This document shows positions 1 to 64,000 of a stretch of DNA of 64,000 nucleotides, one piece after another (within the stretch, counting starts at the first letter, position 1; every line of letters starts with the position of its first letter). This stretch comes from Cenarchaeum sp. GTDB taxonomy: Archaea; Thermoproteota; Nitrososphaeria; Nitrososphaerales; Nitrosopumilaceae. The stretch covers positions 416,001-480,000 of the forward strand of contig OY843584.1 of NCBI GenBank assembly GCA_963692915.1, in the 5' to 3' direction. A model generated the notes under the pieces. The model was not told where the DNA came from. It saw only the letters and a list, made by a program, of their open reading frames with translations, and ran no database searches. Made by a program: the position numbers and the translations under genes.

Positions 1-12
1 ACGAGTACATCC

Positions 13-708
13 TTGAAAAGTGAGGCCAAATACCGGACGTGCGTGTCAGTTGCCGAGCCGACGCCGCGCAAGATGGCATCCTCGCTGCGCCGCGCCATGG
101 CGAGCTCTGACTATGCGGAGCTCCGCCTGGACTTTATGCGCGCAGCCGACGTGCCTGACGCACTCGAGCTTGCCGTGCCATACATGCACAGGTGCGTCTG
201 CACGCTGCGCCCAATGCACGAGGGCGGCAGGTTTGCCGGCACCGAGGAGGAGCGCATATCGACACTAAAGCTCGCCGCCGAATACTCGCCGATGCTCCTT
301 GATGTCGAGCTGCGCACAATGTCCTCGCGCGCCTCGCTCAGGCGGTACCTGTCTGGCGCCGGCGCGCGCGTCCTCGTCTCGTGGCACGACTTTTCCGGGA
401 CCCCGTCAGCCGGCGCGCTCAGGGCGCGCCTTGCCTCGATGTCGCGCTACTCGAGTGACATCAAGATTGTCACGACGGCGCGCTCTGAGCTTGACCCGTC
501 GCGCGTCCTTGCGCTCTATTCGCACGCGACGCCCTCGAGGCTAGTCGCCTTCTGCATGGGCGAGGCCGGCCGCGCCTCGCGCGTGCTCTGCCTGTGCCTT
601 GGCAGCCCGTTCACGTACGCCTCGCTAGGCGCCCCCGTCGCTGCCGGCCAGATGCGCATAGGCGAGCTCAGGCGCCTCCTGCCCGCGCAGGCCCGCTATA
701 CCCTTTAA
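13..708 (+). CDS. aroD: 3-dehydroquinate dehydratase, type I
   Basis: AELRLD, DVEL, SWHDFSGTP, KIV, MGEAG and APGQ-like (AAGQ) motifs; first gene of the aro cluster. Confidence 0.93.
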   Translation: MKSEAKYRTCVSVAEPTPRKMASSLRRAMASSDYAELRLDFMRAADVPDALELAVPYMHRCVCTLRPMHEGGRFAGTEEERISTLKLAAEYSPMLLDVELRTMSSRASLRRYLSGAGARVLVSWHDFSGTPSAGALRARLASMSRYSSDIKIVTTARSELDPSRVLALYSHATPSRLVAFCMGEAGRASRVLCLCLGSPFTYASLGAPVAAGQMRIGELRRLLPAQARYTL

Positions 709-1560
709 ATGACGAGCGCCCAAATACCCGCCGTGCAGGGGACATACGCCGTGATAGGCGACCCGATTGACCACTCGCTCTCGCCGGCTGCCCACAATGC
801 GGCATTTCGCGAGCTCGGGATGGACTCGTCATACATCGCATACCGGATACGGCGCGGCGACCTGCGTGATGGCCTCGAGTCCCTTGCCGCTGCGCGCATT
901 GTTGGCTTTAACGTGACGATCCCGCACAAGGTTGACATTATGGAGTACCTTGACTCGACTGATGCCGAATGTGAGGGCGTCGGCGCATGCAACACGGTTC
1001 GCATCGACGGCGGTCGCCTCGAGGGCCACAACACGGACGTGCGCGGCTTTGTGGATCCGTTCACGAGGCGTGACATACGCGTGAGGGGCAGGACGGCCCT
1101 CGTGTTGGGCTCGGGCGGCGCTGCGCGCGCAGTCGTCCTTGGCCTTGCGCGCAGCGGGGTGAGCAGCATTGTCATCGCTGCCCGCTCACCGGCCCGTGCG
1201 CAGGATCTCGTCGCACTCGCGGGCCGTTCAGGCGTTGCGGCCTCGCATGTCGGGATGGACGGTGCGGCGGGCACTGCTGTCGGCTCGGGCGTCATCGTCA
1301 ACGCCACGCCGATCGGGATGAGGGGCGAGGAGAGCCCAGTTCCTGCCGCCTCTATCGGGGCCGACTCTGTGGTCTATGATATCGTGTACAGGCCAATGAA
1401 GACGGCCCTCATCGAGTGCGCGCTTGCGCGCGGCGCAACAGTCGTGTACGGCCATGAGATGCTCGTGGGCCAGGCCATGGGCTCATTTGAGATATGGCAT
1501 GGCGTTCCGGCGCCGTACGGGCCGATGAGGGGGGCAATCCTGGGGGTTGGCCACGCATGA
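709..1560 (+). CDS. aroE: shikimate dehydrogenase
   Basis: GDPIDHSLSP, NVTIPHK, GACNT, NTD, GSGGAARA, NATPIGM motifs. Confidence 0.96.
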   Translation: MTSAQIPAVQGTYAVIGDPIDHSLSPAAHNAAFRELGMDSSYIAYRIRRGDLRDGLESLAAARIVGFNVTIPHKVDIMEYLDSTDAECEGVGACNTVRIDGGRLEGHNTDVRGFVDPFTRRDIRVRGRTALVLGSGGAARAVVLGLARSGVSSIVIAARSPARAQDLVALAGRSGVAASHVGMDGAAGTAVGSGVIVNATPIGMRGEESPVPAASIGADSVVYDIVYRPMKTALIECALARGATVVYGHEMLVGQAMGSFEIWHGVPAPYGPMRGAILGVGHA

Positions 1561-2414
1561 TGCGCACGCGCGCCGAGATATTTGGCGCGATATCGCTTGT
1601 CAACGCCATTGCGACTGGGCGCGGCGCCACAATGGGCGTTGCGCTAAAGACCACATGCACGCTTGATGTGATGCCGGGCACGGGCATCACGGTAAAGTCC
1701 GGCATGCGCAGCCTGAGCTCGCGCCTCGTCGAGACTACTGTCGAGCGCGTTGTGGCAAAGCGCGACCTCGCAAAGTACGCGCTGCGCGTGCAGCTCGAGT
1801 CAGACGTCCCGTCCGGATACGGCCTAAAGAGCTCGAGTGCCATATCGCTGGCAGTCGCCATGTGCTGCTCGCACGCGCTCCATCCCGGAATGTCAGACCG
1901 TGCGCTCCTCGTGGCCAGCGCCGAGGCGTCGATCTCGGCGCGAGTGAGCATAACTGGCGCGTACGATGACGCGTGCGCGTGCTATTATGGGGGAATCAAC
2001 ATTACTGACAACACGGCGCGGCGCCTCGTGCGCCACCAGGACGCGCCAGATGACCTTGATGTGGCCATACTCATCCCGCGCGCCCGAAAGCGCGGCAAGC
2101 CGCGCGAGCTGCGCGAGCTGCGCGCGCCCATGCGCGCCGCATGGGACATGGCCCGCGACCATGACGACTATTGGAACGCGATGACGCTAAACGGCCTTGC
2201 CGCAACGCCTGTCCTCGGCCCGGACACCGGCGCCATAGCGTCGCTCATCGAGGCTGGCGCCCTCGGCGCGTCAGTCTCGGGCAACGGGCCGGCGGTGGCC
2301 GCCGTCGCGCCGCACGGCGACATTGGCGCCGTGGCCGGCGTCCTCTCGTCGATGGGCGGGCGCGTGATTCGCACGACGCCGAGCTGCCAAAAGGCGCGGT
2401 GCTCCATACTTTGA
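1557..2414 (+). CDS. aroK: archaeal shikimate kinase (GHMP family)
   Basis: GAISLVNA, PSGYGLKSSSA, ITGAYDDA, SGNGP motifs; ATG overlaps the aroE stop. Confidence 0.93.
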   Translation: MMRTRAEIFGAISLVNAIATGRGATMGVALKTTCTLDVMPGTGITVKSGMRSLSSRLVETTVERVVAKRDLAKYALRVQLESDVPSGYGLKSSSAISLAVAMCCSHALHPGMSDRALLVASAEASISARVSITGAYDDACACYYGGINITDNTARRLVRHQDAPDDLDVAILIPRARKRGKPRELRELRAPMRAAWDMARDHDDYWNAMTLNGLAATPVLGPDTGAIASLIEAGALGASVSGNGPAVAAVAPHGDIGAVAGVLSSMGGRVIRTTPSCQKARCSIL

Positions 2415-3685
2415 TCTGCACAACGCGGCGGTCGGCGTTGCGCGGCACGATTGCGTGTCCGGCCAGCAAGAGCTATACGCACAGGGCGCTCTTTGTGGCC
2501 TCGCTTGCCGACGGCTCTAGCGCCGTGCGCGGCGCGCTTGACTCACTTGACACGCGCGCAACGGCCCGCGCGTGCGCGGCATTTGGCGCGACTGTGGAAG
2601 GTCTCGGGACGCGCGAGGTTCGCATAGTCGGCCGCCCGCACCCGCACGCCGCGTCGATCAATGCCGAGAACTCGGGGACGACATTGCGCATCGCCGCCGC
2701 AGTGGCCGCACTCTCGCCGGAGACGACAGAGCTCACCGGAGACGCAAGCCTCTGCAGGAGGCCAGTCATGCACCTCGTCGACGCGCTAGAGTCAATGGGC
2801 GCAGCGTGCGAGTCTGCCGGCGGAACCCCACCGCTCTCGGTTCGCGGGCCTGTCGGCGGCGGCCGCGTGAGCGTGCAGGGCAGCGTGTCAAGCCAGTTCG
2901 TCTCGGCCCTCCTAATCATGGCCCCGTGCACGCCTGACGGGATGGCGATATCGATCGAGGGCACTACCGTGTCACAGCCGTATATCGATGCGACCATATC
3001 AGTCATGCGCCGGTTTGGCGCGCACGTCGAGGAGCGCTCTGCGCACAGGTCGTACTTTGTCGCGCCGCGCCGATACTCGCCTGCGACGATCGACGTGCCG
3101 TCTGACTATTCGAGCGCCGCGCTCCTCCTTGCGGCATCCGTGCTGACCGGCGACTCGCTCTGCGTCAGTGCGGGCGATGCGGGAATGCCACAGGGTGACA
3201 CTGCGTTTCTTGGCATGCTTGACTCCATGGGCGTGCGCGTGTCAGATGCCGACGGTGCGCTGCGCACCTCCTCGCCTGATACCCTGCGCGGCGGCTCCTT
3301 TGACCTGTCTGACACGCCAGACCTCCTGCCGCCGCTGGCAATCCTGTCGCTAAGGTGCCCTGAGCGCATGGAGATAACGGGCATTGCGCACGCCCGGACA
3401 AAGGAGACTGACCGCATCGCAGTCCTCGCCGAGCAGCTCGCGCGCCTCGGCGTGCGCACCTCGCAGCGCGATGACGCGCTCCTCCTCTGGCATGATGCCG
3501 GCTCTAAACCGCATGGCGCATCACTTGACTCTTGCGGGGACCACCGCATCTTCATGGCACTGTGCATCGCCGGCCTTGCCCTCGGCGAGACGACAGTGGA
3601 TGGTGCCGAGTCTGCCTCCGTGTCGTATCCGGGCTTTGTCGATGACATGCGCCGTGTCGGCGCGCGGATCGAGCTGGGCGCCTAG
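2411..3685 (+). CDS. aroA: 3-phosphoshikimate 1-carboxyvinyltransferase (EPSP synthase)
   Basis: PASKSYTHRA, NSGTTLR, SSQFVSAL, KETDRI, DHR, SYPGF motifs; TTG start overlaps the aroK TGA. Confidence 0.95.
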   Translation: MICTTRRSALRGTIACPASKSYTHRALFVASLADGSSAVRGALDSLDTRATARACAAFGATVEGLGTREVRIVGRPHPHAASINAENSGTTLRIAAAVAALSPETTELTGDASLCRRPVMHLVDALESMGAACESAGGTPPLSVRGPVGGGRVSVQGSVSSQFVSALLIMAPCTPDGMAISIEGTTVSQPYIDATISVMRRFGAHVEERSAHRSYFVAPRRYSPATIDVPSDYSSAALLLAASVLTGDSLCVSAGDAGMPQGDTAFLGMLDSMGVRVSDADGALRTSSPDTLRGGSFDLSDTPDLLPPLAILSLRCPERMEITGIAHARTKETDRIAVLAEQLARLGVRTSQRDDALLLWHDAGSKPHGASLDSCGDHRIFMALCIAGLALGETTVDGAESASVSYPGFVDDMRRVGARIELGA

Positions 3686-3732
3686 GCTGCAGCAGAGCCC
3701 CGCCGTTCTGGCGCCCCTGCAATCACACCCGT

Positions 3733-3749
3733 GGGGGGGGGGGGGGGGG
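3733..3749. repeat. G17 homopolymer tract upstream of the giant surface-protein gene
   Basis: 17 consecutive G read directly from the sequence. Confidence 0.9.
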
Positions 3750-3799
3750 CATGGGAGACGGGGCATGTGATGGCCCATGCGGCAGATGTGGCAGAGTGA

Positions 3800-3806
3800 T
3801 TAAATA
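3800..3806 (+). promoter_or_regulatory. putative TATA box for the giant protein gene
   Basis: TTAAATA about 25-30 nt upstream of ATG 3831 in a GC-rich context. Confidence 0.6.
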
Positions 3807-3830
3807 CTTGGGCGTTTCTCAAGGCGCACA

Positions 3831-6800
3831 ATGTGGGCTTGGAGGGTTGCCGTGGTGGCTCTATTGGGGGTTGTTGCGCTCGGTGCGATCTCGGGCGTGA
3901 TGGCCCAGGAGGCGCTGACGGCAAGCCCACTCACGACGCGCACGCTAGTCGACGGCGTGCCCACGCAGGTCCACGCAAAGGTCGGCGCGACAATATCCAT
4001 CTCCGTCGAGACGTCCTCGGCAGTCACGATTACCGCCTCGGACGTGTCGTTCTTTGGACGTGGCAGCCAGGCCGTTGCGCCAACGTCAGTGACCGGCAGC
4101 GGGACGTCATGGGAGGTGCGCCTCAACGTGGTCAACTCGCACGTCGAGGGCCCGCTGCGGTTCTGGATTACCGCCCATGATGCGGTGACGCCGACTAGCA
4201 CGATCACGCTCACCGAGGCCGACATTGCCGGACACCATGTCAGCATTGACCGGACGCGGCCAGAATTCACCATCACGCCGACGTCATCGACGACAACGCT
4301 AGTGACGCTCAACGAGCCGCTCTCGCCGCTAGTTGCCGCGTCACGCGAGCTTGACGTGTCACGTTGGTGCGTCAATGACTCACAGACCCCGCAGATCATG
4401 TGCTTATCCACTGCCGACTATAACAGGGACGTGGCGTCTGCGACCGTGCTGTCCTTGGGCCTGTCGCCGGTGATCCTGCTGACCCACGAGCCGGTGGTTC
4501 ACCTCTCGGACATGGTTGTGGTCTTTGACCACCACGACACCTCCACGCCGTTCCTGTTCACCGACGCTGCGCTGAACCTTCCGGCGATCCCCGCATCACA
4601 GTCGAGTGTTGAGGCGTCCATGCAGCGCATCTTTGGGTCCCCGCCGGCCACCTCGTCTGACCACGTGTTTCCGTTCACCGCGGAGTATGATGTGGGCAAC
4701 CGGCGGATCCTTGTGCGCATGGGAGACGCGATAGGGCTGACCGGCCAGCTGACGCTGGCTGACTGGCGTGTGGAGCACGGGGAACCTTCGCCTGATGTCG
4801 CCTCAAATGACCTCCAGACACAGACCATCTCGCAGTCTCCGCCATCCGAGACGGATCTTCACGTCAGGTACATCGGCCTTGAGTCCGCCGCGGTGGTGCC
4901 CGAGAACGCAAACCTGTGGGTCACGTACACGCCGAGCGACTCCATGCCGCTTCGCGTGGGCACCGCCGGAATGATCCTCACGGGCAGTGCCCAGTTTGCG
5001 CTAAACCCCGACACGCGGCCAACGACGCTGACGGTCAGCGCGCAGCGCGATTCGGGCTCCGGACCGGCCTCTTATGATGGCGACTTGAGGGCATCTGACA
5101 CCATCACAGTCACGATGCGCCTCAGGGAGGCGACACTGAGCACGTCAGTCCCGACGATATCGTTCTTTGGTGCGGCGGCCGTGGACATGACGGGCACTGC
5201 AGGCGGGCGGGACTGGACCGCCACGCTTGCCGTTCGTGACGATGACGCGTCCACCGATGGGGTCAACGAGGGCACGCCTGAGGGCAGCGTGGAGTTTGAC
5301 ATCACTGCGACGAACGTGGGGCGCACGGTGGTGCGCTACGACGAGTCGCACGTGACTGACGGCTCGTCGGTGAGCGTGGATCGCACGCCGCCACAGGTCC
5401 GCACGGCAAAGTTTGTGGACGCGCGCTCAGAGATACACGTTGTGCCCGATGAGCCCGTCTCGTACACGTCATTGACGGATCTCTTTACGGCCACTAGCGG
5501 CGGCTCGGAGGTGGAGCTCTCGGACGTGACGTTTGACGCGTTGCGTGGCGCATACGTGATCGAGATCACCGCGGCCGCGCAGGGCTCGACATATGTCCTC
5601 ACGCCTGCGGCGGGGGCGATCACGGACGGTGCGGGCAACGCGCTTGCCGGCTCGTTCAGCGTGGTCGACGAGTCCGCCGCGCCGACAGTCACATCAATGT
5701 CACTTGATGTCCTGCGCGCCGACGAGGCCGGCATGTATGTGCTCCGCAGCGGGGCGCACGCCGAGTACGCAATGGCCGATGACGTGATCCGCGTAACCCT
5801 CGGGCTCAACGAGATCACCAATCCCGTCACGGTGCCGACCGTGCGCTTTTTTGACCAGCAAACTCCAGTTGCCATGAACGGCTCACCGGGCGACATGGCC
5901 TGGACGGCAGACTTTCTCGTCACGTCCATGACGCGTGAGGGGTCTGTCGAGTTTGACATTGTCGCCCTGGACTATGTCGGCAATGCCGCAGACATTGACG
6001 AGACTGGCGTCACGGACATGTCAGACGCAATCGTCGACCTCACGGCGCCATTGGCGTCACCGTCCATGACGTTTAGCTACACTGCGACTCCGACGGGATT
6101 CACGCTGTTCTTTGCGGAGGATCTTGACGACACGACTGTCATGACCTCGGCCTTTGTCATAAAGAGTCCCGAGGGCGGCGTCGTCATGCAGAGTGCCGCG
6201 CCGACCTATGCGGCCTCGACGTCTAGCGCGCAGGCCGGCGTGAGCTTTACGACTGCGGCGCTCTCTGACGGGAACCACACAGTCGAGATCGCCATCTCGC
6301 TCACCGACAGGGCCGGAAACTCGTACGTGGCCGACGATGTGACCGTATACGTTGACACGACGGCCCCGACGGTGACTGGGATTGCCACCGAGTCCTCCAC
6401 GACGACAATAGTGACGCTTGATGAGGCAGTCACGGCCGACGGCAACGCAGCTCAGCGCTTGCGGCACTGGACGGTGACTGATGATGACCCTGATGGGTCG
6501 TCTGGCCCTATAGAGGCTCCCGTGAGGGCGATCTCAAACGTGGAGGTGATAGACACGGAAGGCATGGCCGCCGCGTCTGGCGAACGCATACGCATCACGC
6601 ATGCGTCCCTGGCCTCGACTGCCTCGACTCCGACTGTGGCGTATGCGCCAGTGTCTACTGACGTTGGTGGCATCGGTGCTGTCACCCTTGGCCTGGTGAC
6701 TGACGCCTCGCCACCGCTGGCCACCAGGCTTGCTGCCGTGTCGGCCACAGAGGCAGATGACCTTGCGTCCCCGACGGCGAATGATCCGAGCTTTACGAAC

Positions 6801-9800
6801 GCGCGCACGATAACGTTTACGCTGAGCGAGCCTGTGGTGCAGACGTTCCTTGAGCGAACGACCGTCTCGCCCCCCATTGGGACCCTGACTGTCGCAGTTG
6901 ACGGGCTCCGTGTCACCCTGAGCGGCACGACTAACGCCATTGACGGCACAACATACTCGATAGAGGTGCCGAGCGCCGTGACTGACTCAAAGTGTGTTGG
7001 CGTGACGGACACATGCGTGCCCAACATGTTCTCGCTCGATAGTGTAGAGCTGGCCTATGGTGACACATACGCCCCCACGGCACAGTCTGCGACCTTTTTG
7101 TCCTCCTCGCGCATAGATGTTGAGGTCAGTGAGACACTCGATGCAGACACGCTGTCTGGCATTACAGTAAGCCCGCCATTGGGAACTCTCACAGTGACCC
7201 AGTTTGACCTGACAGTCGTGATCGGCTTTACCGGCACGCCGAGTGTCGGCACGGAATATACGGTGACGATTCCGACGACGGTTACTGATGTGGCCTCTCC
7301 GGCCAACGCCTTTGCCCTCACCACGCTCGCGACGACGTACAGAGCTGACACGACTCAGCCCACAGTGGTCTCTGCCACCCAGACGTCATACGGCGTGATC
7401 GTCGTGAGGTTTAGTGAACCCATCCAGGGGACTACCAGAACGAGTGACTGGAGCATCTGGGATGACCGATATCCGGCTAATCCATTTCCTGCCATAGTGA
7501 ACGTCGCGCTAGGCGGCGGCTTTGCCACCTCTACGACTTCGCTCACAATACCTGGAACCGGTGCCCTTGTGCGAGAGATCACGCTGTCAGCCAGGGTCGA
7601 GTCCACAGAATCCAGGCCGTATACTCAGCATGTTGGGAGCGGACTTACGGATCTGTCGGGTAACGTCCTTCGAGACACTGACAGGAGCAATATCCATGGT
7701 GCCGTACGTTTCACGGACAAGGCGCCTCCTGAATCCCTGGGCATCGTGGTGGAGTCGACCAGACCACGCCAGGCAGATCTTGTTTCGGGCATCGACATTG
7801 GCACACTGCTCGTAAAGGCCGGAGACGAGGTGACATTTACTGTTGAGTTTGATGGCAGTTCGACCCCGTTTCGCGATCGTTATCTGCGCACACAACTTGA
7901 GGTAGACCCAACAATACAGTACGTTAGGGGCGGCACGACATACCCGCTGGCATTCCATAGTGATGTGGAGAACTGGTCGCACACCCTGACCATCACAGGG
8001 GACATGCCTGATGGCCTGCTCGTGCCGTTCCTGACGATCAAGGACAGAGTAGTCCAAAACGGACCGGGCAACATCGGAGAGTACCTGGGAGCATCCACCA
8101 ATCCCAATGCGTGTGACCGTATCGCGGACGCTATACCTGCGAATCGGGCGACAGGGTGCCTGCAGGGGGTGGGACTAGAGCAGGGCCTGCCACGGCTCTT
8201 CCCCACCGTGGACAACTCGCCGCCGGTGATCGAGTCAGCAGAGACGACGACGACTACGACGACGCTAGTCACGCTTGATGAGCCTGTCCTCACATCTACG
8301 GGCACGCCCGCCCAGATTGCTGACAACTGGGCGATGACTAGCGGCACAGATACCGTCAACGTCAGCTCGGCGGCCGTGGCTGGCTCTGAGGTGACGCTCA
8401 CACACGATACGCTTGACACCTATGCGACGCCGACGCTCACATACACGAGGGGGGCAACTGAGGATGCGGGACGCATCATTGACAGGGTGGATAACAGCCT
8501 TGCCCAGGCAGACTCGGTTCCGGTGGCAGACGGCACGGCGCCCGCGTTCGTCTCGGCAACCATTGGGGCATCACCGTCGCGCACAGTCACGGCGACGTTC
8601 AGCGAGGATATCGCCCGGTCCTCGGTGAGCGCCACGACGATAATGCTTGAGGACTCGGCCGGCACGGCCGTCGAGGGCACCCTGCTGTACCACGATCCAG
8701 ACAACGAGGACACCGTGGCGATAACGTTTCCGTCCAGCGCTGTGGCGCTAGACGGCATGTACACCCTGCGCATAACGACGGGGATAACGGACGCCTCGCC
8801 GCAGGCAAACCCGCTGCCAGCCGAGGCTACGGAAAGCATAGCCCTAAACACGGAGGCTCCGTACATGGTGTCGGCCACAACACGCCTTCCACCCTCATCA
8901 CTCCTTGCTCTCTCTGGATACAACACTCAAGCTGGACCTGTCAGCACCGTGTTACACTTGTATGATGGGGCACAGTCTAGGTCTGTGGTGCCCTCGCCGC
9001 TTAGCGCAATCACTACGGTGACACTCAGCGAGCCTGTGACTACGCCGGGTTCTGCCACTATGGAGAATGTGAGATCCCACTGGAAAGTTGCGGCGGGCTC
9101 GACGGACCTGACCGTGACGTCCGTTGCCGTGTCTGGCAGGACAGTCGCCATAACGCACTCTATACCGGCCAGCACGGACAGCACGTTCACGGTAACGCAC
9201 ACGGTCGGCGACAGTGCGGGGCTCGTCATGGACTCGGCGAACGCCAACATCGCAGACGATGAGAATGCCCAGTCATCTGATGGCATCATCCCACTGTGGA
9301 GCGCGCGTCTCACAGGCCCCACGACTGCGCTAGTGACGTTCAGCGAGCCGGTGATGCAGGTTCCTGGCACAACTGCCATTGACGCGTGGAGGGCATCTGG
9401 CCGCGGTGACCTTGCTGACCAGCGAATGGGAGAGGACAGGTACAGCCGCGCAAACGACGGCGATCGCCGCCTGGCAAGCGCCACGCTCTCAGATGACGGG
9501 AGGAGCATGACGCTGGAGATGAGCGCGGCAATACCCACAGACGACAGGGCGTACTCGGCCACAAACCTCCCCTGGATAAAGTACTATCCTGGCGCATTTG
9601 CGAGGCAGACGCCGCTGCCCGCCACAGCCATCGCCAACACAATCGTGGACTTGGCAGGCAATGCGCTAACTGACCGCGTGTACCAGACAGGCGACGGCAT
9701 TGCCCCCGTTCTCACAGTCGCCTCGTTTGACGGCACGACGATGAGCGTGACGTCATCCAGGCCGCTTGACTCGACGACGATCCAGGGCGGCAACTTTGTC

Positions 9801-12800
9801 CTGAGGGGGCCGGGCTCGCTGACAACCACACACACGCCGACGCTTGTGCCGGGCGGCACGACTAGCGCGTTCTCGCTGACCTTTTCGCCTGCCCTGACGC
9901 TGTCCGGCTCGTACACGATGGTTCTCGGGGACGTTTATGACACGGTCACCACGCAGCATCCGGGCGAGACCAGGGCAGGCAACCGCCTCGTCCTCAGCGA
10001 GCCGACAGTCATGTTCCTCCCGTCGGGCGCCACGAACCCAGTGCTCGCATCGGCCGAGACGCTCACAAAGACGACGACGCAAGTCACGTTTAATCAGCCC
10101 GTGGAGGGCATGACGTCGCGCAGCCAGTGGACCATCACGTCACAGGGCCTGACGATAAATGTCCTCGGCGTGGCCGCCGGCTCGGCGACACCCGTGGATA
10201 GCGCCGATCCAATAACGGTTGCCCGCAGTGGCGCGACGCTGACAATGACGCTGCTCCACGATGCCATCTCCTCGGGCCTGACGCCTGGGATTGACTATGA
10301 TCCCGCCGGCGATACCAGTATAGCCGATGCGAACAGGCTGCGCGACAACTCCAACAACGCCATATTGGGGACTGGCACCACTGGCCCCACGGCGACTGAC
10401 GGCATTCCGCCGCAGGTGTCTGATGCGACGTTCATTGCACGCAACGGGCTCCGGTTGACCTTTGAGGAGCCCCTTGCGCAGGCAAGCGTGACGGCGATGG
10501 GCACGACATTTACGATCACCGACCCGTCAGGGGATCCCGTGAGCCTTGCGAGTGATAATCCCGTGAGCTATTCCGCATCGTCACAGTCAGTCACGCTGAT
10601 CCTCGAAGACTTCACCACGGAGCATGGCGGCTATGGCATCACAATCGTCGGCGTAGCTGACACCGCGTCGCCTACCGCAAACTCGTGCACCGCCATGACG
10701 TGCACGGCAACGGCGGACCGCGAGGTTCAGCTTCCGGTCCTGGGCACCACTGGCTCGCTTGTCGCCAGCGTCCTGTCAGGCGACCCGCTGGCCGCAAAGT
10801 CCACAAACCCAAACATCGCCACGGGTGGCGACACGCTGCGTGTGGCACTCACGCTGGCCGGCATTGTGCCTGATCCCGCCGCGCCAGCCGTGATCGACTC
10901 GGCGCTCCTGAGGGATATTGACAGGCCGTCGATCAGCTTCTTTGGTGGCGAGGGGATGGCCATGACTGACGTCACACAGGCAGGCTCGCCGGCAAGGTCA
11001 TCCTGGTCTATAGACTATACCGTGCCGTCCACGCCGCAAAGGGATGCACAGGCCGAGTTTTCGATAACGGTCGGACATAACCTCGACACAGCCACGTTCA
11101 CGCGGGCCGAGCTGACGTCTGGCACGGCAGTCAGCGTTGACACAAAGCCCCCCGGCCTCTCGGCGTCTGCTGCTGACCCCCTGTACACGAGAACCGAGGC
11201 GGTGGGCGCGACTGCTGGCCTCGGCTCGGCACGCAACGCGCAAGTGGGCGACGTGATGCTCGTTGTGCTCACCACTGACGAGCCGCTCTCTGGCGTCATC
11301 CTCGGCGATGCGACATTCTCTAGCGGCCGTGCCGCAACAGATGTCTCGTCTGACCACACGTCGCGCGGAATCACCCCAGCGCTACCGGAGGACACGTACG
11401 TCTACTCGCGCACCGTGGCCTCTGATGAGCCCGAGGGTCCGGTAGAGTTCTCGATCACGGTTCGCGACGCAGTCGGCAACACGGACACCCTGGACGCCGA
11501 TGACCTGCCCACGGGGGACGACGCGACGGGCTATCGCCTGAGCGTCGACAGGACAGCGCCTACTGTGAGCAGCGCAATGTTCACCTCTCCTACAGTGCTG
11601 ACCATAACGTTCGGCGAGTCCGGGATTCAAACGCTGCCTGCGACACTCACGCTGACTAGGACATCTACGCCAGGCACGACGACTTCGACGCTGACTGCGA
11701 CGCTCTCCGGGGAGCCTGATGGCGCGTCTGTGACATACACCGTTCCGGCAATCCAGCCGTACGCCCACGAAAGCGCCGAGTACACGTTCACGCTGCCTGC
11801 GACGATCCTCGATGACGCGCTCAACGCGTACGTGCCGCCCGCAGACGACATCGTGGTCTCCGAGTCACCCGTCACGATCTCCTCGGCTGAGACATCGTCG
11901 ACTACCGTCACGGACGTCACGCTCTCGGCGCCGCCGGTCGCACTGGGCACCGATGCAACTCCTGCCACGCCAGCCACGCCTGCGCAGATCGCCTCGCACT
12001 GGTCAGTCTCTGAGGTCATCGACGGCACGACAGTCGACAGGGAGGTCACGGGCGCTGCGATAACGGACTCCACGATTCGCCTCACGCATGCGCCCCTTGC
12101 GTCATCATCCTCGACTCCCTCGGTGGCGTACACGGCTCCTGCGTCACGGGCGGTCGGACAGCTCGTTGATGCCACCTCGAGCACGCTCTCTGTCCAGACG
12201 TTTAGCGGAACCGCGGCTGATGGCGCGCCGCCCGTGATGACGGCACGCTTCACAACGCCTGCAATCATCACAGTCACGCTGGACTCGCCGTACGTGACCA
12301 CGCCGGCCGAGCGGGCTCCGGCGCTGTCAAACACAATGTCCCCGATGGACAACGCCGCGACGTTCACGCTGGCCCAGGCCCCGCCCACGACGCTCACGCT
12401 GAGCCTTGGCGGCACCGTGGATGACGGGACATACGAGTTCACAATCACGGTATATGACTCAAACGGCAACATGGGAGTACAGGCCTTTTCACTCGACAGG
12501 GACTCGACTAGCATATTCGCCTCGGCAAGAACCCTCTCGCACACAAGCGTCGAGGTCTCCTTTGCGCTCGGCACGGCGCTAGCGCAGGGCGTGACCTCCC
12601 TTGATCCCGCGCGCTGGACAGTCATCACGCCCGTGGAGGGCGCCCAGGGGGCCACAACGATCACAGTGGCCTCCGTGTCGGCCCTCGCGGACAACAAGGT
12701 GACGCTCACGCTGGCCTCGCCGGGCATTGTGGCCTCGGACGGCACGCCTGACACGGCGGCAACGCCGACCGTAAAGTACACGCGCGGCGTGGGTGCCGCC

Positions 12801-15800
12801 GTCGAGATCCTCGGCTCGACCTCTGAGGAGCTAATGTCAGACTCAAAGCGGGCAACTGATGCGGCCCCGCCGACTCCCCACTCGGCCGTGACGTCCTCGA
12901 CGACCAACGGCGAGAGGCTCGTCATGGCGTTCAGCGAGCCCCTGTACATTGGTTCCGTGGCCGCCCCCGGAATCCCAGATGCTGACATTACGTCCCAGCT
13001 CTCCATCCACGTCGACGGCGCCACGGAAGGCACGGCCCCGTCGTCCATATCGCGAAGCTCTGATGGCACAGAGCTCACGCTGGCCTATACGGGAGTATCG
13101 CTCAACCCCGTGGCCGCATCCACGTTTGTCCGATATGACGGCACGCTGCCTGTCGGCGAGCGCATTCTAGACGTCGTGCCCAACACGCTGTCTAATGCTG
13201 CCCTGGACACGCTCGTGACGGACATGATAGTGCCGTCGATATCCTCGGCCAGGACTGCGGGGGCCACGACGACAGAGGTCACGTACGACGAGCCGATCGC
13301 CCTGGTCGGCGACCCCGCCTCACTCTATGCGATAGAATTTCCGGCCGGAACCACGACGCCCCCCGGCTCTGTGGCCATAAAGGCCGGCGATCCCAGCGTG
13401 GCTGTCCTGACGCACTCGTCTGTCACGTATGGGGTGGACTCTACTGCGACTCTGGCCTACACGGCCGGCACGGCAACGCAGTCCGTGACTGATGCGGCAG
13501 CGGGCGCAAACAGGGCAGAGGCGGTCACGGCGGTGCGAATTGCCGACGGGATCGCCCCAAAGATAACGGAGGTGGAGACTGAGTCGCAGACAACGACGAT
13601 CGTGACGCTTGATGGCCCTGTAACGGCCGGCGGTGATGCCGCACAGCGCTCGCGGCACTGGACCGTGACTGACGTTGACCCTGACGGCACAGGGCCGGTG
13701 GCCGCGCCAGACAGGGCAGTCTCGGGAGTCGACACCATTGACGCGGCTGGCGCCATAGCCACATCGGGCATGCGCATTCGCCTCACGCATGCCGAGCTCT
13801 CAGACACGGCCTCGACGCCGACTGTCGCGTATGTCGCGCGCGTCGACAGCAATGCGGACGGCACGATCGACGCCTTAGACGAGCCAAGCAGGGTCATCGA
13901 CCCCGCCGTCGATGCGCTCAGCATGCCGGCGCCAAACATACTGGCCGACTATACGACGACTGCAACTGACAAGGCGCCGCCGGTTATAACGGCAAGGTTT
14001 GCGACTGCGACATCGATAACCCTGACGCTCAGCGAGCCCATAGAGCGCACGACGGCGCTCCTCACGCGCTCCAACTGGGACATTGACAGCGCAGGAACCG
14101 GTGACAATCCCCGCCTGCTCCAGACCTCCACGCAAACGGAGACGGCCGTGTCATACCCCGCCTCCACGCCATTATCCATGACGATTCGCCTTAACGATGC
14201 CGCATCTGACAATGTCCACACGCTTACCATCCCGGCCGGTATAGTCGACAGGGCAGATACGCCCAACGCCTATGTGGCATCGCGTGCGCTGACCGTCGAT
14301 CCGATCGCAGGAGTCGCGTTTACGGCAAGTGCGACAGGACAGTCAACGATCGAGATCACGTTCACCACGGACGTCGAGAGGATCGGCTCCGCTCCGCTGG
14401 CCACCTCGGCATGGATCGTCTACGAGACACCAACACAGGGCACACAGGCAGAGCGCATCCCGATCTCCTCAGTCTCAGCCCTTGCCGACAACAAGGTGAC
14501 ACTGACGCTCTCGCCCTCGCCTGGCAGGGATGCGCAGACGTCGACTGGAAAAACGCCATACGTCGAGTATGTGCGCGACACCTCTGAGTTTAGGGATGTG
14601 GCCACGCGTGTGCCCCTTGCGGCAGAGGCGAGCGCGGTTGCCACTGATGACACCGACCCGACGATAAAGTCGGCTAGAACGTCATCGACCACGCAGATCA
14701 CCGTCACGCTCAACGAGCCAGTCGGATTTGTGGGCACGGGAGCCAATGCGCCATCTACGGCAGGCCAGATCGCGCAGTGGAGTGCATGCGTCCCGCCCGA
14801 GGGTTCCTCGTCATGCAGTGTGGCCGAGACGCTCTCGAGCATCGGCATAGCCATCTCTGGCTCCACAGTGACGCTGAACTTTGCGCCGGCTGACGAATGG
14901 GAGACAGACGTCGTGCCGGTTGTGACATACCGCAACATCGACGAGCCAGAGGACTCTGAGACGCCCGTGGCTGACCTCTCGGAGCGCGCGCGCGCACGCC
15001 TAGTCGACGTCAACGGCAATGGCATGGACGCAGTGTCGTACCAGTCCGCTGACGGCGTCGCGCCGGTCATCGTGTCGGCATCGACGGCCTCGGTCAGATC
15101 CATCAACGTCGTGCTCTCCGAGGTGTCCGTGTTCGCCCCCGCGTCATCCACGTCGGCACAGCGTGGGCCTCACTGGACGGCCACTGTGGATGGCGATAGC
15201 AGTGTGGGCTCGACTGCGGCGATATCGACGGTATCGGGCACCTCGACTCTCACGTTCCGCGTCGCCTCTGATGACGCATGGACTGGAGACGACTCCCCGA
15301 CTGTCGCCTATGTGAACCCTGCCGGTGCCGGACGCGTGACTGACGTGCATGGCAACGCCATGCTGGTGGCCTCTGGGGTGATGACGACCAATGTGGCGGC
15401 TCCCGAGCTGCTCAGCGCAAGGACGGTGTCGCTTGGCCGCACCGAAGTGGTGGTCTCAAAACCCGCCCAGATCAACGCTGGCACGGCCGCACAGGTGATT
15501 GGGCACTGGTCACTTTTGGACATCGACGGGGATGACGCCGGCGATGCCCCTGATCCCGTGACGATCAGGGGTGTCCGCCTCGATGACAGCATATCCCACG
15601 AGCCGGGCTCGTCTGTCGTAGAGCTCTCCCTGTCCGGCTCGCTGCCAAATGGTGTCCACGAGATAACCGCACGCAGCACGATCGCCTCGACGGGAGGCGC
15701 GACGCCCTCGTCTGACCAGACGACGCGCATTACGTCCTATGTCCCGCCGATGGTCCTTGAGGACCTAACCTTGGGTGATGATCGCATATCGCTGCTGTTC

Positions 15801-18800
15801 AGCCACGATGTGGAAGAGTCCACCATCCTGGGCAGCCTAGTCCTGCCATCAACCATGACAGTGCGGGGAGACGACCCTGTGTCATTCCAAAGACTCAACA
15901 ACAAATTGGTCCATGTGGACGTGACGAGGACGCCGGACCTCGTGGAGAGCGTCACAATACGGGACACGATACGCTCAACTGAGGGACACCGGCCGCTCGG
16001 CGACCAGGTGATCAGCAAGTCGACCACCTCACAATCCCTCAGCGATGCTGGCGTGTCTCCTGACGGACGGTCAATATTGCTCGACTTTGACGCCGAAATC
16101 TCTGCAGCATCGGCAGTCGTGGCCGCCTTTGAGCTCCCAACAGGAGTCAGCTTTGCCGCATCTAGCCCCGTGGTGACCACGGCAGGCTCCACTCTCGTCA
16201 CGCTCAACCTGTCCTCACAGCTGCCCAGGGGCATTCACACAATCTCGACAAAGGAGACACCCGCACTGGTCAGTACGACTGGCTCCGTCCTGTATCAGGG
16301 CACGCACACAATTACGTGGGATCCGGCACCACACGTCCTTGAGCACGTCTCGACGTCGCCGGACGGCCGGACAATAACGCTCCACTTTAGCAGGTCAGTG
16401 GACACGAGCACGCTCACGCCGGCCAACATTGCGCTCTCGACGGGCACTGCGCTAACGCAGTCCCAGATATCGCACGCCGTCGGCCCCAGGGTGACGATCA
16501 CGCTTGATGCGCCGCTGGCCACAGGCACGCACTCTGTGACGGTGCGCACGGGCGTGACTGCGTCAGGGTACCCACTGCCCGGCGAGACGGTCAGGTCGTT
16601 TGTCCACATGCCGTCTGCGCCATCCATCACCTCGGCGTCGCTCTCAGATGACGGGCGAACAGTGACGCTGGTCTTTAGCCACGCGCTGGACTCGGCCACA
16701 GTCACGCCCGCGGCCCTGTCATACTCTGAGGCCCTTGAAGGCGTGGTCGGGGACAGAACGCGCCTGATCATAGATCACGACGATCTCTCCGGACCGGGGG
16801 CGGCACCAACACTGTCATACGACCCTGACACGTCGACTAGTGGGACCATTGCCCTCAATGGCGTCTCCACGTCGCTGGTGGAGGAGACGCCATCCCTGGC
16901 CGTGGCTGACGGCATCCCGCCGCGGCTCGTCGGCGACCCCGAGCTAGTGGGCTGGTCATTTGGCAAGATTTTTGGGCCTGAAAGCACCGAGACTCCCCCG
17001 CGAAACATGCAAGACGCCGTTAGGTTCACGTTTAGCGAACCGATGAACAGGGATGACCTGATCGTCACATTCGATGTTGGCGGAGCACAGGTTTCTGCTG
17101 CGCCGGGTCAGTTCGCTTTCTATCAAGGTTCTAGTGTGACAGCCCCTGGTAACACCTTTCTTAACACGCATAGAGGACAAATTATTTTCCCTTTGACATA
17201 CAAGACCGACGCGGGGATAGTTCGATTTGCCCCCTTGCCTGAATATCGGGATGAATCTACGTGGGGCCAGGTCATTCCTGGCTATAACAGCTTTGATCTT
17301 CCCCGAGCTGCGCTTGGTGCACACCTTGACACCACGAACATGATATACACGATCTATAATCAGGGCGGTGCGACCACAGAGGGTCTTGGTTTCGTTCGAT
17401 TTATAGATCTGGCAGATCACCCGACCGTTCAACTACGAGACGTGGCCGGAAATCCGTACATTCCCGACCAGTCCAGGAAACATGATGAATTTATCCTAGA
17501 GACAGACACTGTGGGTCCGAAGTTTCGTGCCAAAGTGGCCTCGCCGACACAGATCAATGTAGAGTATCTGGAACCCGTGGAGATCAAGCAGGGTCGGGAG
17601 CTGCGATCCGCTGATTGGAGGATAGATCTGACGCCAGACGACGATAGTGACAACGAAGACGGCAACCTCAATTGGATTGGGCCCACGGCAGTCACTCACG
17701 CGTTTGACGAGTTCCCCAACCCCGAATTCCTCTCCTATGGTGACCTTGGAACCAGGTCGAGACTCACGGTCATGCTCACAGTAGACCCGCCAACGGAGAC
17801 TGTGAATGCCATGTCGCCCCTTGACGCGACTCCCCTTGACGTGCACTATGTCGCAAGCTCGGCAGATGTCGCCGATGCGCGCTCTCATGACGCCGTTGTG
17901 CCATTCGCCTTCGAGTACCGTCCAGGGGTAACTGACAACACAGGCCATGACGCAATCGCGCCGGCTGCGGCATCACTGGTGACCACAGTCGAGCGACCGA
18001 CTGCCACGGAGGGGGAGTTTGCCGAACGAACAGGCGCGTTTGCGCATTACGCGATGGCTGGTGACAGGATCACGGTCAGCGCAGTGCTTGACTCACCGGC
18101 GCTTGCTGCAACCGCTGACGCGGGAGTGGACGTGGGCGTGCTCACGCCGTACCTGGAGCTGGGAACATACGCTGTGAACATGGAACAGGGCACCCCGCCG
18201 CAATACAGCGTCGTAATTCCCACGACAGTCACTGATGCTGATGGGATAGCGTTTGCTGCAGACACTAGCCACGCCGTGACGTACGTTGCCTCGCCGCCGA
18301 CACTCTCAAACCCGAGCTTTGGCGCCCCGTCGAGGATATTCATTGAGACAAGCGAGCCGCTAGATGACACGACGCTAACGCCCACTAGCGTCAGCGTGGA
18401 AGGGCTTGAGACGGTGCGGGTTGACCGCGAGATCGACCGCGTGGTGATAAACACGCGACATGACGCGATCCCAGGAAAATCGTACACGATCCGCATTGCC
18501 GACACGGTCACTGACACTGACGGGGTTGCCACGGCCGCAACGACGCTGTCGGTGCAATATCCCGTAAAGGCAACTGCGACTGCAAGGTTTGCCAATGACA
18601 ATCGTCTGGTTATAACGACCAGCGAGTGGATCGTCGAGAGCAATATATTGGACAGATACGTATCGCTCTCTGCAGTCGGGGGCACGTCGGAACCGCTGGA
18701 TCTCAAATCCGCTACATTCTTCTTCCCGCATCTCGGATTTAATATTGATGATGACGTGCCGACTGGCACGTACGAGCTCACATTCTCTGACTCGTTAGTG

Positions 18801-19502
18801 ACGAGCGCGGGCACGACGTTTGAGAGCCCGATCCTAGTTGAGCATGTGGCAGGCCTGCGGACGCCAGAGGGGGCGCCGACGGCATCCAACGTTAGGTTCT
18901 TTGGCCCGGAGCACATACAGTTCGAGATGGACCAGTATCCTGCCACATCGACGCTTGAGAACATCGAGGTTCCGACGCTTGGGGTAAAGCGCGTCTCGCG
19001 CGATGCACTGACGATCACGCTGGCCCTGGAGGGCCGCGCCGACAGGGTATCGTGGCAAGCGTCGTGGATCGTGCCGACTGCGGACTCCACGACGCTGACG
19101 CAGGGCCCAATTGACTTTACGATCACCGCCACGGATGCGGCCGGCAACGCAGGCGACATTGGGCAGTCAAGCGTGTCGACGGGAACCAACAATGCCATAG
19201 TCGACACGACGTTGCCGACATTTGAGGCAGCCATCGTGGCCTCAGACCGCACGAGCGTGACGTTCGTCGAGCCTGCGCGCGGGACGATCGTCGCGTCCGA
19301 GTGGTGCGTCGAGGGCATCGCCTCGGTGGGAGTGTCAGCTGACGGTGTAGAGTTTGCGCCGTCATACCCTGTCGTTGACGCGGCGACAGTCACGGAGGGC
19401 CAGACGTTCATCCTGCGCCACACCGCAGTGCCGCACGGAACCGAGCCGACAGTAGAGTACTCGCCAGGCGAGCCGTGCGCGCCAGATGCGCCCAGCGGAT
19501 AG
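3831..19502 (+). CDS. giant secreted/surface protein (5223 aa) of tandem Ig-like beta-sandwich repeats, putative adhesin
   Basis: N-terminal signal peptide (RVAVVALLGVVALGAISGVMA-Q); Thr/Ser/Asp/Val-rich; recurring ~90-120 aa modules (VTLxEP...HW...LTH...TPTVxY...DGxxP; VTDxxGN; EGxVEFxI...VDxTxP). Confidence 0.88.
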   Translation: MWAWRVAVVALLGVVALGAISGVMAQEALTASPLTTRTLVDGVPTQVHAKVGATISISVETSSAVTITASDVSFFGRGSQAVAPTSVTGSGTSWEVRLNVVNSHVEGPLRFWITAHDAVTPTSTITLTEADIAGHHVSIDRTRPEFTITPTSSTTTLVTLNEPLSPLVAASRELDVSRWCVNDSQTPQIMCLSTADYNRDVASATVLSLGLSPVILLTHEPVVHLSDMVVVFDHHDTSTPFLFTDAALNLPAIPASQSSVEASMQRIFGSPPATSSDHVFPFTAEYDVGNRRILVRMGDAIGLTGQLTLADWRVEHGEPSPDVASNDLQTQTISQSPPSETDLHVRYIGLESAAVVPENANLWVTYTPSDSMPLRVGTAGMILTGSAQFALNPDTRPTTLTVSAQRDSGSGPASYDGDLRASDTITVTMRLREATLSTSVPTISFFGAAAVDMTGTAGGRDWTATLAVRDDDASTDGVNEGTPEGSVEFDITATNVGRTVVRYDESHVTDGSSVSVDRTPPQVRTAKFVDARSEIHVVPDEPVSYTSLTDLFTATSGGSEVELSDVTFDALRGAYVIEITAAAQGSTYVLTPAAGAITDGAGNALAGSFSVVDESAAPTVTSMSLDVLRADEAGMYVLRSGAHAEYAMADDVIRVTLGLNEITNPVTVPTVRFFDQQTPVAMNGSPGDMAWTADFLVTSMTREGSVEFDIVALDYVGNAADIDETGVTDMSDAIVDLTAPLASPSMTFSYTATPTGFTLFFAEDLDDTTVMTSAFVIKSPEGGVVMQSAAPTYAASTSSAQAGVSFTTAALSDGNHTVEIAISLTDRAGNSYVADDVTVYVDTTAPTVTGIATESSTTTIVTLDEAVTADGNAAQRLRHWTVTDDDPDGSSGPIEAPVRAISNVEVIDTEGMAAASGERIRITHASLASTASTPTVAYAPVSTDVGGIGAVTLGLVTDASPPLATRLAAVSATEADDLASPTANDPSFTNARTITFTLSEPVVQTFLERTTVSPPIGTLTVAVDGLRVTLSGTTNAIDGTTYSIEVPSAVTDSKCVGVTDTCVPNMFSLDSVELAYGDTYAPTAQSATFLSSSRIDVEVSETLDADTLSGITVSPPLGTLTVTQFDLTVVIGFTGTPSVGTEYTVTIPTTVTDVASPANAFALTTLATTYRADTTQPTVVSATQTSYGVIVVRFSEPIQGTTRTSDWSIWDDRYPANPFPAIVNVALGGGFATSTTSLTIPGTGALVREITLSARVESTESRPYTQHVGSGLTDLSGNVLRDTDRSNIHGAVRFTDKAPPESLGIVVESTRPRQADLVSGIDIGTLLVKAGDEVTFTVEFDGSSTPFRDRYLRTQLEVDPTIQYVRGGTTYPLAFHSDVENWSHTLTITGDMPDGLLVPFLTIKDRVVQNGPGNIGEYLGASTNPNACDRIADAIPANRATGCLQGVGLEQGLPRLFPTVDNSPPVIESAETTTTTTTLVTLDEPVLTSTGTPAQIADNWAMTSGTDTVNVSSAAVAGSEVTLTHDTLDTYATPTLTYTRGATEDAGRIIDRVDNSLAQADSVPVADGTAPAFVSATIGASPSRTVTATFSEDIARSSVSATTIMLEDSAGTAVEGTLLYHDPDNEDTVAITFPSSAVALDGMYTLRITTGITDASPQANPLPAEATESIALNTEAPYMVSATTRLPPSSLLALSGYNTQAGPVSTVLHLYDGAQSRSVVPSPLSAITTVTLSEPVTTPGSATMENVRSHWKVAAGSTDLTVTSVAVSGRTVAITHSIPASTDSTFTVTHTVGDSAGLVMDSANANIADDENAQSSDGIIPLWSARLTGPTTALVTFSEPVMQVPGTTAIDAWRASGRGDLADQRMGEDRYSRANDGDRRLASATLSDDGRSMTLEMSAAIPTDDRAYSATNLPWIKYYPGAFARQTPLPATAIANTIVDLAGNALTDRVYQTGDGIAPVLTVASFDGTTMSVTSSRPLDSTTIQGGNFVLRGPGSLTTTHTPTLVPGGTTSAFSLTFSPALTLSGSYTMVLGDVYDTVTTQHPGETRAGNRLVLSEPTVMFLPSGATNPVLASAETLTKTTTQVTFNQPVEGMTSRSQWTITSQGLTINVLGVAAGSATPVDSADPITVARSGATLTMTLLHDAISSGLTPGIDYDPAGDTSIADANRLRDNSNNAILGTGTTGPTATDGIPPQVSDATFIARNGLRLTFEEPLAQASVTAMGTTFTITDPSGDPVSLASDNPVSYSASSQSVTLILEDFTTEHGGYGITIVGVADTASPTANSCTAMTCTATADREVQLPVLGTTGSLVASVLSGDPLAAKSTNPNIATGGDTLRVALTLAGIVPDPAAPAVIDSALLRDIDRPSISFFGGEGMAMTDVTQAGSPARSSWSIDYTVPSTPQRDAQAEFSITVGHNLDTATFTRAELTSGTAVSVDTKPPGLSASAADPLYTRTEAVGATAGLGSARNAQVGDVMLVVLTTDEPLSGVILGDATFSSGRAATDVSSDHTSRGITPALPEDTYVYSRTVASDEPEGPVEFSITVRDAVGNTDTLDADDLPTGDDATGYRLSVDRTAPTVSSAMFTSPTVLTITFGESGIQTLPATLTLTRTSTPGTTTSTLTATLSGEPDGASVTYTVPAIQPYAHESAEYTFTLPATILDDALNAYVPPADDIVVSESPVTISSAETSSTTVTDVTLSAPPVALGTDATPATPATPAQIASHWSVSEVIDGTTVDREVTGAAITDSTIRLTHAPLASSSSTPSVAYTAPASRAVGQLVDATSSTLSVQTFSGTAADGAPPVMTARFTTPAIITVTLDSPYVTTPAERAPALSNTMSPMDNAATFTLAQAPPTTLTLSLGGTVDDGTYEFTITVYDSNGNMGVQAFSLDRDSTSIFASARTLSHTSVEVSFALGTALAQGVTSLDPARWTVITPVEGAQGATTITVASVSALADNKVTLTLASPGIVASDGTPDTAATPTVKYTRGVGAAVEILGSTSEELMSDSKRATDAAPPTPHSAVTSSTTNGERLVMAFSEPLYIGSVAAPGIPDADITSQLSIHVDGATEGTAPSSISRSSDGTELTLAYTGVSLNPVAASTFVRYDGTLPVGERILDVVPNTLSNAALDTLVTDMIVPSISSARTAGATTTEVTYDEPIALVGDPASLYAIEFPAGTTTPPGSVAIKAGDPSVAVLTHSSVTYGVDSTATLAYTAGTATQSVTDAAAGANRAEAVTAVRIADGIAPKITEVETESQTTTIVTLDGPVTAGGDAAQRSRHWTVTDVDPDGTGPVAAPDRAVSGVDTIDAAGAIATSGMRIRLTHAELSDTASTPTVAYVARVDSNADGTIDALDEPSRVIDPAVDALSMPAPNILADYTTTATDKAPPVITARFATATSITLTLSEPIERTTALLTRSNWDIDSAGTGDNPRLLQTSTQTETAVSYPASTPLSMTIRLNDAASDNVHTLTIPAGIVDRADTPNAYVASRALTVDPIAGVAFTASATGQSTIEITFTTDVERIGSAPLATSAWIVYETPTQGTQAERIPISSVSALADNKVTLTLSPSPGRDAQTSTGKTPYVEYVRDTSEFRDVATRVPLAAEASAVATDDTDPTIKSARTSSTTQITVTLNEPVGFVGTGANAPSTAGQIAQWSACVPPEGSSSCSVAETLSSIGIAISGSTVTLNFAPADEWETDVVPVVTYRNIDEPEDSETPVADLSERARARLVDVNGNGMDAVSYQSADGVAPVIVSASTASVRSINVVLSEVSVFAPASSTSAQRGPHWTATVDGDSSVGSTAAISTVSGTSTLTFRVASDDAWTGDDSPTVAYVNPAGAGRVTDVHGNAMLVASGVMTTNVAAPELLSARTVSLGRTEVVVSKPAQINAGTAAQVIGHWSLLDIDGDDAGDAPDPVTIRGVRLDDSISHEPGSSVVELSLSGSLPNGVHEITARSTIASTGGATPSSDQTTRITSYVPPMVLEDLTLGDDRISLLFSHDVEESTILGSLVLPSTMTVRGDDPVSFQRLNNKLVHVDVTRTPDLVESVTIRDTIRSTEGHRPLGDQVISKSTTSQSLSDAGVSPDGRSILLDFDAEISAASAVVAAFELPTGVSFAASSPVVTTAGSTLVTLNLSSQLPRGIHTISTKETPALVSTTGSVLYQGTHTITWDPAPHVLEHVSTSPDGRTITLHFSRSVDTSTLTPANIALSTGTALTQSQISHAVGPRVTITLDAPLATGTHSVTVRTGVTASGYPLPGETVRSFVHMPSAPSITSASLSDDGRTVTLVFSHALDSATVTPAALSYSEALEGVVGDRTRLIIDHDDLSGPGAAPTLSYDPDTSTSGTIALNGVSTSLVEETPSLAVADGIPPRLVGDPELVGWSFGKIFGPESTETPPRNMQDAVRFTFSEPMNRDDLIVTFDVGGAQVSAAPGQFAFYQGSSVTAPGNTFLNTHRGQIIFPLTYKTDAGIVRFAPLPEYRDESTWGQVIPGYNSFDLPRAALGAHLDTTNMIYTIYNQGGATTEGLGFVRFIDLADHPTVQLRDVAGNPYIPDQSRKHDEFILETDTVGPKFRAKVASPTQINVEYLEPVEIKQGRELRSADWRIDLTPDDDSDNEDGNLNWIGPTAVTHAFDEFPNPEFLSYGDLGTRSRLTVMLTVDPPTETVNAMSPLDATPLDVHYVASSADVADARSHDAVVPFAFEYRPGVTDNTGHDAIAPAAASLVTTVERPTATEGEFAERTGAFAHYAMAGDRITVSAVLDSPALAATADAGVDVGVLTPYLELGTYAVNMEQGTPPQYSVVIPTTVTDADGIAFAADTSHAVTYVASPPTLSNPSFGAPSRIFIETSEPLDDTTLTPTSVSVEGLETVRVDREIDRVVINTRHDAIPGKSYTIRIADTVTDTDGVATAATTLSVQYPVKATATARFANDNRLVITTSEWIVESNILDRYVSLSAVGGTSEPLDLKSATFFFPHLGFNIDDDVPTGTYELTFSDSLVTSAGTTFESPILVEHVAGLRTPEGAPTASNVRFFGPEHIQFEMDQYPATSTLENIEVPTLGVKRVSRDALTITLALEGRADRVSWQASWIVPTADSTTLTQGPIDFTITATDAAGNAGDIGQSSVSTGTNNAIVDTTLPTFEAAIVASDRTSVTFVEPARGTIVASEWCVEGIASVGVSADGVEFAPSYPVVDAATVTEGQTFILRHTAVPHGTEPTVEYSPGEPCAPDAPSG

Positions 19503-19688
19503 GCCCCCGACGGCGGCGCACTATAGGGGCCGGGGCATGCACAGCCCACCACGAAGAACACACTTGAATTCTTTAGAGACCGGCTCGAAGACGCTATAGT
19601 CTACTGAGCTTTTCCACGTTCTGCACAACGGCAAAATTGTGCTCTTTTGCGATTTGCTCTAATGACCCCATGTTGTGCATCTTCCATG

Positions 19689-21548
19689 TCATAGCACGTC
19701 GCCTAGGTACTTGTTGACGGCTGCGTCAATTTTGCGGCTCTTGGCAAACGCAATTACCCTTCTCTTGCTGACAATGCCTTCATAGACAAGATCCCCGATC
19801 ATCTCTAGTTCGGCCTCGTACTGGATCATCTTTTTCCTCCTGACCTCAAAAAACAGGTCAACCCAAGATTTCTCTAGTGGGGCGACTATGACGTTTGGAA
19901 CCCTGGCGTATTCGCGTATCGCAATGACGTTCTTGCGTGACAGGTCAAACACTGCCTCAAACTGCACCCTCGTGGGATCGCGCAAGACGTCAAACTTGCC
20001 GTGCTCCCGTATTGCGGTCTCCAGCTGGCTTCCGGCGCCCTTGATCGTATAGACCGTGTAAACCATCTTGTTGTACGCGTAGTGGAGGTACGACGTTAGT
20101 GTGGAGAGCCCCGTAAACTGCCTCTTGTGTGGGAGTGACTTTAGGTGGTACTGCAGGTCCACAAGCTCCTCCTGGAGGAGATCCAGGTTTCGTGTGTGTG
20201 TGCGCCTTGGCTTGGGTGCAAGCCTGCCTGCCAGGTGCCTCTCCCATGCGGCATTTCTGCTCTGCACGTGCCCTGGGATTACCCCGTCGCGTGGCATGGC
20301 CTCGACCTCTATGCGCAGCATGATGAGCAGGAACAATGGGTTTCGAAACGCGCGAAATATGCCACTCTGCCGATTCACTAGAATCTCAGTCACGTCTTCG
20401 CACCTCTCTATTCGGTATATTCCAGAGTCGGCGTTTACCATCCTCATTACCGTCTTTCCAAACTTTGACTTTATGGGAATCTCATCAATGCTGTCGATTA
20501 GCCTCTGCGACTCGGCATCACCGAGGCGCAAGAGGCGCTGATCGCCAACATTGGCATCTGCATTGACTATGGCCTCGACATCATACTCTTTACGTGTCTG
20601 CTCGGCTGCCATGCGCAACATCTCCCTGACTGTGTGATCTGAGCTAAACGCCACCTGCGCAATTTTATATTTTGAATCTTCTGTCAGAAATTCAGTCTTG
20701 AATATGTTTACGGGAACGTTGTCTAGTGACACGCTGCCGATAACCCTGGCCACGGTTGGGTGCTCGGGTATGCCAAACTTTGCGTATGGCTTGATCATTC
20801 TCCCCCGGGAGTACAGGTGTATGCCATAGTTGCCCTTGATTGAGCGTTGCCTTAGCAGAGCTATCCATCCGCTCGCCCTAGTGCCATCCCCGATTGCAAT
20901 GTCTATATTTCTCATGCTGCCTTCTTTGATGTCGGGCTCTTTTGCCACGCACTGCTGCCCGTCTACTGATATGGAGACGATGCCCTCCTTGATGTATGGC
21001 CCGTACCGCGTGCCAAACTCTTCTCTCAATTTTGTTATCTGGGCCAGATTCACGGAGGGGTTGATGCCCGATATGGCTATCTCCGTCCCGTGCGCACCCC
21101 TTTCTGCTGCCTGGCGCAATACCTTGATCTTGTCCCAGGAGGCGCTCTTGTCCCTGAGCCACTTTTCCTCGTTGTAGGCGAGGACTAGGCGGTGATCCGC
21201 CCCGCTCACCTTTGTGCCTATCGAGACCATGCTCCCGAGCGCCGACGTTGCGCTCTTTAGGCCCATTCCAAACCTGCCGATCCGACCATCCAAACCGCCT
21301 GACGTGCCGGCTATGGTCCATGCGCGCTCGAGGCCGCCGATGTCCATGCCCTTGCCGTCATCGCGCACGGTGATGACGCCCTTGGCGTGGTCATAGGCGA
21401 CCTCTATGTTCTCGGTCTTGCCGTCGATTCTTGCATCTATTGCATTGTCGACGATCTCGGCGATGGCCTGCCCTGTGCTGTATCCGATCATGCCCAGTTT
21501 TTTTATCAGGCTCTTGTCAGGCGTGGCGTTCACGGTGAGCTCATTCAT
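19689..21548 (-). CDS. GHKL/MORC-type ATPase (HATPase_c_3-like plus S5-like domain) with AbiEi-like C-terminal domain
   Basis: AEIVDNAIDA, DDGKGM, GRFGMGLK, HGT boxes; GIHLYSRGRMI; C-terminal APLEKSWVDL; visibly lower GC than flanks. Confidence 0.8.
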   Translation of the reverse strand: MNELTVNATPDKSLIKKLGMIGYSTGQAIAEIVDNAIDARIDGKTENIEVAYDHAKGVITVRDDGKGMDIGGLERAWTIAGTSGGLDGRIGRFGMGLKSATSALGSMVSIGTKVSGADHRLVLAYNEEKWLRDKSASWDKIKVLRQAAERGAHGTEIAISGINPSVNLAQITKLREEFGTRYGPYIKEGIVSISVDGQQCVAKEPDIKEGSMRNIDIAIGDGTRASGWIALLRQRSIKGNYGIHLYSRGRMIKPYAKFGIPEHPTVARVIGSVSLDNVPVNIFKTEFLTEDSKYKIAQVAFSSDHTVREMLRMAAEQTRKEYDVEAIVNADANVGDQRLLRLGDAESQRLIDSIDEIPIKSKFGKTVMRMVNADSGIYRIERCEDVTEILVNRQSGIFRAFRNPLFLLIMLRIEVEAMPRDGVIPGHVQSRNAAWERHLAGRLAPKPRRTHTRNLDLLQEELVDLQYHLKSLPHKRQFTGLSTLTSYLHYAYNKMVYTVYTIKGAGSQLETAIREHGKFDVLRDPTRVQFEAVFDLSRKNVIAIREYARVPNVIVAPLEKSWVDLFFEVRRKKMIQYEAELEMIGDLVYEGIVSKRRVIAFAKSRKIDAAVNKYLGDVL

Positions 21549-21570
21549 GCCTAGGCGGCAGGCGTTTCTC

Positions 21571-21598
21571 TATATATACCAATATTTTAGTTTAAATA
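21571..21598. promoter_or_regulatory. putative divergent promoter pair (TATATATA for the ATPase gene; TTTAAATA facing the repeat array)
   Basis: TATATATA 21571-21578 lies 23-30 nt from the minus-strand ATG 21548; TTTAAATA 21591-21598 lies about 27 nt before repeat unit 1. Confidence 0.5.
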
Positions 21599-21624
21599 GT
21601 ATGGAGCCCGTTTTAGCCATAATT

Positions 21625-21780
21625 CCGACAAATACCTTATTTTCTCCACTTTGAATGATTTGCACTTTTGCCGACAAATACCCCATTTTCTCCATCTTGA
21701 ATGATTTGCACTTTTGCCGACAAATACCTCATTCTCCCCACTTTGCATGATTTGTTCTTTTTGCCGAAAAATGCCTCGTT
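21625..21780. repeat. AT-rich 46-47 bp tandem repeat, ~3.4 copies
   Basis: Units start at 21625, 21671, 21717 and 21764; TTGAATGATTTGCACTTTTGCCGACAAATACC is identical at 21651-21682 and 21697-21728. Confidence 0.93.
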
Positions 21781-22341
21781 ATGAAGGAGACTCGTCGACC
21801 GACGATCGCACACGAACTGCCACGGGGCGGCCATGCGCCATTCCGCCCTAGGCGCCTATGGCCAGAGGCCGTGTGCATATCTTGCGCCCTGTGCGCATCC
21901 GTTCGGCGAGCTAACGCGTAAGGCGATTGGGTGAATATGCGTGATACGGCACTTTCGGCATGGCGCCGTGTGCCTTGGGCCCATTAGAGACACCCTGTGA
22001 CGCGGTAGTCGTGCCGTGCGATGCGGCTCATCTGGTCGTGTGGGTTATGTGTAGAACTGGTGGCGCAAGCACGGCCGTGCCAATGCCCCTGTCACTGCAC
22101 GTAGCCAGCGTCCTGGCCACGTACCGGAGCGCCCTGCCGTCAAGCCTCCTGACCGGCATGGCGCGCCGGCGGCGGAGTCATCCAAACGTGTGTTTCGGCA
22201 GCCTGCCGGACCCCAGGGCACTCCCGAGGCTCCCGGATCTGCGCCCGGCAAGCATTCCTGCCCAGTCTACTACTTTTCGTACAAGGCACAACGCCCCATG
22301 GGCGGGTAGGTTAAAAAGGGGCGCGGCGCGCGTGCGTGACG

Positions 22342-22509
22342 ATGCCCATAGCGGATCCCGAAAAGAAGCAGATAGCGCAAAAAGCGCGCCTTCACCTCAA
22401 GATATGCTTTAACTGCGGCGCGCGCAACGCGCTGGCCGCAACGCGCTGCCGCAAGTGCCACCACACGGCTCTGCGCCTAAAGAACAGGGCACTAGGCGCC
22501 AAAAAGTAG
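22342..22509 (+). CDS. rpl40e: 50S ribosomal protein L40e
   Basis: Manual translation MPIADPEKKQIAQKARLHLKICFNCGARNALAATRCRKCHHTALRLKNRALGAKK; below ORF-track cutoff. Confidence 0.95.
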   Translation: MPIADPEKKQIAQKARLHLKICFNCGARNALAATRCRKCHHTALRLKNRALGAKK

Positions 22510-22577
22510 TCCTGTGGCGCACGCCTGCGCGCACCAAACCTAAAGAGTCAAAAGCGGCTCCCTGCGCCACCGCCGAC

Positions 22578-22673
22578 GGACCGGTCGTCTAGCGGCTAGG
22601 ATGACGCACTCACACTGCGTAAGGGTGCCACGGCGCCCCGCAATGGTCATGGGTTCAAATCCCATCCGGTCCA
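22578..22673 (+). tRNA. tRNA-Val(CAC) with a 23-nt non-canonical intron (22622-22644, position 44/45)
   Basis: Acceptor GGACCGG/CCGGTCC, anticodon arm ACGCA-CTCACAC-TGCGT, T arm ATGGG-TTCAAAT-CCCAT; bulge-helix-bulge around the intron. Confidence 0.9.
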
Positions 22674-22677
22674 CTCC

Positions 22678-24054
22678 CTATTCCTGCGCCGATCGTTCCC
22701 TAAAGACCCAGACTGTTCGTTGACCGTGATCCAGAACGTCTGCGCCCATGGATGTCATCTCGTCCCTTGCCTCGTCGGCCTCGTCATAGCGCGACTCTGC
22801 GCGCCGGCTCTCGCGAAGCGCGCACAGCTCGTCAAGCCTCCTCTCGGCATCGTGTGACGGGCCGCTGATGTGCAGGCCAAGCGTGCCGAGCATTGCGTCA
22901 AGCGTGCCGCGTGCCGATGCGGACTCTGCATCCCCGAGCGCACCGCCGGCGGCAGTCTCGTTGACCTCGCCGGCCAGCCCAAAGAGCTCGTCTAGCGCAT
23001 GTCGCGTGTCAAGGTCATCGTCTAGCGCGCCGACAAAGCTGTGCCATCGGTCTCCCTCAGGCTCACACGGGCCGTTTGCGCCGGCACTACGAAGCTCATA
23101 GTGGCATGTTTCGGCCTGCCGCCACCTCTCGACGCACTCGGACATTGCCGAGGGCGCATAGTCTATGCGCTTTGAATAGCGAGCCCCCAGGCAAAAGACG
23201 CGCAGCGCATTGGCTCCCCATGTCGAGATTGCAGACCGAACCGTGCGCGAGTTGCCAGCCGACTTTGACATCTTTTCGCCGTCTACTGTGACCATTCCGA
23301 CATGCATCCACGCGCGCGCAAGGCTGTGGCCGGTGCATGACTCTGACTGCGCAATCTCGTTCTCGTGGTGGGGGAATATGAGATCGCGTCCCCCGCCGTG
23401 CACGTCGATCGTTCCGGGTAGGTGCTTTCTTGCCATCGCCGAGCACTCTATGTGCCATCCGGGCCGGCCTGTGCCCCATGGGCTTGGCCACGTCCGCTCG
23501 CCGTCTGCCCTCTTCCAGAGCGCAAAGTCAAGCGCATTGCGCTTTGTCTCATCGACGCCAACGCGCGCGCCTGCCACAAGCTCGTCTGTCCTTTTGCCTG
23601 ACAGCCTGCCATACGGGGCAAAGGACGACACGTCAAAGTAGACGCCTGTGAGCGTCTCATAGGCGACTCCGGCATCGACTAGCTCGCGGATCATTGCGAC
23701 CATGTCATCGATGTGGTCTACTGCCCTAGGTGCGCTAGTCGGGCGTAGTATGTTGAGCGCATCAGAATCCTCATTGTACCTGCGTATGTGCCGCTCGGTG
23801 AGCGTGGCGGCATCCTCGCCGGACTCTGCGGCACGTCGGAGTATCTTGTCATCAACGTCAGTAAAGTTCTGCACGAGCTCGACGTTGGCACCGCTGCGCT
23901 CGAGGTGCCTGCGCAGGACGTCAAAGACTATGGCAGATCGCGCATGGCCGACATGCGCGTCATCATACACGGTCGCGCCGCACACGTACACGCGCACGAG
24001 CCCAGTCGGGCCGACCTCGACGCGCTCTCCACTCAGCGTGTCATGGACATTCAT
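22678..24054 (-). CDS. cysS: cysteine--tRNA ligase
   Basis: CGATVYD, HVGH, PGWHIECS, FPHHENE, KMSKS motifs. Confidence 0.97.
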   Translation of the reverse strand: MNVHDTLSGERVEVGPTGLVRVYVCGATVYDDAHVGHARSAIVFDVLRRHLERSGANVELVQNFTDVDDKILRRAAESGEDAATLTERHIRRYNEDSDALNILRPTSAPRAVDHIDDMVAMIRELVDAGVAYETLTGVYFDVSSFAPYGRLSGKRTDELVAGARVGVDETKRNALDFALWKRADGERTWPSPWGTGRPGWHIECSAMARKHLPGTIDVHGGGRDLIFPHHENEIAQSESCTGHSLARAWMHVGMVTVDGEKMSKSAGNSRTVRSAISTWGANALRVFCLGARYSKRIDYAPSAMSECVERWRQAETCHYELRSAGANGPCEPEGDRWHSFVGALDDDLDTRHALDELFGLAGEVNETAAGGALGDAESASARGTLDAMLGTLGLHISGPSHDAERRLDELCALRESRRAESRYDEADEARDEMTSMGADVLDHGQRTVWVFRERSAQE

Positions 24055-24812
24055 TGTAGGCACGCCCCCGGCACATGCGCACGCTTGTGCGCACTGCCCT
24101 CGTGCATGGCGCGCACACGCGCCACCGTCTCGACGGAAACTGTGGCGTCGTGTGCCGTGCTGGCATCATCCATGCGCCTGTCCACTATGCACTGGAGGAT
24201 TGGGTCAATCTCCTCGTAGGTCATGCCGAGCTCCTCCTCAGCACCATGGTTGTCCCACAGGTGTGGTGCGCTCTTTTTTTGCGCAATTGCTGCGGGTATG
24301 CCAAGGTGCCGTGCCATCTCCCTCACCTGAACCTTATAGAGCGATGCTATTGGAAACACGTCGGCTGCACCGTCACCATGTTTTGTAAAGTAGCCGATAA
24401 GGGCCTCACTCCGGTCACTCGTTCCTGCAACGAGTGCGCCTGCCGAGTTGGCATGGTGGTACAGCAGGCACATCCTGATACGCGCCCTTGCGTTGCCCAG
24501 CGCCCTCTCATCGGGATCGACGTGGCGCGCAAATTCCCTGACTATTGGCGCAATGTCGACTGTCCGGCTCGCAATCCCAAGAGTTCCGGCAAGTTCCTGC
24601 GCATCCTTGGTGTCACGCTCCGGCGTGACCTGCGAGTCAGGCATCACCAGCGCCGTCGTCGTGCATGCCCTTGAGCATATTGCCGCAGTGACGGCAGAGT
24701 CTAGCCCGCCGCTGAGCCCGAGGACAACACCGCTCGCGCCGGCCGAGGAGACGGCACCTGTGACTAGGCGCACGGCCGCATCAGCAGATGCCGCATAGTC
24801 AATCTGCGGCAT
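24051..24812 (-). CDS. nadE: NH3-dependent NAD+ synthetase
   Basis: LSGGLDSAV, NARARIRM, GYFTKHGDG motifs; start uncertain. Confidence 0.94.
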   Translation of the reverse strand: MPQIDYAASADAAVRLVTGAVSSAGASGVVLGLSGGLDSAVTAAICSRACTTTALVMPDSQVTPERDTKDAQELAGTLGIASRTVDIAPIVREFARHVDPDERALGNARARIRMCLLYHHANSAGALVAGTSDRSEALIGYFTKHGDGAADVFPIASLYKVQVREMARHLGIPAAIAQKKSAPHLWDNHGAEEELGMTYEEIDPILQCIVDRRMDDASTAHDATVSVETVARVRAMHEGSAHKRAHVPGACLQ

Positions 24813-24837
24813 CGCCGCAAGGGCGTCGGCGTGACTG

Positions 24838-25140
24838 CTAGAGCTCGACGTAGATGCCGTCCTTTCTCTCCTCGACTTTGTATGTCTTGAGGCTGACATC
24901 CTTGAGATAGTCAAGCAGCTTGCCCGTCTTTATTTCATAATGCCAAAAGTGCAGGGGGCACTCGACTACGCCGTCCTTGATCTCACCGGGGGCTATCGAG
25001 CCGTCCTGGTGCGCGCACGTCGACTCTAGGGCGTGCATCCCGTCATGGTTAAAGACGGCTATCTTTGTTCCATCCACGTCAAACTCGGCGCCAGAGTCCC
25101 TGGCCACGGCGCCCCGCTCGGCCACCTTGACCCATCTCAT
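24838..25140 (-). CDS. Rieske 2Fe-2S ferredoxin
   Basis: CAH...CPLH Rieske motifs. Confidence 0.9.
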   Translation of the reverse strand: MRWVKVAERGAVARDSGAEFDVDGTKIAVFNHDGMHALESTCAHQDGSIAPGEIKDGVVECPLHFWHYEIKTGKLLDYLKDVSLKTYKVEERKDGIYVEL

Positions 25141-25246
25141 TCCGGCGCAGGCTTGCGCGCAGACCCTAATAAGCACGACGGAGGCTCACTGACGGTGCCG
25201 CACACGCATCACAGTATTTAAGTAAGATAGTGCACACTCTGCCACA

Positions 25247-28234
25247 ATGAGGACGAGACTGGGGGCTTTGGGATTTGCGCTCCTCCTGCTCATGCCCGCA
25301 TATGCGGCATCGCAGACGCCTGACCGGATAATCGTGGACAGGGACCTCGGCGAGCATGGCAGGGGCGACCACCTCTTTGTCCACGGGATACTCGCATCGC
25401 CGGATCAGGCAAAGTTCGTCATCGTGCAGGTGGCAAACCCGCGCGGCGAGCTGTGCAGCATACAGCAGATACAGCCCCTCTCGGAGGGCCAGTTTGTCAC
25501 CAAGGCCGTGCCGCTCCGCGGAGCGCTGTGCGGCATCGACGGTGAGTACGACGTGCGCATATTCTTTGGCGAGCACTCGCAGTCCTCCTCGTTCGTCCTC
25601 TCCGGACCCGGCGCAGAGGCGCCTGAAGGGGATGACACCCTCAGGGCGGCGCACGCCGCGCTTGACGCTCGCATTGCGCGCACGCAGGGGCTTGACACGG
25701 CATGGTACACGTCGCGCGCACTGGCCCTAGTCGGACCACTTGACACGATAGAGGCCGTCGAGCAGATCTATGTGGATCTCCTTGGCGACTCTTTTACTGA
25801 CTCGTCCCTTGAGGGACTTGACGTGACGCTGCGACGTGCCATACGTGACGCAATTGACGCAACGGGGGCACTCGAGCGCGACTCGGTTATATCCACAGAT
25901 GCCGCAAGCGAGATCAGGGACTTGCTGTGGGCAGCAATCATGTACCACGAGGCCGGCGACGCGCGCTCCTCGTACGCAAAGATAAACGAGGCGTATGTTG
26001 ACATACGCATATTCGAGCCATCAAGCGGCGCGGCTCCGGATCGCCCGCCCACGTTTGAGGAGCTAGAATCCACCGTTCTTAGCCTGATGATGAAGAGTGG
26101 CTCTCTCCTCTCAAAGGACGTTCGCTCCGACCTGTCGTTCATCCTGTCGCGCGGCACTGCCCCAATACACATTGAAAGCCTAAACTCGCTAGTCAACGTG
26201 CTGACGCACGCAAGGTATCTTGACATAGTGGAGCGCAAGGATGACGATCTTCACAAGCTCATAACGGGGGACTGGGTTGCACTGAGGCCGCGGGTAACCT
26301 CGGCGTCGACGATCGAGGCGACTGTGGCCCTAGAGGAGCAGACCTCGGCGCTGTATGGTGCGGCGATGGCACTGCGTGACCTCGACAAGGTGGAGAACTT
26401 TGTCAATGGTGACAGAGCCGGCGATCTTGGGATGCTGCTGCGCCCCGACTGGAACAAGATCGTCTCGGATATCAGGTCGGCGAGCTCGACTGAGGATATC
26501 ATGAATAGTGTGGACAATGTCACGAGGATAAAGGGAGTCGTCGACATATCCTCACGGCTAGAGCAGGTGATACGGCTCACGAGTGCCAACGGCATAGAGA
26601 CTGACATCACGCGCCAGTGGCCTGACCTGCTCTCAAGCGTGGGCGATGCGGGAGATCTTGATGCCATACTCCTAATCGTCAAAAAGTTTGAGGAATCGAT
26701 ACAGTCTCTGCGCGAGGCGCGCAGCCCACTGTCCTCGCTGGAGCTGGAATACCGTGCGCTGCGCGCAAAGGCGGATCAGCAGTCAGACAGGGCTGCGCTG
26801 GCCAACATTGACAATGCCCTCAATATACTGGATCTTGCGCAAAAGCTCTCCTCGGGCAACCCTACAGAGGCGCGCCGTGACAGGGTGGAGGTTCTAGTGG
26901 CGTGGGTGGTTCAGGAGGCCGACGCGATCAGAGATCGCCTAAACTCAAACACAGATGTCAACCAGACACAGCGTGCGGCGAGCATACTGGAGCGCGCAAA
27001 CTCGCTTGAGAGCCTCGGCGAGATTGGACTGCGCACAAAGAGGTTTGTGCCCGGATATTCAGACTATGTTGATGAGGTAAAGCAAAAGATATCGCGTGCA
27101 AGGGAGCTTGTGATATCAGGCGAGCTGCGCCTTGCTGATGACATTGTGCGAAACGCGCGCGCAGAGTGGATCGAGGTGGATGCCGCGTATCGCGATGATC
27201 CGCCGTCATCAGACGACTATGGGATTGTCGATGTCCGTCGGCGCGCATACACAGAGCAGGTAGATGGGCTCCAGAACGTTGCGGCACGGTTCCTCGTTAA
27301 CGGGACAGAAGAGGCGCGTGAGATGCGCCTTATCCTTGACAGGGCAGCAGAGTTCACCGAGCACGGAAACTTTGTAGACGCGCAAGAGTGGATAACTCGG
27401 GCGTACGAATACGCGCAGGATCACCTTAGCATGAAGCACAATAGCGTGATCTTTGACATAGAGCGCAACGAGGCTGCGCGCACGTGGATGATAAACGGGT
27501 TTGTCGAAAAGCAGGCATTTGACCGGAGAGAGGACATATCGGTCACGGTTCTACACGCCAACAACACGCTTCACAGCGAGCTAGAGTTCACCGACACAAG
27601 GCACGGCGCGTTCTCCATACCGTGGAATGGTCCGGGCGAGCCGGGCATATACATTGCAGAGCTTGCCTACCGAGACACGACATCGGCCAACATTGTGTAC
27701 ATTCCATACGATCTCGGCACTGCAGGTGACAGGGAACAGCGTCAGACTCTCTCGGGCGGCTCTGGCCTCATTGCCTCCTCGCGTGACCTCTTTGACCTGC
27801 GCGAGTTCATGCGTGGGTTCGGCGGAGAGCGATACCAGTCAAACATCGGGCGCATAGGGCCTGTAGTCGCCGACGCCGAGAAGGCCATCCTCGACAGGGA
27901 CGAGGCCGAGGCCCGCTCCAAGGTCGCCGAGCTGCGTGCCCTCATTGAGCGCTACCTCCCGCAGCGCTCCACCGATGCGGCAATACGCGCCGACTATGGC
28001 CAGGGCGGCCTGCTCCTAGAGGGCGCGATCAAAAAGTCGATCGCCTTCCCCGAGGACCTCTATGTCGACGTGTTCGACCAGTCCGGAGACCTCGTGACAA
28101 CTGTTGCGCTCACCGACGACTCGAACGGCTCGTTCTCGCAGAGCCTCGTGCGCAGCTTTGAGCCCGGCACGCACGTCGTGCTCCTCTCATACCATGACCT
28201 GCGCGTCTCGGACTTTTTCACCGTGGATCGCTAG
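25247..28234 (+). CDS. secreted hypothetical protein (995 aa) with beta-rich ends and a helical core
   Basis: Signal peptide; long ORF with host-like codon usage; TATA-like TTTAAG upstream. Confidence 0.8.
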   Translation: MRTRLGALGFALLLLMPAYAASQTPDRIIVDRDLGEHGRGDHLFVHGILASPDQAKFVIVQVANPRGELCSIQQIQPLSEGQFVTKAVPLRGALCGIDGEYDVRIFFGEHSQSSSFVLSGPGAEAPEGDDTLRAAHAALDARIARTQGLDTAWYTSRALALVGPLDTIEAVEQIYVDLLGDSFTDSSLEGLDVTLRRAIRDAIDATGALERDSVISTDAASEIRDLLWAAIMYHEAGDARSSYAKINEAYVDIRIFEPSSGAAPDRPPTFEELESTVLSLMMKSGSLLSKDVRSDLSFILSRGTAPIHIESLNSLVNVLTHARYLDIVERKDDDLHKLITGDWVALRPRVTSASTIEATVALEEQTSALYGAAMALRDLDKVENFVNGDRAGDLGMLLRPDWNKIVSDIRSASSTEDIMNSVDNVTRIKGVVDISSRLEQVIRLTSANGIETDITRQWPDLLSSVGDAGDLDAILLIVKKFEESIQSLREARSPLSSLELEYRALRAKADQQSDRAALANIDNALNILDLAQKLSSGNPTEARRDRVEVLVAWVVQEADAIRDRLNSNTDVNQTQRAASILERANSLESLGEIGLRTKRFVPGYSDYVDEVKQKISRARELVISGELRLADDIVRNARAEWIEVDAAYRDDPPSSDDYGIVDVRRRAYTEQVDGLQNVAARFLVNGTEEAREMRLILDRAAEFTEHGNFVDAQEWITRAYEYAQDHLSMKHNSVIFDIERNEAARTWMINGFVEKQAFDRREDISVTVLHANNTLHSELEFTDTRHGAFSIPWNGPGEPGIYIAELAYRDTTSANIVYIPYDLGTAGDREQRQTLSGGSGLIASSRDLFDLREFMRGFGGERYQSNIGRIGPVVADAEKAILDRDEAEARSKVAELRALIERYLPQRSTDAAIRADYGQGGLLLEGAIKKSIAFPEDLYVDVFDQSGDLVTTVALTDDSNGSFSQSLVRSFEPGTHVVLLSYHDLRVSDFFTVDR

Positions 28235-29436
28235 AGCGAGTCGCCAACGAGCCTGACTAGCTGCCGCACCGCAAGGCGTGGGTGCGAGACGGCAAGGCGC
28301 GCGACGTATCCTAGCCCAAAGTCTGCCCTCACAAAGTCAAGAAACTCGTCAGCCGAGAGCGCGCGTATCGTCTCAAGCTCGTCATCCCACCCCCTGTCAT
28401 CGAGGCCGAGCCAGCGCGACTGCACGCGCGAGGCGGCGCGTATCTTTGATGCAATCTCGCGCCTCCACGACTTTTCATAGTGCTCTAGTGCGGCCTCTGA
28501 GACGTCTCCAGATGCTGCAGCACGCGCAGCAGCCCTGCCGGCTGCTGCGCCATACCGTATCGCATAGCGTATGCCCTCTAGGACAAGCGGGTTTGCCTGT
28601 CCGGCCGTGTCGCCTGCAAGGATGAGGCCGTCGTGGACCGTCTTGCGCGCGACCCCGCCGTTGGGAATTATCCCATAGTGAAACTCTACTGGCTTTACCC
28701 TTCCAAGGCGCGAGAGCGGTCCGGGCCTGCGCTCTAGGAGGCGCGCAAGCCTGGCGGCCGCATCCTCGCCGGACTCGGGCTTTGCGATCCCGACGCCAAT
28801 CCTGACCATGTCGCCGCCTAGCGGAAAGACCCACGCGTATCCGGCAGGCGAATAGTCGCCGCCGACCATGAGCCACCACGTGTCCTCATCGGCGCCCTCG
28901 GCGTGGGCCTCCCACTCGGCGCCAACCCCAAACCTGTCCCATCTGCGAACCGCGCGTGTGCTGCGCGCAACTGTGGACTGGAACCCCGTCGCATCGACTG
29001 TCATGCGCGCGCGAAACTCGACCGGACCGGCATCCGAGGACGCATGAACGCCGCACACGGCACTGCCATTGACAATGGCGCGCGTGACGCCGGTTCCGGT
29101 GAACAGGCGCGCGCCGGCCTCCTGCGCCCGTGCGGCTAGCCACCTGTATGTGCGGCGCACGTCAAGGACCGCTGCACGTGCCTCCGTGTCGCACACGGTG
29201 ACCTCGTTGCCCGGCGAAAAGAACGCATAGTTGTGAACGGGATGGTAGCAGTCGCGCGGAATCCCAAACTCCCTGACTGAGTCCATCCACGTCACGCCGC
29301 TGGTTCGGACGGTTCGCGCAACGTCGGCCTCGCGCTCTATGAGGGCAACGCTTGCGCCCTCTAGTGCCGCAGCACGTGCGGCCGAAGAGCCTGCAGGGCC
29401 GGCACCGGCCACAACGACATCGTATGAATTCATCAC
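28231..29436 (-). CDS. geranylgeranyl reductase family FAD-dependent oxidoreductase
   Basis: GAGPAGS, GYAWVFP, GDTAGQANPLVLEGI motifs. Confidence 0.88.
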   Translation of the reverse strand: MMNSYDVVVAGAGPAGSSAARAAALEGASVALIEREADVARTVRTSGVTWMDSVREFGIPRDCYHPVHNYAFFSPGNEVTVCDTEARAAVLDVRRTYRWLAARAQEAGARLFTGTGVTRAIVNGSAVCGVHASSDAGPVEFRARMTVDATGFQSTVARSTRAVRRWDRFGVGAEWEAHAEGADEDTWWLMVGGDYSPAGYAWVFPLGGDMVRIGVGIAKPESGEDAAARLARLLERRPGPLSRLGRVKPVEFHYGIIPNGGVARKTVHDGLILAGDTAGQANPLVLEGIRYAIRYGAAAGRAAARAAASGDVSEAALEHYEKSWRREIASKIRAASRVQSRWLGLDDRGWDDELETIRALSADEFLDFVRADFGLGYVARLAVSHPRLAVRQLVRLVGDSL

Positions 29437-29480
29437 GCGCGGGCTCCGGTGAGCCTGAATATATTCATGGGTGCTGTGGA

Positions 29481-29690
29481 CTACCTCTTTAGCACGGGGG
29501 AGCCCTTTGTGTCCGATGACCGCTCGGCATCAAACGGCTCGTCGGCATGCGCTGCCCTGTGCATATAGCTGTGCGAGCTGCCATCCTCCTTTCGGCAGAA
29601 TTTTTTGTGGACTGACTCCTCTATCTTGAGCGTCGTCTCGTTCTCGTGGTACATGCGCTTTCCGCACTCTGCGCATATCGCCTCAGGCAT
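29481..29690 (-). CDS. small zinc-binding hypothetical protein
   Basis: CAEC...HKKFC; ATG 29690 with a TATA-like element upstream. Confidence 0.65.
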   Translation of the reverse strand: MPEAICAECGKRMYHENETTLKIEESVHKKFCRKEDGSSHSYMHRAAHADEPFDAERSSDTKGSPVLKR

Positions 29691-29795
29691 GGTGCACAGG
29701 ATCGATGCGCGCATATTTAGCCGTATGGGAGCGAGGCGCGCTTTGGCACGCATAGCCTAGCGAACATAAATATCTGCGACGGGGAGTTTGCTGCC

Positions 29796-29912
29796 ATGCC
29801 GATGCAACACCCTGATGCGCTGTCGCTCCTCATATGGTCTGCAATATCGGCGGCCATGGTGGCCGCATCCGGCCTGGCATACAGGACATATCGGAGGCGC
29901 GTCTCCCATTAG
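29796..29912 (+). CDS. 38-aa single-pass membrane microprotein
   Basis: Manual translation MPMQHPDALSLLIWSAISAAMVAASGLAYRTYRRRVSH; hydrophobic helix plus basic tail; ATAAATA upstream; stop overlaps next gene. Confidence 0.55.
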   Translation: MPMQHPDALSLLIWSAISAAMVAASGLAYRTYRRRVSH

Positions 29913-30483
29913 GCGCCTCCATGCAGAAAAGCGCGGGCTTCGCTGCCTCGGCGTGGCCGAGAGCTTTGGGCCGGGGGACAGGACATCCACGCTCGCCGGA
30001 GTCGTCATGCGCCGTGACGGAACAGTCGACGGTGCCGTCATTGGCGGCTCTACTGTGTCCGGCGATGACGCAACTGATGCCATTGCGGCGATGCACTCGC
30101 GCCTGGACAGGTGCGACATATCGTGCACGATCGTCTCTGGCCTCCTCATATCGATGTACAATGTCATCAACGTGGAGCGCCTGGCCGAGCTTACGCAGGT
30201 GCCGGCGATCGGCGTGACGTACCGCGAGTCAGGCGGGCTCGATGGGGCAATAAGGCATCACTTTGAATCGCCGGCTAGGCGGCTCGCCGAGTATGCCTCC
30301 ATGCCGGCTAGGGAGCGCATGAGGCTGCACACGGGCCATGACATTTTCGTGGTGTGCGCGGGCTGCACCGGCAATGACGCTGCGGCAATACTTGACTCGT
30401 TCACGCGGCATGGTGCGGTTCCCGAACCGCTGCGTGTCGCGCGCACCATTGCGCGCGCGGCCAGGGTTGGCCTAGTCGTCTGA
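29908..30483 (+). CDS. DUF99/UPF0215 family protein (endonuclease V-like fold)
   Basis: GVAESF, GVVMRRD, GDDAT, PEPLRVA motifs; start uncertain (ATT 29908 proposed; ORF open from 29788). Confidence 0.8.
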   Translation: MRRLHAEKRGLRCLGVAESFGPGDRTSTLAGVVMRRDGTVDGAVIGGSTVSGDDATDAIAAMHSRLDRCDISCTIVSGLLISMYNVINVERLAELTQVPAIGVTYRESGGLDGAIRHHFESPARRLAEYASMPARERMRLHTGHDIFVVCAGCTGNDAAAILDSFTRHGAVPEPLRVARTIARAARVGLVV

Positions 30484-31365
30484 TGGGCCGCCAATGTGGC
30501 GCAGTATCCCCGTATAGTCAAGGTCTCCATGTCCCGCATCCACTGCGTCGCGGTATACCTTTAGTATATTGTCTGCTCCAGGAAGGACTGTGCCGCGTGA
30601 TTCTGCAAAGCGCGTGATTATTCCGAGGTCCTTCTTGAGGTTGCGCAGCAGGAACGTTGGCGTGTACTCGCCACGCGCCATCCTGTGGGCCTTTTTGCGG
30701 CTCATGCCAGTGCCAAAGTATGTCGAGTTTAGCACCGTGAGAAACGTCTCGGGATCCACGCCACCGCGTCTCGTTATCTCTATGCCCTCTGATATCGAGA
30801 GGGCCAGGGACGCTATCTGCAGGTTCATCGCAAGCTTTACCGTGTGTGCCGTGCCGTTCTCGCCCAGGTGGTGGACCTCCTGCCCAACGTCCCGGAGCAC
30901 GCCCTCGCACGCCGTGTATGCGTCCCTGTTCCCGTCTGCCATGACGACGAGCGTGCCGGCGGCCGCCGCGTCCGGCCCACCCATGACGGGAATGCCGATC
31001 ATCCTCACGCCAAACTCTGCTGCAAGCCTCTCCGCAATCTCGCGCGAGTCAACCGGACTTATCGTGCTCATGTCTGCGATAACTAGGGTCTCATGCGCAC
31101 CGGATGCTAGCCCGCCATCTCCAAATGTGACACTGCGAACCGCATCTGCGTCCGTGACGCACACTATGGCAATGTCTGATGCGGCCGCGACATCTTTTGC
31201 GCTTCCCATGACCTCTGCGCCGGCATCTGCGAGCCGCAACGTCCTCTCGCGCGTGCGGTTGTACGCTGCGAGCGTATGGCCGCGCTCGATTAGACGAAGC
31301 GCGACTGCCTCGCCTAGCATCCCTGTCCCGACAATGCCGACCCTCATGGACATCGGCTCGTCCAT
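30472..31365 (-). CDS. NAD-dependent beta-hydroxyacid dehydrogenase (3-hydroxyisobutyrate dehydrogenase family)
   Basis: GTGMLG, YNRT, DMSTISP, PVMGG, KLAMN, KKDL motifs. Confidence 0.9.
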   Translation of the reverse strand: MDEPMSMRVGIVGTGMLGEAVALRLIERGHTLAAYNRTRERTLRLADAGAEVMGSAKDVAAASDIAIVCVTDADAVRSVTFGDGGLASGAHETLVIADMSTISPVDSREIAERLAAEFGVRMIGIPVMGGPDAAAAGTLVVMADGNRDAYTACEGVLRDVGQEVHHLGENGTAHTVKLAMNLQIASLALSISEGIEITRRGGVDPETFLTVLNSTYFGTGMSRKKAHRMARGEYTPTFLLRNLKKDLGIITRFAESRGTVLPGADNILKVYRDAVDAGHGDLDYTGILRHIGGPSDD

Positions 31366-31441
31366 GATCTTATTTTAGTCGTTTGGGCAGTCTGCGCCAC
31401 GCCGCACGGGAGCAAAAAATCCCACGGGGCACTGCCTCGCC

Positions 31442-31828
31442 CTAGCGTGTCTCCTCAGCACACAGCTTCCATGGCCTGTTTCCCAGCAGCGGCGCCTCGA
31501 ACTTTAGCCTCCCGACGGTTCGCTCGCCGTCCCTGACCATCGCATAGTCGACCCGCCTTGTGCTCAGTATGCTCTCCCTGGTCTTGTATCCGCCCTCGAT
31601 GACCCTCACGCGGAAGCGCTTGCTTGCCCGCACGACTGCGCGGCGTGCGGCCTTGACGTCGCCGACCCATGAGAACATCTCAAATGACCCAAAGTTCTGC
31701 GTCTTGACTGTGTGGCCGTACAGGCGCGCCTCTAGCTTTAGCCCGCTCTTGGCCGCATACGCGTTTATCCACTCGACGACGCGCTCGCCGTGGCCCTCCT
31801 GAGCCCCAAATGACTCCGCGCCGCCCAT
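31442..31828 (-). CDS. hypothetical protein
   Basis: Globular-looking ORF with host codon usage and a TATA box upstream. Confidence 0.7.
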   Translation of the reverse strand: MGGAESFGAQEGHGERVVEWINAYAAKSGLKLEARLYGHTVKTQNFGSFEMFSWVGDVKAARRAVVRASKRFRVRVIEGGYKTRESILSTRRVDYAMVRDGERTVGRLKFEAPLLGNRPWKLCAEETR

Positions 31829-31911
31829 ATGGCAGGCCGGCCCGCGGGGCAGATATAATGGTGTGCGGTGCGCCCTAGACTAAAATACGCCCATGGCAGG
31901 AGGGGCCGCTG

Positions 31912-32280
31912 ATGATAACGGTGGATTGCCACGACGTTGAGGCCATAAAGCACGAGCTGGCCGTGTATGTCGCCGACCAGCTCGGCGCAATTCCGGCGAT
32001 AAAGCTGCACGAATTTGTGCTCTCCCCCATAGACGACAATGACGCGCTAGACATGACTGAGGCCATCACGGCAGTAAAGGGGTACATGGACTCCATAGGC
32101 GAGACCCGCAACTATTCTGTCCTTGCGCGAGGCAACACGGTCAACGTGCACTCGCTTACGGGCAAGTCCATCGAGCGTGCCGAGAGCGCGCAGGACCACA
32201 TGTTCTCATGCCCCCACTGCGGGTTTGTCACCGGATACGAGGTGGAGTACAATGCGCACAAGCGAATACACTATCTCTGA
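31912..32280 (+). CDS. hypothetical protein with a C-terminal C2H2 zinc finger
   Basis: CPHC...HKRIH. Confidence 0.8.
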   Translation: MITVDCHDVEAIKHELAVYVADQLGAIPAIKLHEFVLSPIDDNDALDMTEAITAVKGYMDSIGETRNYSVLARGNTVNVHSLTGKSIERAESAQDHMFSCPHCGFVTGYEVEYNAHKRIHYL

Positions 32281-32358
32281 GGCAGTTGGCGCATGGGACA
32301 TTTGACGTGCGTGAACGCTCAAGTATGGTTATAAGGGGGACATGCGCCCGAGGGCGCG

Positions 32359-32535
32359 ATGGAAGACAACGGGGAGCGCTCACGCCCGCAAAAGATCTAT
32401 TGCGACAAGTGTGACAAGGTGTTTGGCTCTCGGCCAGAGTACGAACGCCACGTCGAGCGCCATGCCGGCGGTGGCGAGTCATGCCCAATCGACTCTGCGA
32501 TATCGCGATTGCTAGGCGTTTTTCGAAGGCGTTAG
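32359..32535 (+). CDS. small C2H2 zinc-finger protein (58 aa)
   Basis: Manual translation MEDNGERSRPQKIYCDKCDKVFGSRPEYERHVERHAGGGESCPIDSAISRLLGVFRRR; TTATAA upstream. Confidence 0.75.
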   Translation: MEDNGERSRPQKIYCDKCDKVFGSRPEYERHVERHAGGGESCPIDSAISRLLGVFRRR

Positions 32536-32537
32536 CC

Positions 32538-33035
32538 ATGGCGCGCAGCGTGCGAATGGTCGAACAGGCCACGCGCATGGTCTTTGCGCGGCGCGTAAAT
32601 GTTGCAATGGCCATTGGCGTGTTTGCCACAATGCTCCTCGTCATGCTCTTGACGGCTGACTATGTGTTCATTGAGCCATATCTCATCGCGCACGTTCCTG
32701 AGGGCGGCGTGGGAGGACTTGCCATAATCGTAGTAATGTCGGCCCTCTCGGCGATGGCGATTCCCATGGGCATCCACTCGATCATGGCTGCCCGTGCCGC
32801 ACGTCGCGGGATCGCCGGCGGCATGGCAGGGGCCACCGTGGGCGTCGTCGCCGGCGCATGCAGCTGTGGTCCCATAACGCTTGCCCTGGCAACCTCGCTT
32901 GGCGCAGCAGGCTCGGCGACGGCATCGTTTCTCTCCGAGTATGACGTGCCGCTCCGCCTTGCGGCGATAGCCGCGCTGGGAGTCTCGATATATGCCACGT
33001 CGGCCACGCTCTCTGGCCAATGCCGCACGCCCTAG
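32538..33035 (+). CDS. membrane protein with a CSC motif
   Basis: About four hydrophobic segments; GACSCGP. Confidence 0.75.
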   Translation: MARSVRMVEQATRMVFARRVNVAMAIGVFATMLLVMLLTADYVFIEPYLIAHVPEGGVGGLAIIVVMSALSAMAIPMGIHSIMAARAARRGIAGGMAGATVGVVAGACSCGPITLALATSLGAAGSATASFLSEYDVPLRLAAIAALGVSIYATSATLSGQCRTP

Positions 33036-33104
33036 GCGGCCCACGCGTGCGCAGGCGCAGCCTATAGCGCAACCTTTATGACTTGACAGGGCTGCCGATC
33101 CGGT

Positions 33105-33452
33105 ATGGAGGCACAGGTAGCCGTAGAGCGTGTCCTAAAGATCAGCCCCTCGATAAGAGTGGCTAGCATCTGCGACATGAACGGCAAGCTCGTGTACCAT
33201 GCACGTCGCAAGTCAGTCAAGAACATCTTGACTCCGGCTGAGAGCAAGGCATCTCTGCGCGCATCAGCGCAGAACATGAAAAAGCGCAAAAGCCTTGCGC
33301 GCAAGCTTGGAGCGTGCAAGTACACAGTCGCCGAGTATGACAAGGTCAAGAGACTAGTCATGCCAGCGGGTCGAAACCACCTCCTGTACGTCACATGCTC
33401 CCCGAGCTTTGACCACAACAAGATCGTGAGGAAAGTAAGGACGTTCAGGTAG
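33105..33452 (+). CDS. roadblock/profilin-like thaumarchaeal hypothetical protein
   Basis: IRVASICDMNGKL...LGACKYTVAEYDKVKRL pattern. Confidence 0.7.
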   Translation: MEAQVAVERVLKISPSIRVASICDMNGKLVYHARRKSVKNILTPAESKASLRASAQNMKKRKSLARKLGACKYTVAEYDKVKRLVMPAGRNHLLYVTCSPSFDHNKIVRKVRTFR

Positions 33453-33501
33453 GACAGGTTATCCCACCATTTTTCGGTTCATTCTCAGGGTTGTTTGCGC
33501 G

Positions 33502-34434
33502 CTAGCGCATCGCCAAGGTGCCAAGGTACACGACATATGCGATGACTGCGCCTATCCCATGCACCCTCCTGATCATCCCCGTGCGCACGGCGATAAAGAG
33601 TGCGGCGCCAAACGCGATCATTATGGCATAGTCGACAAAGATCTCGCTGTCGACTTGTATGGTGAATGCTGCCGACGCCACGCCGACGATCAAGAGCACG
33701 TTGCAAATGTTGCTGCCGATGATGTTGCCGACCCCAATGTCAGTCTGTCCCCTGCGAATTGCTATCACTGATGTTATGAGCTCCGGAAGTGACGTGCCTA
33801 TTGCGACTACTGTTATGCCAATTATCCTCTCTGAGAGCCCAAAGCTCTCGGCCAGGACAACGGCGTTGTCTATGGTGAGCGTTGCGCCAGCATAGAGTGC
33901 CGTAATTCCAATTGCAATGTATGCCAGTGACCTTGGCGTGGACAATAGCTTTGTGTCACTATCGGACTCTGACACGTGATGTTTTTTTCGTGACGTGCCA
34001 CACACATACACGGTAAATGCAACCAGTGCGGCGAGAAGCAATGCGCCATCAATGTGTGAGACCTCACCGTCGATCGACACAACAACAAGGAGGGCAGAGA
34101 ACCCCAGCATAAGGGGAACCTCCCTGCGAAGCGTCTGCCTGCCTATTGCGAGCGGTACCATGATTGCCGCAACGCCGATGACCATTCCGACGTTTGCGAT
34201 GTTGCTTCCAACCACGTTGCCAAGGATAATCGCGCTGTGCTCTGTGCCTGCGGCGATGCTTGCGGCAAGCTCCGGAGTCGACGTCCCATACGCGATCACA
34301 GTCATGCCGATGACCAACGGGCTCATGCCCAGGCGCCGCGCAATCGATGCGCCCCCGCCAACAAGCCTGCTGCCGCCAAAGCAGAGCAGCGCTAGGCCGA
34401 TGCACACAAGCAGGGCGCTGATCGCCGTCTCCAT
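33502..34434 (-). CDS. Ca2+/Na+ antiporter (CaCA/YrbG family)
   Basis: Two alpha repeats: GTSTPEL/GSNIAN and GTSLPEL/GSNICN. Confidence 0.93.
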   Translation of the reverse strand: METAISALLVCIGLALLCFGGSRLVGGGASIARRLGMSPLVIGMTVIAYGTSTPELAASIAAGTEHSAIILGNVVGSNIANVGMVIGVAAIMVPLAIGRQTLRREVPLMLGFSALLVVVSIDGEVSHIDGALLLAALVAFTVYVCGTSRKKHHVSESDSDTKLLSTPRSLAYIAIGITALYAGATLTIDNAVVLAESFGLSERIIGITVVAIGTSLPELITSVIAIRRGQTDIGVGNIIGSNICNVLLIVGVASAAFTIQVDSEIFVDYAIMIAFGAALFIAVRTGMIRRVHGIGAVIAYVVYLGTLAMR

Positions 34435-34576
34435 GGACGACGCGGCGCAGAGCCTCCGTTTAAATGCAAACCTGGCGTGTGGGCTGCCATCCCCGTGGGT
34501 ACAGGCCTTGTGTGCCCGACAGTGCAGAAAGGTAATTAATCCGTGTGCCGCGCGCGCCTTCACGGTGCAGCACTCC

Positions 34577-35293
34577 ATGCCTCCTAGCGCGACCGTGACA
34601 GAGTTTTCAGCCGTGCGACTCGAACGACCCACTGTGATCGCCGGATTCGTCGGAGCCGGCCTCGTCGGGCCACTAGCCGTTGGGCACATTGTCTCGTCTA
34701 TGGGGTTTACTGAGTTTGCGTGCATGAGGTCGCATCACCTCCCGCCGGCTGCAGTGTTCCTGCGCGGCCACCTGCAGCACCCGTTTAGGTTTTATGCGCA
34801 CGAAAAGTCCAACATGTGCGCCATAATATGCGAGATAACGCTCCACATGGAGGGCATACACGATATAGTCTCGGCCATCTTTGAGTGGCTCTCCTCCAAG
34901 AATGCCGCCGAGATTGCGGTTCTCGACGGGATTGCCGATGACTCCCATGATGGACGCGCATACTATGCGGCCGAGCGCGACACGCACCACGCCGAGGCAG
35001 TGCCGGGCATCAGCATGATATCGCGGGGGTTCATCACGGGGATCTCTGGCGGCCTGCTCGATGAGTGCCTTCTACATGATGTGCGTGGCTCGGCACTTCT
35101 TGCACGGGCCAACAAGGACGCCGCTGATCCTGTAGCGGCCGCCACGCTCGTCAACGCGGTCAACTCGCTGTATGGCCTGGACGTGAACTCCTCTTCACTC
35201 CTCCGTGACGCAGAGACGATCGAGAGCACATACTCGGAGCTCTCGCGCCGTTATGCGCATCACAGGGGCGAGGCACGGGGGATGTACATGTGA
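34577..35293 (+). CDS. proteasome assembly chaperone (PAC2) family protein
   Basis: GFVGAGLVG, HPFRFY, GFITGISGGLL, DPVAA motifs. Confidence 0.85.
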   Translation: MPPSATVTEFSAVRLERPTVIAGFVGAGLVGPLAVGHIVSSMGFTEFACMRSHHLPPAAVFLRGHLQHPFRFYAHEKSNMCAIICEITLHMEGIHDIVSAIFEWLSSKNAAEIAVLDGIADDSHDGRAYYAAERDTHHAEAVPGISMISRGFITGISGGLLDECLLHDVRGSALLARANKDAADPVAAATLVNAVNSLYGLDVNSSSLLRDAETIESTYSELSRRYAHHRGEARGMYM

Positions 35294-36342
35294 TGCGCCG
35301 TGCACAAAATCGCCGCCGATCCAAGACGCTCACATACCGTGGATCAGGCGTTGACATTGCCGCAATAGACGCGAGCCGCACGGCAATTGGGCGCCTGATA
35401 TCGTCAACACACTCGCGTACGCCCGGTGCGCGTATGGCTAGCGCATTTGGGCACTATGCGGGAATTGTGCGCACACGCGACGGCACGCTCATTGCGACTC
35501 ACACGGACGGCGTGGGAACAAAGGTGCTCATCGCATCCAAGATGCGCAAGTATGACACGGTGGGAATTGACTGTGTGGCGATGAACGTCAATGACATTGT
35601 GTGCGTTGGTGCCACACCGGTGTCCTTTGTTGACTATATCGCCGCTAGCCGCAATGACACGGCGATATTCAAAAAGATCGTGTCTGGCCTCGTCCGTGGA
35701 GCGCGGCAGGCGCGCGTTCCCATAGTTGGTGGCGAAACGGCGATCATGCCTGACCTCTTTGGCCAGGGCAAGTTCGCCTTTGATCTGGCCGGAACCGTGG
35801 TCGGCACCGTCCCGCGCAACCGTGTCATCACAGGCAAGGCAATCCGACGGCGTGACGTGATAATCGGCGCGCGCAGCTCGGGACTGCACTCCAACGGATA
35901 CTCGCTTGCCCGGCGCGCACTCGCCGGAATTCCGCTCAGCGAACGCATTGCCGGCGCGCGTCGACTCGGCGACGAGCTCCTTCGCCCGACGAGAATCTAT
36001 GCAGTTCCGGTTCTTGACGTCCTTGGGCGCTTTGACGTGCATGGCCTGGCCCACATCACCGGCGGCGCGTTCTCAAACCTCCTTCGCCTGCGGCGCGTCT
36101 CCTACGAGATCGACTCGCTGCCACGCACGCCGCCGATTATGGATCTCATCGCCTCGCGGGGCGTGGCCGACGCCGAGATGTACAGGACGTTCAACATGGG
36201 CGTTGGCCTCTGCGTCATCGCCTCCGAGTCAGAGGCAGACGGGATTGTCTCTACCCTGCGCCGGCACAGGATTGGGGCACAGGTCATAGGCCACATTGGC
36301 CCCGGAAGCGGCGTCAGGGTCAATGGCATCGACATTGCCTAG
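35290..36342 (+). CDS. purM: phosphoribosylformylglycinamidine cyclo-ligase
   Basis: TDGVGTK, VAMNVND, GGETA, GLHSNGYSL, HITGG, FNMGVG motifs. Confidence 0.97.
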   Translation: MMRRAQNRRRSKTLTYRGSGVDIAAIDASRTAIGRLISSTHSRTPGARMASAFGHYAGIVRTRDGTLIATHTDGVGTKVLIASKMRKYDTVGIDCVAMNVNDIVCVGATPVSFVDYIAASRNDTAIFKKIVSGLVRGARQARVPIVGGETAIMPDLFGQGKFAFDLAGTVVGTVPRNRVITGKAIRRRDVIIGARSSGLHSNGYSLARRALAGIPLSERIAGARRLGDELLRPTRIYAVPVLDVLGRFDVHGLAHITGGAFSNLLRLRRVSYEIDSLPRTPPIMDLIASRGVADAEMYRTFNMGVGLCVIASESEADGIVSTLRRHRIGAQVIGHIGPGSGVRVNGIDIA

Positions 36343-36408
36343 CTATCCGGCGTATGGGCCCCTGGCATCATAAACCGTTAAATTAACCCCCGATTGAGCC
36401 TTGTCTCG

Positions 36409-37029
36409 TTGGCAAAGCACGAGCTTCCCGCACTTCCATACGCGCATGATGCCCTAGAGCCCCATATTGACGCCCAGACCATGGAGATACACCACTCTAG
36501 GCACCACAAGGCATACACGGCCAAGCTCAACGCCGCACTCGAAAAGTGCCCAGCAGATGTACAGGGCATGGACATAGAGACGCTCCTGGCTTCGCTCTCT
36601 AGCGTCCCCGAGGGGGTTCGAGGAGCAGTCAACTTTAACGGCGGCGGGTTTGACAACCACTCGCTCTTTTGGCCCAGCCTGTCGCCCAACGGTGGCGGTG
36701 AGCCGGGGGGCGCGCTGGCCGATGCGATCTCGTCTGCATTTGGAAACTTTGCAGACTTTAAGGAAAAGTTCTCCTCCACCACTGCAGTCATACAGGGTAG
36801 CGGGTGGGGATGGCTCGCCTACAACCCGTCATCATCAAAGGTGGAGTATGCCGCGATGCCAAACCAGGACAGCCCGCGCACACGGGGTCTTGTGCCCCTG
36901 CTGGGCCTTGACGTCTGGGAGCACGCGTATTACCTAAAGTACCAGAACAAGCGACCTGACTATGTTGCGGCGTGGTGGAACGTTGTCAACTGGGATGAGG
37001 TCGACGCACGCCTTTCCAGGGTGCGCTAG
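36409..37029 (+). CDS. sod: Fe/Mn superoxide dismutase
   Basis: [29 protein letters not shown] motifs. Confidence 0.97.
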
Positions 37030-37113
37030 GGTGCCACGTGCGCAGGTGCCGGTGCGCGCCTTTGATGCGGATCTGCCCATCAGGATTATAAACGGGCAGT
37101 CCGGGAGCGTGCC

Positions 37114-37401
37114 ATGCCACTAAAGCGGGCAAGCAGGGGACGCAAAAAGGGCGGCAAGGGCTCCTCTGGAGTTGTCCAGTGCACCAACTGCGGACAGACA
37201 GTTCCAAAAGACAAGGCCAAAAAGGTCACATCTAGGCTAAACCTCGTGGAGCACCAGCTCGCAAAGGAGCTTCGCGCACAGGGCACATACATCGCCTCGC
37301 CGCGGGTTCTCAAGTGGTACTGCATATCATGCGCCATACACTTTGGAATACTAAAGATTCGCTCGGCTGACTCGAGAAGAAAGCGCGGCAGGCTGCGTTA
37401 G
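37114..37401 (+). CDS. rps26e: 30S ribosomal protein S26e
   Basis: VQCTNCGQTVPKDKA...YCISCAIH. Confidence 0.96.
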   Translation: MPLKRASRGRKKGGKGSSGVVQCTNCGQTVPKDKAKKVTSRLNLVEHQLAKELRAQGTYIASPRVLKWYCISCAIHFGILKIRSADSRRKRGRLR

Positions 37402-37991
37402 CCGTCCAGCTGCCTTGATGCGCGAATGACGCGCTGCACTATTGTCACTCCCGCAAGGACGCACACGAGCATCATGGCATAGTCCATTATTGACGCCGTT
37501 TGGGCCAAGCCGGCAGCTATTGCTGCTACGGCTATTATGACCAGGCGCTCGGCCCGCTCGCCCACGCCAATGCCGGCGAGCCTCACGCCGAGCGACTCTG
37601 CCCTTGACCTAGTATAGCTCACGATGAGCGAGAGGGCCAGCGCGGTGATCACGAGGTGCGGTGAGGCAACGCCGCCGACCAGGATTGCGATGAATATGGC
37701 AGCCTCGGCGACCCTGTCTGAGACGGAGTCCAGGAACGCCCCACGCGCCGTCTCCCTGCCCGATGCGCGTGCGACCTGACCGTCGACGATGTCAAGGAAC
37801 CCCGAGGCGAGGAGCGCAACTCCGGCTAGTGCGATCGAGTGGCCAGAGTTGATCCCAAAGAGGGCTGCTGACACCAAGGCGGCCACAAGGCCGATCGCGG
37901 TCCATGCCGACGGCGATATGCCGGTGGCCGCAGCCGCACGCCCGAGGCGCCCCAGCGCCGGCGAGAGCGTCTTGCGCAGGCTGTCGAGCAT
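37398..37991 (-). CDS. CDP-alcohol phosphatidyltransferase family (archaetidylinositol phosphate synthase-like)
   Basis: DIVDGQVAR...GAFLDSVSDR signature. Confidence 0.9.
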   Translation of the reverse strand: MLDSLRKTLSPALGRLGRAAAATGISPSAWTAIGLVAALVSAALFGINSGHSIALAGVALLASGFLDIVDGQVARASGRETARGAFLDSVSDRVAEAAIFIAILVGGVASPHLVITALALSLIVSYTRSRAESLGVRLAGIGVGERAERLVIIAVAAIAAGLAQTASIMDYAMMLVCVLAGVTIVQRVIRASRQLDG

Positions 37992-38087
37992 CGTGGGGCA
38001 GGCGGCGCTCTTTTGTATTAAAGAGTGGCGGCACGCCGCACCAGGCGGCGCGCCCCTTATATCACGCCGCTCGCGACCCCGCGCGCG

Positions 38088-39401
38088 TTGGCCGTCGAGT
38101 CCCACTTTATCCAGACGATCATAGGGGTAGGAATACTCCTCGTGGCGGCCAAGCTCATGGCCGAGCTCTTTATGAGGATCCGCCTGCCCATAGTCCTCGG
38201 CGAGCTCCTCGCTGGCATGATCATAGGCCCATTTGCGTTCGGCGCGTTTCTGGTGTATGATGGTGAGCCGCTCCTGCAGCTCGGCAGCGAGCTGCGTGTC
38301 CTCGGGGAGATCGGCGCCATAGTTATCCTCTTTATGGCCGGAATGGAGATGACGCCCCGCGAGTTTTTGCGTGGCGGCAAAAAGTCGTTCACCGTTGGCA
38401 CAATAGGGGTCGTTCTCCCGTTTTTTGCCGGACTGTGGGTGTTTCAGGCATTCGGCTTTGATGCGCTCCAGTCGATGATGATCGCCACGGCACTCACCGC
38501 AACGAGCATAGCCATCTCGCTTCAGGTTCTCACCGAGTTTGGAAAGATAAAGACGCCCGAGGCGCGCCTCATCATCGGCGCGGCAATCGTTGATGACATT
38601 CTGGCAATTGCCGTCCTCTCGGTGGTCACATCGCTTGGCGCAGATGGGGGAATAGATTCCATCGAGCTGACTGACGTCGCAATAACCATAATGCAGGTTC
38701 TTGGGTTCTTTGCGGCAATGCTCATCTCTGCAGTGTTCATAGTTCCCAAGCTGGTCGCCCCCCGTCTGTGGCACGCAAAGGGCAGTGTCGAGGGCATTGT
38801 GACGGCAATATTCTTTGGCGCCGCAGCGATAGCTGGATCTATTGGACTCTCTCCCATAGTTGGCGCGTTTGCAGTCGGCATGGCGCTATCGACGACCAAG
38901 GTTATAGACAAGGTCGAGCACTTTATCAGCAAGGTGGGACTGATATTTGCGCCGCTGTTCTTTGCCATAATTGGCGCACAGGTTAACTTTATGGAGGTTG
39001 ACGGGACCATCCTTATGCTGAGCGGGGTCATGATCGTCATTGCCATTGTCACAAAGCTCTTTGGATGCGGCCTGCCGTCATGGTACTTTCTCAAGGACAA
39101 GGCGCAGGGAATGCGTGTCGGCATTGCGATGATCTCGCGCGGCGAGGTGGGCCTCATCGTCGCCGGCGTCGGTGTCTCCTCCGGGGTCCTGACGGGGAGC
39201 GTCTACTCGACGATCGTGATAATGGTGGCAGTCACGACAATAATCACGCCAATCTGGCTAAAGCTCGACTATGCCAAGAGGGACGGCGCGAAGCGCAAGG
39301 ACCGGTCAGACAACCCGCACGAGGGAAGGGAGTTTGTCTTTGTGCCGCCCGAGGACACGCCTATCAATGGCGAAGACATAGCGGATGGCCATAAGCCTTA
39401 A
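38088..39401 (+). CDS. cation:proton antiporter (CPA2/NapA-like)
   Basis: GELLAGMIIGP, ATSIAI, AAIVDDI, MISRGEV motifs; many TM segments. Confidence 0.93.
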   Translation: MAVESHFIQTIIGVGILLVAAKLMAELFMRIRLPIVLGELLAGMIIGPFAFGAFLVYDGEPLLQLGSELRVLGEIGAIVILFMAGMEMTPREFLRGGKKSFTVGTIGVVLPFFAGLWVFQAFGFDALQSMMIATALTATSIAISLQVLTEFGKIKTPEARLIIGAAIVDDILAIAVLSVVTSLGADGGIDSIELTDVAITIMQVLGFFAAMLISAVFIVPKLVAPRLWHAKGSVEGIVTAIFFGAAAIAGSIGLSPIVGAFAVGMALSTTKVIDKVEHFISKVGLIFAPLFFAIIGAQVNFMEVDGTILMLSGVMIVIAIVTKLFGCGLPSWYFLKDKAQGMRVGIAMISRGEVGLIVAGVGVSSGVLTGSVYSTIVIMVAVTTIITPIWLKLDYAKRDGAKRKDRSDNPHEGREFVFVPPEDTPINGEDIADGHKP

Positions 39402-39432
39402 ATCATATCGCATGGGGGGCTGCCTCACTGCT

Positions 39433-40047
39433 TTGGCTGAAGACTATGTGACATCGTGCTCCGAGTGCGGCAAGGCCGTGACGCGCGAGACAATGAAGTA
39501 CGATGGCAAGCGCGCCCTCTGCCCCGAGTGCCAGCAGTCAGCATCGGCGGGAAGCTCGGGCACGGACATTGACAAGCAGCTCTCGCTTCTAAGGGTCGAG
39601 CTCATCAAGCTAAAGAACCTCCGCTCCCAGCTAGGCGGCACGTCCAAGAAGACGCCTGCAAAAAAGAGGGCGTCGCCTGCCAGGAAAAAGAGGCGACCGG
39701 CCAGGGCTGGCGCGCGCAAGACATCGGCGACAAGGCGACCAAAGCGCAAGACGACGCGCAAAAAGACCAGGGCGACGACGTCGCGGAGGAGGCCGTCCTC
39801 GCGCACGACTGCGAGGAAAAAGCCGACGACACGAAAGCGCACCGTCACTAGGAAAAGGCCGACTGTCCGCAAGAGAACGACGTCTAGCGGTGCGGCACGG
39901 CGGCGAGTCGCAAAAAGAGCCACTGGGCGGAGCACGACGCGAAAGAGGACGACTGTAAAGAGGGCACGTCCCGTGAGGCGACGTGTCGCAAAGACCACTG
40001 TGCGCAGGAGGGTGAGTCGGCGCGCAACTGCCAAAAGACGGCGCTAG
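39433..40047 (+). CDS. zinc-ribbon/coiled-coil protein with a long Arg/Lys/Thr-rich basic tail
   Basis: CSEC...CPEC, heptad helix, then ~130 aa of R/K/T/A-rich low complexity; start TTG 39433 or ATG 39385. Confidence 0.75.
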   Translation: MAEDYVTSCSECGKAVTRETMKYDGKRALCPECQQSASAGSSGTDIDKQLSLLRVELIKLKNLRSQLGGTSKKTPAKKRASPARKKRRPARAGARKTSATRRPKRKTTRKKTRATTSRRRPSSRTTARKKPTTRKRTVTRKRPTVRKRTTSSGAARRRVAKRATGRSTTRKRTTVKRARPVRRRVAKTTVRRRVSRRATAKRRR

Positions 40048-40101
40048 GGCAGCGTGTGGCACCCATACAGAATTTATGCAGGGTCGGATATCGTGCGCGC
40101 A

Positions 40102-41685
40102 ATGAAACAGGTGCATGGGAACCGGCTTGCCAGCGCATGCGCGGAGATACTTGGGGCACTAGGTGCCGCAGATCATGGTGCGAGCGCCGTGCGCTCGATA
40201 ATACGCGACGCGTGCGCCAGGCACTCGCTTGGGCGCATACCGTCAAACGAGGAGATACTCGCGCATGGCGGTGTCACCCAACGCGCGCGCGCGGCCCTCC
40301 TAAAGCGTCCCATAAAGACGGCCTCTGGAGTCGCAGTCATCGCCGTGATGCCGATGCCATACTCTTGTCCGCACGGCAGGTGCACGTACTGTCCCGGAGG
40401 GCCGGCAAGCGGAACGCCTAACAGCTATACGGGCAGCGAGCCCATAGCGGCCGGCGCGATGGCCTCCTCGTACGATCCCGGCACGCAGGTGCGCTCGGCC
40501 CTTGCGCGCCTTGGGGCTCGCGGCCATGACACCTCAAAGGTGGAGATTGTCATAGTGGGCGGGACGTTCCTCTTTATGCCGCCAGAATACCAGGAGTGGT
40601 TTGTCATGTCCTGCTATGGCGCGCTCAACGGGGGCGCCTCGGCGACGCTTGATGGGGCAAAGTCGCTCAACGAGCGCGCCTCCTCGCGCTGCGTGGGCCT
40701 GACGATCGAGACAAAGCCGGACTATTGCAGGCGTGCCCACGTGGACGCAATGCTCGAATTCGGCGCAACGCGCGTCGAGATAGGCATACAGTGCCTGCGC
40801 GAGCGCGTGTACAGGGCAGTCAACAGGGGACACACGTACGCCGATGTCGTAGAGTCACTGCGCGTGTCGCGTGATGCGGGCTACAAGGTCGTCGCCCACA
40901 TGATGTCCGGCCTGCCGACAATGTCTATTGAGGACGACATAGAGGACTTTGGGCGGCTCTGGGAGGATCCTGACCTGCGGCCAGACATGCTAAAGATCTA
41001 TCCGCTCCTCGTCCTGCCGGGCACACAGATGCACGACGAGTACGCCTCTGGCCTCTATGAGGCGCGAAGCGAGGAGCAGACAGTCGACCTTCTCGCAAGA
41101 ATAAAGGCCAACGTTCCGCCATGGGTGCGCATAATGCGCGTGCAGCGCGAGATACCCGGCAGCGAGATCATCGCCGGCGCGCGTGCCGGAAACCTGCGCC
41201 AGGCCGTCCATGAGAGAATGCGGCGTGATGGCACGAGCTGCGCGTGCATCAGGTGCCGCGAGGCCGGCCTTGCCGGAGTCTCCTCCATTCCCGACGGTGG
41301 CCTGTCATTGCGCCGAATCGACTACGCGTCCTCGCGCGGAAGTGAGGCGTTCCTGTCCATGGAGGATTCGGACTCGCGCACCTATGGCTATCTTCGCCTT
41401 CGCAGGCCCGGTCCGTCAGCGCATAGGCCCGAGGTCGGGGCCGGCTCGTGCATTGTGCGCGAGCTGCACGTGCTCGGCCAGCAGGTTCGCATAGGTGGAC
41501 ACGGCACGGGCATACAGCATTCTGGAATCGGCGCGCGCCTGTTGCGCGAGGCAGAAAGGATCGCACATGATGACTTTGCCGCCTCTACGCTCCTAGTCAT
41601 CAGCGCAGTCGGCACGCGCGGCTATTATGCGCGCCATGGGTACAGGAGGCTTGGCCCATACATGGCAAGGGGGATTGGGCGTTGA
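40102..41685 (+). CDS. elp3: Elp3 tRNA uridine(34) acetyltransferase (radical SAM plus GNAT)
   Basis: CPHGRCTYCPGG, ETKPD, LKIYP, RELHV, QHSGIG motifs. Confidence 0.95.
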   Translation: MKQVHGNRLASACAEILGALGAADHGASAVRSIIRDACARHSLGRIPSNEEILAHGGVTQRARAALLKRPIKTASGVAVIAVMPMPYSCPHGRCTYCPGGPASGTPNSYTGSEPIAAGAMASSYDPGTQVRSALARLGARGHDTSKVEIVIVGGTFLFMPPEYQEWFVMSCYGALNGGASATLDGAKSLNERASSRCVGLTIETKPDYCRRAHVDAMLEFGATRVEIGIQCLRERVYRAVNRGHTYADVVESLRVSRDAGYKVVAHMMSGLPTMSIEDDIEDFGRLWEDPDLRPDMLKIYPLLVLPGTQMHDEYASGLYEARSEEQTVDLLARIKANVPPWVRIMRVQREIPGSEIIAGARAGNLRQAVHERMRRDGTSCACIRCREAGLAGVSSIPDGGLSLRRIDYASSRGSEAFLSMEDSDSRTYGYLRLRRPGPSAHRPEVGAGSCIVRELHVLGQQVRIGGHGTGIQHSGIGARLLREAERIAHDDFAASTLLVISAVGTRGYYARHGYRRLGPYMARGIGR

Positions 41686-43256
41686 GCGGCACGATCGGAC
41701 GGGGGACGTGGATAGACAAGCTCGCCTCGGAGCTAGTCGAGCGCGAGGTGTCACTTGGGCGCGACACCGGACTCCTCAGGGTCGAGAGCGGGCTTGGCGC
41801 CTCGGGCGTGCCGCACATCGGCAGCCTCGGCGATGCCGTCAGGGCATACGGCGTGAGCCTTGCGCTTGGAAACCTGGGGTACCGCTCCGAGCTAGTCGCA
41901 TACTCGGATGACCTCGACGGGCTGCGAAAGGTGCCGGCCGGACTCGAAGGGGCATCCCTTGAGGGGCAGATTGGCCGTCCCGTCTCGGACATTGCCGACC
42001 CGCACGGGTGCCACGAGTCATATGGCTCGCACATGAGCAGCCTCCTGCTCGAGGCCCTCGACACGCTAGGCGTGCCACACACGCACATTAGCGCGCAAAA
42101 GGCCTACGCGGAGGGCCGCTTTGCGGCCCAGACCGTCGCAATACTCGAGGCCGCCGACCGGATCGGCGCGCACATTGCAGACGCGACAGGACAGGACAAG
42201 TTTCGCGGAACGCTGCCGTACTGGCCGGTGTGTGACTCGTGCGGTCGGCTCTACACGGCAGTCGCGCGTGAGCATCTTGGCGCCGGCAGGATCAGCTATG
42301 AGTGCGTTGACGCCGAGATTGGCCATGCGCTGGTGCGCGGGTGCGGCCATGCCGGCGAGACTGACGCGACACGCGGACGTGGCAAGCTCGCCTGGAAGGT
42401 CGAGTTTGCCGCACGATGGACAGCGCTTGACGTGAGGTTTGAGGCGTATGGCAAGGACATCATGGACTCTGTGATGGTCAATGACTGGGTCTCTGAGAAC
42501 GTGCTGTCGCGCGCGCCGCCACACCACGTGAAATACGAGATGTTCCTTGACCGCTCAGGCGGCAAGATATCAAAGTCTTCGGGCAACGTCTTTACGCCCC
42601 AGGCGTGGCTGCGCTATGGCACACCACAGTCTCTCCTCCTCCTGCTCTTCAAGAGGATAAAGGGGGCGCGTCGCGTGGGCGTGGAGGACATACCGCAACT
42701 TATGGACGAGCTTGCGGGCCTAGAGCGCACCTATTTTGGAATTGTCGCCGAACCCAACGCCGAGCGCCTCGAGCGCCTCAGGGGACTCTACGAGTACGCG
42801 CACCTCCTAGACCCGCCTGATGCGCCGCAGGAACGCGCGCCATACTCGCTCCTCGTCGAGCTTGCGCGCGTGTTTCGGGACGACAGGGCGAATCTTGTCG
42901 CCAAAAAGCTCGTCGAGTACGGCACGATCAAGGAACCCGGTGATGGGCTAGCAGGGGCAATAGAGCTTGCCGGCAGGTACGCAGATGACTTTGGGGGTCA
43001 CGGGGAGGCTGACATGAAGGTTGAGGATGATGCCATGCGCGCAGCGCTATCCGAGCTGGCCGACGCCCTTGACGCGCAGGCCGACGCGCAGGATGCCGTG
43101 CGTGAGGCCTCGCGGCGCCACGGCGTGCAGCCGCGCGAGATGTTTCGCACAATCTACCTTATCGTCATAGGGGCACCGTCTGGCCCGAGGCTTGGCAAGT
43201 TTGTCCGTGACATTGGCGCAGCAAAGGTGGCCTCCATGATAAGGGGGAGCCTCTGA
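41682..43256 (+). CDS. lysS: lysine--tRNA ligase, class I
   Basis: SGVPHIG, GKLAWKVEF, KISKS motifs. Confidence 0.95.
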   Translation: MSGTIGRGTWIDKLASELVEREVSLGRDTGLLRVESGLGASGVPHIGSLGDAVRAYGVSLALGNLGYRSELVAYSDDLDGLRKVPAGLEGASLEGQIGRPVSDIADPHGCHESYGSHMSSLLLEALDTLGVPHTHISAQKAYAEGRFAAQTVAILEAADRIGAHIADATGQDKFRGTLPYWPVCDSCGRLYTAVAREHLGAGRISYECVDAEIGHALVRGCGHAGETDATRGRGKLAWKVEFAARWTALDVRFEAYGKDIMDSVMVNDWVSENVLSRAPPHHVKYEMFLDRSGGKISKSSGNVFTPQAWLRYGTPQSLLLLLFKRIKGARRVGVEDIPQLMDELAGLERTYFGIVAEPNAERLERLRGLYEYAHLLDPPDAPQERAPYSLLVELARVFRDDRANLVAKKLVEYGTIKEPGDGLAGAIELAGRYADDFGGHGEADMKVEDDAMRAALSELADALDAQADAQDAVREASRRHGVQPREMFRTIYLIVIGAPSGPRLGKFVRDIGAAKVASMIRGSL

Positions 43257-43259
43257 GCC

Positions 43260-43460
43260 ATGGCATACCACGCGGGGCAGGGCGCGGGCCGGCGCAGCGG
43301 CGGCTTTTTCCTGATCATCCTCGGGGCGCTCACGTTTGTGACTGCGCCGATCTACCTCGCTGACTCGCCAAACCTCGGAATCGCCGCCATCATCGCCGGA
43401 TTTGCCGCCGGAGGCGCGGGGTTTTACCTAAGCTTTGTGCGTGGGAGGCGCAGGGCATGA
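43260..43460 (+). CDS. small two-TM membrane protein
   Basis: Two hydrophobic helices; tightly packed between neighbours. Confidence 0.7.
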   Translation: MAYHAGQGAGRRSGGFFLIILGALTFVTAPIYLADSPNLGIAAIIAGFAAGGAGFYLSFVRGRRRA

Positions 43461-44338
43461 AAGCAACAAATTCGGGCAATCGCGCAGCCGGCGTCATGCG
43501 CTGGTTCCGACGCGGGGGCGATGATGACGGCAGTGGCGTGGAAGGCGACGACTCGCATGCCGACAAGCACGACGAGGGTCACGATGCCCAGGGGATACAG
43601 GAGACAGAGACTGCCCCTCCTGCTGATGCCGGCACGGACGCCTTGAGCGAGGATGAGCACCCAAAGGATGCCGACACTGCCATTGACGCGCGCACGGTCA
43701 CGGCGTCGCGCTCAATTGATGCGCTAAACGCCAAGCTCGAGAGCGTGAAAAAAGAGTATGACGGAGCAGTTGGGAGCCTTCTTGCGGCAAAGGGGGAGCT
43801 TGCGGCCAAGAGACGCGAGTCGACAGTTGCAAATGCCGCGTGCGAAAAGCTCAAAAAAAGGGCTGACGAGCTTGACGCGCAGATCAGGGAATCAGAGCTC
43901 CAGTATGCCGAGGTTCGCTCAAACCTGCGAAGTCGCGAGGACGCAAGCAGCGAGCTTGCAAGGGTTAACACGGAGCTTGACTCTAGGCAGCGTGCGCTAG
44001 AAGAGCTCAACTCAAAGATCGCCGAGGCCGCATCAGAGCTTGACGGAATTGCGCAAAGGCGCAAGGCTGCCGAGGCAGAGCTCAAAAAGTTTGGCGAGCT
44101 GCTCCAAAAGACACGATCAATGATCAAAGAGTCCAACAAGGCCTCGCAGGCAAAACCTGGAGGTGGAGCCGATGTCATGCGCGCTGCAAGCTCAATGGTC
44201 GCATCGCTCAACGACAGGATTGATGCGGCGGACAAGGAGATTGCAACACTTCGCGCCTTGCTCGAAAAGGAGAGACGCGAGCACACAAAGTCCAAAAAGC
44301 GCCTTGAAGAGCTGGCGCATGATGACGATGCCGACTAG
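43457..44338 (+). CDS. coiled-coil hypothetical protein
   Basis: Acidic disordered N-terminus followed by a long heptad E/K/A/L-rich region. Confidence 0.75.
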   Translation: MKATNSGNRAAGVMRWFRRGGDDDGSGVEGDDSHADKHDEGHDAQGIQETETAPPADAGTDALSEDEHPKDADTAIDARTVTASRSIDALNAKLESVKKEYDGAVGSLLAAKGELAAKRRESTVANAACEKLKKRADELDAQIRESELQYAEVRSNLRSREDASSELARVNTELDSRQRALEELNSKIAEAASELDGIAQRRKAAEAELKKFGELLQKTRSMIKESNKASQAKPGGGADVMRAASSMVASLNDRIDAADKEIATLRALLEKERREHTKSKKRLEELAHDDDAD

Positions 44339-44781
44339 TGCATGCCATAACGCCGCGTCCATGCCTCGCGTATCTCCTCCTCGCGCATTCCGGTGTCATA
44401 CAGCGGCGATGTCACCTCCGAGATCGACTCTACGTCAACTATTGCGACTGCCTTGATGTGACTACGAACTCCCATCTCAGAGTAGGCGCGCATCGCATCC
44501 TCAAACTCGGGGCCAGAGGCGCAAGCGCGGGCCTTTCCGACAAAGAGGTACCCGCGACGTGAGAGCGGGTCTATTGCGCTAATCTCGACTGCGGGGTTTT
44601 TGGCAATGTTTGCCATGGTGTCTGGCGAGCGAATGTCCGCAAAGGCTAGGTGTGAAGAGCCAAGCGGGACTATGGTTCCCTTTGGCGAGACATTTGGCCT
44701 GCCGGCAGGGGAGACTGTGGCCACAAACCCGAGGCGCACGCGCTTGAGAAATGCGGCAATCTCGGGGGTTATCTCGGGCAA
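44335..44781 (-). CDS. pyridoxamine 5'-phosphate oxidase family FMN-binding protein
   Basis: FVATVSPAGRPNVSPKG, SPDTMANI..NP motifs; TTG start about 25 nt after a TATA box. Confidence 0.85.
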   Translation of the reverse strand: MPEITPEIAAFLKRVRLGFVATVSPAGRPNVSPKGTIVPLGSSHLAFADIRSPDTMANIAKNPAVEISAIDPLSRRGYLFVGKARACASGPEFEDAMRAYSEMGVRSHIKAVAIVDVESISEVTSPLYDTGMREEEIREAWTRRYGMH

Positions 44782-44972
44782 TGAGCCTCGCTCAGGGCAT
44801 GCCTGATTTAACGCAACCGCGCCCAGGGTGCGTGTGCGTGCAAGGGCATGCCGGCGCGATGCCACACGCCGCATGGCAGGCAGCGGATCCACGTGCTACG
44901 CCCCATGACCTTTTAAGGCGATGCGCACTCATACCAACGCTTTAAACCATGCCGACTTGCCACATGCGCGAA

Positions 44973-46661
44973 ATGGCAGAGATGATGGGAGCCACGGCAC
45001 TCATGCACGCCCTCGACGGAGAGGGCGTAAAGCAGGTCTTTGGGCTTCCCGGTGGGGCCAACCTGCCAATGTATGACGAGCTCTCAAAGTCTGACATACG
45101 CCACATACTAGTGCGCCATGAGCAATCCGCTGCGCACATGGCCGACGGCTTTGGTCGCGTCAGCCGCAAGCCTGGCGTCTGCTTTGCGACATCCGGACCC
45201 GGCGCAACAAACCTCCTAACCGGAATCGCGACGGCGTACGCCGACTCGGCTCCAATGGTGGCAATCACGGGCCAGGTTCCGGTAAAGATGATTGGGCGTG
45301 ACGCATTTCAGGAGAGTGACATTATAGGAATGGCAAACCCTGTCGTAAAGTACGCGTTCCAGCCTCGCGCACCAGACGAAATTCCAGAATCGACCAAAAA
45401 GGCGTTCTTTATCGCCGAGACGGGCAGGCCTGGACCGGTTCTCGTTGACATTCCCAAGGACGTGCAGACTGATACTGCCGAGATGACGTTTCCAGACGAG
45501 TTTCGCATACGCGGATACCATCCATGGACGGATCCTGACATACCTAGCATCGAGCGCGCCATAGACCTCCTCCTATCATCAGAAAAGCCCGTGATACTTG
45601 CCGGCGGCGGGACAATAATATCCTCGGCATTCGCCGAACTGCAGGCGATAGCCGAGATGCTCCTGATACCCGTTGCGACAACGTTCAAGGGCAAGGGCGC
45701 CTTTCCCGAAAACCATGCGCTATCCCTCGGGCCAATCGGCATGCACGGGCATGCAGAGGCCAACAAGATAATGACCGAGGCTGACTGCGTACTTGCTATA
45801 GGGACACGCTTTTCGGACAGGTCTGTCGGGACGTTTGAGGAGTTTGAAAAGAACCTAAAGATCATACACATGGACGTGGATCCGGCCGAGATTGGCAAGA
45901 ACCAGAAGACAAGCGTCGCCGTCGTCGGTGACGTGCGCTCGTCGTTGCGCATCATGGTAAAGATGCTCCAAAAACGGTCTCCCTCGGCGCGTGAGGAGGG
46001 CGCCTGGGTTCGTCACGCAAAGGAGACGCGCGACTATTGGCAGGAAAACCTAAAGATTCCAAGCGGCGAGATGGTGGCATCGCGCATACTAAAGCGTCTG
46101 CGCGACGTTCTGCCAGCCGAGTCAATAGTGACCACGGAGGTCGGGCAGCACCAGATGTGGGCCTCGCTCTTTTACAATGTCATTGAGCCTGGCACGTTCT
46201 TTAGCTCTACAGGGCTTGGAACCATGGGGTGGGGCTTTCCTGCGGCCATTGGGGCCAAGGTCGCGCGCCCTGATGTGCCCGTAATTGACATTGCCGGCGA
46301 TGGCAGCTTTAACATGACAGAGAACTCGCTGGCAACGTCGGTGACTGAGGACATCCCGGTAATCGTGTTCCTCATCAACAACTATTTGCTCGGCATGGTC
46401 GCGCAATGGCAGCGCACGTTCTATGAGCGCAGGATGATAGGAGTTGACCAAAAGGAGTGTCCTGACTATGTAAAGCTCGCCCAGGCGTATGGCGCCGAGG
46501 GCATCAAGGCTGAATCGCTCGACGAGATTGGTTCGGCCGTACGCACCGCGCTGTCGAACAACGTGGCAACGGTGATTGACATACCAATAAATCCGGAGGA
46601 GGACGTGCTTCCGTTTGTGGCGCCAGGAACGCCGCTGCGGGACATGATCCTGCCGTCGTGA
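44973..46661 (+). CDS. ilvB: acetolactate synthase large subunit
   Basis: FGLPGG, RHEQ, TSGPGATN, GDGSF..N TPP motif; ORF open from 44949. Confidence 0.96.
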   Translation: MAEMMGATALMHALDGEGVKQVFGLPGGANLPMYDELSKSDIRHILVRHEQSAAHMADGFGRVSRKPGVCFATSGPGATNLLTGIATAYADSAPMVAITGQVPVKMIGRDAFQESDIIGMANPVVKYAFQPRAPDEIPESTKKAFFIAETGRPGPVLVDIPKDVQTDTAEMTFPDEFRIRGYHPWTDPDIPSIERAIDLLLSSEKPVILAGGGTIISSAFAELQAIAEMLLIPVATTFKGKGAFPENHALSLGPIGMHGHAEANKIMTEADCVLAIGTRFSDRSVGTFEEFEKNLKIIHMDVDPAEIGKNQKTSVAVVGDVRSSLRIMVKMLQKRSPSAREEGAWVRHAKETRDYWQENLKIPSGEMVASRILKRLRDVLPAESIVTTEVGQHQMWASLFYNVIEPGTFFSSTGLGTMGWGFPAAIGAKVARPDVPVIDIAGDGSFNMTENSLATSVTEDIPVIVFLINNYLLGMVAQWQRTFYERRMIGVDQKECPDYVKLAQAYGAEGIKAESLDEIGSAVRTALSNNVATVIDIPINPEEDVLPFVAPGTPLRDMILPS

Positions 46662-46667
46662 GGTGAT

Positions 46668-47156
46668 TTGGCGTTGACAATACTATCGATAAAGGTGGAG
46701 AACAGGCCTGGGATACTCTGGAAGGTGACACACCTGTTCAGATCGCGCAACTTTAACATTGAGAGCATATCTGTGGGACCGACAGAGGATCCAGAGTTTT
46801 CAAGAATGACGATATCCGTGAGCAACCAGGATTCCCGCCAGGTGGCCCAGATGATAAAGCAGCTCAACAAGCTCATCGACACCGTAGAGGTGTCCTCACT
46901 TGACGAGCACAAGACCGTGTTTCGCGAGCTTGCGATATTCAAGATACGGCTTGGGGGCGCAAAGGACAGCATGGAGATAAACAAGCTTGCACTCGCGTAC
47001 GGCGGCAAGGTGCATGATGTCAGGCGTGACTCGATAATGGTCGAGCTTACTGCACCGCCTGACCAGGTGTCTGCCTTTGAGGATCTTGTCAGACCGTTTG
47101 GGATAATAGAGGTCGCGCGCACCGGAATGGCAGCCCTCCAGAGGGCCGGTGCGTGA
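46668..47156 (+). CDS. ilvH: acetolactate synthase small (regulatory) subunit
   Basis: ACT domain ENRPGIL...NIESISVG, KQLNKLID, EVARTG. Confidence 0.95.
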   Translation: MALTILSIKVENRPGILWKVTHLFRSRNFNIESISVGPTEDPEFSRMTISVSNQDSRQVAQMIKQLNKLIDTVEVSSLDEHKTVFRELAIFKIRLGGAKDSMEINKLALAYGGKVHDVRRDSIMVELTAPPDQVSAFEDLVRPFGIIEVARTGMAALQRAGA

Positions 47157-47178
47157 GTGCCGGCAGGCCGACGTCTCC

Positions 47179-48198
47179 ATGCACCGCATATCGCTTGTCA
47201 CGGGTGACGGAATTGGCCCCGAGCTTGCCGATGCCACGGAGCTTGTCCTCGATAAGGCTCGCAGCGCGCTCCACGTGGACATTGGAATAGAGCGCGTGCA
47301 GGCCGGCGATGCTGCCCTCGCCTCATGCGGCAATGCCATGCCAGAGGCAACGCTTGAGGCGATCCGCTCCTCTGATGCGTGCCTCAAGGCCCCTGTCGGC
47401 GAGAGCGCAAGGGACGTGATCGTGTTCCTTCGAAGCGAGCTTGATCTCTATGCAAACATAAGACCGGCACGCTCGTATCCGGGAATGCCGGCACTTCGTG
47501 AGGACATTGATCTTGTCATCGTGCGCGAAAACACCGAGGACGTGTACACCGGCGGAGAAGTTGACCTTGGAGGCGGCGCCGGCGTTGCGCTCAGAACGGT
47601 GTCTGATGGCGCGTCTGAGAGGATAGCGCGTTGCGCGTTTGAGGAGGCCAGGGCACGCGCAAAAAAGCGCCGCGTCACGTGCGTTCACAAGGCCAACGTG
47701 ATGCGCATCACCGACGGGATATTCTCCCGCGCGTGCGCGCGCGTGGCCTCCGAGTATGAGGACATTGAGTTTGACGAGATGTACGTTGATGCGTGCGCCA
47801 TGAACCTCATTCGCGAGCCGCAAAAGTTTGACGTTATTGTCACGACGAACATGTTCGGGGACATACTCTCTGACGAGTCAGCACAAGCAGTCGGCGGCCT
47901 TGGAATGGCGCCGGCTGCAAACATTGGAGAGTCCGCTGCCATCTTTGAGCCTGTCCACGGGGCTGCCTTTGACATTGCCGGCACTCAGTCAGCCAACCCG
48001 TCATCGTTCATCCTCTCGGCATGCATGATGCTAGAATGGCTGGGTCGGACCAGGGACGATCCGCACTGCACCAGGGCCGCCTCTGGCCTCTCTGATGCGG
48101 TATACGGCACGGTTGCATCTGGAGCCAAGACGCGCGATATAGGCGGCACGCTCTCCACGCTAGAGTTTGCCCAAGAGGTCGCCTCGCGCCTGTCCTAG
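47179..48198 (+). CDS. leuB: 3-isopropylmalate dehydrogenase (isocitrate/isopropylmalate dehydrogenase family)
   Basis: [38 protein letters not shown] motifs; ilv context. Confidence 0.85.
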
Positions 48199-49481
48199 GG
48201 CGAGAGCCTGTCGGGGTCGCGCGGGTACAGGACGGCTTCCCTGACGTTGTCAAGGCCGGCGATGAGCGTGACGAGCCTGTCCAGGCCCATGCCCCACCCC
48301 GAGTGCGGCGGCATTCCCCACGCAAACGACTCCAGGTGTGGGCCAAAGCCGGCGGGATCCAGGCCCTGCTCCTTTAGGCGCTCGCGCAGGATCGCCGGAT
48401 CGTGCAGCCTAGTGCCGCCCGAGGAGAGCTCTAGGTGCCCGTGCTGCAGGTCAAACGAGTGCGAGATCGATGCGTCATTGTCTCGCGGCATTATGTAGAA
48501 CGGCTTTAGCGCAGTCGGCCAGCCGGTAAGAAAGTAAAATCCGGGGTGGTTCTTGCCGACTATCTTGAGGTGCGAGTCAAGGAGGTCATCGCCCTGGCTA
48601 ATGTCCTCGCCTGCCTCGCGCAGCTCATCTACTGCCTGCGTGTACGTCACGCGCTCAAACGGCCTGTTCGGCGTGCCAATCGTGCCCTCCATGACACTTG
48701 CAGCATCAGCGCACGCTGTGGTGACAAGCTCCTCGAGTGTGTGCATGACATCCTCGTCGTCCATGAACGCCGCCTCAATGTCAACGCTGGTAAACTCGCT
48801 TAGGTGCCTGCCGGTGTGGGACTTTTCAGCACGGTAAAAGTTGGCAATCTCGTACACGCTGCCCAGGCCCATGGTCATCTGTTCCTTGTAGAGCTGTGGG
48901 CTTTGCGCAAGGTATGCAGTGCGTCCAAAATACTCTAGGGAGAACAGGTTTGCGCCGCCCTCACTTGCGCTCCCGATTATCTTTGGCGTTGTTATCTCCA
49001 TAAATCCGAGACTTGCAAATGTGTTTCTGAGCGATGAGAGCACGCCGGCGCGGAGGCGAAATATTGCCGCACTCTTTGCGTTGCGCATGTCTAGCGCGCG
49101 TGCGTTGAGACGTGCGTCAATTCCGCTCTCAAGCCTGCCTATTGGGTCTATGGGGAGCATCTGCGCTGCTTGCCCAAGGACGGTGACCTCCTCGGCGGAT
49201 ATCTCATAGTCCAGCCCGCGCGCGCGCGTCTCCTGCACCGGACCGGTCACGCGCACGGCACTCTGCCGCGCTATCGACGAGGCCTCATCGGCAAGGCTGC
49301 CCTTTGCTATTGCCTGCGCAACTCCGGTGTGGTCGCGAATGGTCAGGAACGTCACCTTGCCAAGGGCCCTGCTGTCCTCGACCCAGCCCGCTATGCCAAC
49401 GCGCTCGCCGACCATCTCGCGCGTGATGCCTGATATGACGTGAGTGCGACCGTATCCCAATGCCGTGCGCGAGTCGAGCAT
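48195..49481 (-). CDS. aspS: aspartate--tRNA ligase (archaeal type)
   Basis: LAQSPQLYK, YRAE, GMPPHSGWGMGLDR, YPRD motifs. Confidence 0.96.
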   Translation of the reverse strand: MLDSRTALGYGRTHVISGITREMVGERVGIAGWVEDSRALGKVTFLTIRDHTGVAQAIAKGSLADEASSIARQSAVRVTGPVQETRARGLDYEISAEEVTVLGQAAQMLPIDPIGRLESGIDARLNARALDMRNAKSAAIFRLRAGVLSSLRNTFASLGFMEITTPKIIGSASEGGANLFSLEYFGRTAYLAQSPQLYKEQMTMGLGSVYEIANFYRAEKSHTGRHLSEFTSVDIEAAFMDDEDVMHTLEELVTTACADAASVMEGTIGTPNRPFERVTYTQAVDELREAGEDISQGDDLLDSHLKIVGKNHPGFYFLTGWPTALKPFYIMPRDNDASISHSFDLQHGHLELSSGGTRLHDPAILRERLKEQGLDPAGFGPHLESFAWGMPPHSGWGMGLDRLVTLIAGLDNVREAVLYPRDPDRLSP

Positions 49482-49491
49482 GTCGCTATTA

Positions 49492-50664
49492 TCAAGATTT
49501 CGCACGATCCGGGGCATCGGCAATGTCCACGTCGGCAAAATCAGCACACTTGCAGGAGCAACGAACCTCAAGGAGGTCAGAGACGTTTGGGCTGACATCA
49601 GGTCCCTCGACGAACCTGCGTATGGGAAACCCGCCGTCGACCCTGAGGCGTAGCGTGAATGATCGTGGCGATGACCTTCTGTACGACACCGAGTGTATGG
49701 TGCGCCGCTGCATCCGTGTCCCATAGTCAGTCACCGGACCACGAAGCGATCGGAGGCTCGCAATGGACTCCTCGCCGATCTCCTCGTCTGACCCAATGTC
49801 AAGAATGGCCGTTAGCGAAAAGGCCGGAGCTGTCTTGGGGGGCGTGTTCACGCGGTGCGCGCACAGCAGCGTAACGCCACCAAGATTCACGCGTTTTGGG
49901 AACGCCACCCGCCTCCTTGTCGGGCATGCAAGCCTCACAAAGAATGGCCTTCCCCTCCCGCTGACCCTCCCGCCGCGCTCTTCGCTTCCACACCACGAGA
50001 ACCTTGCCTGCCTGGCGCCAAGCGCATCACACAGAAACTCGGCGAGCCTTCCCTCGACGCTGCACGTTCCTGACATGCCGCGCCTGCCGCACCTGACACA
50101 TCCCTTGCCAGAGCACACCCTGCAGCGCTCCTGCTTTTGCGGCATGTCGCGCGACTCTTTTGTGTAGCTTGCGCGCACATGCACGGGACGAGTCTCGATG
50201 CTGACGGATCCGTCCCTGAGGTCAACTTTTAGGGTCATCTCGGGTGATTTTGTGTCTGCGCGAGTGTGCGTTCTGCGCGCAAACATCCTCGAGAGCGTGT
50301 GTGTGACATCGGCCTTTATGCTCGGCGTGCCGCGCAGCCTGTATCTTGAGCGCATCGAGTCATCGGCATCTAGGACAGACGGCTTTAGCGTCGCGCCGAC
50401 AAGAAACGTGCCAAACTCGATCTCAGATGACAGGCGAACCATCTCGTCACAGACCGCATCGAGTCTCGCAAAGAGTCCACGGCACACAGAACACCTTGTG
50501 GCCTCGGCGTACCCTGCAGCCTCGCGCAGCCTCTTGCCCAGCCGTGCTGCGTCAGTTGCGCGCGCACGGCGCAAAAATGCCCTCCCTGCGCAGTGGTCAC
50601 AGAGCGGCCCGTCATCATGCATACTGTGTGCCTCCTCTGCTAGACTGCGGGCTATCCTGCCCAT
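49492..50664 (-). CDS. pus10: Pus10-like tRNA pseudouridine synthase (divergent)
   Basis: CDHCAGR zinc motif, YTKESRDMPQ, GRPFFV, DGGFPIRRFV..PNVS motifs. Confidence 0.75.
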   Translation of the reverse strand: MGRIARSLAEEAHSMHDDGPLCDHCAGRAFLRRARATDAARLGKRLREAAGYAEATRCSVCRGLFARLDAVCDEMVRLSSEIEFGTFLVGATLKPSVLDADDSMRSRYRLRGTPSIKADVTHTLSRMFARRTHTRADTKSPEMTLKVDLRDGSVSIETRPVHVRASYTKESRDMPQKQERCRVCSGKGCVRCGRRGMSGTCSVEGRLAEFLCDALGARQARFSWCGSEERGGRVSGRGRPFFVRLACPTRRRVAFPKRVNLGGVTLLCAHRVNTPPKTAPAFSLTAILDIGSDEEIGEESIASLRSLRGPVTDYGTRMQRRTIHSVSYRRSSPRSFTLRLRVDGGFPIRRFVEGPDVSPNVSDLLEVRCSCKCADFADVDIADAPDRAKS

Positions 50665-50716
50665 GGGCAGTCCACGACAGCCCATTTTATTAGCATTTGA
50701 CGCACTTGCGGCGTGG

Positions 50717-52315
50717 TTACTGCGCGGGGGGTCCGGCCGAGGCGATGTCCCCAAACGCGTCGCCAAACTTTGCAAAGTTGTCGACGAACATGCGGGCCAG
50801 GCGTGAGGCCATTGCGTCATATGCGACCCCGTCGGCCCAGCTCGCCCTCGGATCCAGCATCGCCTCGGGCACGCCAGGGCACGCCTCGGGCACATCTAGG
50901 TTGAACGTGCCGTTGTGCACATACTTTGCGTGGTCAAGAGTCCCGCCTACGGCTGCTGCGACTATTGCCCTGCTGTGCGATATGGCAATGCGCTTGCCTG
51001 TGCCATACGGCCCGCCAGTCCAGCCCGTGTTTATCAGGTACACCGACGTGCCATGGGCGTCAATCCTGTCGCCTAGCATGCGCGCGTATTCGGCTGCCGG
51101 CCGTGGCATGAACGGGGCTCCAAAGCACTCCGAGAAGACGGCCTTTGGCTCCTTTATGCCCCGCTCAGTGCCTGCAAGCTTGCTCGTGTATCCGGACATA
51201 AAGTGGTACATTGATCCACCTCGCGTGAGGCGTGAGACTGGCGGCAGGACGCCCATCGCGTCAGTCGTGAGAAAGACGATCACACTGGCATGTCCCCCCA
51301 CACTCGGCGAGACTGCCCCAGGAATATAGTCTAGCGGATATGCCACGCGCGTGTTCTCTGTAAAGCTCCCGTCATCAAATTCTGGCTCGCGTGTTTCTGA
51401 GTCGAGCACGACATTCTCGAGAACGGCGCCCGGCCTTATTGCTCCCCATATCTGCGGCTCTGCCTCGCGCCTGAGATTTATGCACTTTGCATAGCATCCA
51501 CCCTCCATGTTGAATGTTCCTGTGGGTGACCAGCCGTGTTCATCATCACCGATTAGCCTGCGCGACGGATCGGCTGACAGCGTCGTCTTGCCGGTTCCTG
51601 ACAGCCCAAAAAAAAGTGCGGTTTTGCCGTCTGCCCCTATGTTTGCCGAGCAGTGCATCGGAAGGACATCCCTACCGGGCAGGACATGGTTCATTACCGA
51701 AAATAGCGCCTTTTTCATTTCGCCCGCATACCGTGTTCCGCCGATAATGACCAGGCGCTGCTTTATGCCAATTAGTATAAACGCCTCTGAACGCGTGCCG
51801 TCCCTGGCGGGGTCGGCCTCAAAGTCGTTGAGACATAGGACGGTGAACTCGGGAACATGGGATGCCATCTCGGCTGCCGTTGGCCTGATGAAGAGCTGCC
51901 GTGCGAACAGGCTTTGCCACGCATGGTCATTTATGACGCGTATTGCCATTCGTGTCTGCGGATCTGCCCCAACAAACCCGTCAAAGGCATACAGCTCCTT
52001 GCCGTCTGCACTCTGCTTCATCCTCTCGGCCAGGGCCTCAAACTTTGATGGATCGAACTTTTTGTTTATCGAGCCCCAGTCCACAGTGTCATGCGTGATC
52101 TCGTCGTCGATGATAAACCGGTCAGACGGCGAGCGGCCAGTGTACTTGCCCGTCTGGACCGCCAGGGCTCCAGTGGAGGAGACGACGCCCTCGCCGGCGT
52201 TGACTGCTATGGCCGTGATCTCGGCCGGATCGAGGTTCCGGTGCACGCGCGCCGGCCGGAGGCCAAACTCGCGTATCTGCGCGCCAAAGTCGGCTGCGCT
52301 AGCCTCAGAGGCCAG
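50717..52315 (-). CDS. pckA: phosphoenolpyruvate carboxykinase (ATP)
   Basis: TGRSP, YAGEMKK, GLSGTGKTT, GDDEHGW, NTR motifs; start GTG 52246 or CTG 52315. Confidence 0.96.
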   Translation of the reverse strand: MASEASAADFGAQIREFGLRPARVHRNLDPAEITAIAVNAGEGVVSSTGALAVQTGKYTGRSPSDRFIIDDEITHDTVDWGSINKKFDPSKFEALAERMKQSADGKELYAFDGFVGADPQTRMAIRVINDHAWQSLFARQLFIRPTAAEMASHVPEFTVLCLNDFEADPARDGTRSEAFILIGIKQRLVIIGGTRYAGEMKKALFSVMNHVLPGRDVLPMHCSANIGADGKTALFFGLSGTGKTTLSADPSRRLIGDDEHGWSPTGTFNMEGGCYAKCINLRREAEPQIWGAIRPGAVLENVVLDSETREPEFDDGSFTENTRVAYPLDYIPGAVSPSVGGHASVIVFLTTDAMGVLPPVSRLTRGGSMYHFMSGYTSKLAGTERGIKEPKAVFSECFGAPFMPRPAAEYARMLGDRIDAHGTSVYLINTGWTGGPYGTGKRIAISHSRAIVAAAVGGTLDHAKYVHNGTFNLDVPEACPGVPEAMLDPRASWADGVAYDAMASRLARMFVDNFAKFGDAFGDIASAGPPAQ

Positions 52316-52457
52316 TCCCTTTCACGCCTGACACCAGTACTCTAGAGGCCATGATGTGTGAGCACAGGCCGCAAAAATTCCCTTTTATCTCTTTTCAGGC
52401 ATAGCGGACGCCGGCATACGAAGCTATTTATTCAAAAAATCGAGCGTGTGGCGCACG

Positions 52458-52862
52458 ATGCCCATAAACAAGGAGCGCATTGAGGCTCGCAAGCGCGTCT
52501 CGGAGACGAGGCCGGACTTTGTGAGGCCGGAGAGCTGGAGGTATGTGAGGCTCCAGACCACGTGGCGCAAGCCCAAGGGGGTCGACAACCACCAGCGCAA
52601 GCAGCTCAGCCGTGGACGCCCTGGGCTCGTAAAGGCCGGATATGGCGGTCCGGTCGCCTCGCGTGGACTCCACCCTTCAGGATACACGGACAACCTTGTC
52701 CATAATGTGGCCGGCCTGGCCTCGATCGATCCAAAAACAGACGGCGTGCGCCTCGGCCACAGCGTCGGCAGGCGCAAGCGCCTGGCCATAGTGTCACGTG
52801 CCTCAGAGCTTGGCATCAAGGTGTTCAACGCAAGGGTGGAGCGAGTTGGTAGTAAATCTTAG
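52458..52862 (+). CDS. rpl32e: 50S ribosomal protein L32e
   Basis: PDFVRPESWRY, WRKPKGVD, GLHPSG motifs. Confidence 0.96.
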   Translation: MPINKERIEARKRVSETRPDFVRPESWRYVRLQTTWRKPKGVDNHQRKQLSRGRPGLVKAGYGGPVASRGLHPSGYTDNLVHNVAGLASIDPKTDGVRLGHSVGRRKRLAIVSRASELGIKVFNARVERVGSKS

Positions 52863-53292
52863 GGCCAAAAAGCTCCTCGTCTCCCGTGTGACCGGCGTGG
52901 GCACGGGGCGCATACGCTTCAACACCGAAAAGCTTGACGATATCGCAGACGCAATCACGCGTGAGAACGTGCGCAGCCTGATCACCGCAAACACGATACG
53001 CATAGTTCCGGCAAGCGGGACATCCCATGGCCGCGCCGACCAAAAGCGTGCGCAAAAGAAAAAGCGTGGCACTACGGCCGGCTCAAAGCGCGGACGCCAG
53101 GGTGCTCGCGTGGGCAAAAAGGAGAACCACGTCGCCAGGGTTCGCTCCCTGCGCAGGCTGCTAAAGATAGCAAAGGAGCGCAAGGAGATAACCAACGCCG
53201 AATTTTGGCGCCTTTATGGGCGTGTCGGCGGCAACCTTGTGAGGAACAAGGCGCACCTGCGATCGCTCATTGCCGAGTCCGTCTCGTCCTAG
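52846..53292 (+). CDS. rpl19e: 50S ribosomal protein L19e
   Basis: AITRENVRSLI, GSKRG..GAR motifs. Confidence 0.95.
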   Translation: MVVNLRAKKLLVSRVTGVGTGRIRFNTEKLDDIADAITRENVRSLITANTIRIVPASGTSHGRADQKRAQKKKRGTTAGSKRGRQGARVGKKENHVARVRSLRRLLKIAKERKEITNAEFWRLYGRVGGNLVRNKAHLRSLIAESVSS

Positions 53293-53620
53293 CGCGCCGC
53301 CACGAGTGCCTTGCGTCGCCAAACTCGACAATCTTGCCGCGCCTCACCCTTATTCCCTCTAGTGTGAGCATACTCTCCTTTATGGCGCTTCCATGGGCAT
53401 ATCCGCCAAGCGTGCCGTCTGAGCGCACCACCCTGTGGCACGGCACCAGTCCAGGCCAGGGGTTCGTCGCCATCATGTTCCCGACTGCCCTCTGCCCGCC
53501 GGGAATGCCAGCCGCGCGAGCAAGGTCCGCATATGTCGTGACCTCGCCGCGCTTGACCTTTAGGAGCTCGCGGTACACCCTGGCGCGAGCGCTGCGCGGC
53601 TTTACGGCATCTGCGCTCAA
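53267..53620 (-). CDS. ogt: methylated-DNA--protein-cysteine methyltransferase (MGMT, single domain)
   Basis: TYADLA, RAVG, PCHRVV active site. Confidence 0.9.
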   Translation of the reverse strand: MSADAVKPRSARARVYRELLKVKRGEVTTYADLARAAGIPGGQRAVGNMMATNPWPGLVPCHRVVRSDGTLGGYAHGSAIKESMLTLEGIRVRRGKIVEFGDARHSWRRARTRRTRQ

Positions 53621-54399
53621 AGGCGCACAACCTCGATTTCGGACTCTTGGAGCATTTCGAGTATGCGCGCCTTGTGCGGGCCCATGCCGCTCGCATCAAC
53701 GAGCGCAACGCGCGCACCGGCATTCCTGGCAAGTATGTGGTCCATCATCGTGCGGTCGACTAGCTCGAGTGCGCGCCTTGGGACTATTGTGCCGGGCGCA
53801 AACTCGCCGGTGGCAGCCTCGCGCGTAAACTTTTCCGGATAGTGCCCGCCGCCAAAGCATACGGCCTCCGGGCTTGGCGCACCGCTCTCGAGGAGCGCAC
53901 CGCGCAGGACATCTGCAACGCGCGCACACAGGTTGGCATCACGCCATTGCTCCTCACTAGTGCCGACCTCTACGAACGCCGAAGGGACGCGCAGCGCAGT
54001 CGGACCGTGGTGCGTCGCCTCTAGGGTCAGGTGGAACCCGTCAAATGCGCCACTGTTCTCCCAGAGCGCGCGAATGTGCCTCTTTATCAGCTGTGAGTGT
54101 GGAACCGCAACCTCGGCGTCGCGGCCTCCGGCCTGCGCGACGCCAAAGTTGCCCGTGCTGTGGCACGTCAGCGCAAGGCGCCCGGACGCCGCTGCGTGCC
54201 TGGAGAGAAACACGACCCTGTCATACTTGCCGCCCATGCCCTCCTCGAGCGTGTCGGCCTCTATGGCCGGCCCCTCTATGGCCATGATGTCAAACCCGCC
54301 GCACTCGGTGGACTCCCCCTGCGTGGGCGCCTGCCCGCCTAGGGCAGTGGCCATATTCACGCCTGCGGGGTCGTCCATGCCCACCACGAGGAGATCCAC
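53617..54399 (-). CDS. dtdA: D-aminoacyl-tRNA deacylase (DTD2)
   Basis: SRH, HSTGN, EATHHGP, FVEVGT, GGGHY motifs. Confidence 0.92.
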   Translation of the reverse strand: MDLLVVGMDDPAGVNMATALGGQAPTQGESTECGGFDIMAIEGPAIEADTLEEGMGGKYDRVVFLSRHAAASGRLALTCHSTGNFGVAQAGGRDAEVAVPHSQLIKRHIRALWENSGAFDGFHLTLEATHHGPTALRVPSAFVEVGTSEEQWRDANLCARVADVLRGALLESGAPSPEAVCFGGGHYPEKFTREAATGEFAPGTIVPRRALELVDRTMMDHILARNAGARVALVDASGMGPHKARILEMLQESEIEVVRL

Positions 54400-54442
54400 T
54401 GGACAAAAGATATAAGGACACAATATTAACTTGCGTGCGTCA

Positions 54443-54616
54443 ATGAACCCAAAGCAGACGTTCAAGAACATGGCCAACACCGTCAAGATGGCCAAAAAGT
54501 CCGATCGTGACGACTATATGCAGCATATGCGCCTGGTACTCCTCGGCATAGGGTGCGTGGGCTCTATAGGGTTTATCATCCAGTTCGTCTTTTCGGTGAT
54601 CACGTATGGAAACTAG
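54443..54616 (+). CDS. secE: protein translocase subunit SecE (Sec61 gamma)
   Basis: Amphipathic helix plus one TM; immediately upstream of spt5. Confidence 0.88.
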   Translation: MNPKQTFKNMANTVKMAKKSDRDDYMQHMRLVLLGIGCVGSIGFIIQFVFSVITYGN

Positions 54617-55073
54617 CGCGGCTTCTGAACACTCTCACCTCTTTGCGATAAAGACCACGGGAGGCCAGGAAAAGGTCGTCATGAACATGCTTGAGGCAAA
54701 GACGCGCCTTGGCAAGGTTGGAATACAGTCTGTCCTGCTAGTCGACAACCTAAAGGGTTATGTCGTTATCGAGGCTGCAGACCCAAACCTCGCGTACAGC
54801 GCAATCGATGGCGTGAGGCACATACGCGGACAGCTTCGTGGAGAGCTCGACTTTAAGGACATCGAGGGCTATCTCATAAAAAAGTCGTCTGCCTCGCAGC
54901 TTGCAATTGACTCGACTGTCGAGATTACGGGCGGGCCATTCAAGGGCATGAAGGCAACAGTCAGTCGCATAGACGCCGAAAAGGAGGAGGCCACTGTGGT
55001 TCTCCTAGATGCGGCATACTCGCTTCCGGTCACAGTCGACGCAAACTACCTAAAGCCCTCACAGCCCACGTGA
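54606..55073 (+). CDS. spt5: transcription elongation factor Spt5 (NusG)
   Basis: TTGGQE, KGYVVIE, KOW motif VEITGGPFKG. Confidence 0.96.
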   Translation: METSAASEHSHLFAIKTTGGQEKVVMNMLEAKTRLGKVGIQSVLLVDNLKGYVVIEAADPNLAYSAIDGVRHIRGQLRGELDFKDIEGYLIKKSSASQLAIDSTVEITGGPFKGMKATVSRIDAEKEEATVVLLDAAYSLPVTVDANYLKPSQPT

Positions 55074-55118
55074 TTGCGGGCAAGGGTTTAATTTGAAGCG
55101 TGGATCGCATTTCGTGCG

Positions 55119-56225
55119 TTGGAAGAGACACTCGAGTCGTTCTTTAGCTTTGGTGATGACACCAGCACGCTTCTCACGCTGGTCTGGATACTCCCAGTGA
55201 TCATCTTTGTGTTTTACGGACAGAGAATACAGCTATACATAACGTCCGGCGAGATTGGCAAAAAGATAAGCAAGCTGGGGGGATACACGAGCGAGTCCAG
55301 GGATGAGATTGTCCGACACGCCGAGACGGCTATTGCGCCTGGACTCAGGGACAGGATTGACAGGTTTCTTGACTATTTCACAATAGTGCCAATCGACATG
55401 GATCCCGCAGGGATGGTCGAGCGCGTGCGCCATGTGATCCGCTCGCGTGATGACTCGACTAGGGCGCACATTGCGTCACTTGCAAAGGACATGCCCGAGT
55501 TCGAGATAGCCCGCACACAGGCGCTAGTGGAGGTATGCGCGACGCTCAAGTCCCTCCATGCGATGGTGACACACCTCTTTCTCACTGCAAAGAGGCAGAA
55601 CAACTATCCGCTCATACTCCCGCTGCAGATGATGCTGCCGTTTGTCATGGAGCAGGCCGATGGGCTGCGTGCTGCCATGGGCGCATTTGCAAAGTGCGTG
55701 CCCATAGGTGACGGGATAGGGCCGATGGTCGTAGGCTCCATGATGGGTGGCCTGGAAAAGCGCGAGGTGGCGTTTCAGACCGTCGCAGCTGACACGGATC
55801 TCGACGGGAGGCGCCTGGTTCTCATAAAGGCGCGCGGGCCCATACCGACGGTGGGCCGGCTAGAGGAGGCGCTAGCCCCGATGGTCAGCACAACACGGCC
55901 TGATGCCATAGTCATGGTCGACGCTGCCCTAAAGCTTGAGGGCGAGGAGTCTGGCACCGTCGCGCACGGGTTTGGCGCTGCGATGGGGGGCAGTGGGGCC
56001 GAGAGGGCCTCGATCGAGGCACTGGCCACGCGCGAGCGCATCCCTGTCTACTCTGTGGTAGTCAAGGTGTCGATAACTGAGGCGCTCTCGCCAATGTCCG
56101 AAACCATTGCAAAGTCGTCAGCCGTGGCAACAGACGCAGTAAGGGACGCCATACTGGACAACACGCGCAGCGGCGAGCTCGTCGCAGTCATGGGCGTGGG
56201 CAACACGTCAGGGGTGCTGCAATGA
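55119..56225 (+). CDS. DUF1512 family protein
   Basis: N-terminal TM; PIGDGIGP, VDAALKLEGE, GVGNT motifs. Confidence 0.85.
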   Translation: MEETLESFFSFGDDTSTLLTLVWILPVIIFVFYGQRIQLYITSGEIGKKISKLGGYTSESRDEIVRHAETAIAPGLRDRIDRFLDYFTIVPIDMDPAGMVERVRHVIRSRDDSTRAHIASLAKDMPEFEIARTQALVEVCATLKSLHAMVTHLFLTAKRQNNYPLILPLQMMLPFVMEQADGLRAAMGAFAKCVPIGDGIGPMVVGSMMGGLEKREVAFQTVAADTDLDGRRLVLIKARGPIPTVGRLEEALAPMVSTTRPDAIVMVDAALKLEGEESGTVAHGFGAAMGGSGAERASIEALATRERIPVYSVVVKVSITEALSPMSETIAKSSAVATDAVRDAILDNTRSGELVAVMGVGNTSGVLQ

Positions 56226-56416
56226 GGCTTCCATGGTCGCGACGCGAGCCCCCAAAGGTTCTGCTTACTGCCATCTGGTGCGATTCGTGCTCTGGAACAG
56301 AGACGCGCGAGCACGCCGACAGTGATGCCGTGTTTGGCGACGCAAAGTGCCCCAAGTGCAACGGCGCAGCGCGCATCACTATGGTGTACTCTGGCTCTCC
56401 GACGGGATCGTCGTGA
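56222..56416 (+). CDS. small zinc-ribbon protein
   Basis: CDSC...CPKC; ATGA-coupled to DUF1512. Confidence 0.7.
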   Translation: MRLPWSRREPPKVLLTAIWCDSCSGTETREHADSDAVFGDAKCPKCNGAARITMVYSGSPTGSS

Positions 56417-57290
56417 TCGTCGCGTGGCCGTCCTCGGCGATAAACGTGTGCTCTGCCTGCGCAACCCTCTGTCCTGCGGCCTCGACGAGAACCGCGTATG
56501 CGTGCACGGCTCTTGACTTGACCAGGATGTCAAGGAGGCGTCCGGCCTCGTCGGCCTCCCAGCGCTCAAGCCACCTGCGAGCAAACGGGAGCGCGTTGAA
56601 CTTTTCCCATATGTAGTTCAGCATCTCGTTTGCAGCATCGTCCTTTGCCTTTTTTCTTGACACAAGCGCAAATATGTTCTTTGTCTTGCCATCGCGCACA
56701 AACCCCAATCCCTTTGACGTTGTGACAAACGGCTCGCATGCGTATGCTGCCCCCTCGTCAAGGGATGATGAGCGCACCGCCCACGTGTTGGGTATTGACT
56801 TGCCCGCATGCAGCTCGTACTGGTCAAGGGAATGCCCTGTCAGGTTTGCTATTGGCTTGCACGAGTGGCGCTTGATGGTGCGCTCTATGGTGCGCCCAAT
56901 GTCGCGTGTCTTGGCACCGGCCTGCACAACTGCCATGGCCTCACTTAGCGCATCCTCGGCAGCATTGACTATCCCGTCATAGTCAGGATCCATGTTCACC
57001 GTCACGGCAGTGTCCGCAATGTAGCCGTCAATGTGGGCACCCATGTCGACCTTTACCGTGTCTGACTCGCCGATAACTAGCGTGTCATCAGGCTCGGCCG
57101 TATAGTGTGCGGCGACATTGTTGACACTGATGTTTACGGGAAATGCGCACTCGGCGCCTCGCCTGCGTATGTCCGCCTCGACGCCCTCGCAGATCTCAAG
57201 GGCAGTCTTGCCCCTGAGGTCCATGCCCCGGACAGTCTCCCTTGCCGCAGACGCTATCTTGCCTGCCTTGACATACTCGTCGCGTCCCAT
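56379..57290 (-). CDS. map: methionine aminopeptidase, type II
   Basis: AFPVN, AAHY, DMGAHIDGYIADTA, GHS, EPF, EHT motifs. Confidence 0.96.
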   Translation of the reverse strand: MGRDEYVKAGKIASAARETVRGMDLRGKTALEICEGVEADIRRRGAECAFPVNISVNNVAAHYTAEPDDTLVIGESDTVKVDMGAHIDGYIADTAVTVNMDPDYDGIVNAAEDALSEAMAVVQAGAKTRDIGRTIERTIKRHSCKPIANLTGHSLDQYELHAGKSIPNTWAVRSSSLDEGAAYACEPFVTTSKGLGFVRDGKTKNIFALVSRKKAKDDAANEMLNYIWEKFNALPFARRWLERWEADEAGRLLDILVKSRAVHAYAVLVEAAGQRVAQAEHTFIAEDGHATITTIPSESQSTP

Positions 57291-57380
57291 GGATCGCGCC
57301 CGCCGGGGGTCTATATTTAATGAAACCGCGTCATATGCCATGGCAGGGTTAAATTGGGGCGCCGCTCGCGCCGCCGTGCT

Positions 57381-57457
57381 GGGATTGTAGTCTAGCATGG
57401 TATGATTCTGGTTTTGGGTACCAGAGGCCGCAGGTTCAAGTCCTGCCAATCCCACCA
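57381..57457 (+). tRNA. tRNA-Pro(TGG)
   Basis: GGGATTG/CAATCCC acceptor, CTGGT-TTTGGGT-ACCAG anticodon arm, GGTTCAAGTCC, encoded CCA. Confidence 0.95.
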
Positions 57458-57589
57458 TCCATGTGACACCCCTGGGCACGATCAGGCACACGCCGCGCAT
57501 GCCCGTTCCGCCGTGGGGACTCGGGCACACCAAAGGGCACCCGTCTGCGCAATACGGTTTATTTATGCGACCCTGAGCCACGCCTGCTG

Positions 57590-57916
57590 ATGGCACAGAC
57601 GCAGGTAAGCGGCGTGATGGGCTCGATCAGGTCAGTGGAGACTGGCATTGACGAGCTTGGCGGGCGCGTCGCGGACATGAAAAAGTCACTGGCCTCCAAG
57701 GCCTCCTCCGAGTCTGATGCCTTGATGGGGCGTGTGCGCGAGATGGCCACTGCCGAGGCCAAGTCGATAGTCGACAAGGCTCGCAAGGACGCCGAATCCG
57801 AGTCAGCGCGCATAAAGAGCGAGGGCGATGCCCGCCTGGCTGACATACAGTCGCGCATCGACTCCAACCTTGGCGACGCCGTCAACTATGCCGTCTCGGA
57901 GATACTCAAGGCATAG
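57590..57916 (+). CDS. helical charged protein resembling A/V-type ATP synthase peripheral stalk subunit H/G
   Basis: EAKSIVDKARKDAE pattern and AVxxAVxEIL C-terminus; not in an ATPase operon. Confidence 0.5.
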   Translation: MAQTQVSGVMGSIRSVETGIDELGGRVADMKKSLASKASSESDALMGRVREMATAEAKSIVDKARKDAESESARIKSEGDARLADIQSRIDSNLGDAVNYAVSEILKA

Positions 57917-57944
57917 CGCCGCGGCTCCGTCAGGCTCTGACGGT

Positions 57945-58595
57945 ATGCTGCTGCGTGACGCAAGGATAGCAGTCGCCACGGCACACGGCAGGCACTATTA
58001 CAGGTTTGTGAGATCGTTGCGCGCACTTGGAGTTCGTTTTGACTCGATCACCCCGTCTCGCATGTCCGGATACGGGGGAGATCTCGTGCTCTCCACGCGC
58101 GCCGAGACCCCTGCGGGACTGCACGTTCCAGTGCTGCACGAGGAGACATCCGAGACGCACCCCGTGCTGTTATGCGGGATGATCATGCAAAAGCTAGGTC
58201 ATCGACCACTTGGTGATGATCTTGTGCTAGGAGTTGATCCTGGCAGCCGCACAGGCCTGTCGATCTTTTACTGTGGGCGCGAGATTGGCACGTCGTTTCA
58301 CACGTCCGTTGACGAGCTTGTGTCGCACATGATCGACCTCATGGTTGGCCTTGGAGCACGAAAAAAGACTGTCAGGATTGGCAGCGGCAACATGGCCGTG
58401 ACAAAAAAGATATGCGACCTGCTAAACCTGCGGTTCTGCTCGTCATTTGATCTCGAGCTGGTTGATGAGCACGGGACTAGCCCACGCACGCGCCGCCTCA
58501 ACCGGCGCGGCACGAGGGACATGCTGTCTGCACGGAGCATTGCCCAGAGAGCCGGAAAAAAACGCACCGTCCTGCCGCACTCGGTGCCTGCCTAG
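57945..58595 (+). CDS. hypothetical protein with an RNase H-like (YqgF-type) domain
   Basis: LGVDPG..TG, RIGSG, VDEHGTS, D..SA motifs. Confidence 0.7.
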   Translation: MLLRDARIAVATAHGRHYYRFVRSLRALGVRFDSITPSRMSGYGGDLVLSTRAETPAGLHVPVLHEETSETHPVLLCGMIMQKLGHRPLGDDLVLGVDPGSRTGLSIFYCGREIGTSFHTSVDELVSHMIDLMVGLGARKKTVRIGSGNMAVTKKICDLLNLRFCSSFDLELVDEHGTSPRTRRLNRRGTRDMLSARSIAQRAGKKRTVLPHSVPA

Positions 58596-59302
58596 GACTG
58601 TTCAGGCGCGTCGCGCTTTACATAGATATAGTTCATGAGGACACCGGCAATGATTCCTCCGACTATGGGCGCGACCCAGTACATCCAGTGAAACTCCCAC
58701 ACGCCAGAAAAGACGGCCGGTCCGAATGACCTTGCGGGGTTTACTGACGCGCCAGTCAGGGGAACGCCTACCAGGTGGATGATCGTAACGATGCCGCCGA
58801 CGATAAAGCCGTGCCATCCGGCAGGCGCCTTTCTGTGGACAATCCCCATGAATATGGCAAGAACCAGAAAGAACGTCAGTATGACCTCGACTAGGAACCC
58901 CGAGGCGACGCTGTTCCCGATGATCTCACTCGGGCCGGTGTGGCCGGCAAAGGCCACAGTCCTTGCAAGGTCTGGCATTATGGCAGCAATTGTCGCCGAT
59001 GCTATCACGGCACCGGCTATCTGAGCCCCCACATAGCCGATCCCCTCGCGGACGCTAATCTTCCTCGTGATGACCATGGGTATCGTGACTGCGGGGTTGA
59101 TGTGCGCGCCTGATATGTGCCCAAAGGCGTACACCATGATCCCAATAATGCCGCCGTGCGTGAGCGATATGAGCAGCAGTCCCTCGTTTGTCATCTCTCC
59201 GCCGCCATAGACGGCCACGCCCAGAACGACTGAGAGCGATCCAAAGAACACTAGCGCGTACGTCGCTATCGCCTCGGCGATCCATGCTCTTGGGCCGTTC
59301 AC
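58592..59302 (-). CDS. aquaporin (MIP family)
   Basis: HISGAHINPAVT and SVNPARSFGPA. Confidence 0.96.
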   Translation of the reverse strand: MNGPRAWIAEAIATYALVFFGSLSVVLGVAVYGGGEMTNEGLLLISLTHGGIIGIMVYAFGHISGAHINPAVTIPMVITRKISVREGIGYVGAQIAGAVIASATIAAIMPDLARTVAFAGHTGPSEIIGNSVASGFLVEVILTFFLVLAIFMGIVHRKAPAGWHGFIVGGIVTIIHLVGVPLTGASVNPARSFGPAVFSGVWEFHWMYWVAPIVGGIIAGVLMNYIYVKRDAPEQS

Positions 59303-59450
59303 GAGCCAAATTGGAAGATCCAGTGCTTATAAAGCCATCGACAACTGCGATCATCTGGGGGCAGAACCGTGTCAATGCTGCTCTGATCATAGGTTGACAC
59401 GGCGCACGCAAGCCTTAATTTTGACAGCGCCGTCGCCGCCTCTGCACACA

Positions 59451-60257
59451 ATGACAGCAAGGAGATTGCGGCCGCGGGTCGCGCGCAAACCGAGACGCGC
59501 CATCCCGCGCATATCCACCCGTGGCACGTATGACCTGAGGACAGGCGCTGCCCTAAAGCGTGCAACACGCTACACCGTGTGGCCTCGGGCAAAATTTGAC
59601 GCGTCTGCGGCCGTGTCGCCTGAGATCGCCATTGTTGTCCATGGCATGAGAAACAACCGTGTCGGAGCCGCCGACAAGTTTGCAATCGCGCAGAGGCGCC
59701 TGCGCTCCCTGGGATACAAGTTTCCCATAGTGGGGTATACGTATGATGCTGACGTCCGCGGCGCACACTCGGCAGCAACGGAGGCCAGGGCGCTTCGCAC
59801 TGCTGAGGCAATAGCGGTGCGCAACGGCCGGCACCTCGCGGCGTTCATCGCTGATCACGTGGCGGCGCACCCGCATGTGCGCATCCGCCTCATTGGCCAC
59901 TCGCTTGGATCGCTGGTAATAGACAGCGCGCTGCGCCGCCTCGATTCCCTAAAGACAGGATCCAACGCAGTGGAGAGCGTTCACCTCTTTGGGGCATCCC
60001 TCGGGGTCGCACGCGCCGCCTCTGCACAGTCGCGGCACGCAGTCAGGCGCGTCGTGCGCCGCCGCCTAGTCAACTGCTACTGCCCGACTGACGAGGTCCT
60101 TCGCCACTCTGCAGACGCCGGTGACATTGATGCGCCAGTTGGCCTTGTGGGCCTGCCGACCCCGCGCAGGCTGCCTGCGCACTATGCGCAGCGGCGCCTC
60201 TATCCGCGCAACCACAGATTTGCAAGCTATGTGGCCGCATTGCGCTCGTTTCCCTGA
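59451..60257 (+). CDS. alpha/beta hydrolase fold protein
   Basis: VVHG, GHSLG nucleophile elbow, D..L, C-terminal His. Confidence 0.8.
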   Translation: MTARRLRPRVARKPRRAIPRISTRGTYDLRTGAALKRATRYTVWPRAKFDASAAVSPEIAIVVHGMRNNRVGAADKFAIAQRRLRSLGYKFPIVGYTYDADVRGAHSAATEARALRTAEAIAVRNGRHLAAFIADHVAAHPHVRIRLIGHSLGSLVIDSALRRLDSLKTGSNAVESVHLFGASLGVARAASAQSRHAVRRVVRRRLVNCYCPTDEVLRHSADAGDIDAPVGLVGLPTPRRLPAHYAQRRLYPRNHRFASYVAALRSFP

Positions 60258-60263
60258 GGCGCG

Positions 60264-61286
60264 CTAGAACCACTTGTCAAGGTTGTTCGCCTGCCTCTCC
60301 TTGGCCTTTTGCAGCCTGGATAGCGATGCGGACACCCTCTCCTCTGAAAAGCTCCGCTCGCCGGCAAGGTATGCTACTATGGCCTTGACGTCAACGTCAC
60401 CGGGGCTCAGGTCAGCCTCGCACGCCTCGGGCTCATCGAGGAATATCTTTCGTATTGCACCATGGTCAATCTCCGCAAGCTCGTCGGCGATGCTTGGGAT
60501 GTCCTCGAGGCGCCCGTGCTCCCTGATGAGCTTTATTGCAGTCTTTGGCCCAATCCTCGTAAATCCGTCAGGGTTAAAGTCAGTTCCAACGAGTATTCCG
60601 ACATCGACTAGTTGCTCGCGCGTTATTCCCAGCGAGTCAAGCGTCTTTTGCGCGCTTATCGTCTCTATCTCGACGTCAACGTATGTGTTTCGGTTTGGCA
60701 GCTTGCGCCTCCCGCTTAGGCTAAAGTTCCTCACGAGGCGTGTTGCGCCAAAGAGCACAGAGTCATAGTCCTGGCTTGCCGACGCGTATGCCTGGCCAGT
60801 TCTTGTCAGATATGCGGCAAATGCCTCTCCTTCCGATGGCGCCTCCACGCACGGTATGCCAAACATTCCGAGCAGCTTTTTTGCGTCAGCTACCATCTCG
60901 TCTCGCATTGCCGTGGTCTGTTGCGCATACTTTTTGGCTGACTCCATGTCGCCCTCGCGCACGGCCTTTTCGTACTTTATGGCCGCGTCCTTTTTTGCGC
61001 TGCGCCTCCTTTCTATCTCGGCGGCCTTTAGCGACGGCGGCCTGCCATCAAAGACGTACACGGGCTTGACCCCGCCGGAGAGGAACTTTATGTTGCGATA
61101 GAACAGGCCGGCGAGATGGCTAGTCGTGCGTCCGCGCGCATCTGCCAGAGGCGCGCCGTCGGCACCGCGTATGGACGCCATGAACTGGTACATTGCATTG
61201 TATGCGTCAATGGCCACGGTCTTTGACATGAACGCCTCCATGCTCGACTTTTCCCTGACTACCAGGGGCTTTAGGTCAAGGCCCAT
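60264..61286 (-). CDS. fen: flap endonuclease 1
   Basis: DAYN..YQF, VFDG, APSEGEA, SQDYD, GTDFN motifs; C-terminal PIP box QANNLDKWF. Confidence 0.97.
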
Positions 61287-61431
61287 GCGCACGGCCCTGA
61301 TGGTGTCCTAATTTGTGTATGTCGGACAGGTCGTGATTGGCTTCCCCTGGCAGGGCTCGTGCGCCACTTGCCTGTACCCGTGCGTAAGGTTGGCGCCTTT
61401 CTATATTAAGGAGTGTGCCTGCGTGCGGCAC

Positions 61432-61530
61432 GCCGGGTTAGCCAAGTGGTTACGGCGATCGCCTCGAGATCCAACAGGTGAGCGATTGCGCTTACGGCGC
61501 GCAAGGGTTCGAATCCCTTACCCGGCGCCA
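61432..61530 (+). tRNA. tRNA-Ser(CGA) with a ~12-nt canonical 37/38 intron (61469-61480)
   Basis: GCCGGGT/ACCCGGC acceptor, ATCGC..GCGAT anticodon stem, long variable arm, GGTTCGAATCC, CCA. Confidence 0.88.
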
Positions 61531-61558
61531 ACCAATTCTGGCCTGGGACTGTATGTTT

Positions 61559-61635
61559 TGGTGCCGGGGGCGGGACTTGAACGCGCGACAGCTCGGTCTT
61601 CAGCCGAGTGCTCTCCCGGGCTGAGCTACCCCGGC
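61559..61635 (-). tRNA. tRNA-Phe(GAA)
   Basis: Reverse complement GCCGGGGTAGCTCAG...CTCGG-CTGAAGA-CCGAG...TTCAAGT...CCCCGGCACCA. Confidence 0.93.
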
Positions 61636-61664
61636 ACGTGTCCATGCACGCCAGGCAGGCGTGA

Positions 61665-62207
61665 TTAAAGTGTGTCTTTGGCGCTCCACGTGCGCTCGGC
61701 GCAGCCATCGGCGGCATTGGCCGCGCGCGCCATGACAAAGAGGAGGTCTGATGCCCTATTGATGTATGCGAGGCACTCCTTGCGCGCGCCCTTGTGCACT
61801 AGCCCGACGGTGAGCGTCTCGGCGCGCCGCATGACAGTCCTCGCTAGGTGGAGGTGGGCGGCTGCAACACTGCCGCCGGGGAGGACAAAGTTGGAGAGCG
61901 GCTCGAGCTCCCCGTCGATCTCGTCGATGAACTCTTCGAGGCGGCTCACCATTGCGCCACTGACGAACACCTTGCCACCGCCTTTCTCGTCTGCCAGGTC
62001 TGCGCCGACTGTGAGCAGGTCGGCCTGCATTATGGTGAGCATCTCGGCGAGCCTTTTGCTCACGCCGTGCGATATGGCCACGCCGATGGCCGCGCTGGCC
62101 TCATCTACTGCGCCATAGGCCATGACGAGCGAGTCTGACTTTGAGACGCGCATGCCGTCTGGCAGGGCCGTCTGACCCGCATCACCCGTGCGTGTGTATA
62201 TGCGCAT
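61665..62207 (-). CDS. pduO: cob(I)alamin adenosyltransferase, PduO type
   Basis: IYTRTGDAGQT, YGAVDE, FVLPGG, RRAE, NRASDLLF motifs. Confidence 0.93.
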   Translation of the reverse strand: MRIYTRTGDAGQTALPDGMRVSKSDSLVMAYGAVDEASAAIGVAISHGVSKRLAEMLTIMQADLLTVGADLADEKGGGKVFVSGAMVSRLEEFIDEIDGELEPLSNFVLPGGSVAAAHLHLARTVMRRAETLTVGLVHKGARKECLAYINRASDLLFVMARAANAADGCAERTWSAKDTL

Positions 62208-62281
62208 TGCCGCGCCTGTGCGCGTGCCCTATATTATGGATTTTGAATCCTTTAATACGGGATCGTGTGTAGGGTGGCACG

Positions 62282-62407
62282 ATGGAGCCAAAGACCAAGT
62301 GTCCCTACTGTGACTCGGAGTTTGAGGAAAAAGATGAGCTCTCGCGGCATATCGACAGGATACACCACGGAAGCGGTCTGCTTGAAGGAGACACGAGAAA
62401 GTATTGA
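62282..62407 (+). CDS. 41-aa C2H2 zinc-finger microprotein
   Basis: Manual translation MEPKTKCPYCDSEFEEKDELSRHIDRIHHGSGLLEGDTRKY; TTTAATA upstream. Confidence 0.75.
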   Translation: MEPKTKCPYCDSEFEEKDELSRHIDRIHHGSGLLEGDTRKY

Positions 62408-62927
62408 GCCCCTGCGCGAGCTCTTTGAGCGCGCTGCAGGACTAAAGGTGACTCGCCGTAGTGGCTGGGTCGAAAGGCTCGGCCTCGAGTCCGTCGAGTC
62501 AGTCGCCGATCACACGTACGCAACTGCGTTCATGTCAATGGTCTATGCCGATATCATGGGACTTGACACGTGCAGGGTGGTGCGCATGGCGCTCCTCCAT
62601 GATCTTGCCGAGTCGATAACCGGAGACATTACGCCAGGATCGCTTCCGGCCGGCCAAAAGGAGTCTGATGAGCGCGCCGCAATGGACTCGCTGCTCTCGC
62701 TGCTTCCGCAGGATGTGCGCGCCGGTTATTCTGCGGCATGGGCAGAGTACCTTGCAGGCGAGTCGCGCGAGTCGCGCCTTGTGAGGCAGGCTGACAAGCT
62801 CGAGATGGCAATGCAGGCGAGCCGCTATGCGAACGCCGGTGACATTGGCCCGTTTATGAAAACGGCACGCGAGCACGTGGGTGACTCTGGCCTCCTTCGC
62901 ATGCTAGACGCCTGCGAGCGTGGCTAG
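62382..62927 (+). CDS. HD-domain hydrolase (HDDC2/YfbR-like 5'-deoxynucleotidase family)
   Basis: LK..RSGW, ESVADH, LHDLAE, ADKLE motifs; start TTG 62382 or ATT 62403. Confidence 0.88.
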   Translation: MKETRESIEPLRELFERAAGLKVTRRSGWVERLGLESVESVADHTYATAFMSMVYADIMGLDTCRVVRMALLHDLAESITGDITPGSLPAGQKESDERAAMDSLLSLLPQDVRAGYSAAWAEYLAGESRESRLVRQADKLEMAMQASRYANAGDIGPFMKTAREHVGDSGLLRMLDACERG

Positions 62928-62991
62928 GGGCGCGCATGTCCGCGCCGGGATAGGTTAATTACGCTAGCGCGCCGGCGCGTCTGCCAGAGAG

Positions 62992-63270
62992 TTGCCCGAA
63001 TATGCAGTCAGCGTAACGATCGAGAACCGTCCCGGCATGGCCGATCCCGAGGGCGAGACGATACTGCGGGATCTCGTCTTGAGGGCATCGTATGACAGCG
63101 TGCGCGAGGTTCGCACCGCTCGTGTGCTGCGCTTTAGGGTCGATGCCAGGGATGCAGGGGACGCCGAGGGGCGCATAGGGCGCATGTGCGCGGAGCTGCG
63201 CATATACAACCCGCTCGTGAGCCGCGTGACGGTCAGGGCTGACGGTGCGACAGAGTCCAAGGTTAATTAA
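62992..63270 (+). CDS. purS: phosphoribosylformylglycinamidine synthase subunit PurS
   Basis: DPEGETI...NP; directly precedes purQ. Confidence 0.92.
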   Translation: MPEYAVSVTIENRPGMADPEGETILRDLVLRASYDSVREVRTARVLRFRVDARDAGDAEGRIGRMCAELRIYNPLVSRVTVRADGATESKVN

Positions 63271-63974
63271 TGCGGGCACTCACGCACTGCGGCGTGCGGG
63301 TGGCAATCCTAGTTTTTCCCGGGAGCAACTGTGATCGCGACGTGCACCATGTCCTCTCTGACGTGCTCGGCTTTGAGGTCGAGCGTGTGTGGCACGAGAG
63401 CGGGGTGCCGGCGCGAACCGACGCCGTCGTGCTGCCGGGGGGCTTCTCCTACGGGGATCGACTCAGGGCAGGGGCAATAGCGGCACACAGCCCCGCAGTC
63501 AGGGATGTCACCGAGCTGGCACGCAGCGGCATCCCAGTTATTGGCATATGCAACGGGTTTCAGATACTTGTCGAGGCGGGCCTCCTGCCCGGCGCGCTGC
63601 TCCACAACGAGCGCCTCTCCTTTATGTGCCGCTGGACAAAAATATCAGTCGAGAGCACGGACACGCCGTTCACGAGGATATTTTCGGCAGGCGAGGAGAT
63701 TGCAATCCCGGTGGCAAACGGGGAGGGGAGGTACTATGCCGACGAGGAAACGCTGCGCGACCTGGAGCGCAACTCACAGATCGTGTTTCGCTATGCCGAG
63801 CACGTCAACGGCTCAACTGCGAGGATAGCCGGCGTGTGCAGCAGGGAGCGTAACGTTGTTGGCATGATGCCGCATCCCGAGAGGGCATCAGAGCCTGAGA
63901 CTGACCGACACTCCGGCGGGACAGCCTCGGCAATATTTCGCTCCCTGCTCGGGCTTGCAGGAGCTGCCGCATGA
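63270..63974 (+). CDS. purQ: phosphoribosylformylglycinamidine synthase subunit PurQ
   Basis: FPGSNCD, GGFSYGD, GICNGFQ, MMPHPER motifs. Confidence 0.96.
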   Translation: MRALTHCGVRVAILVFPGSNCDRDVHHVLSDVLGFEVERVWHESGVPARTDAVVLPGGFSYGDRLRAGAIAAHSPAVRDVTELARSGIPVIGICNGFQILVEAGLLPGALLHNERLSFMCRWTKISVESTDTPFTRIFSAGEEIAIPVANGEGRYYADEETLRDLERNSQIVFRYAEHVNGSTARIAGVCSRERNVVGMMPHPERASEPETDRHSGGTASAIFRSLLGLAGAAA

Positions 63975-64000
63975 CGGGGCTCTCGGGGCAGGAGATGGCC
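63971..64000 (+). CDS. purL: 5' end of probable PurL (truncated by the window edge)
   Basis: ATGA overlap with the purQ stop, MTGLSGQEM; purSQL gene order. Confidence 0.55.
   Translation, partial: MTGLSGQEMA

Follow-up and report, generated by a model that had tools for sequence, protein, structure and literature searches.

Both domain insertion and circular permutation are familiar phenomena. The Gram-positive pilin RrgB reportedly has its D3 domain inserted into D2, as an Ig domain within an Ig domain, and the RTX adhesin FrhA of Vibrio cholerae is said to contain split Ig-like domains. In a further RTX adhesin, AhLap of Aeromonas hydrophila, ligand-binding domains are described, in the part of the report drawn on here, as budding from split Ig-like domains (PMC12077191). 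A different kind of rearrangement is the tandem domain swap, which a review presents, in the sections drawn on here, as a misfolding of two identical neighbours, consisting of a 'terminal domain' and a circularly permuted 'central domain', with zero experimental structures deposited as of 2019 (PMC6863430). Among the titles and abstract openings searched, none described an inserted multi-domain array ending in two halves of one domain, which is the arrangement found in the archaeal protein discussed below.

A split module and a permuted insert in a giant archaeal protein

The open reading frame at 3831..19502 on the forward strand of the window (the whole 64,000-nucleotide stretch of DNA that was analysed) encodes a 5223-aa protein built of Ig-like modules, for which three types have been defined here: A, B (Big_5-like) and C. 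Its N-terminus resembles a signal peptide, as judged by eye, and the neighbouring genes are archaeal housekeeping genes; the product is a giant secreted archaeal surface protein. Over its whole length Pfam detects only Big_5, plus a sub-threshold Big_3_2, and for aa 2501-5223, the half that contains the insert, zero families were returned at E values up to 0.01. PDB sequence searches with one A and one C module likewise gave zero matches at E values up to 1.

One type-A module is divided in two, with its N-half at 15414..15584 (aa 3862-3918) and its C-half at 16752..16922 (aa 4308-4364), both on the forward strand. Half-domain HMMs derived from 31 whole A modules hit the giant protein 28 times. 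All but two of these half-hits form 13 adjacent N-C pairs; the two left over, an N-half (aa 3862-3918) and a C-half (aa 4314-4364), are complementary and are the sole orphan A_N and A_C halves of the protein. The two halves share their best paralogue matches, which are the same two uninterrupted A domains: aa 1952-2066 of a 3494-aa frame (E 0.047 for A_N and 3.3e-7 for A_C) and aa 17-127 of a 319-aa frame (E 0.011 and 9e-6, respectively). A split A module had been claimed in the first-pass annotation of this DNA, and the orphan halves with their common whole paralogues bear it out; the host beta-sandwich is broken into two parts that jointly cover one A-domain profile. Across own-genome frames of at least 250 aa, 73 adjacent half pairs were found -- 57 A_N-A_C, 14 B_N-B_C, one A_N-B_C and one B_N-A_C -- and the two mixed ones coincide exactly with the insert's two junctions. 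Orphan A or B halves in a 25,697-aa frame turned out on inspection to be sensitivity misses and not extra nested cases.

The insert itself occupies 15585..16751 (aa 3919-4307; 1167 nt or 389 codons). It opens with the C-half and closes with the N-half of a Big_5/SbsC-like unit, here called B', with three whole units between, all on the forward strand. The first piece, at 15585..15755 (aa 3919-3975), is an orphan C-half covering positions 20-74 of the B profile, in which the sequence pattern indicates strands C', E, F and G. Whole units 2, 3 and 4 follow at 15756..16034 (aa 3976-4068, the most diverged), 16035..16340 (aa 4069-4170) and 16341..16625 (aa 4171-4265), and the last piece, at 16626..16751 (aa 4266-4307), is an orphan N-half covering positions 1-25, with strands A', A, B and C. 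At the sequence level, the end pieces cover complementary parts of one B profile in swapped order, just the permutation that had been proposed. The insert is a B' array segment four units long, cut at the C-C' turn at both ends and placed, in frame, within the C-E hairpin of the A module.

It forms a single open frame of Ig units, without a transposase, endonuclease or splicing domain of its own; no inverted repeats were found at its ends either, so that it lacks these marks of a mobile element. No ligand-binding domain distinct from the extender repeats was found in it, its units being like those elsewhere in the fibre. A profile started from unit 4 picks up aa 1585-1665, the PF13205 match of the giant protein, and so ties the insert units to a PF13205-positive unit; their own sequences give no Pfam match above the gathering score. 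They are mutually only 24-30% identical, and no donor array exceeding 38% identity came to light. Fold searches covered the internal units only: the unit 4 model (residues 313-408) matches the S-layer protein EA1 (8opr_A; Z 8.9, rmsd 2.2, 77 aligned), an insert unit matches 8q00_A (Z 10.7, rmsd 2.3, 89 aligned), and a paralogue unit matches SbsC (4uj6; Z 13.3, rmsd 2.2, 93 aligned).

Assembly support, empty sites and the route of insertion

An assembly artefact or chimeric contig can hardly account for this arrangement. The contigs examined come from four runs of four studies, among them X1, possibly the source of the window itself. The right junction is bridged in every run and the left one in three, X1, X4 and X6, with X7 lacking coverage at that point. 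These contigs show neither joints nor loose ends, and the order is the same in the G001 genome, at 97% identity. Misassembly, which the first-pass annotation had named as something that would overturn its reading, is ruled out by these bridging contigs. The arrangement is retained in three near-identical proteins, P0001, P0002 and P0016, the latter two carrying the junction peptides of the giant protein. There are no stops or frameshifts in the region, so the frame is intact, and over aa 3862-4364 the comparison with G001 gives a pN/pS of 0.30, from only 34 differences.

A homologue without the insert, of the kind for which the first-pass annotation had called, was found in P0018, and the fragment P0010 agrees with it. 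P0018 is colinear with aa 3602-4720 of the giant protein on both flanks (45.5% identity over 631 aligned residues), is about 386-389 residues shorter than the window at the insert site, and has at the colinear position a single A domain that is whole and unbroken (aa 1818-1934; profile 1-111 of 111, 59.9 bits). A_N aligns with the initial part of that domain, and 30 of the 57 residues of A_C are identical to P0018. In P0010, positions 34-111 of the A profile match across the site without a break (36.5 bits), and the residues upstream score 6.6 bits as A versus 1.6 or 0.0 as a B N-half (shuffle p 0.03 versus 0.26). With a whole A domain in the one and A-type read-through in the other, the proposed origin by insertion stands, and there is good support for a phase-matched ("permuted") stretch of array having been inserted. 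Within this lineage the arrangement is fixed; the more distant orthologue P0018 lacks it. No further relatives came from a scan of genome contigs with P0010 or of metagenome contigs with alignment A1.

An in-frame GACAG is found at each end of the insert, at 15585..15589 (+; also present in G001) and at 16752..16756 (+). Identity of at least 5 nt at the joint occurs for 1.2% of random in-frame point pairs in the ORF, or 3.5% with two codons of slack, so the repeat is weak evidence taken alone, with a chance probability of 1-4%; the first-pass annotation had said as much of the 5-bp match. That annotation had also inferred integration of a circular DNA cassette. Its insertion part holds, and the circular intermediate does not follow, since two template switches at GACAG yield the same product. 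No empty-site or circle junction forms were seen in the contigs of the four runs, and contigs drop rare variants. Judged by the sequence, either route is consistent with the data and unproven: a single illegitimate recombination, whether a circle cut out of a repeat array and integrated by one crossover or a double template switch at GACAG, would automatically give both the matching phases and the 5-nt direct repeat. Alternatively, a ready-made ring cassette might have been copied from a paralogue. The first 57 aa of the insert score 38 bits against C-half profiles of a related array family (the 2268-aa paralogue family described below), and its last 45 aa score 45.1 bits against that family's terminal N-half profile, with the next best at 37.0; neither the tie at 38 bits for the C-half nor 45 versus 37 for the N-half amounts to a significant specific likeness between the end pieces of the two cassettes. 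In the other two cassettes, microhomology is no better than chance.

Recurrence of the design and folding of the insert

The same design appears again downstream in the giant protein. A type-C domain is split into an N-part at 18027..18182 (+; aa 4733-4784, profile 1-42, 13.5 bits, 3.7e-6) and a C-part at 19029..19217 (+; aa 5067-5129, profile 45-102, 30.4 bits, 2e-11), as detected with a profile built solely from whole type-C domains. The second nested insert between them, at 18183..19028 (+; aa 4785-5066), consists of two whole B-like units with a B-like F-G piece before them and a B-like A'-to-E piece after them, the end pieces being read by eye; both split domain and insert are also present in P0018. 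A third case is seen in a family of 2268-aa, protease-bearing paralogues, in which a type-C domain stops at profile position 76-87 of 102 in all four proteins scanned. The array that follows opens with a C-half and closes with an N-half, in the same phase as the insert of the giant ORF, and a short tail past the array ends at type-C profile position 102 (a weak match, iE 0.0066-0.44); each junction is present in seven of eight aligned sequences. ORF2835, an own-genome paralogue that shares the protease region (36% identity over 428 aa), has a complete type-C domain (1-102, 68.9 bits) with the next Big_5 domain directly after it, and is uninterrupted. The three cassettes have 3, 4 and 6 units and lie at different host sites.

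The reading preferred here, to which a probability of about 0.5 is given, is that a phase-matched array was inserted and that both host halves and end halves reunite, forming a closed Ig ring that would bud from the split domain. The two host halves would come together as one A domain; this would bring the ends of the insert together, so that its first (C-half) and last (N-half) pieces would re-form one B' domain, and the four units would then make a closed ring projecting sideways from the fibre. Hints in this direction are the pLDDT of 73-84 that the two end halves of the 2268-aa family reach in its AF2 model, similar to whole units, along with the undisrupted frame and the pN/pS of 0.30 of the giant protein's region. 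Somewhat more tentative is the generalization that this lineage encodes closed Ig rings of 3, 4 or 6 units, each clasped by a permuted domain, as portable cassettes that illegitimate recombination, by circle integration or template switching, has placed in other domains at least three times; such a cassette would be portable because its ends meet.

The initial idea was different: the same insertion might fold colinearly, A_N joining the B' C-half and the B' N-half joining A_C as chimeras, to give five beads on a string with no nesting. Once an orthologue with the empty site and the paralogue family had been found it was demoted to a rival, and it is now considered rather unlikely; the first-pass annotation had named such colinear hybrids at both junctions as an outcome that would overturn its reading. 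Two such chimeric domains are possible on paper because A and B modules are remote homologues with the same strand order; hhalign matches their profiles colinearly along 96 columns (probability 88.7%, E 2.5e-6), the B profile reaches 9 residues into A_N (aa 3910-3961 at positions 20-74), the A profile aligns with aa 4270-4364 across the right junction, and MAFFT readily places A C-halves on the B N-half. Both chimeras would also have a full strand set and normal length, about 117 and 107 aa. Yet the families are only about 10% identical to each other, so that a fresh chimera would have had to fold at once in a protein under selection, and mixed pairs occur in none of the other 71 adjacent half pairs of the genome. 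In the 2268-aa family, moreover, the equivalent colinear reading would yield fragments of about 145 and 60 aa, and there the ends must therefore meet. AF2 built no chimeric domain either (pLDDT 25-43 for A_N), a weak point being that its alignment of the insert region held no A-type rows; half-domain rows that MAFFT misaligned to the hybrid chains were left out for A_N.

In that AF2 model neither A half is modelled (pLDDT 23-43), and at 50-73 the insert's end halves fall below the 72-86 of the internal units. Neither this model nor that of the 2268-aa family shows a readable topology, the output for the latter consisting of pLDDT and secondary structure. That all four halves have low confidence would fit a tolerated scar, in which the A module has been destroyed and the four half-pieces serve as unfolded or loosely packed linkers in a mostly-spacer protein, and giant repeat proteins do tolerate length variation. 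This is nevertheless improbable given the intact frame, the retention in P0001, P0002 and P0016 and the pN/pS of 0.30 (from few differences), and given that analogous designs are conserved across much larger distances, in P0018 and in four genomes plus metagenome proteins. The halves could also stay unpaired within the chain and complement between molecules, B' with B' or A with A, into a surface polymer or lattice. The topology permits this, the units resemble the S-layer domains of SbsC and EA1, and donor-strand complementation in archaeal surface filaments was reportedly published in a 2024 bioRxiv preprint. Same-chain partners would, however, be at far higher local concentration, and three cassettes differing in ring size and host site argue against it too, which makes pairing between molecules very improbable. 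A complex prediction of aa 3859-3975 with aa 4266-4372 scored 0.00 in both runs, with the partner's fold uncertain and no controls, and so weighs on neither side.

Comparison with described systems

If the ring closes, the tandem-domain-swap topology, otherwise described as misfolding, would gain a counterpart that is natural and encoded, and the ring would also be a new means of making side branches on protein fibres. The locus is in addition a rare dated case in which the filled site (the window), the empty site (P0018 and P0010) and a candidate donor family are all at hand, so that domain shuffling by phase-preserving illegitimate recombination becomes testable.

RrgB is like the giant ORF in that one Ig-like domain is nested in another, and differs in that the nested element is a single whole domain and not a permuted array. 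The insert units are related by profile to Big_5/SbsA_Ig (PF13205), and their models match Ig-like domains of the S-layer group that includes SbsC, SbsB, EA1 and Sap; Big_5 membership in itself implies no nested or permuted arrangement. The tandem domain swap, as the review sections drawn on here describe it, resembles the proposed topology in making one domain from an N-part and a distant C-part and another, a circular permutant, from a C-part followed by an N-part; here the order is encoded by the gene, two domain types are involved, and three whole domains serve as the permutant's 'linker'.

The closest described design, as far as the part of the adhesin report drawn on here extends, is the split domain of the RTX adhesins. 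In both, an Ig sandwich of a giant fibre is interrupted, a folded element is inserted and the chain returns to complete the sandwich, which would require an insert with adjacent termini; for the giant ORF such adjacency is suggested by the complementary end halves. The RTX insert is a single ligand-binding domain whose ends are naturally adjacent, whereas that of the giant ORF is an extender-type Ig array whose ends meet only if the cut-open unit re-forms. The giant ORF is also archaeal, and RTX repeats are absent from its Pfam report, which places it outside the RTX adhesins. The proposed ring would elaborate their split-domain design, with the circularly permuted unit as its clasp.

The split module and its permuted insert

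The giant surface protein is encoded by an open frame of 5223 AA at 3831-19502 on the forward strand, which lies among archaeal housekeeping genes, namely those for class I LysRS, geranylgeranyl reductase, an ELP3-type radical SAM protein and FEN1/XPG. Pfam recognises a single domain in it, a Big_5 at AA 1569-1663 (E 4.7e-23), and no family at E <= 0.01 was detected in AA 2501-5223; the modules were therefore defined from the protein's own sequence, by iterated profile searches that yielded types A (20 profile matches in the giant), B (11 matches, Big_5-like and including the Pfam-positive unit) and C. In sequence, types A and B grade into one another, as the domain at AA 3388-3487 (window 13992-14291) shows: it is whole under the B profile (65.7 bits), its N-half bears the Trp motif that characterises A modules, and a contaminated A profile matched it too. 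Outside the window, the same genome has a single open frame of 25,697 AA (G000:C1:1045961-1123051, reverse strand) in which the A profile matches 72 times and the B profile 23 times; a frame of 24,633 AA occurs in the related genome G001.

The first-pass annotation had described an A module split by a 1167-nt (389-codon) insert that begins with the C-half of one Ig-like domain and ends with an N-half. The insert does occupy 15585-16751 (AA 3919-4307), and both copies of GACAG are present. Profiles for the two half-domains, derived from 31 whole A modules, give 28 half-matches in the giant: 13 adjacent N-C pairs and just two orphans, an N-half at AA 3862-3918 and a C-half at AA 4314-4364, which flank the insert. 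The same two uninterrupted A domains are the top paralogue matches for both orphans. The insert itself runs from a B-type C-half (profile positions 20-74) through three whole units to a B-type N-half (positions 1-25), its end pieces scoring 38 and 45 bits against position-specific profiles of a related array family. All frames of at least 250 AA in this genome together yield 73 adjacent half pairs, of which 57 are A_N-A_C and 14 B_N-B_C; the remaining two, one A_N-B_C and one B_N-A_C, are the two junctions described here. The observation is confirmed and extended. The units of the insert are old copies with 24-30% identity among themselves, and no DNA repeats or terminal inverted repeats were detected in the insert.

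Uninterrupted homologues and the integrity of the junctions

The homologue lacking the insert that the first-pass annotation had hoped for was found in P0018, a 2802-AA, N-terminally cut protein and the one match among 7999 candidates scored (shorter proteins were searched with AA 4308-4720). P0018 is colinear with AA 3602-4720 of the giant (45.5% identity over 631 aligned residues), and opposite the 410 residues of giant AA 3896-4305 it has 24; at the colinear position, AA 1818-1934, the A profile matches whole (positions 1-111 of 111, 59.9 bits), and P0018 is the empty-site form. P0010, a fragment of 212 AA from a 765-bp contig and 53% identical to the query across the best-matching stretch, agrees with P0018: the A profile covers it unbroken over positions 34-111 (36.5 bits). 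Scored as A, the first 45 residues of the fragment reach 6.6 bits, versus 1.6 and 0.0 as a B N-half, with shuffle-test p values of 0.03 for an A_N end and 0.26 for a B_N end. The A domains of the paralogues are all uninterrupted as well, so that an insertion in the lineage of the window is by far the more parsimonious account when set against two exact deletions, and an origin by insertion is well supported.

Misassembly, which the first-pass annotation had named as the finding's undoing, is contradicted by contigs from four runs in four studies (one, X1, possibly being the window's own source): the left junction is bridged in three of the four and the right in all of them, with no joints or loose ends. 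The order is identical in G001 (97% protein identity), and the junction peptides recur in the related proteins P0002 and P0016; the arrangement is not an assembly artefact. The two genomes are separated in this region by 19 synonymous and 15 non-synonymous differences, and the pN/pS of 0.30 fits a kept protein, the differences being too few to say more. Over window 13890-18500 the two differ at only 69 of 4611 nt, despite being listed as representatives of different species within one genus.

Recurrence of the design

The giant has a second split host domain, of type C, at window 18027-19217 (forward strand). Under a profile made from whole type-C domains only, AA 4733-4784 match positions 1-42 (3.7e-6) and AA 5067-5129 match positions 45-102 (2e-11), the two being 282 AA apart; the intervening insert starts with a B-like F-G piece and ends with a B-like A'-to-E piece, both read by eye, with B-like units between. 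P0018, a distant homologue, shares this second nested insert, which is therefore the older of the two.

A third case lies in a family of roughly 2200-AA paralogues, found in four genomes of the genus (loci L005, L007, L008 and L013) and in the metagenome proteins P0003-P0008; its alignment holds eight sequences (G000-G003, P0003, P0004, P0005 and P0008), and P0006 and P0007 were also read. Its 2268-AA member here (G000:C1:1445474-1452277, forward strand) shows the common order of an HExxH-type (HEYGHH) protease-like region, an interrupted type-C domain, a permuted six-unit array (C-half first, five whole units, N-half last) and a Big_5 domain. The type-C domain stops at profile position 76-87 of 102, near the last strand, in all four proteins scanned, and a 17-residue tail after the array ends at position 102, weakly matched (iE 0.0066, 0.088 and 0.44). 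The cut point within the unit agrees with that of the first insert to about 2 residues. A 2835-AA paralogue (G000:C1:943840-952344, reverse strand), 36% identical over 428 AA to the family's protease region, carries its type-C domain whole (1-102, 68.9 bits), with the next Big_5 domain immediately after it, and is an uninterrupted counterpart of the family.

Fold, origin and known designs

The sequence is compatible with both a nested and a colinear fold. In the nested one the host halves would reunite, forcing the ends of the insert together, so that its two end halves would re-form one unit and the array close into a ring of Ig units; we put the probability of this at about one half. In the colinear fold, which we consider rather unlikely, A_N with the B-type C-half and the B-type N-half with A_C would be two chimeric domains. 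In its favour are the remote homology of A and B, whose strands follow the same order (hhalign 88.7%, E 2.5e-6, 96 columns; E 0.0013 and 0.021 with smaller sets), and the extension of profiles across the junctions, but nowhere else in this genome are such mixed pairs seen, a newly formed chimera would have to fold at once from families about 10% identical, and the 2268-AA paralogue family would be left with pieces of about 145 and 60 AA. That the insertion left an unfolded scar seems quite improbable, and pairing of the halves between molecules slightly more so. AlphaFold2 modelling did not decide between nested and colinear: the paralogue region (8-row alignment) gave a mean pLDDT of 74.2 and pTM of 0.39, its end halves, at 73-84 in a readout of pLDDT and secondary structure, being similar to whole units, while the region of the first insert (10-row alignment without A-type rows) averaged 61.5, with 23-43 for both A halves and 50-73 for the insert's end halves. 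Fold searches likened the units to S-layer Ig domains and gave no further discrimination.

At the DNA level, the host halves fit an uninterrupted paralogue without a gap when the 5-nt repeat is counted once, and the end halves of the insert make up a whole unit to about 1 residue (both by eye), so that host and unit were each cut at a single point. Integration of a circular cassette by microhomology, as first suggested, would predict this: a repeat array would release a circle by looping out, and this circle would recombine with the host by a single crossover. Two template switches, both at one microhomology, should give the identical product, however, and the circle is thus only one possible route; in another, a paralogue from the 2268-AA family, which carries a cassette of matching phase, might have been the template from which a ready-made ring cassette was copied. 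The 5-nt match is indeed weak by itself (chance 1.2%, or 3.5% with slack), the other two cassettes have no microhomology beyond chance, and no donor array more than 38% identical was found.

A literature search covering titles and abstracts, supplements and subscription journals aside, found no paper in which an Ig domain houses a permuted array of Ig units. Domain insertion, split domains and circular permutation are known already; the finding varies on them and is relevant to protein evolution and structural biology. If nested, its topology would equal that of misfolded tandem domain swaps, in which, as a review describes them (PMC6863430), a terminal domain accompanies a circularly permuted central one. 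The nearest described design is that of RTX adhesins, in which ligand-binding domains with adjacent termini bud from a split Ig-like domain (PMC12077191); the giant, however, is not an RTX adhesin, and its insert is an array of extender-type units rather than a ligand-binding domain.

Follow-up and report, generated by a model that had tools for sequence, protein, structure and literature searches.

A split Ig-like module carrying an out-of-phase block of three modules in a giant thaumarchaeal surface protein, with a predicted closed-ring fold

Split and permuted domains are known from three kinds of system. In the RTX adhesins MpIBP and FrhA, a split Ig-like domain hosts a single globular ligand-binding domain, which is a PA14, a peptide-binding or a sugar-binding domain (PMC10865825). 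In the tandem domain swap, two neighbouring domains that are identical or similar and joined by a short linker misfold together; according to the review on it, no such structure had by then been deposited in the PDB (Lafita et al. 2019, PMC6863430). A survey of ECOD describes multi-level nested insertions, in which the inserted domains are sometimes circularly permuted, e.g. in RNA polymerase insertions (PMC13114784). Here we describe an archaeal gene that shares features with each of the three. The window, i.e. the whole 64,000-nucleotide stretch of Cenarchaeum sp. contig OY843584.1 that was analysed and to which all coordinates refer, contains a giant ORF of Ig-like modules (3831..19502, plus strand) encoding 5223 aa. 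Judged by eye, the ORF starts with a signal-peptide-like N-terminus. Big_5 is the sole Pfam family in the protein, with 83.2 bits on the N-terminal half, and the genes around the ORF are housekeeping genes according to a scan of the ORFs in the window. The organism is a Cenarchaeum-like, sponge-associated thaumarchaeon, and the product of the giant ORF (P0001) is an Ig-repeat surface protein. It carries two cassettes, numbered by their order in the gene. The second is an old, conserved arrangement, predicted to fold into a closed ring.

A type-C module interrupted by 281 codons

In cassette 2, exactly 281 codons (843 nt, 18192–19034) separate the two parts of a type-C module. Its N-part ends with MEQG at residue 4787, and its C-part begins with RADRV at residue 5069, so the gap that an earlier note on this DNA had reported proved exact. 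The peptides quoted in that note were located at residues 4740, 4780, 5069, and 5123 for the host module, at residue 681 for its intact sibling, and at residues 4788, 5016, and 5060 for the insert. The N-part (Hn) spans residues 4705–4787 (17943..18191), the C-part (Hc) spans residues 5069–5135 (19035..19235), and the intact sibling that serves as the reference for the split spans residues 610–745 (5658..6065), all on the plus strand. With this sibling as the phmmer reference, Hn corresponds to profile positions 7–51 and Hc to positions 70–132. A type-C profile was also built from 26 intact modules, the split copies being left out. It places Hn at positions 4–55 and Hc at positions 72–133 (E 1.5e-9), and in all five proteins compared the two halves are complementary, with Hn at 3/4–55/61 and Hc at 71/75–133. 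In hhalign, Hn matches columns 6–56 of the type-C alignment (E 1.7e-9). When Hn and Hc were joined by script, the product matched the type-C profile over its full length (130 columns, probability 98.5, E 1.6e-15), and the scores are near-additive, as the joined sequence scores 90.7 and the halves score 53.1 and 46.0 singly. Pfam matched no family to Hn, Hc, or the intact sibling when each was searched singly.

At the C-terminus of the distant homologue P0009, a type-C module without interruption (profile positions 3–133) is followed by a last module homologous to the C-terminal A/B-like module that follows the host in the giant protein (residues about 5133–5214, 19227..19472, plus strand). The best alignment of the two proteins in this part (P0009 2481–2611 with P0001 5071–5212, 38% identity, E 6e-20) begins at the first residues of Hc. 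The profile halves, the joined alignment, and the intact P0009 homologue agree that the host is a discontinuous Ig-like module whose two pieces belong to one fold, and the split described in the earlier note is borne out.

The insert consists of the C-part of a Big_5-like module (Xc), two whole modules (Y and Z), and an N-part (Xn), all on the plus strand. Xc opens the insert with the last two strands of its module (residues 4788–4826, 18192..18308). It aligns with columns 68–85 of the B-type profile in hhalign (E 6e-4), and also with the C-part of one P0009 module. Y is a complete Big_5-like module (residues 4827–4912, 18309..18566) that matches the B-type profile over its full length (E 3.4e-9) and scores 22.1 bits with Pfam Big_5 (PF13205), the gathering cut-off being 23.6. 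Z is a complete but divergent Ig-like module (residues 4913–5010, 18567..18860), aligned by hhalign to 80 columns of the B-type profile (E 1.3e-4). Xn closes the insert (residues 5011–5068, 18861..19034) and was assigned as the N-part of a Big_5-like module by its alignment with an N-part in P0009. Searched singly, Z, Xc, and Xn have no Pfam match. Xn (58 aa) and Xc (39 aa) add up to 97 aa, compared with 86 aa for Y and 98 aa for Z.

On its own, Xn has no significant match to the B-type profile (E 0.1), whereas the rejoined Xn and Xc align with it over 35 columns that include the new joint (E 3.9e-5). The whole insert is collinear with the in-phase tandem array of P0009 (28% identity, E 2e-10), and this alignment begins in the C-part of one module and finishes in the N-part of the fourth. 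Hence, the view that the insert is a phase-shifted three-module block of another type is supported by Xc, by the rejoined pieces, and by the P0009 array, but not by Xn on its own. Xc precedes Xn in sequence, which is the order of a circular permutation; what lies between them is Y and Z with 184 aa, not a direct joint or a short linker. As host and insert are of different module types, unequal crossover between like repeats is ruled out as the explanation. The best paralogue of the insert, residues 960–1214 of the same protein, is only 29–31% identical, and no donor can therefore be named for cassette 2.

The motif AGGGC occurs on the plus strand at both ends of the insert, as the note had observed, on the left at 18187..18191 in codons for Q-G and on the right at 19030..19034 in codons for E-G. 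The E-G pair is invariant in orthologues, and the orthologous DNA of L002 lacks the left AGGGC at the left junction. In cassette 1, GACAG occurs at 15585–15589 and at 16752–16756, 1167 nt apart. A 5-mer match of this kind has a chance of 2–4% at fixed length and of 15–27% if the junction may slide by two to three codons. Both pairs were rejected as unproven signatures of a mechanism.

Conservation of the arrangement and the other cassette

Cassette 2 is collinear in five other assemblies (P0003, P0004, P0005, P0006, and L002) at 47–49% identity. Chromosome OY843768.1 (L001), which is 98% identical to the window over the 11.6 kb of the gene compared, has the same arrangement, and the independent assemblies that share it include a 1.98-Mb chromosome-level record. 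The arrangement is neither recent nor an assembly artefact. The event that produced it is ancient, preceding the split from the orthologues of about 48% identity. Within the region, conservation is highest in the permuted domain, specifically in its segment Xn, which is 73% identical to the orthologues with zero indels, compared with 42% for the host halves; Z evolves fastest with 31% identity. A profile search of the whole library of 1.84 billion representatives returned five proteins at E <= 1e-3, two of them at E <= 1e-30, and the alignments available for fold prediction consequently have only 4–6 rows.

Cassette 1 has the order An-Dc-D-D-D-Dn-Ac, the same topology as cassette 2, and lies on the plus strand. 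The N-part of its type-A host (residues about 3858–3919, 15402..15587) matches type-A profile positions 1–54 (E 4.5e-10), and the C-part (residues 4308–4362, 16752..16916) matches positions 47–119 (E 3.4e-9), with a type-A profile built from orthologues only. Between them (residues 3920–4307/8, 15588..16751), the D profile identifies a C-part Dc (positions 39–88, E 3.5e-5), three whole D modules of the Big_5 kind, and an N-part Dn (positions 3–34, E 9e-8); module D3 scores 33.4 bits with Pfam Big_5. At this position, the orthologues have an intact empty site. Over about 5000 aligned residues, P0001 and the orthologues differ by no other large indel than cassette 1, and in this comparison, made without an outgroup, the indel is compatible with an insertion as well as with a precise deletion. 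Among proteins of 680–2000 aa, the donor search for cassette 1 gave no match, and among proteins of 2872–9141 aa it gave the protein's own cluster only.

Given a second cassette in the same gene and the empty site of the orthologues there, this type of event recurred, and the sequences indicate that an event of this kind occurred at least twice, at different times. The earlier note had taken two such events to suggest a recurring diversification. The recurrence holds up, with a second cassette of the same topology and its empty site in orthologues, and an active mechanism is not supported.

Predicted fold and competing explanations

The explanation that we consider probable is a fixed nested architecture, in which a loop of the type-C module is split by an out-of-phase, three-module Big_5-like slice, the host and X are both re-formed, and the whole closes into a ring. 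The interrupted mid-domain loop would hold a block of exactly three Big_5-like modules cut out of phase. In the folded protein, Hn and Hc would most likely re-form the host domain, and Xn and Xc would most likely re-form a circularly permuted X, whose natural ends are bridged by Y and Z. In this way, three domains would make up a closed ring that hangs from the host, in effect a hard-wired "tandem domain swap" topology.

A different fold, which we regard as unlikely, is a plain string hybrid-Y-Z-hybrid, in which Hn and Xc make up one Ig domain and Xn and Hc make up another. It could have originated from two in-frame deletions that fused neighbours in an older H-X-Y-Z-X'-H' array. In four of the five proteins, P0001 being the exception, an unbiased B-type profile indeed spans late Hn and Xc at positions 2–79/83 of 85, and the E-values over the left junction in those four are 2.5e-4, 2.7e-4, 0.0018, and 0.051. 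A Y-seeded profile reaches E 4e-9 to 1e-12 at the left junction, although it may have absorbed these segments, and Pfam Big_13, with a match that fails its cut-off, aligns over the right junction (E 0.0032). A "strand B + (S/D)EP" pattern is common to type-B and type-C modules, and owing to this pattern their N-halves may be interchangeable. Against such hybrids stands the intact host module of P0009 at the same position. The two cut points, as deduced from strand patterns, appear to be non-equivalent, so that one hybrid would be a strand short and the other would have one extra. Moreover, the origin by deletion takes two events and an intermediate that is unlikely to fold.

The fold predictions bear on the same choice. 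AF2 modelled the insert alone with a pLDDT of 82.8 and a pTM of 0.71, the latter unlike that of a loose string. In this model, the pLDDT is 79–88 for Xc, 86–92 for Y, 63–87 for Z, and 83–87 for Xn. Neither Xc nor Xn is a whole domain, yet both are confident here, where the partners they would have in hybrids are missing. In the full-region model, the pLDDT of Xc (64–71) resembles that of Xn (56–67), and the pLDDT of Hn (29–49) resembles that of Hc (24–43), which is the pairing that the nested fold predicts and not that of hybrids; the host domain itself is poorly modelled, with values of 24–49. We also made a two-chain prediction, with Hn and Xc as chain 1, Xn and Hc as chain 2, and our own alignment of four rows. 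It lent weak support to the nested fold, with a score of 0.59 compared with 0.09 for the best of three controls, and with at least 64% contact agreement between runs and a partner pLDDT of at least 67. When the partner was replaced, the pLDDT fell from 62–76 to 43–49 for chain 1 and to 46 for chain 2, so each chain is poor without the other, which speaks weakly against two self-contained hybrids. Among 157 solved complexes, 116 reach the mark for such predictions, as do 2 of 215 mismatched pairs, counts that apply only roughly to our four-row alignment. Only 18 of the 157 solved complexes reach it with a score of 0.60 or less, and both of the mismatched pairs that pass do so as well. The two halves may also pass this test through their likeness to solved Ig folds.

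In Foldseek searches of the PDB, both models match generic Ig arrays only, the S-layer proteins SbsC and SbsB being among the best matches. The query-normalised TM-scores are at most 0.36, and so there is no solved structure with the same overall arrangement. ESM Atlas returned only look-alikes of Big_5, Big_12, and Big_13, the value of which for recognition is low. On the whole, the models favour the nested fold over two hybrid domains, and the proposed closure of the ring is read from their confidence scores.

Far less credible than hybrids is an active, programmed diversification, in which mobile cassettes are excised as circles and re-inserted via 5-bp repeats, giving rise to variants in the population. 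It would account for the presence in one gene of two cassettes that share a topology and are each flanked by 5-bp direct repeats (AGGGC and GACAG), for whole-number slices as the automatic outcome of circle excision between repeats, and for the difference in cassette 1 between lineages. But cassette 2 is a fixed feature of six assemblies whose protein identity goes down to about 48%, and the window shows zero structural differences from the 98%-identical chromosome over the 11.6 kb of the gene compared, which gives no support to the excised circles and empty sites that the note proposed to look for. The modules within each cassette are only distantly alike and thus offer no DNA-level repeat for homologous excision. 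The 5-bp repeats lie within chance, the left AGGGC is missing in L002, and in neither cassette does the GC content at the three codon positions stand out. Dedicated machinery is not apparent either, as a scan of 36 ORFs in the window gave no recombinase, transposase, or reverse-transcriptase domain and the neighbours are housekeeping genes. With no such enzyme nearby and no structural variant between the window and L001, the locus does not resemble a DGR, a shufflon, or an integron-like cassette. An assembly or annotation artefact, whether repeats joined into a chimera or a gene that really lies on the opposite strand, is scarcely conceivable despite the long repetitive gene and a 504-aa antisense ORF overlapping the region (18047–19561, minus strand), since on the present data the agreement of independent assemblies rules out the chimera considered in the note, the modules are too divergent in DNA for mis-assembly, 14 of the 19 differences from L001 in nt 17943–19499 fall at third codon positions of the giant ORF frame, and the antisense ORF has no Pfam match.

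If the nested architecture is right, it may go back to one rare in-frame, non-homologous insertion, by which a whole number of repeat units, cut from a tandem array out of phase, entered the host loop. This could have happened by template switching, by illegitimate recombination, or through the re-insertion of a circle that had been excised between repeats. The insert would have survived because only such a slice joins its own two ends and hence fits into a hairpin loop. Cassette 1 would stem from a younger event of the same kind. As to function, the protein may form a filament resembling an adhesin or an S-layer, from which the ring would project as a rigid side branch that exposes the variable Z. 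More tentatively, and at somewhat under even chances, the two cassettes may represent a recurrent, undescribed route by which out-of-phase slices grow side branches, the permuted domain closing a three-domain ring in cassette 2 and a four-domain ring in cassette 1, as a native and selected form of the "tandem domain swap". No phase-shifted multi-domain Ig cassette was found in the literature covered, which did not extend to subscription journals.

Significance and relation to known architectures

Should the predicted fold be true, the gene would hold two natural closed Ig rings, each with a permuted domain nested in a split domain. Their "before" states exist in nature: P0009 represents that of cassette 2, and that of cassette 1 is seen in the orthologues. 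A tandem array would then give rise to domain insertion and circular permutation simultaneously, in a single step, and there would be a reason why only whole-number, out-of-phase slices survive, which makes this a case for researchers in protein evolution and design. For annotation, the cassettes are a warning that profile-based domain callers yield half-domains and "unknown" stretches in such proteins. The findings on the cassettes do not so far inform on ligand or host recognition in the sponge symbiosis.

The comparison with RTX adhesins (PMC10865825) gives a common principle: a discontinuous Ig-like β-sandwich hosts an insert whose ends lie side by side, and the insert points sideways from a long Ig filament at the cell surface. 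Different from those adhesins, the insert here is a three-module Ig array whose end pieces must complement each other. Instead of a globular ligand-binding domain, it comprises Big_5-like Ig modules only. The gene belongs to an archaeon, and in its 5223-aa product, where Big_5 is the only Pfam family, no signs of RTX repeats or type-I secretion were seen; nor does Pfam identify the host module as a BIg domain. Judged by Pfam and by the Foldseek matches SbsC and SbsB, the insert modules belong with those of Big_5 (SbsA-type) S-layer and surface proteins. The low TM-scores set the overall arrangement apart from solved structures, and Y remains just under the Pfam cut-off.

The tandem domain swap (PMC6863430) has a "terminal" domain made of the outer N- and C-pieces and a "central" circular permutant in which the C-piece comes before the N-piece, and the topology predicted here has the same two elements. 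Unlike that misfolded state, the arrangement here is predicted to be native and conserved, it involves two domain types, and two whole domains act as the "linker". With the nested cases of ECOD (PMC13114784), it shares domains within domains and permuted inserts. In the usual nested order A1-B1-C-B2-A2, the N-part of the middle domain still precedes the C-part, and this domain hosts the inner one, whereas the order here is A1-B2-C-D-B1-A2, i.e. Hn-Xc-Y-Z-Xn-Hc, and An-Dc-D-D-D-Dn-Ac in cassette 1. A further difference from those cases is that the insert corresponds to a homologous tandem array sliced out of phase; such an insert occurs twice in this one protein, and homologues with an empty site exist. 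In the light of these comparisons, the best reading of the arrangement is that of a new variant of the split-domain and permuted-insert architectures.

The split type-C module and its insert

The giant ORF (3831-19502, + strand) encodes a protein of 5223 aa with a start that is signal-peptide-like by eye and a remainder consisting of a chain of Ig-like modules, among which Big_5 is the sole Pfam family recognised (83.2 bits). Its neighbours are housekeeping genes, namely shikimate-pathway genes upstream and genes for a GHKL-type ATPase and cysteinyl-tRNA synthetase downstream, and so are other genes across the window. An ORF of 995 aa at 25247-28234 (+), starting 5.7 kb past the end of the giant gene, has no Pfam family at E ≤ 0.001. 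As context only, expanded S-layer-like protein sets with suggested adhesion roles are described for sponge thaumarchaeal symbionts in the parts cited of PMC6790972.

Cassette 2 lies near the 3' end of the giant gene, and the peptides and coordinates quoted for it in the earlier note are all correct. The type-C module ending in ...YAVNMEQG at aa 4787 is separated by 281 codons (nt 18192-19034) from RADRVSWQ..., which starts at aa 5069. With one intact type-C sibling (aa 610-745) in phmmer, the upstream piece (Hn) matches positions 7-51 and the downstream piece (Hc) positions 70-132. A further profile contained 26 intact type-C modules drawn from five proteins, split copies excluded. In each of the five it covers Hn from position 3/4 to 55/61, with E values of 3e-4 to 3e-9, and its positions 71/75-133 match Hc, with E values of 1.5e-9 to 3e-3. 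When joined, Hn and Hc align with the type-C alignment over 130 columns in hhalign (prob 98.5, E 1.6e-15) with a score of 90.7, near the sum of the separate pieces (53.1 and 46.0); alignment is weak at profile positions about 56-70. In our own reading of the motifs, "AVNMEQG|RADRVSWQASWIVP" of the split module matches "PVAMNGSPGDMAWTADFLV" of the sibling. As the halves match complementary parts of the profile and align over 130 columns once joined, the host module is genuinely split, and profile alignment in five of five proteins agrees with the claim that the halves form one type-C module. Another type-C module, at 7710-8237 (aa 1294-1469), has 176 aa compared with about 134 in its siblings, with Cys-containing extra sequence apparently within the C-terminal part; this has the look of a minor elaboration inside the domain and not of a nested cassette.

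The insert is composed of four parts on the + strand, assigned by profile matches and alignment: the C-part of a B-type module (Xc, aa 4788-4826), a whole module (Y, aa 4827-4912), a whole but divergent module (Z, aa 4913-5010), and the N-part of a B-type module (Xn, aa 5011-5068). With a profile built without the cassette 2 region, Y is a B-type (Big_5-like) module over its full length (E 3.4e-9); it scores 22.1 bits in Pfam Big_5, slightly below the 23.6 cut-off, while Z gives a weak full-length B-type match (80 columns, E 1.3e-4). Xc matches columns 68-85, at the end of the B-type profile (E 6e-4), and Xn on its own is not significant against that profile (E 0.1); once joined, Xn and Xc align over 35 columns that span the new joint (E 3.9e-5). 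The phase of the insert is indicated most clearly by P0009, a distant homologue of 2615 aa, in which aa 1174-1500 form a regular in-phase tandem array collinear with the insert (28% identity, E 2e-10), the alignment running from the C-part of one module to the N-part of a fourth. Since Xn and Xc sum to 97 aa, one module length, the insert is, as judged from alignment, an out-of-phase slice of a tandem array that spans a whole number of modules, and "circularly permuted", as the earlier note had put it, is upheld in this sense.

AGGGC is present at both cassette ends as had been claimed, but as a signature it is unproven, given its chance rates and the missing left copy in the DNA of the orthologue locus L002. 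Within the giant ORF, a 5-mer match arises by chance in 2-4% of cases at a fixed in-frame offset a few bases from the junction, and in 15-27% with junctions sliding 2-3 codons. Each copy codes for "x-Gly" at a strand end, and the right-hand E-G is invariant among orthologues. A silent-site relic of AGGGC is not expected because the event is old.

Conservation and the empty site

When each species was represented by one genome, a scan returned two loci, one on OY843768.1 (Cenarchaeum sp. MAG, chromosome 1) and one on a Thaumarchaeota archaeon S13 contig (49% identical). In a word-indexed search, three giant orthologues (P0003-P0005) each align as a single collinear HSP with 47-49% identity across 98-99% of aa 4690-5223; P0006 (47% identity) was added by a full-library profile search, and with L002 the assemblies number six. 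All orthologues keep the order Hn-Xc-Y-Z-Xn-Hc, so that the arrangement can be neither a chimera of assembly nor recent.

The part-domain Xn (18861-19034) is the most conserved region of cassette 2, with 73% identity to orthologues and no indels, and the whole module Z (18567-18860) the least, with 31% identity and 13 indel columns. In between are Y (60%), Xc (56%, no indels), and Hn and Hc (42-43%). The contrast between Xn and Z would be consistent with a structural hub and a tip that is exposed. Of the two junctions, the right one (...LALEG|RADRV...) hardly varies, and the left one is poorly conserved.

At its C-terminal end, P0009 has a type-C module without interruption (profile positions 3-133) and, as its final module, one of the kind that is last in P0001, the giant protein of the window. 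The best alignment, between P0009 2481-2611 and P0001 5071-5212 (38% identity, E 6e-20), begins at P0001 5071 and therefore where Hc begins; the likeness of the N-part is below BLAST reach. P0009 "...AAHNMAPSGG|DRMAWTHSHTVP" corresponds to P0001 "YAVNMEQG|[281 aa]|RADRVSWQASWIVP". P0009 is thus an empty-site comparator for cassette 2.

At the DNA level, the window and OY843768.1 are 98.05% identical over 11.6 kb of the giant gene. Directly past the gene's end, OY843768.1 has ~945 bp extra that are missing from the window (window 19531-22113; OY843768.1 locus 11588-21293); the following 2.6 kb are merely 82.5% identical, and then no more match is reported. Set against the 98.05% of the gene, this mosaic divergence could reflect gene recombination/exchange or a variable flank. 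Within nt 17943-19499, plus-frame third positions account for 14 of the 19 differences. The giant gene also contains long ORFs on its antisense strand, of up to 504 aa, e.g. 11627-13078 (-) and 18047-19561 (-); the latter, of 504 aa, covers cassette 2 and has no Pfam match. Such ORFs are probably a side effect of GC-rich coding. The insert is not distinct from its surroundings in GC by codon position.

Predicted fold of cassette 2

If the cassette is nested, Hn and Hc would rebuild the host domain, Xn and Xc would rebuild a permuted domain X, and Y and Z would link the natural ends of X into a closed ring. A full-region AF2 prediction with 4 rows is mediocre (pLDDT 60.9); in it the pLDDT of Xc (64-71) resembles that of Xn (56-67), and that of Hn (29-49) resembles that of Hc (24-43). 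The insert alone, with 6 rows, reaches pLDDT 82.8 and pTM 0.71 (Xc 79-88, Xn 83-87). Such confidence for two strands (Xc) and a four-strand fragment (Xn) would not be expected unless they pack together, and the predicted pTM of 0.71 is at odds with a loose string of domains.

The other reading, which also agrees with the sequence but is unlikely in our judgement, is linear, with Hn+Xc and Xn+Hc forming two hybrid domains. An unbiased B-type profile does span the left junction almost full-length in four of five proteins (E 2.5e-4 to 0.051), P0001 being the exception, and Pfam Big_13 spans the right junction at E 0.0032, below its cut-off; we read these matches as a strand-B/"(S/D)EP" pattern common to both module types. 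The two readings differ for a two-chain prediction of Hn+Xc (chain 1) and Xn+Hc (chain 2), from which an intertwined dimer is expected if nested and independent domains if linear. The verdict is weak support for the dimer, with a score of 0.59 (runs 0.62, 0.47, and 0.59) against 0.09 for the best of three controls. Among solved complexes 116 of 157 reach the mark, as do 2 of the 215 mismatched pairs; at ≤0.60 only 18 of the 157 do so, together with both passing mismatches. These counts are approximate here, since the alignment was our own. At least 64% of contacts are shared between the runs, with partner pLDDT of at least 67. Swapping the partner for an unrelated protein lowers pLDDT from 62-76 to 43-49 for chain 1 and from 67-76 to 46 for chain 2. 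Ig-fold halves may pass this test via likeness to solved structures. On this indirect evidence, the predicted nested, three-dimensional ring is likely for cassette 2.

Cassette 1, proposed origin, and known systems

The word "second" in the earlier note implied another cassette, which we found at 15402-16916 (aa 3858-4362) of the same gene. Its type-A host module is in two pieces, aa 3858-3909/19 and aa 4291/4308-4362, matching an orthologue-only type-A profile at positions 1-54 (E 4.5e-10) and 47-119 (E 3.4e-9). The 389 codons that split this module comprise a D-module C-part (Dc; D profile 39-88, E 3.5e-5), three whole Big_5-type D modules, of which D3 scores 33.4 bits as Big_5, and an N-part (Dn; 3-34, E 9e-8). 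Orthologues P0003-P0006 are without cassette 1 and have the type-A module intact: the flanks meet to within 2 residues in both P0004 and P0006, and to within 12 residues in P0005. In P0003, with the left flank extending to 3907 and the HSP of the right flank lying at 3859-4022, there is no space for 389 residues. P0001 and P0004 are collinear in blocks 35-3918 and 4308-5223, and the 389-residue gap is their sole large indel. GACAG, at 15585 and 16752 (1167 nt apart), flanks cassette 1, with chance rates as for AGGGC. No donor array was matched among proteins of 680-2000 aa and 2872-9141 aa. The indel may be either an insertion in the window's lineage or a precise loss in the other; as every other type-A module is intact, an insertion occurred sometime.

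The two nested, phase-shifted, whole-number cassettes differ in host module type, phase of the inserted modules, and age. Recurrence, as proposed earlier, is supported on evolutionary time scales and not on population time scales. An active diversification mechanism is not supported, since the order in cassette 2 is old and fixed, the window and OY843768.1 have no strain-level structural variation across 11.6 kb, and none of the 36 ORFs scanned in the window encodes a recombinase, transposase, or reverse transcriptase. Each cassette may have arisen by a single in-frame non-homologous insertion of a tandem-array slice. By our own estimate, a slice would be whole-number within a few residues in ~1 in 15 cases at random (period about 95 residues), and two such cases would point to either selection for self-closing inserts or a route that gives complete units, for example when a circle is cut out between repeats and then re-inserted. 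Structural logic favours selection, because an in-phase three-domain rod has distant ends and cannot fit a hairpin loop; in an out-of-phase whole-number block, the split domain would re-form and the block's ends would meet.

The literature searched, with most subscription journals outside, does not describe any phase-shifted cassette of several Ig domains that is nested within another Ig module. The parts cited of a 2026 survey (PMC13114784) report insertions in 20% of multidomain proteins and nested A1-B1-C-B2-A2 patterns, and note that circularly permuted inserted domains can occur. Split Ig-like domains of RTX adhesins hold an inserted ligand-binding domain sideways, as far as described in PMC10865825; the window protein is alike in design but fails the family's remaining features. 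The cassette topology equals that of the "tandem domain swap", known, in the text cited of PMC6863430, as a misfold with no PDB structure in 2019.
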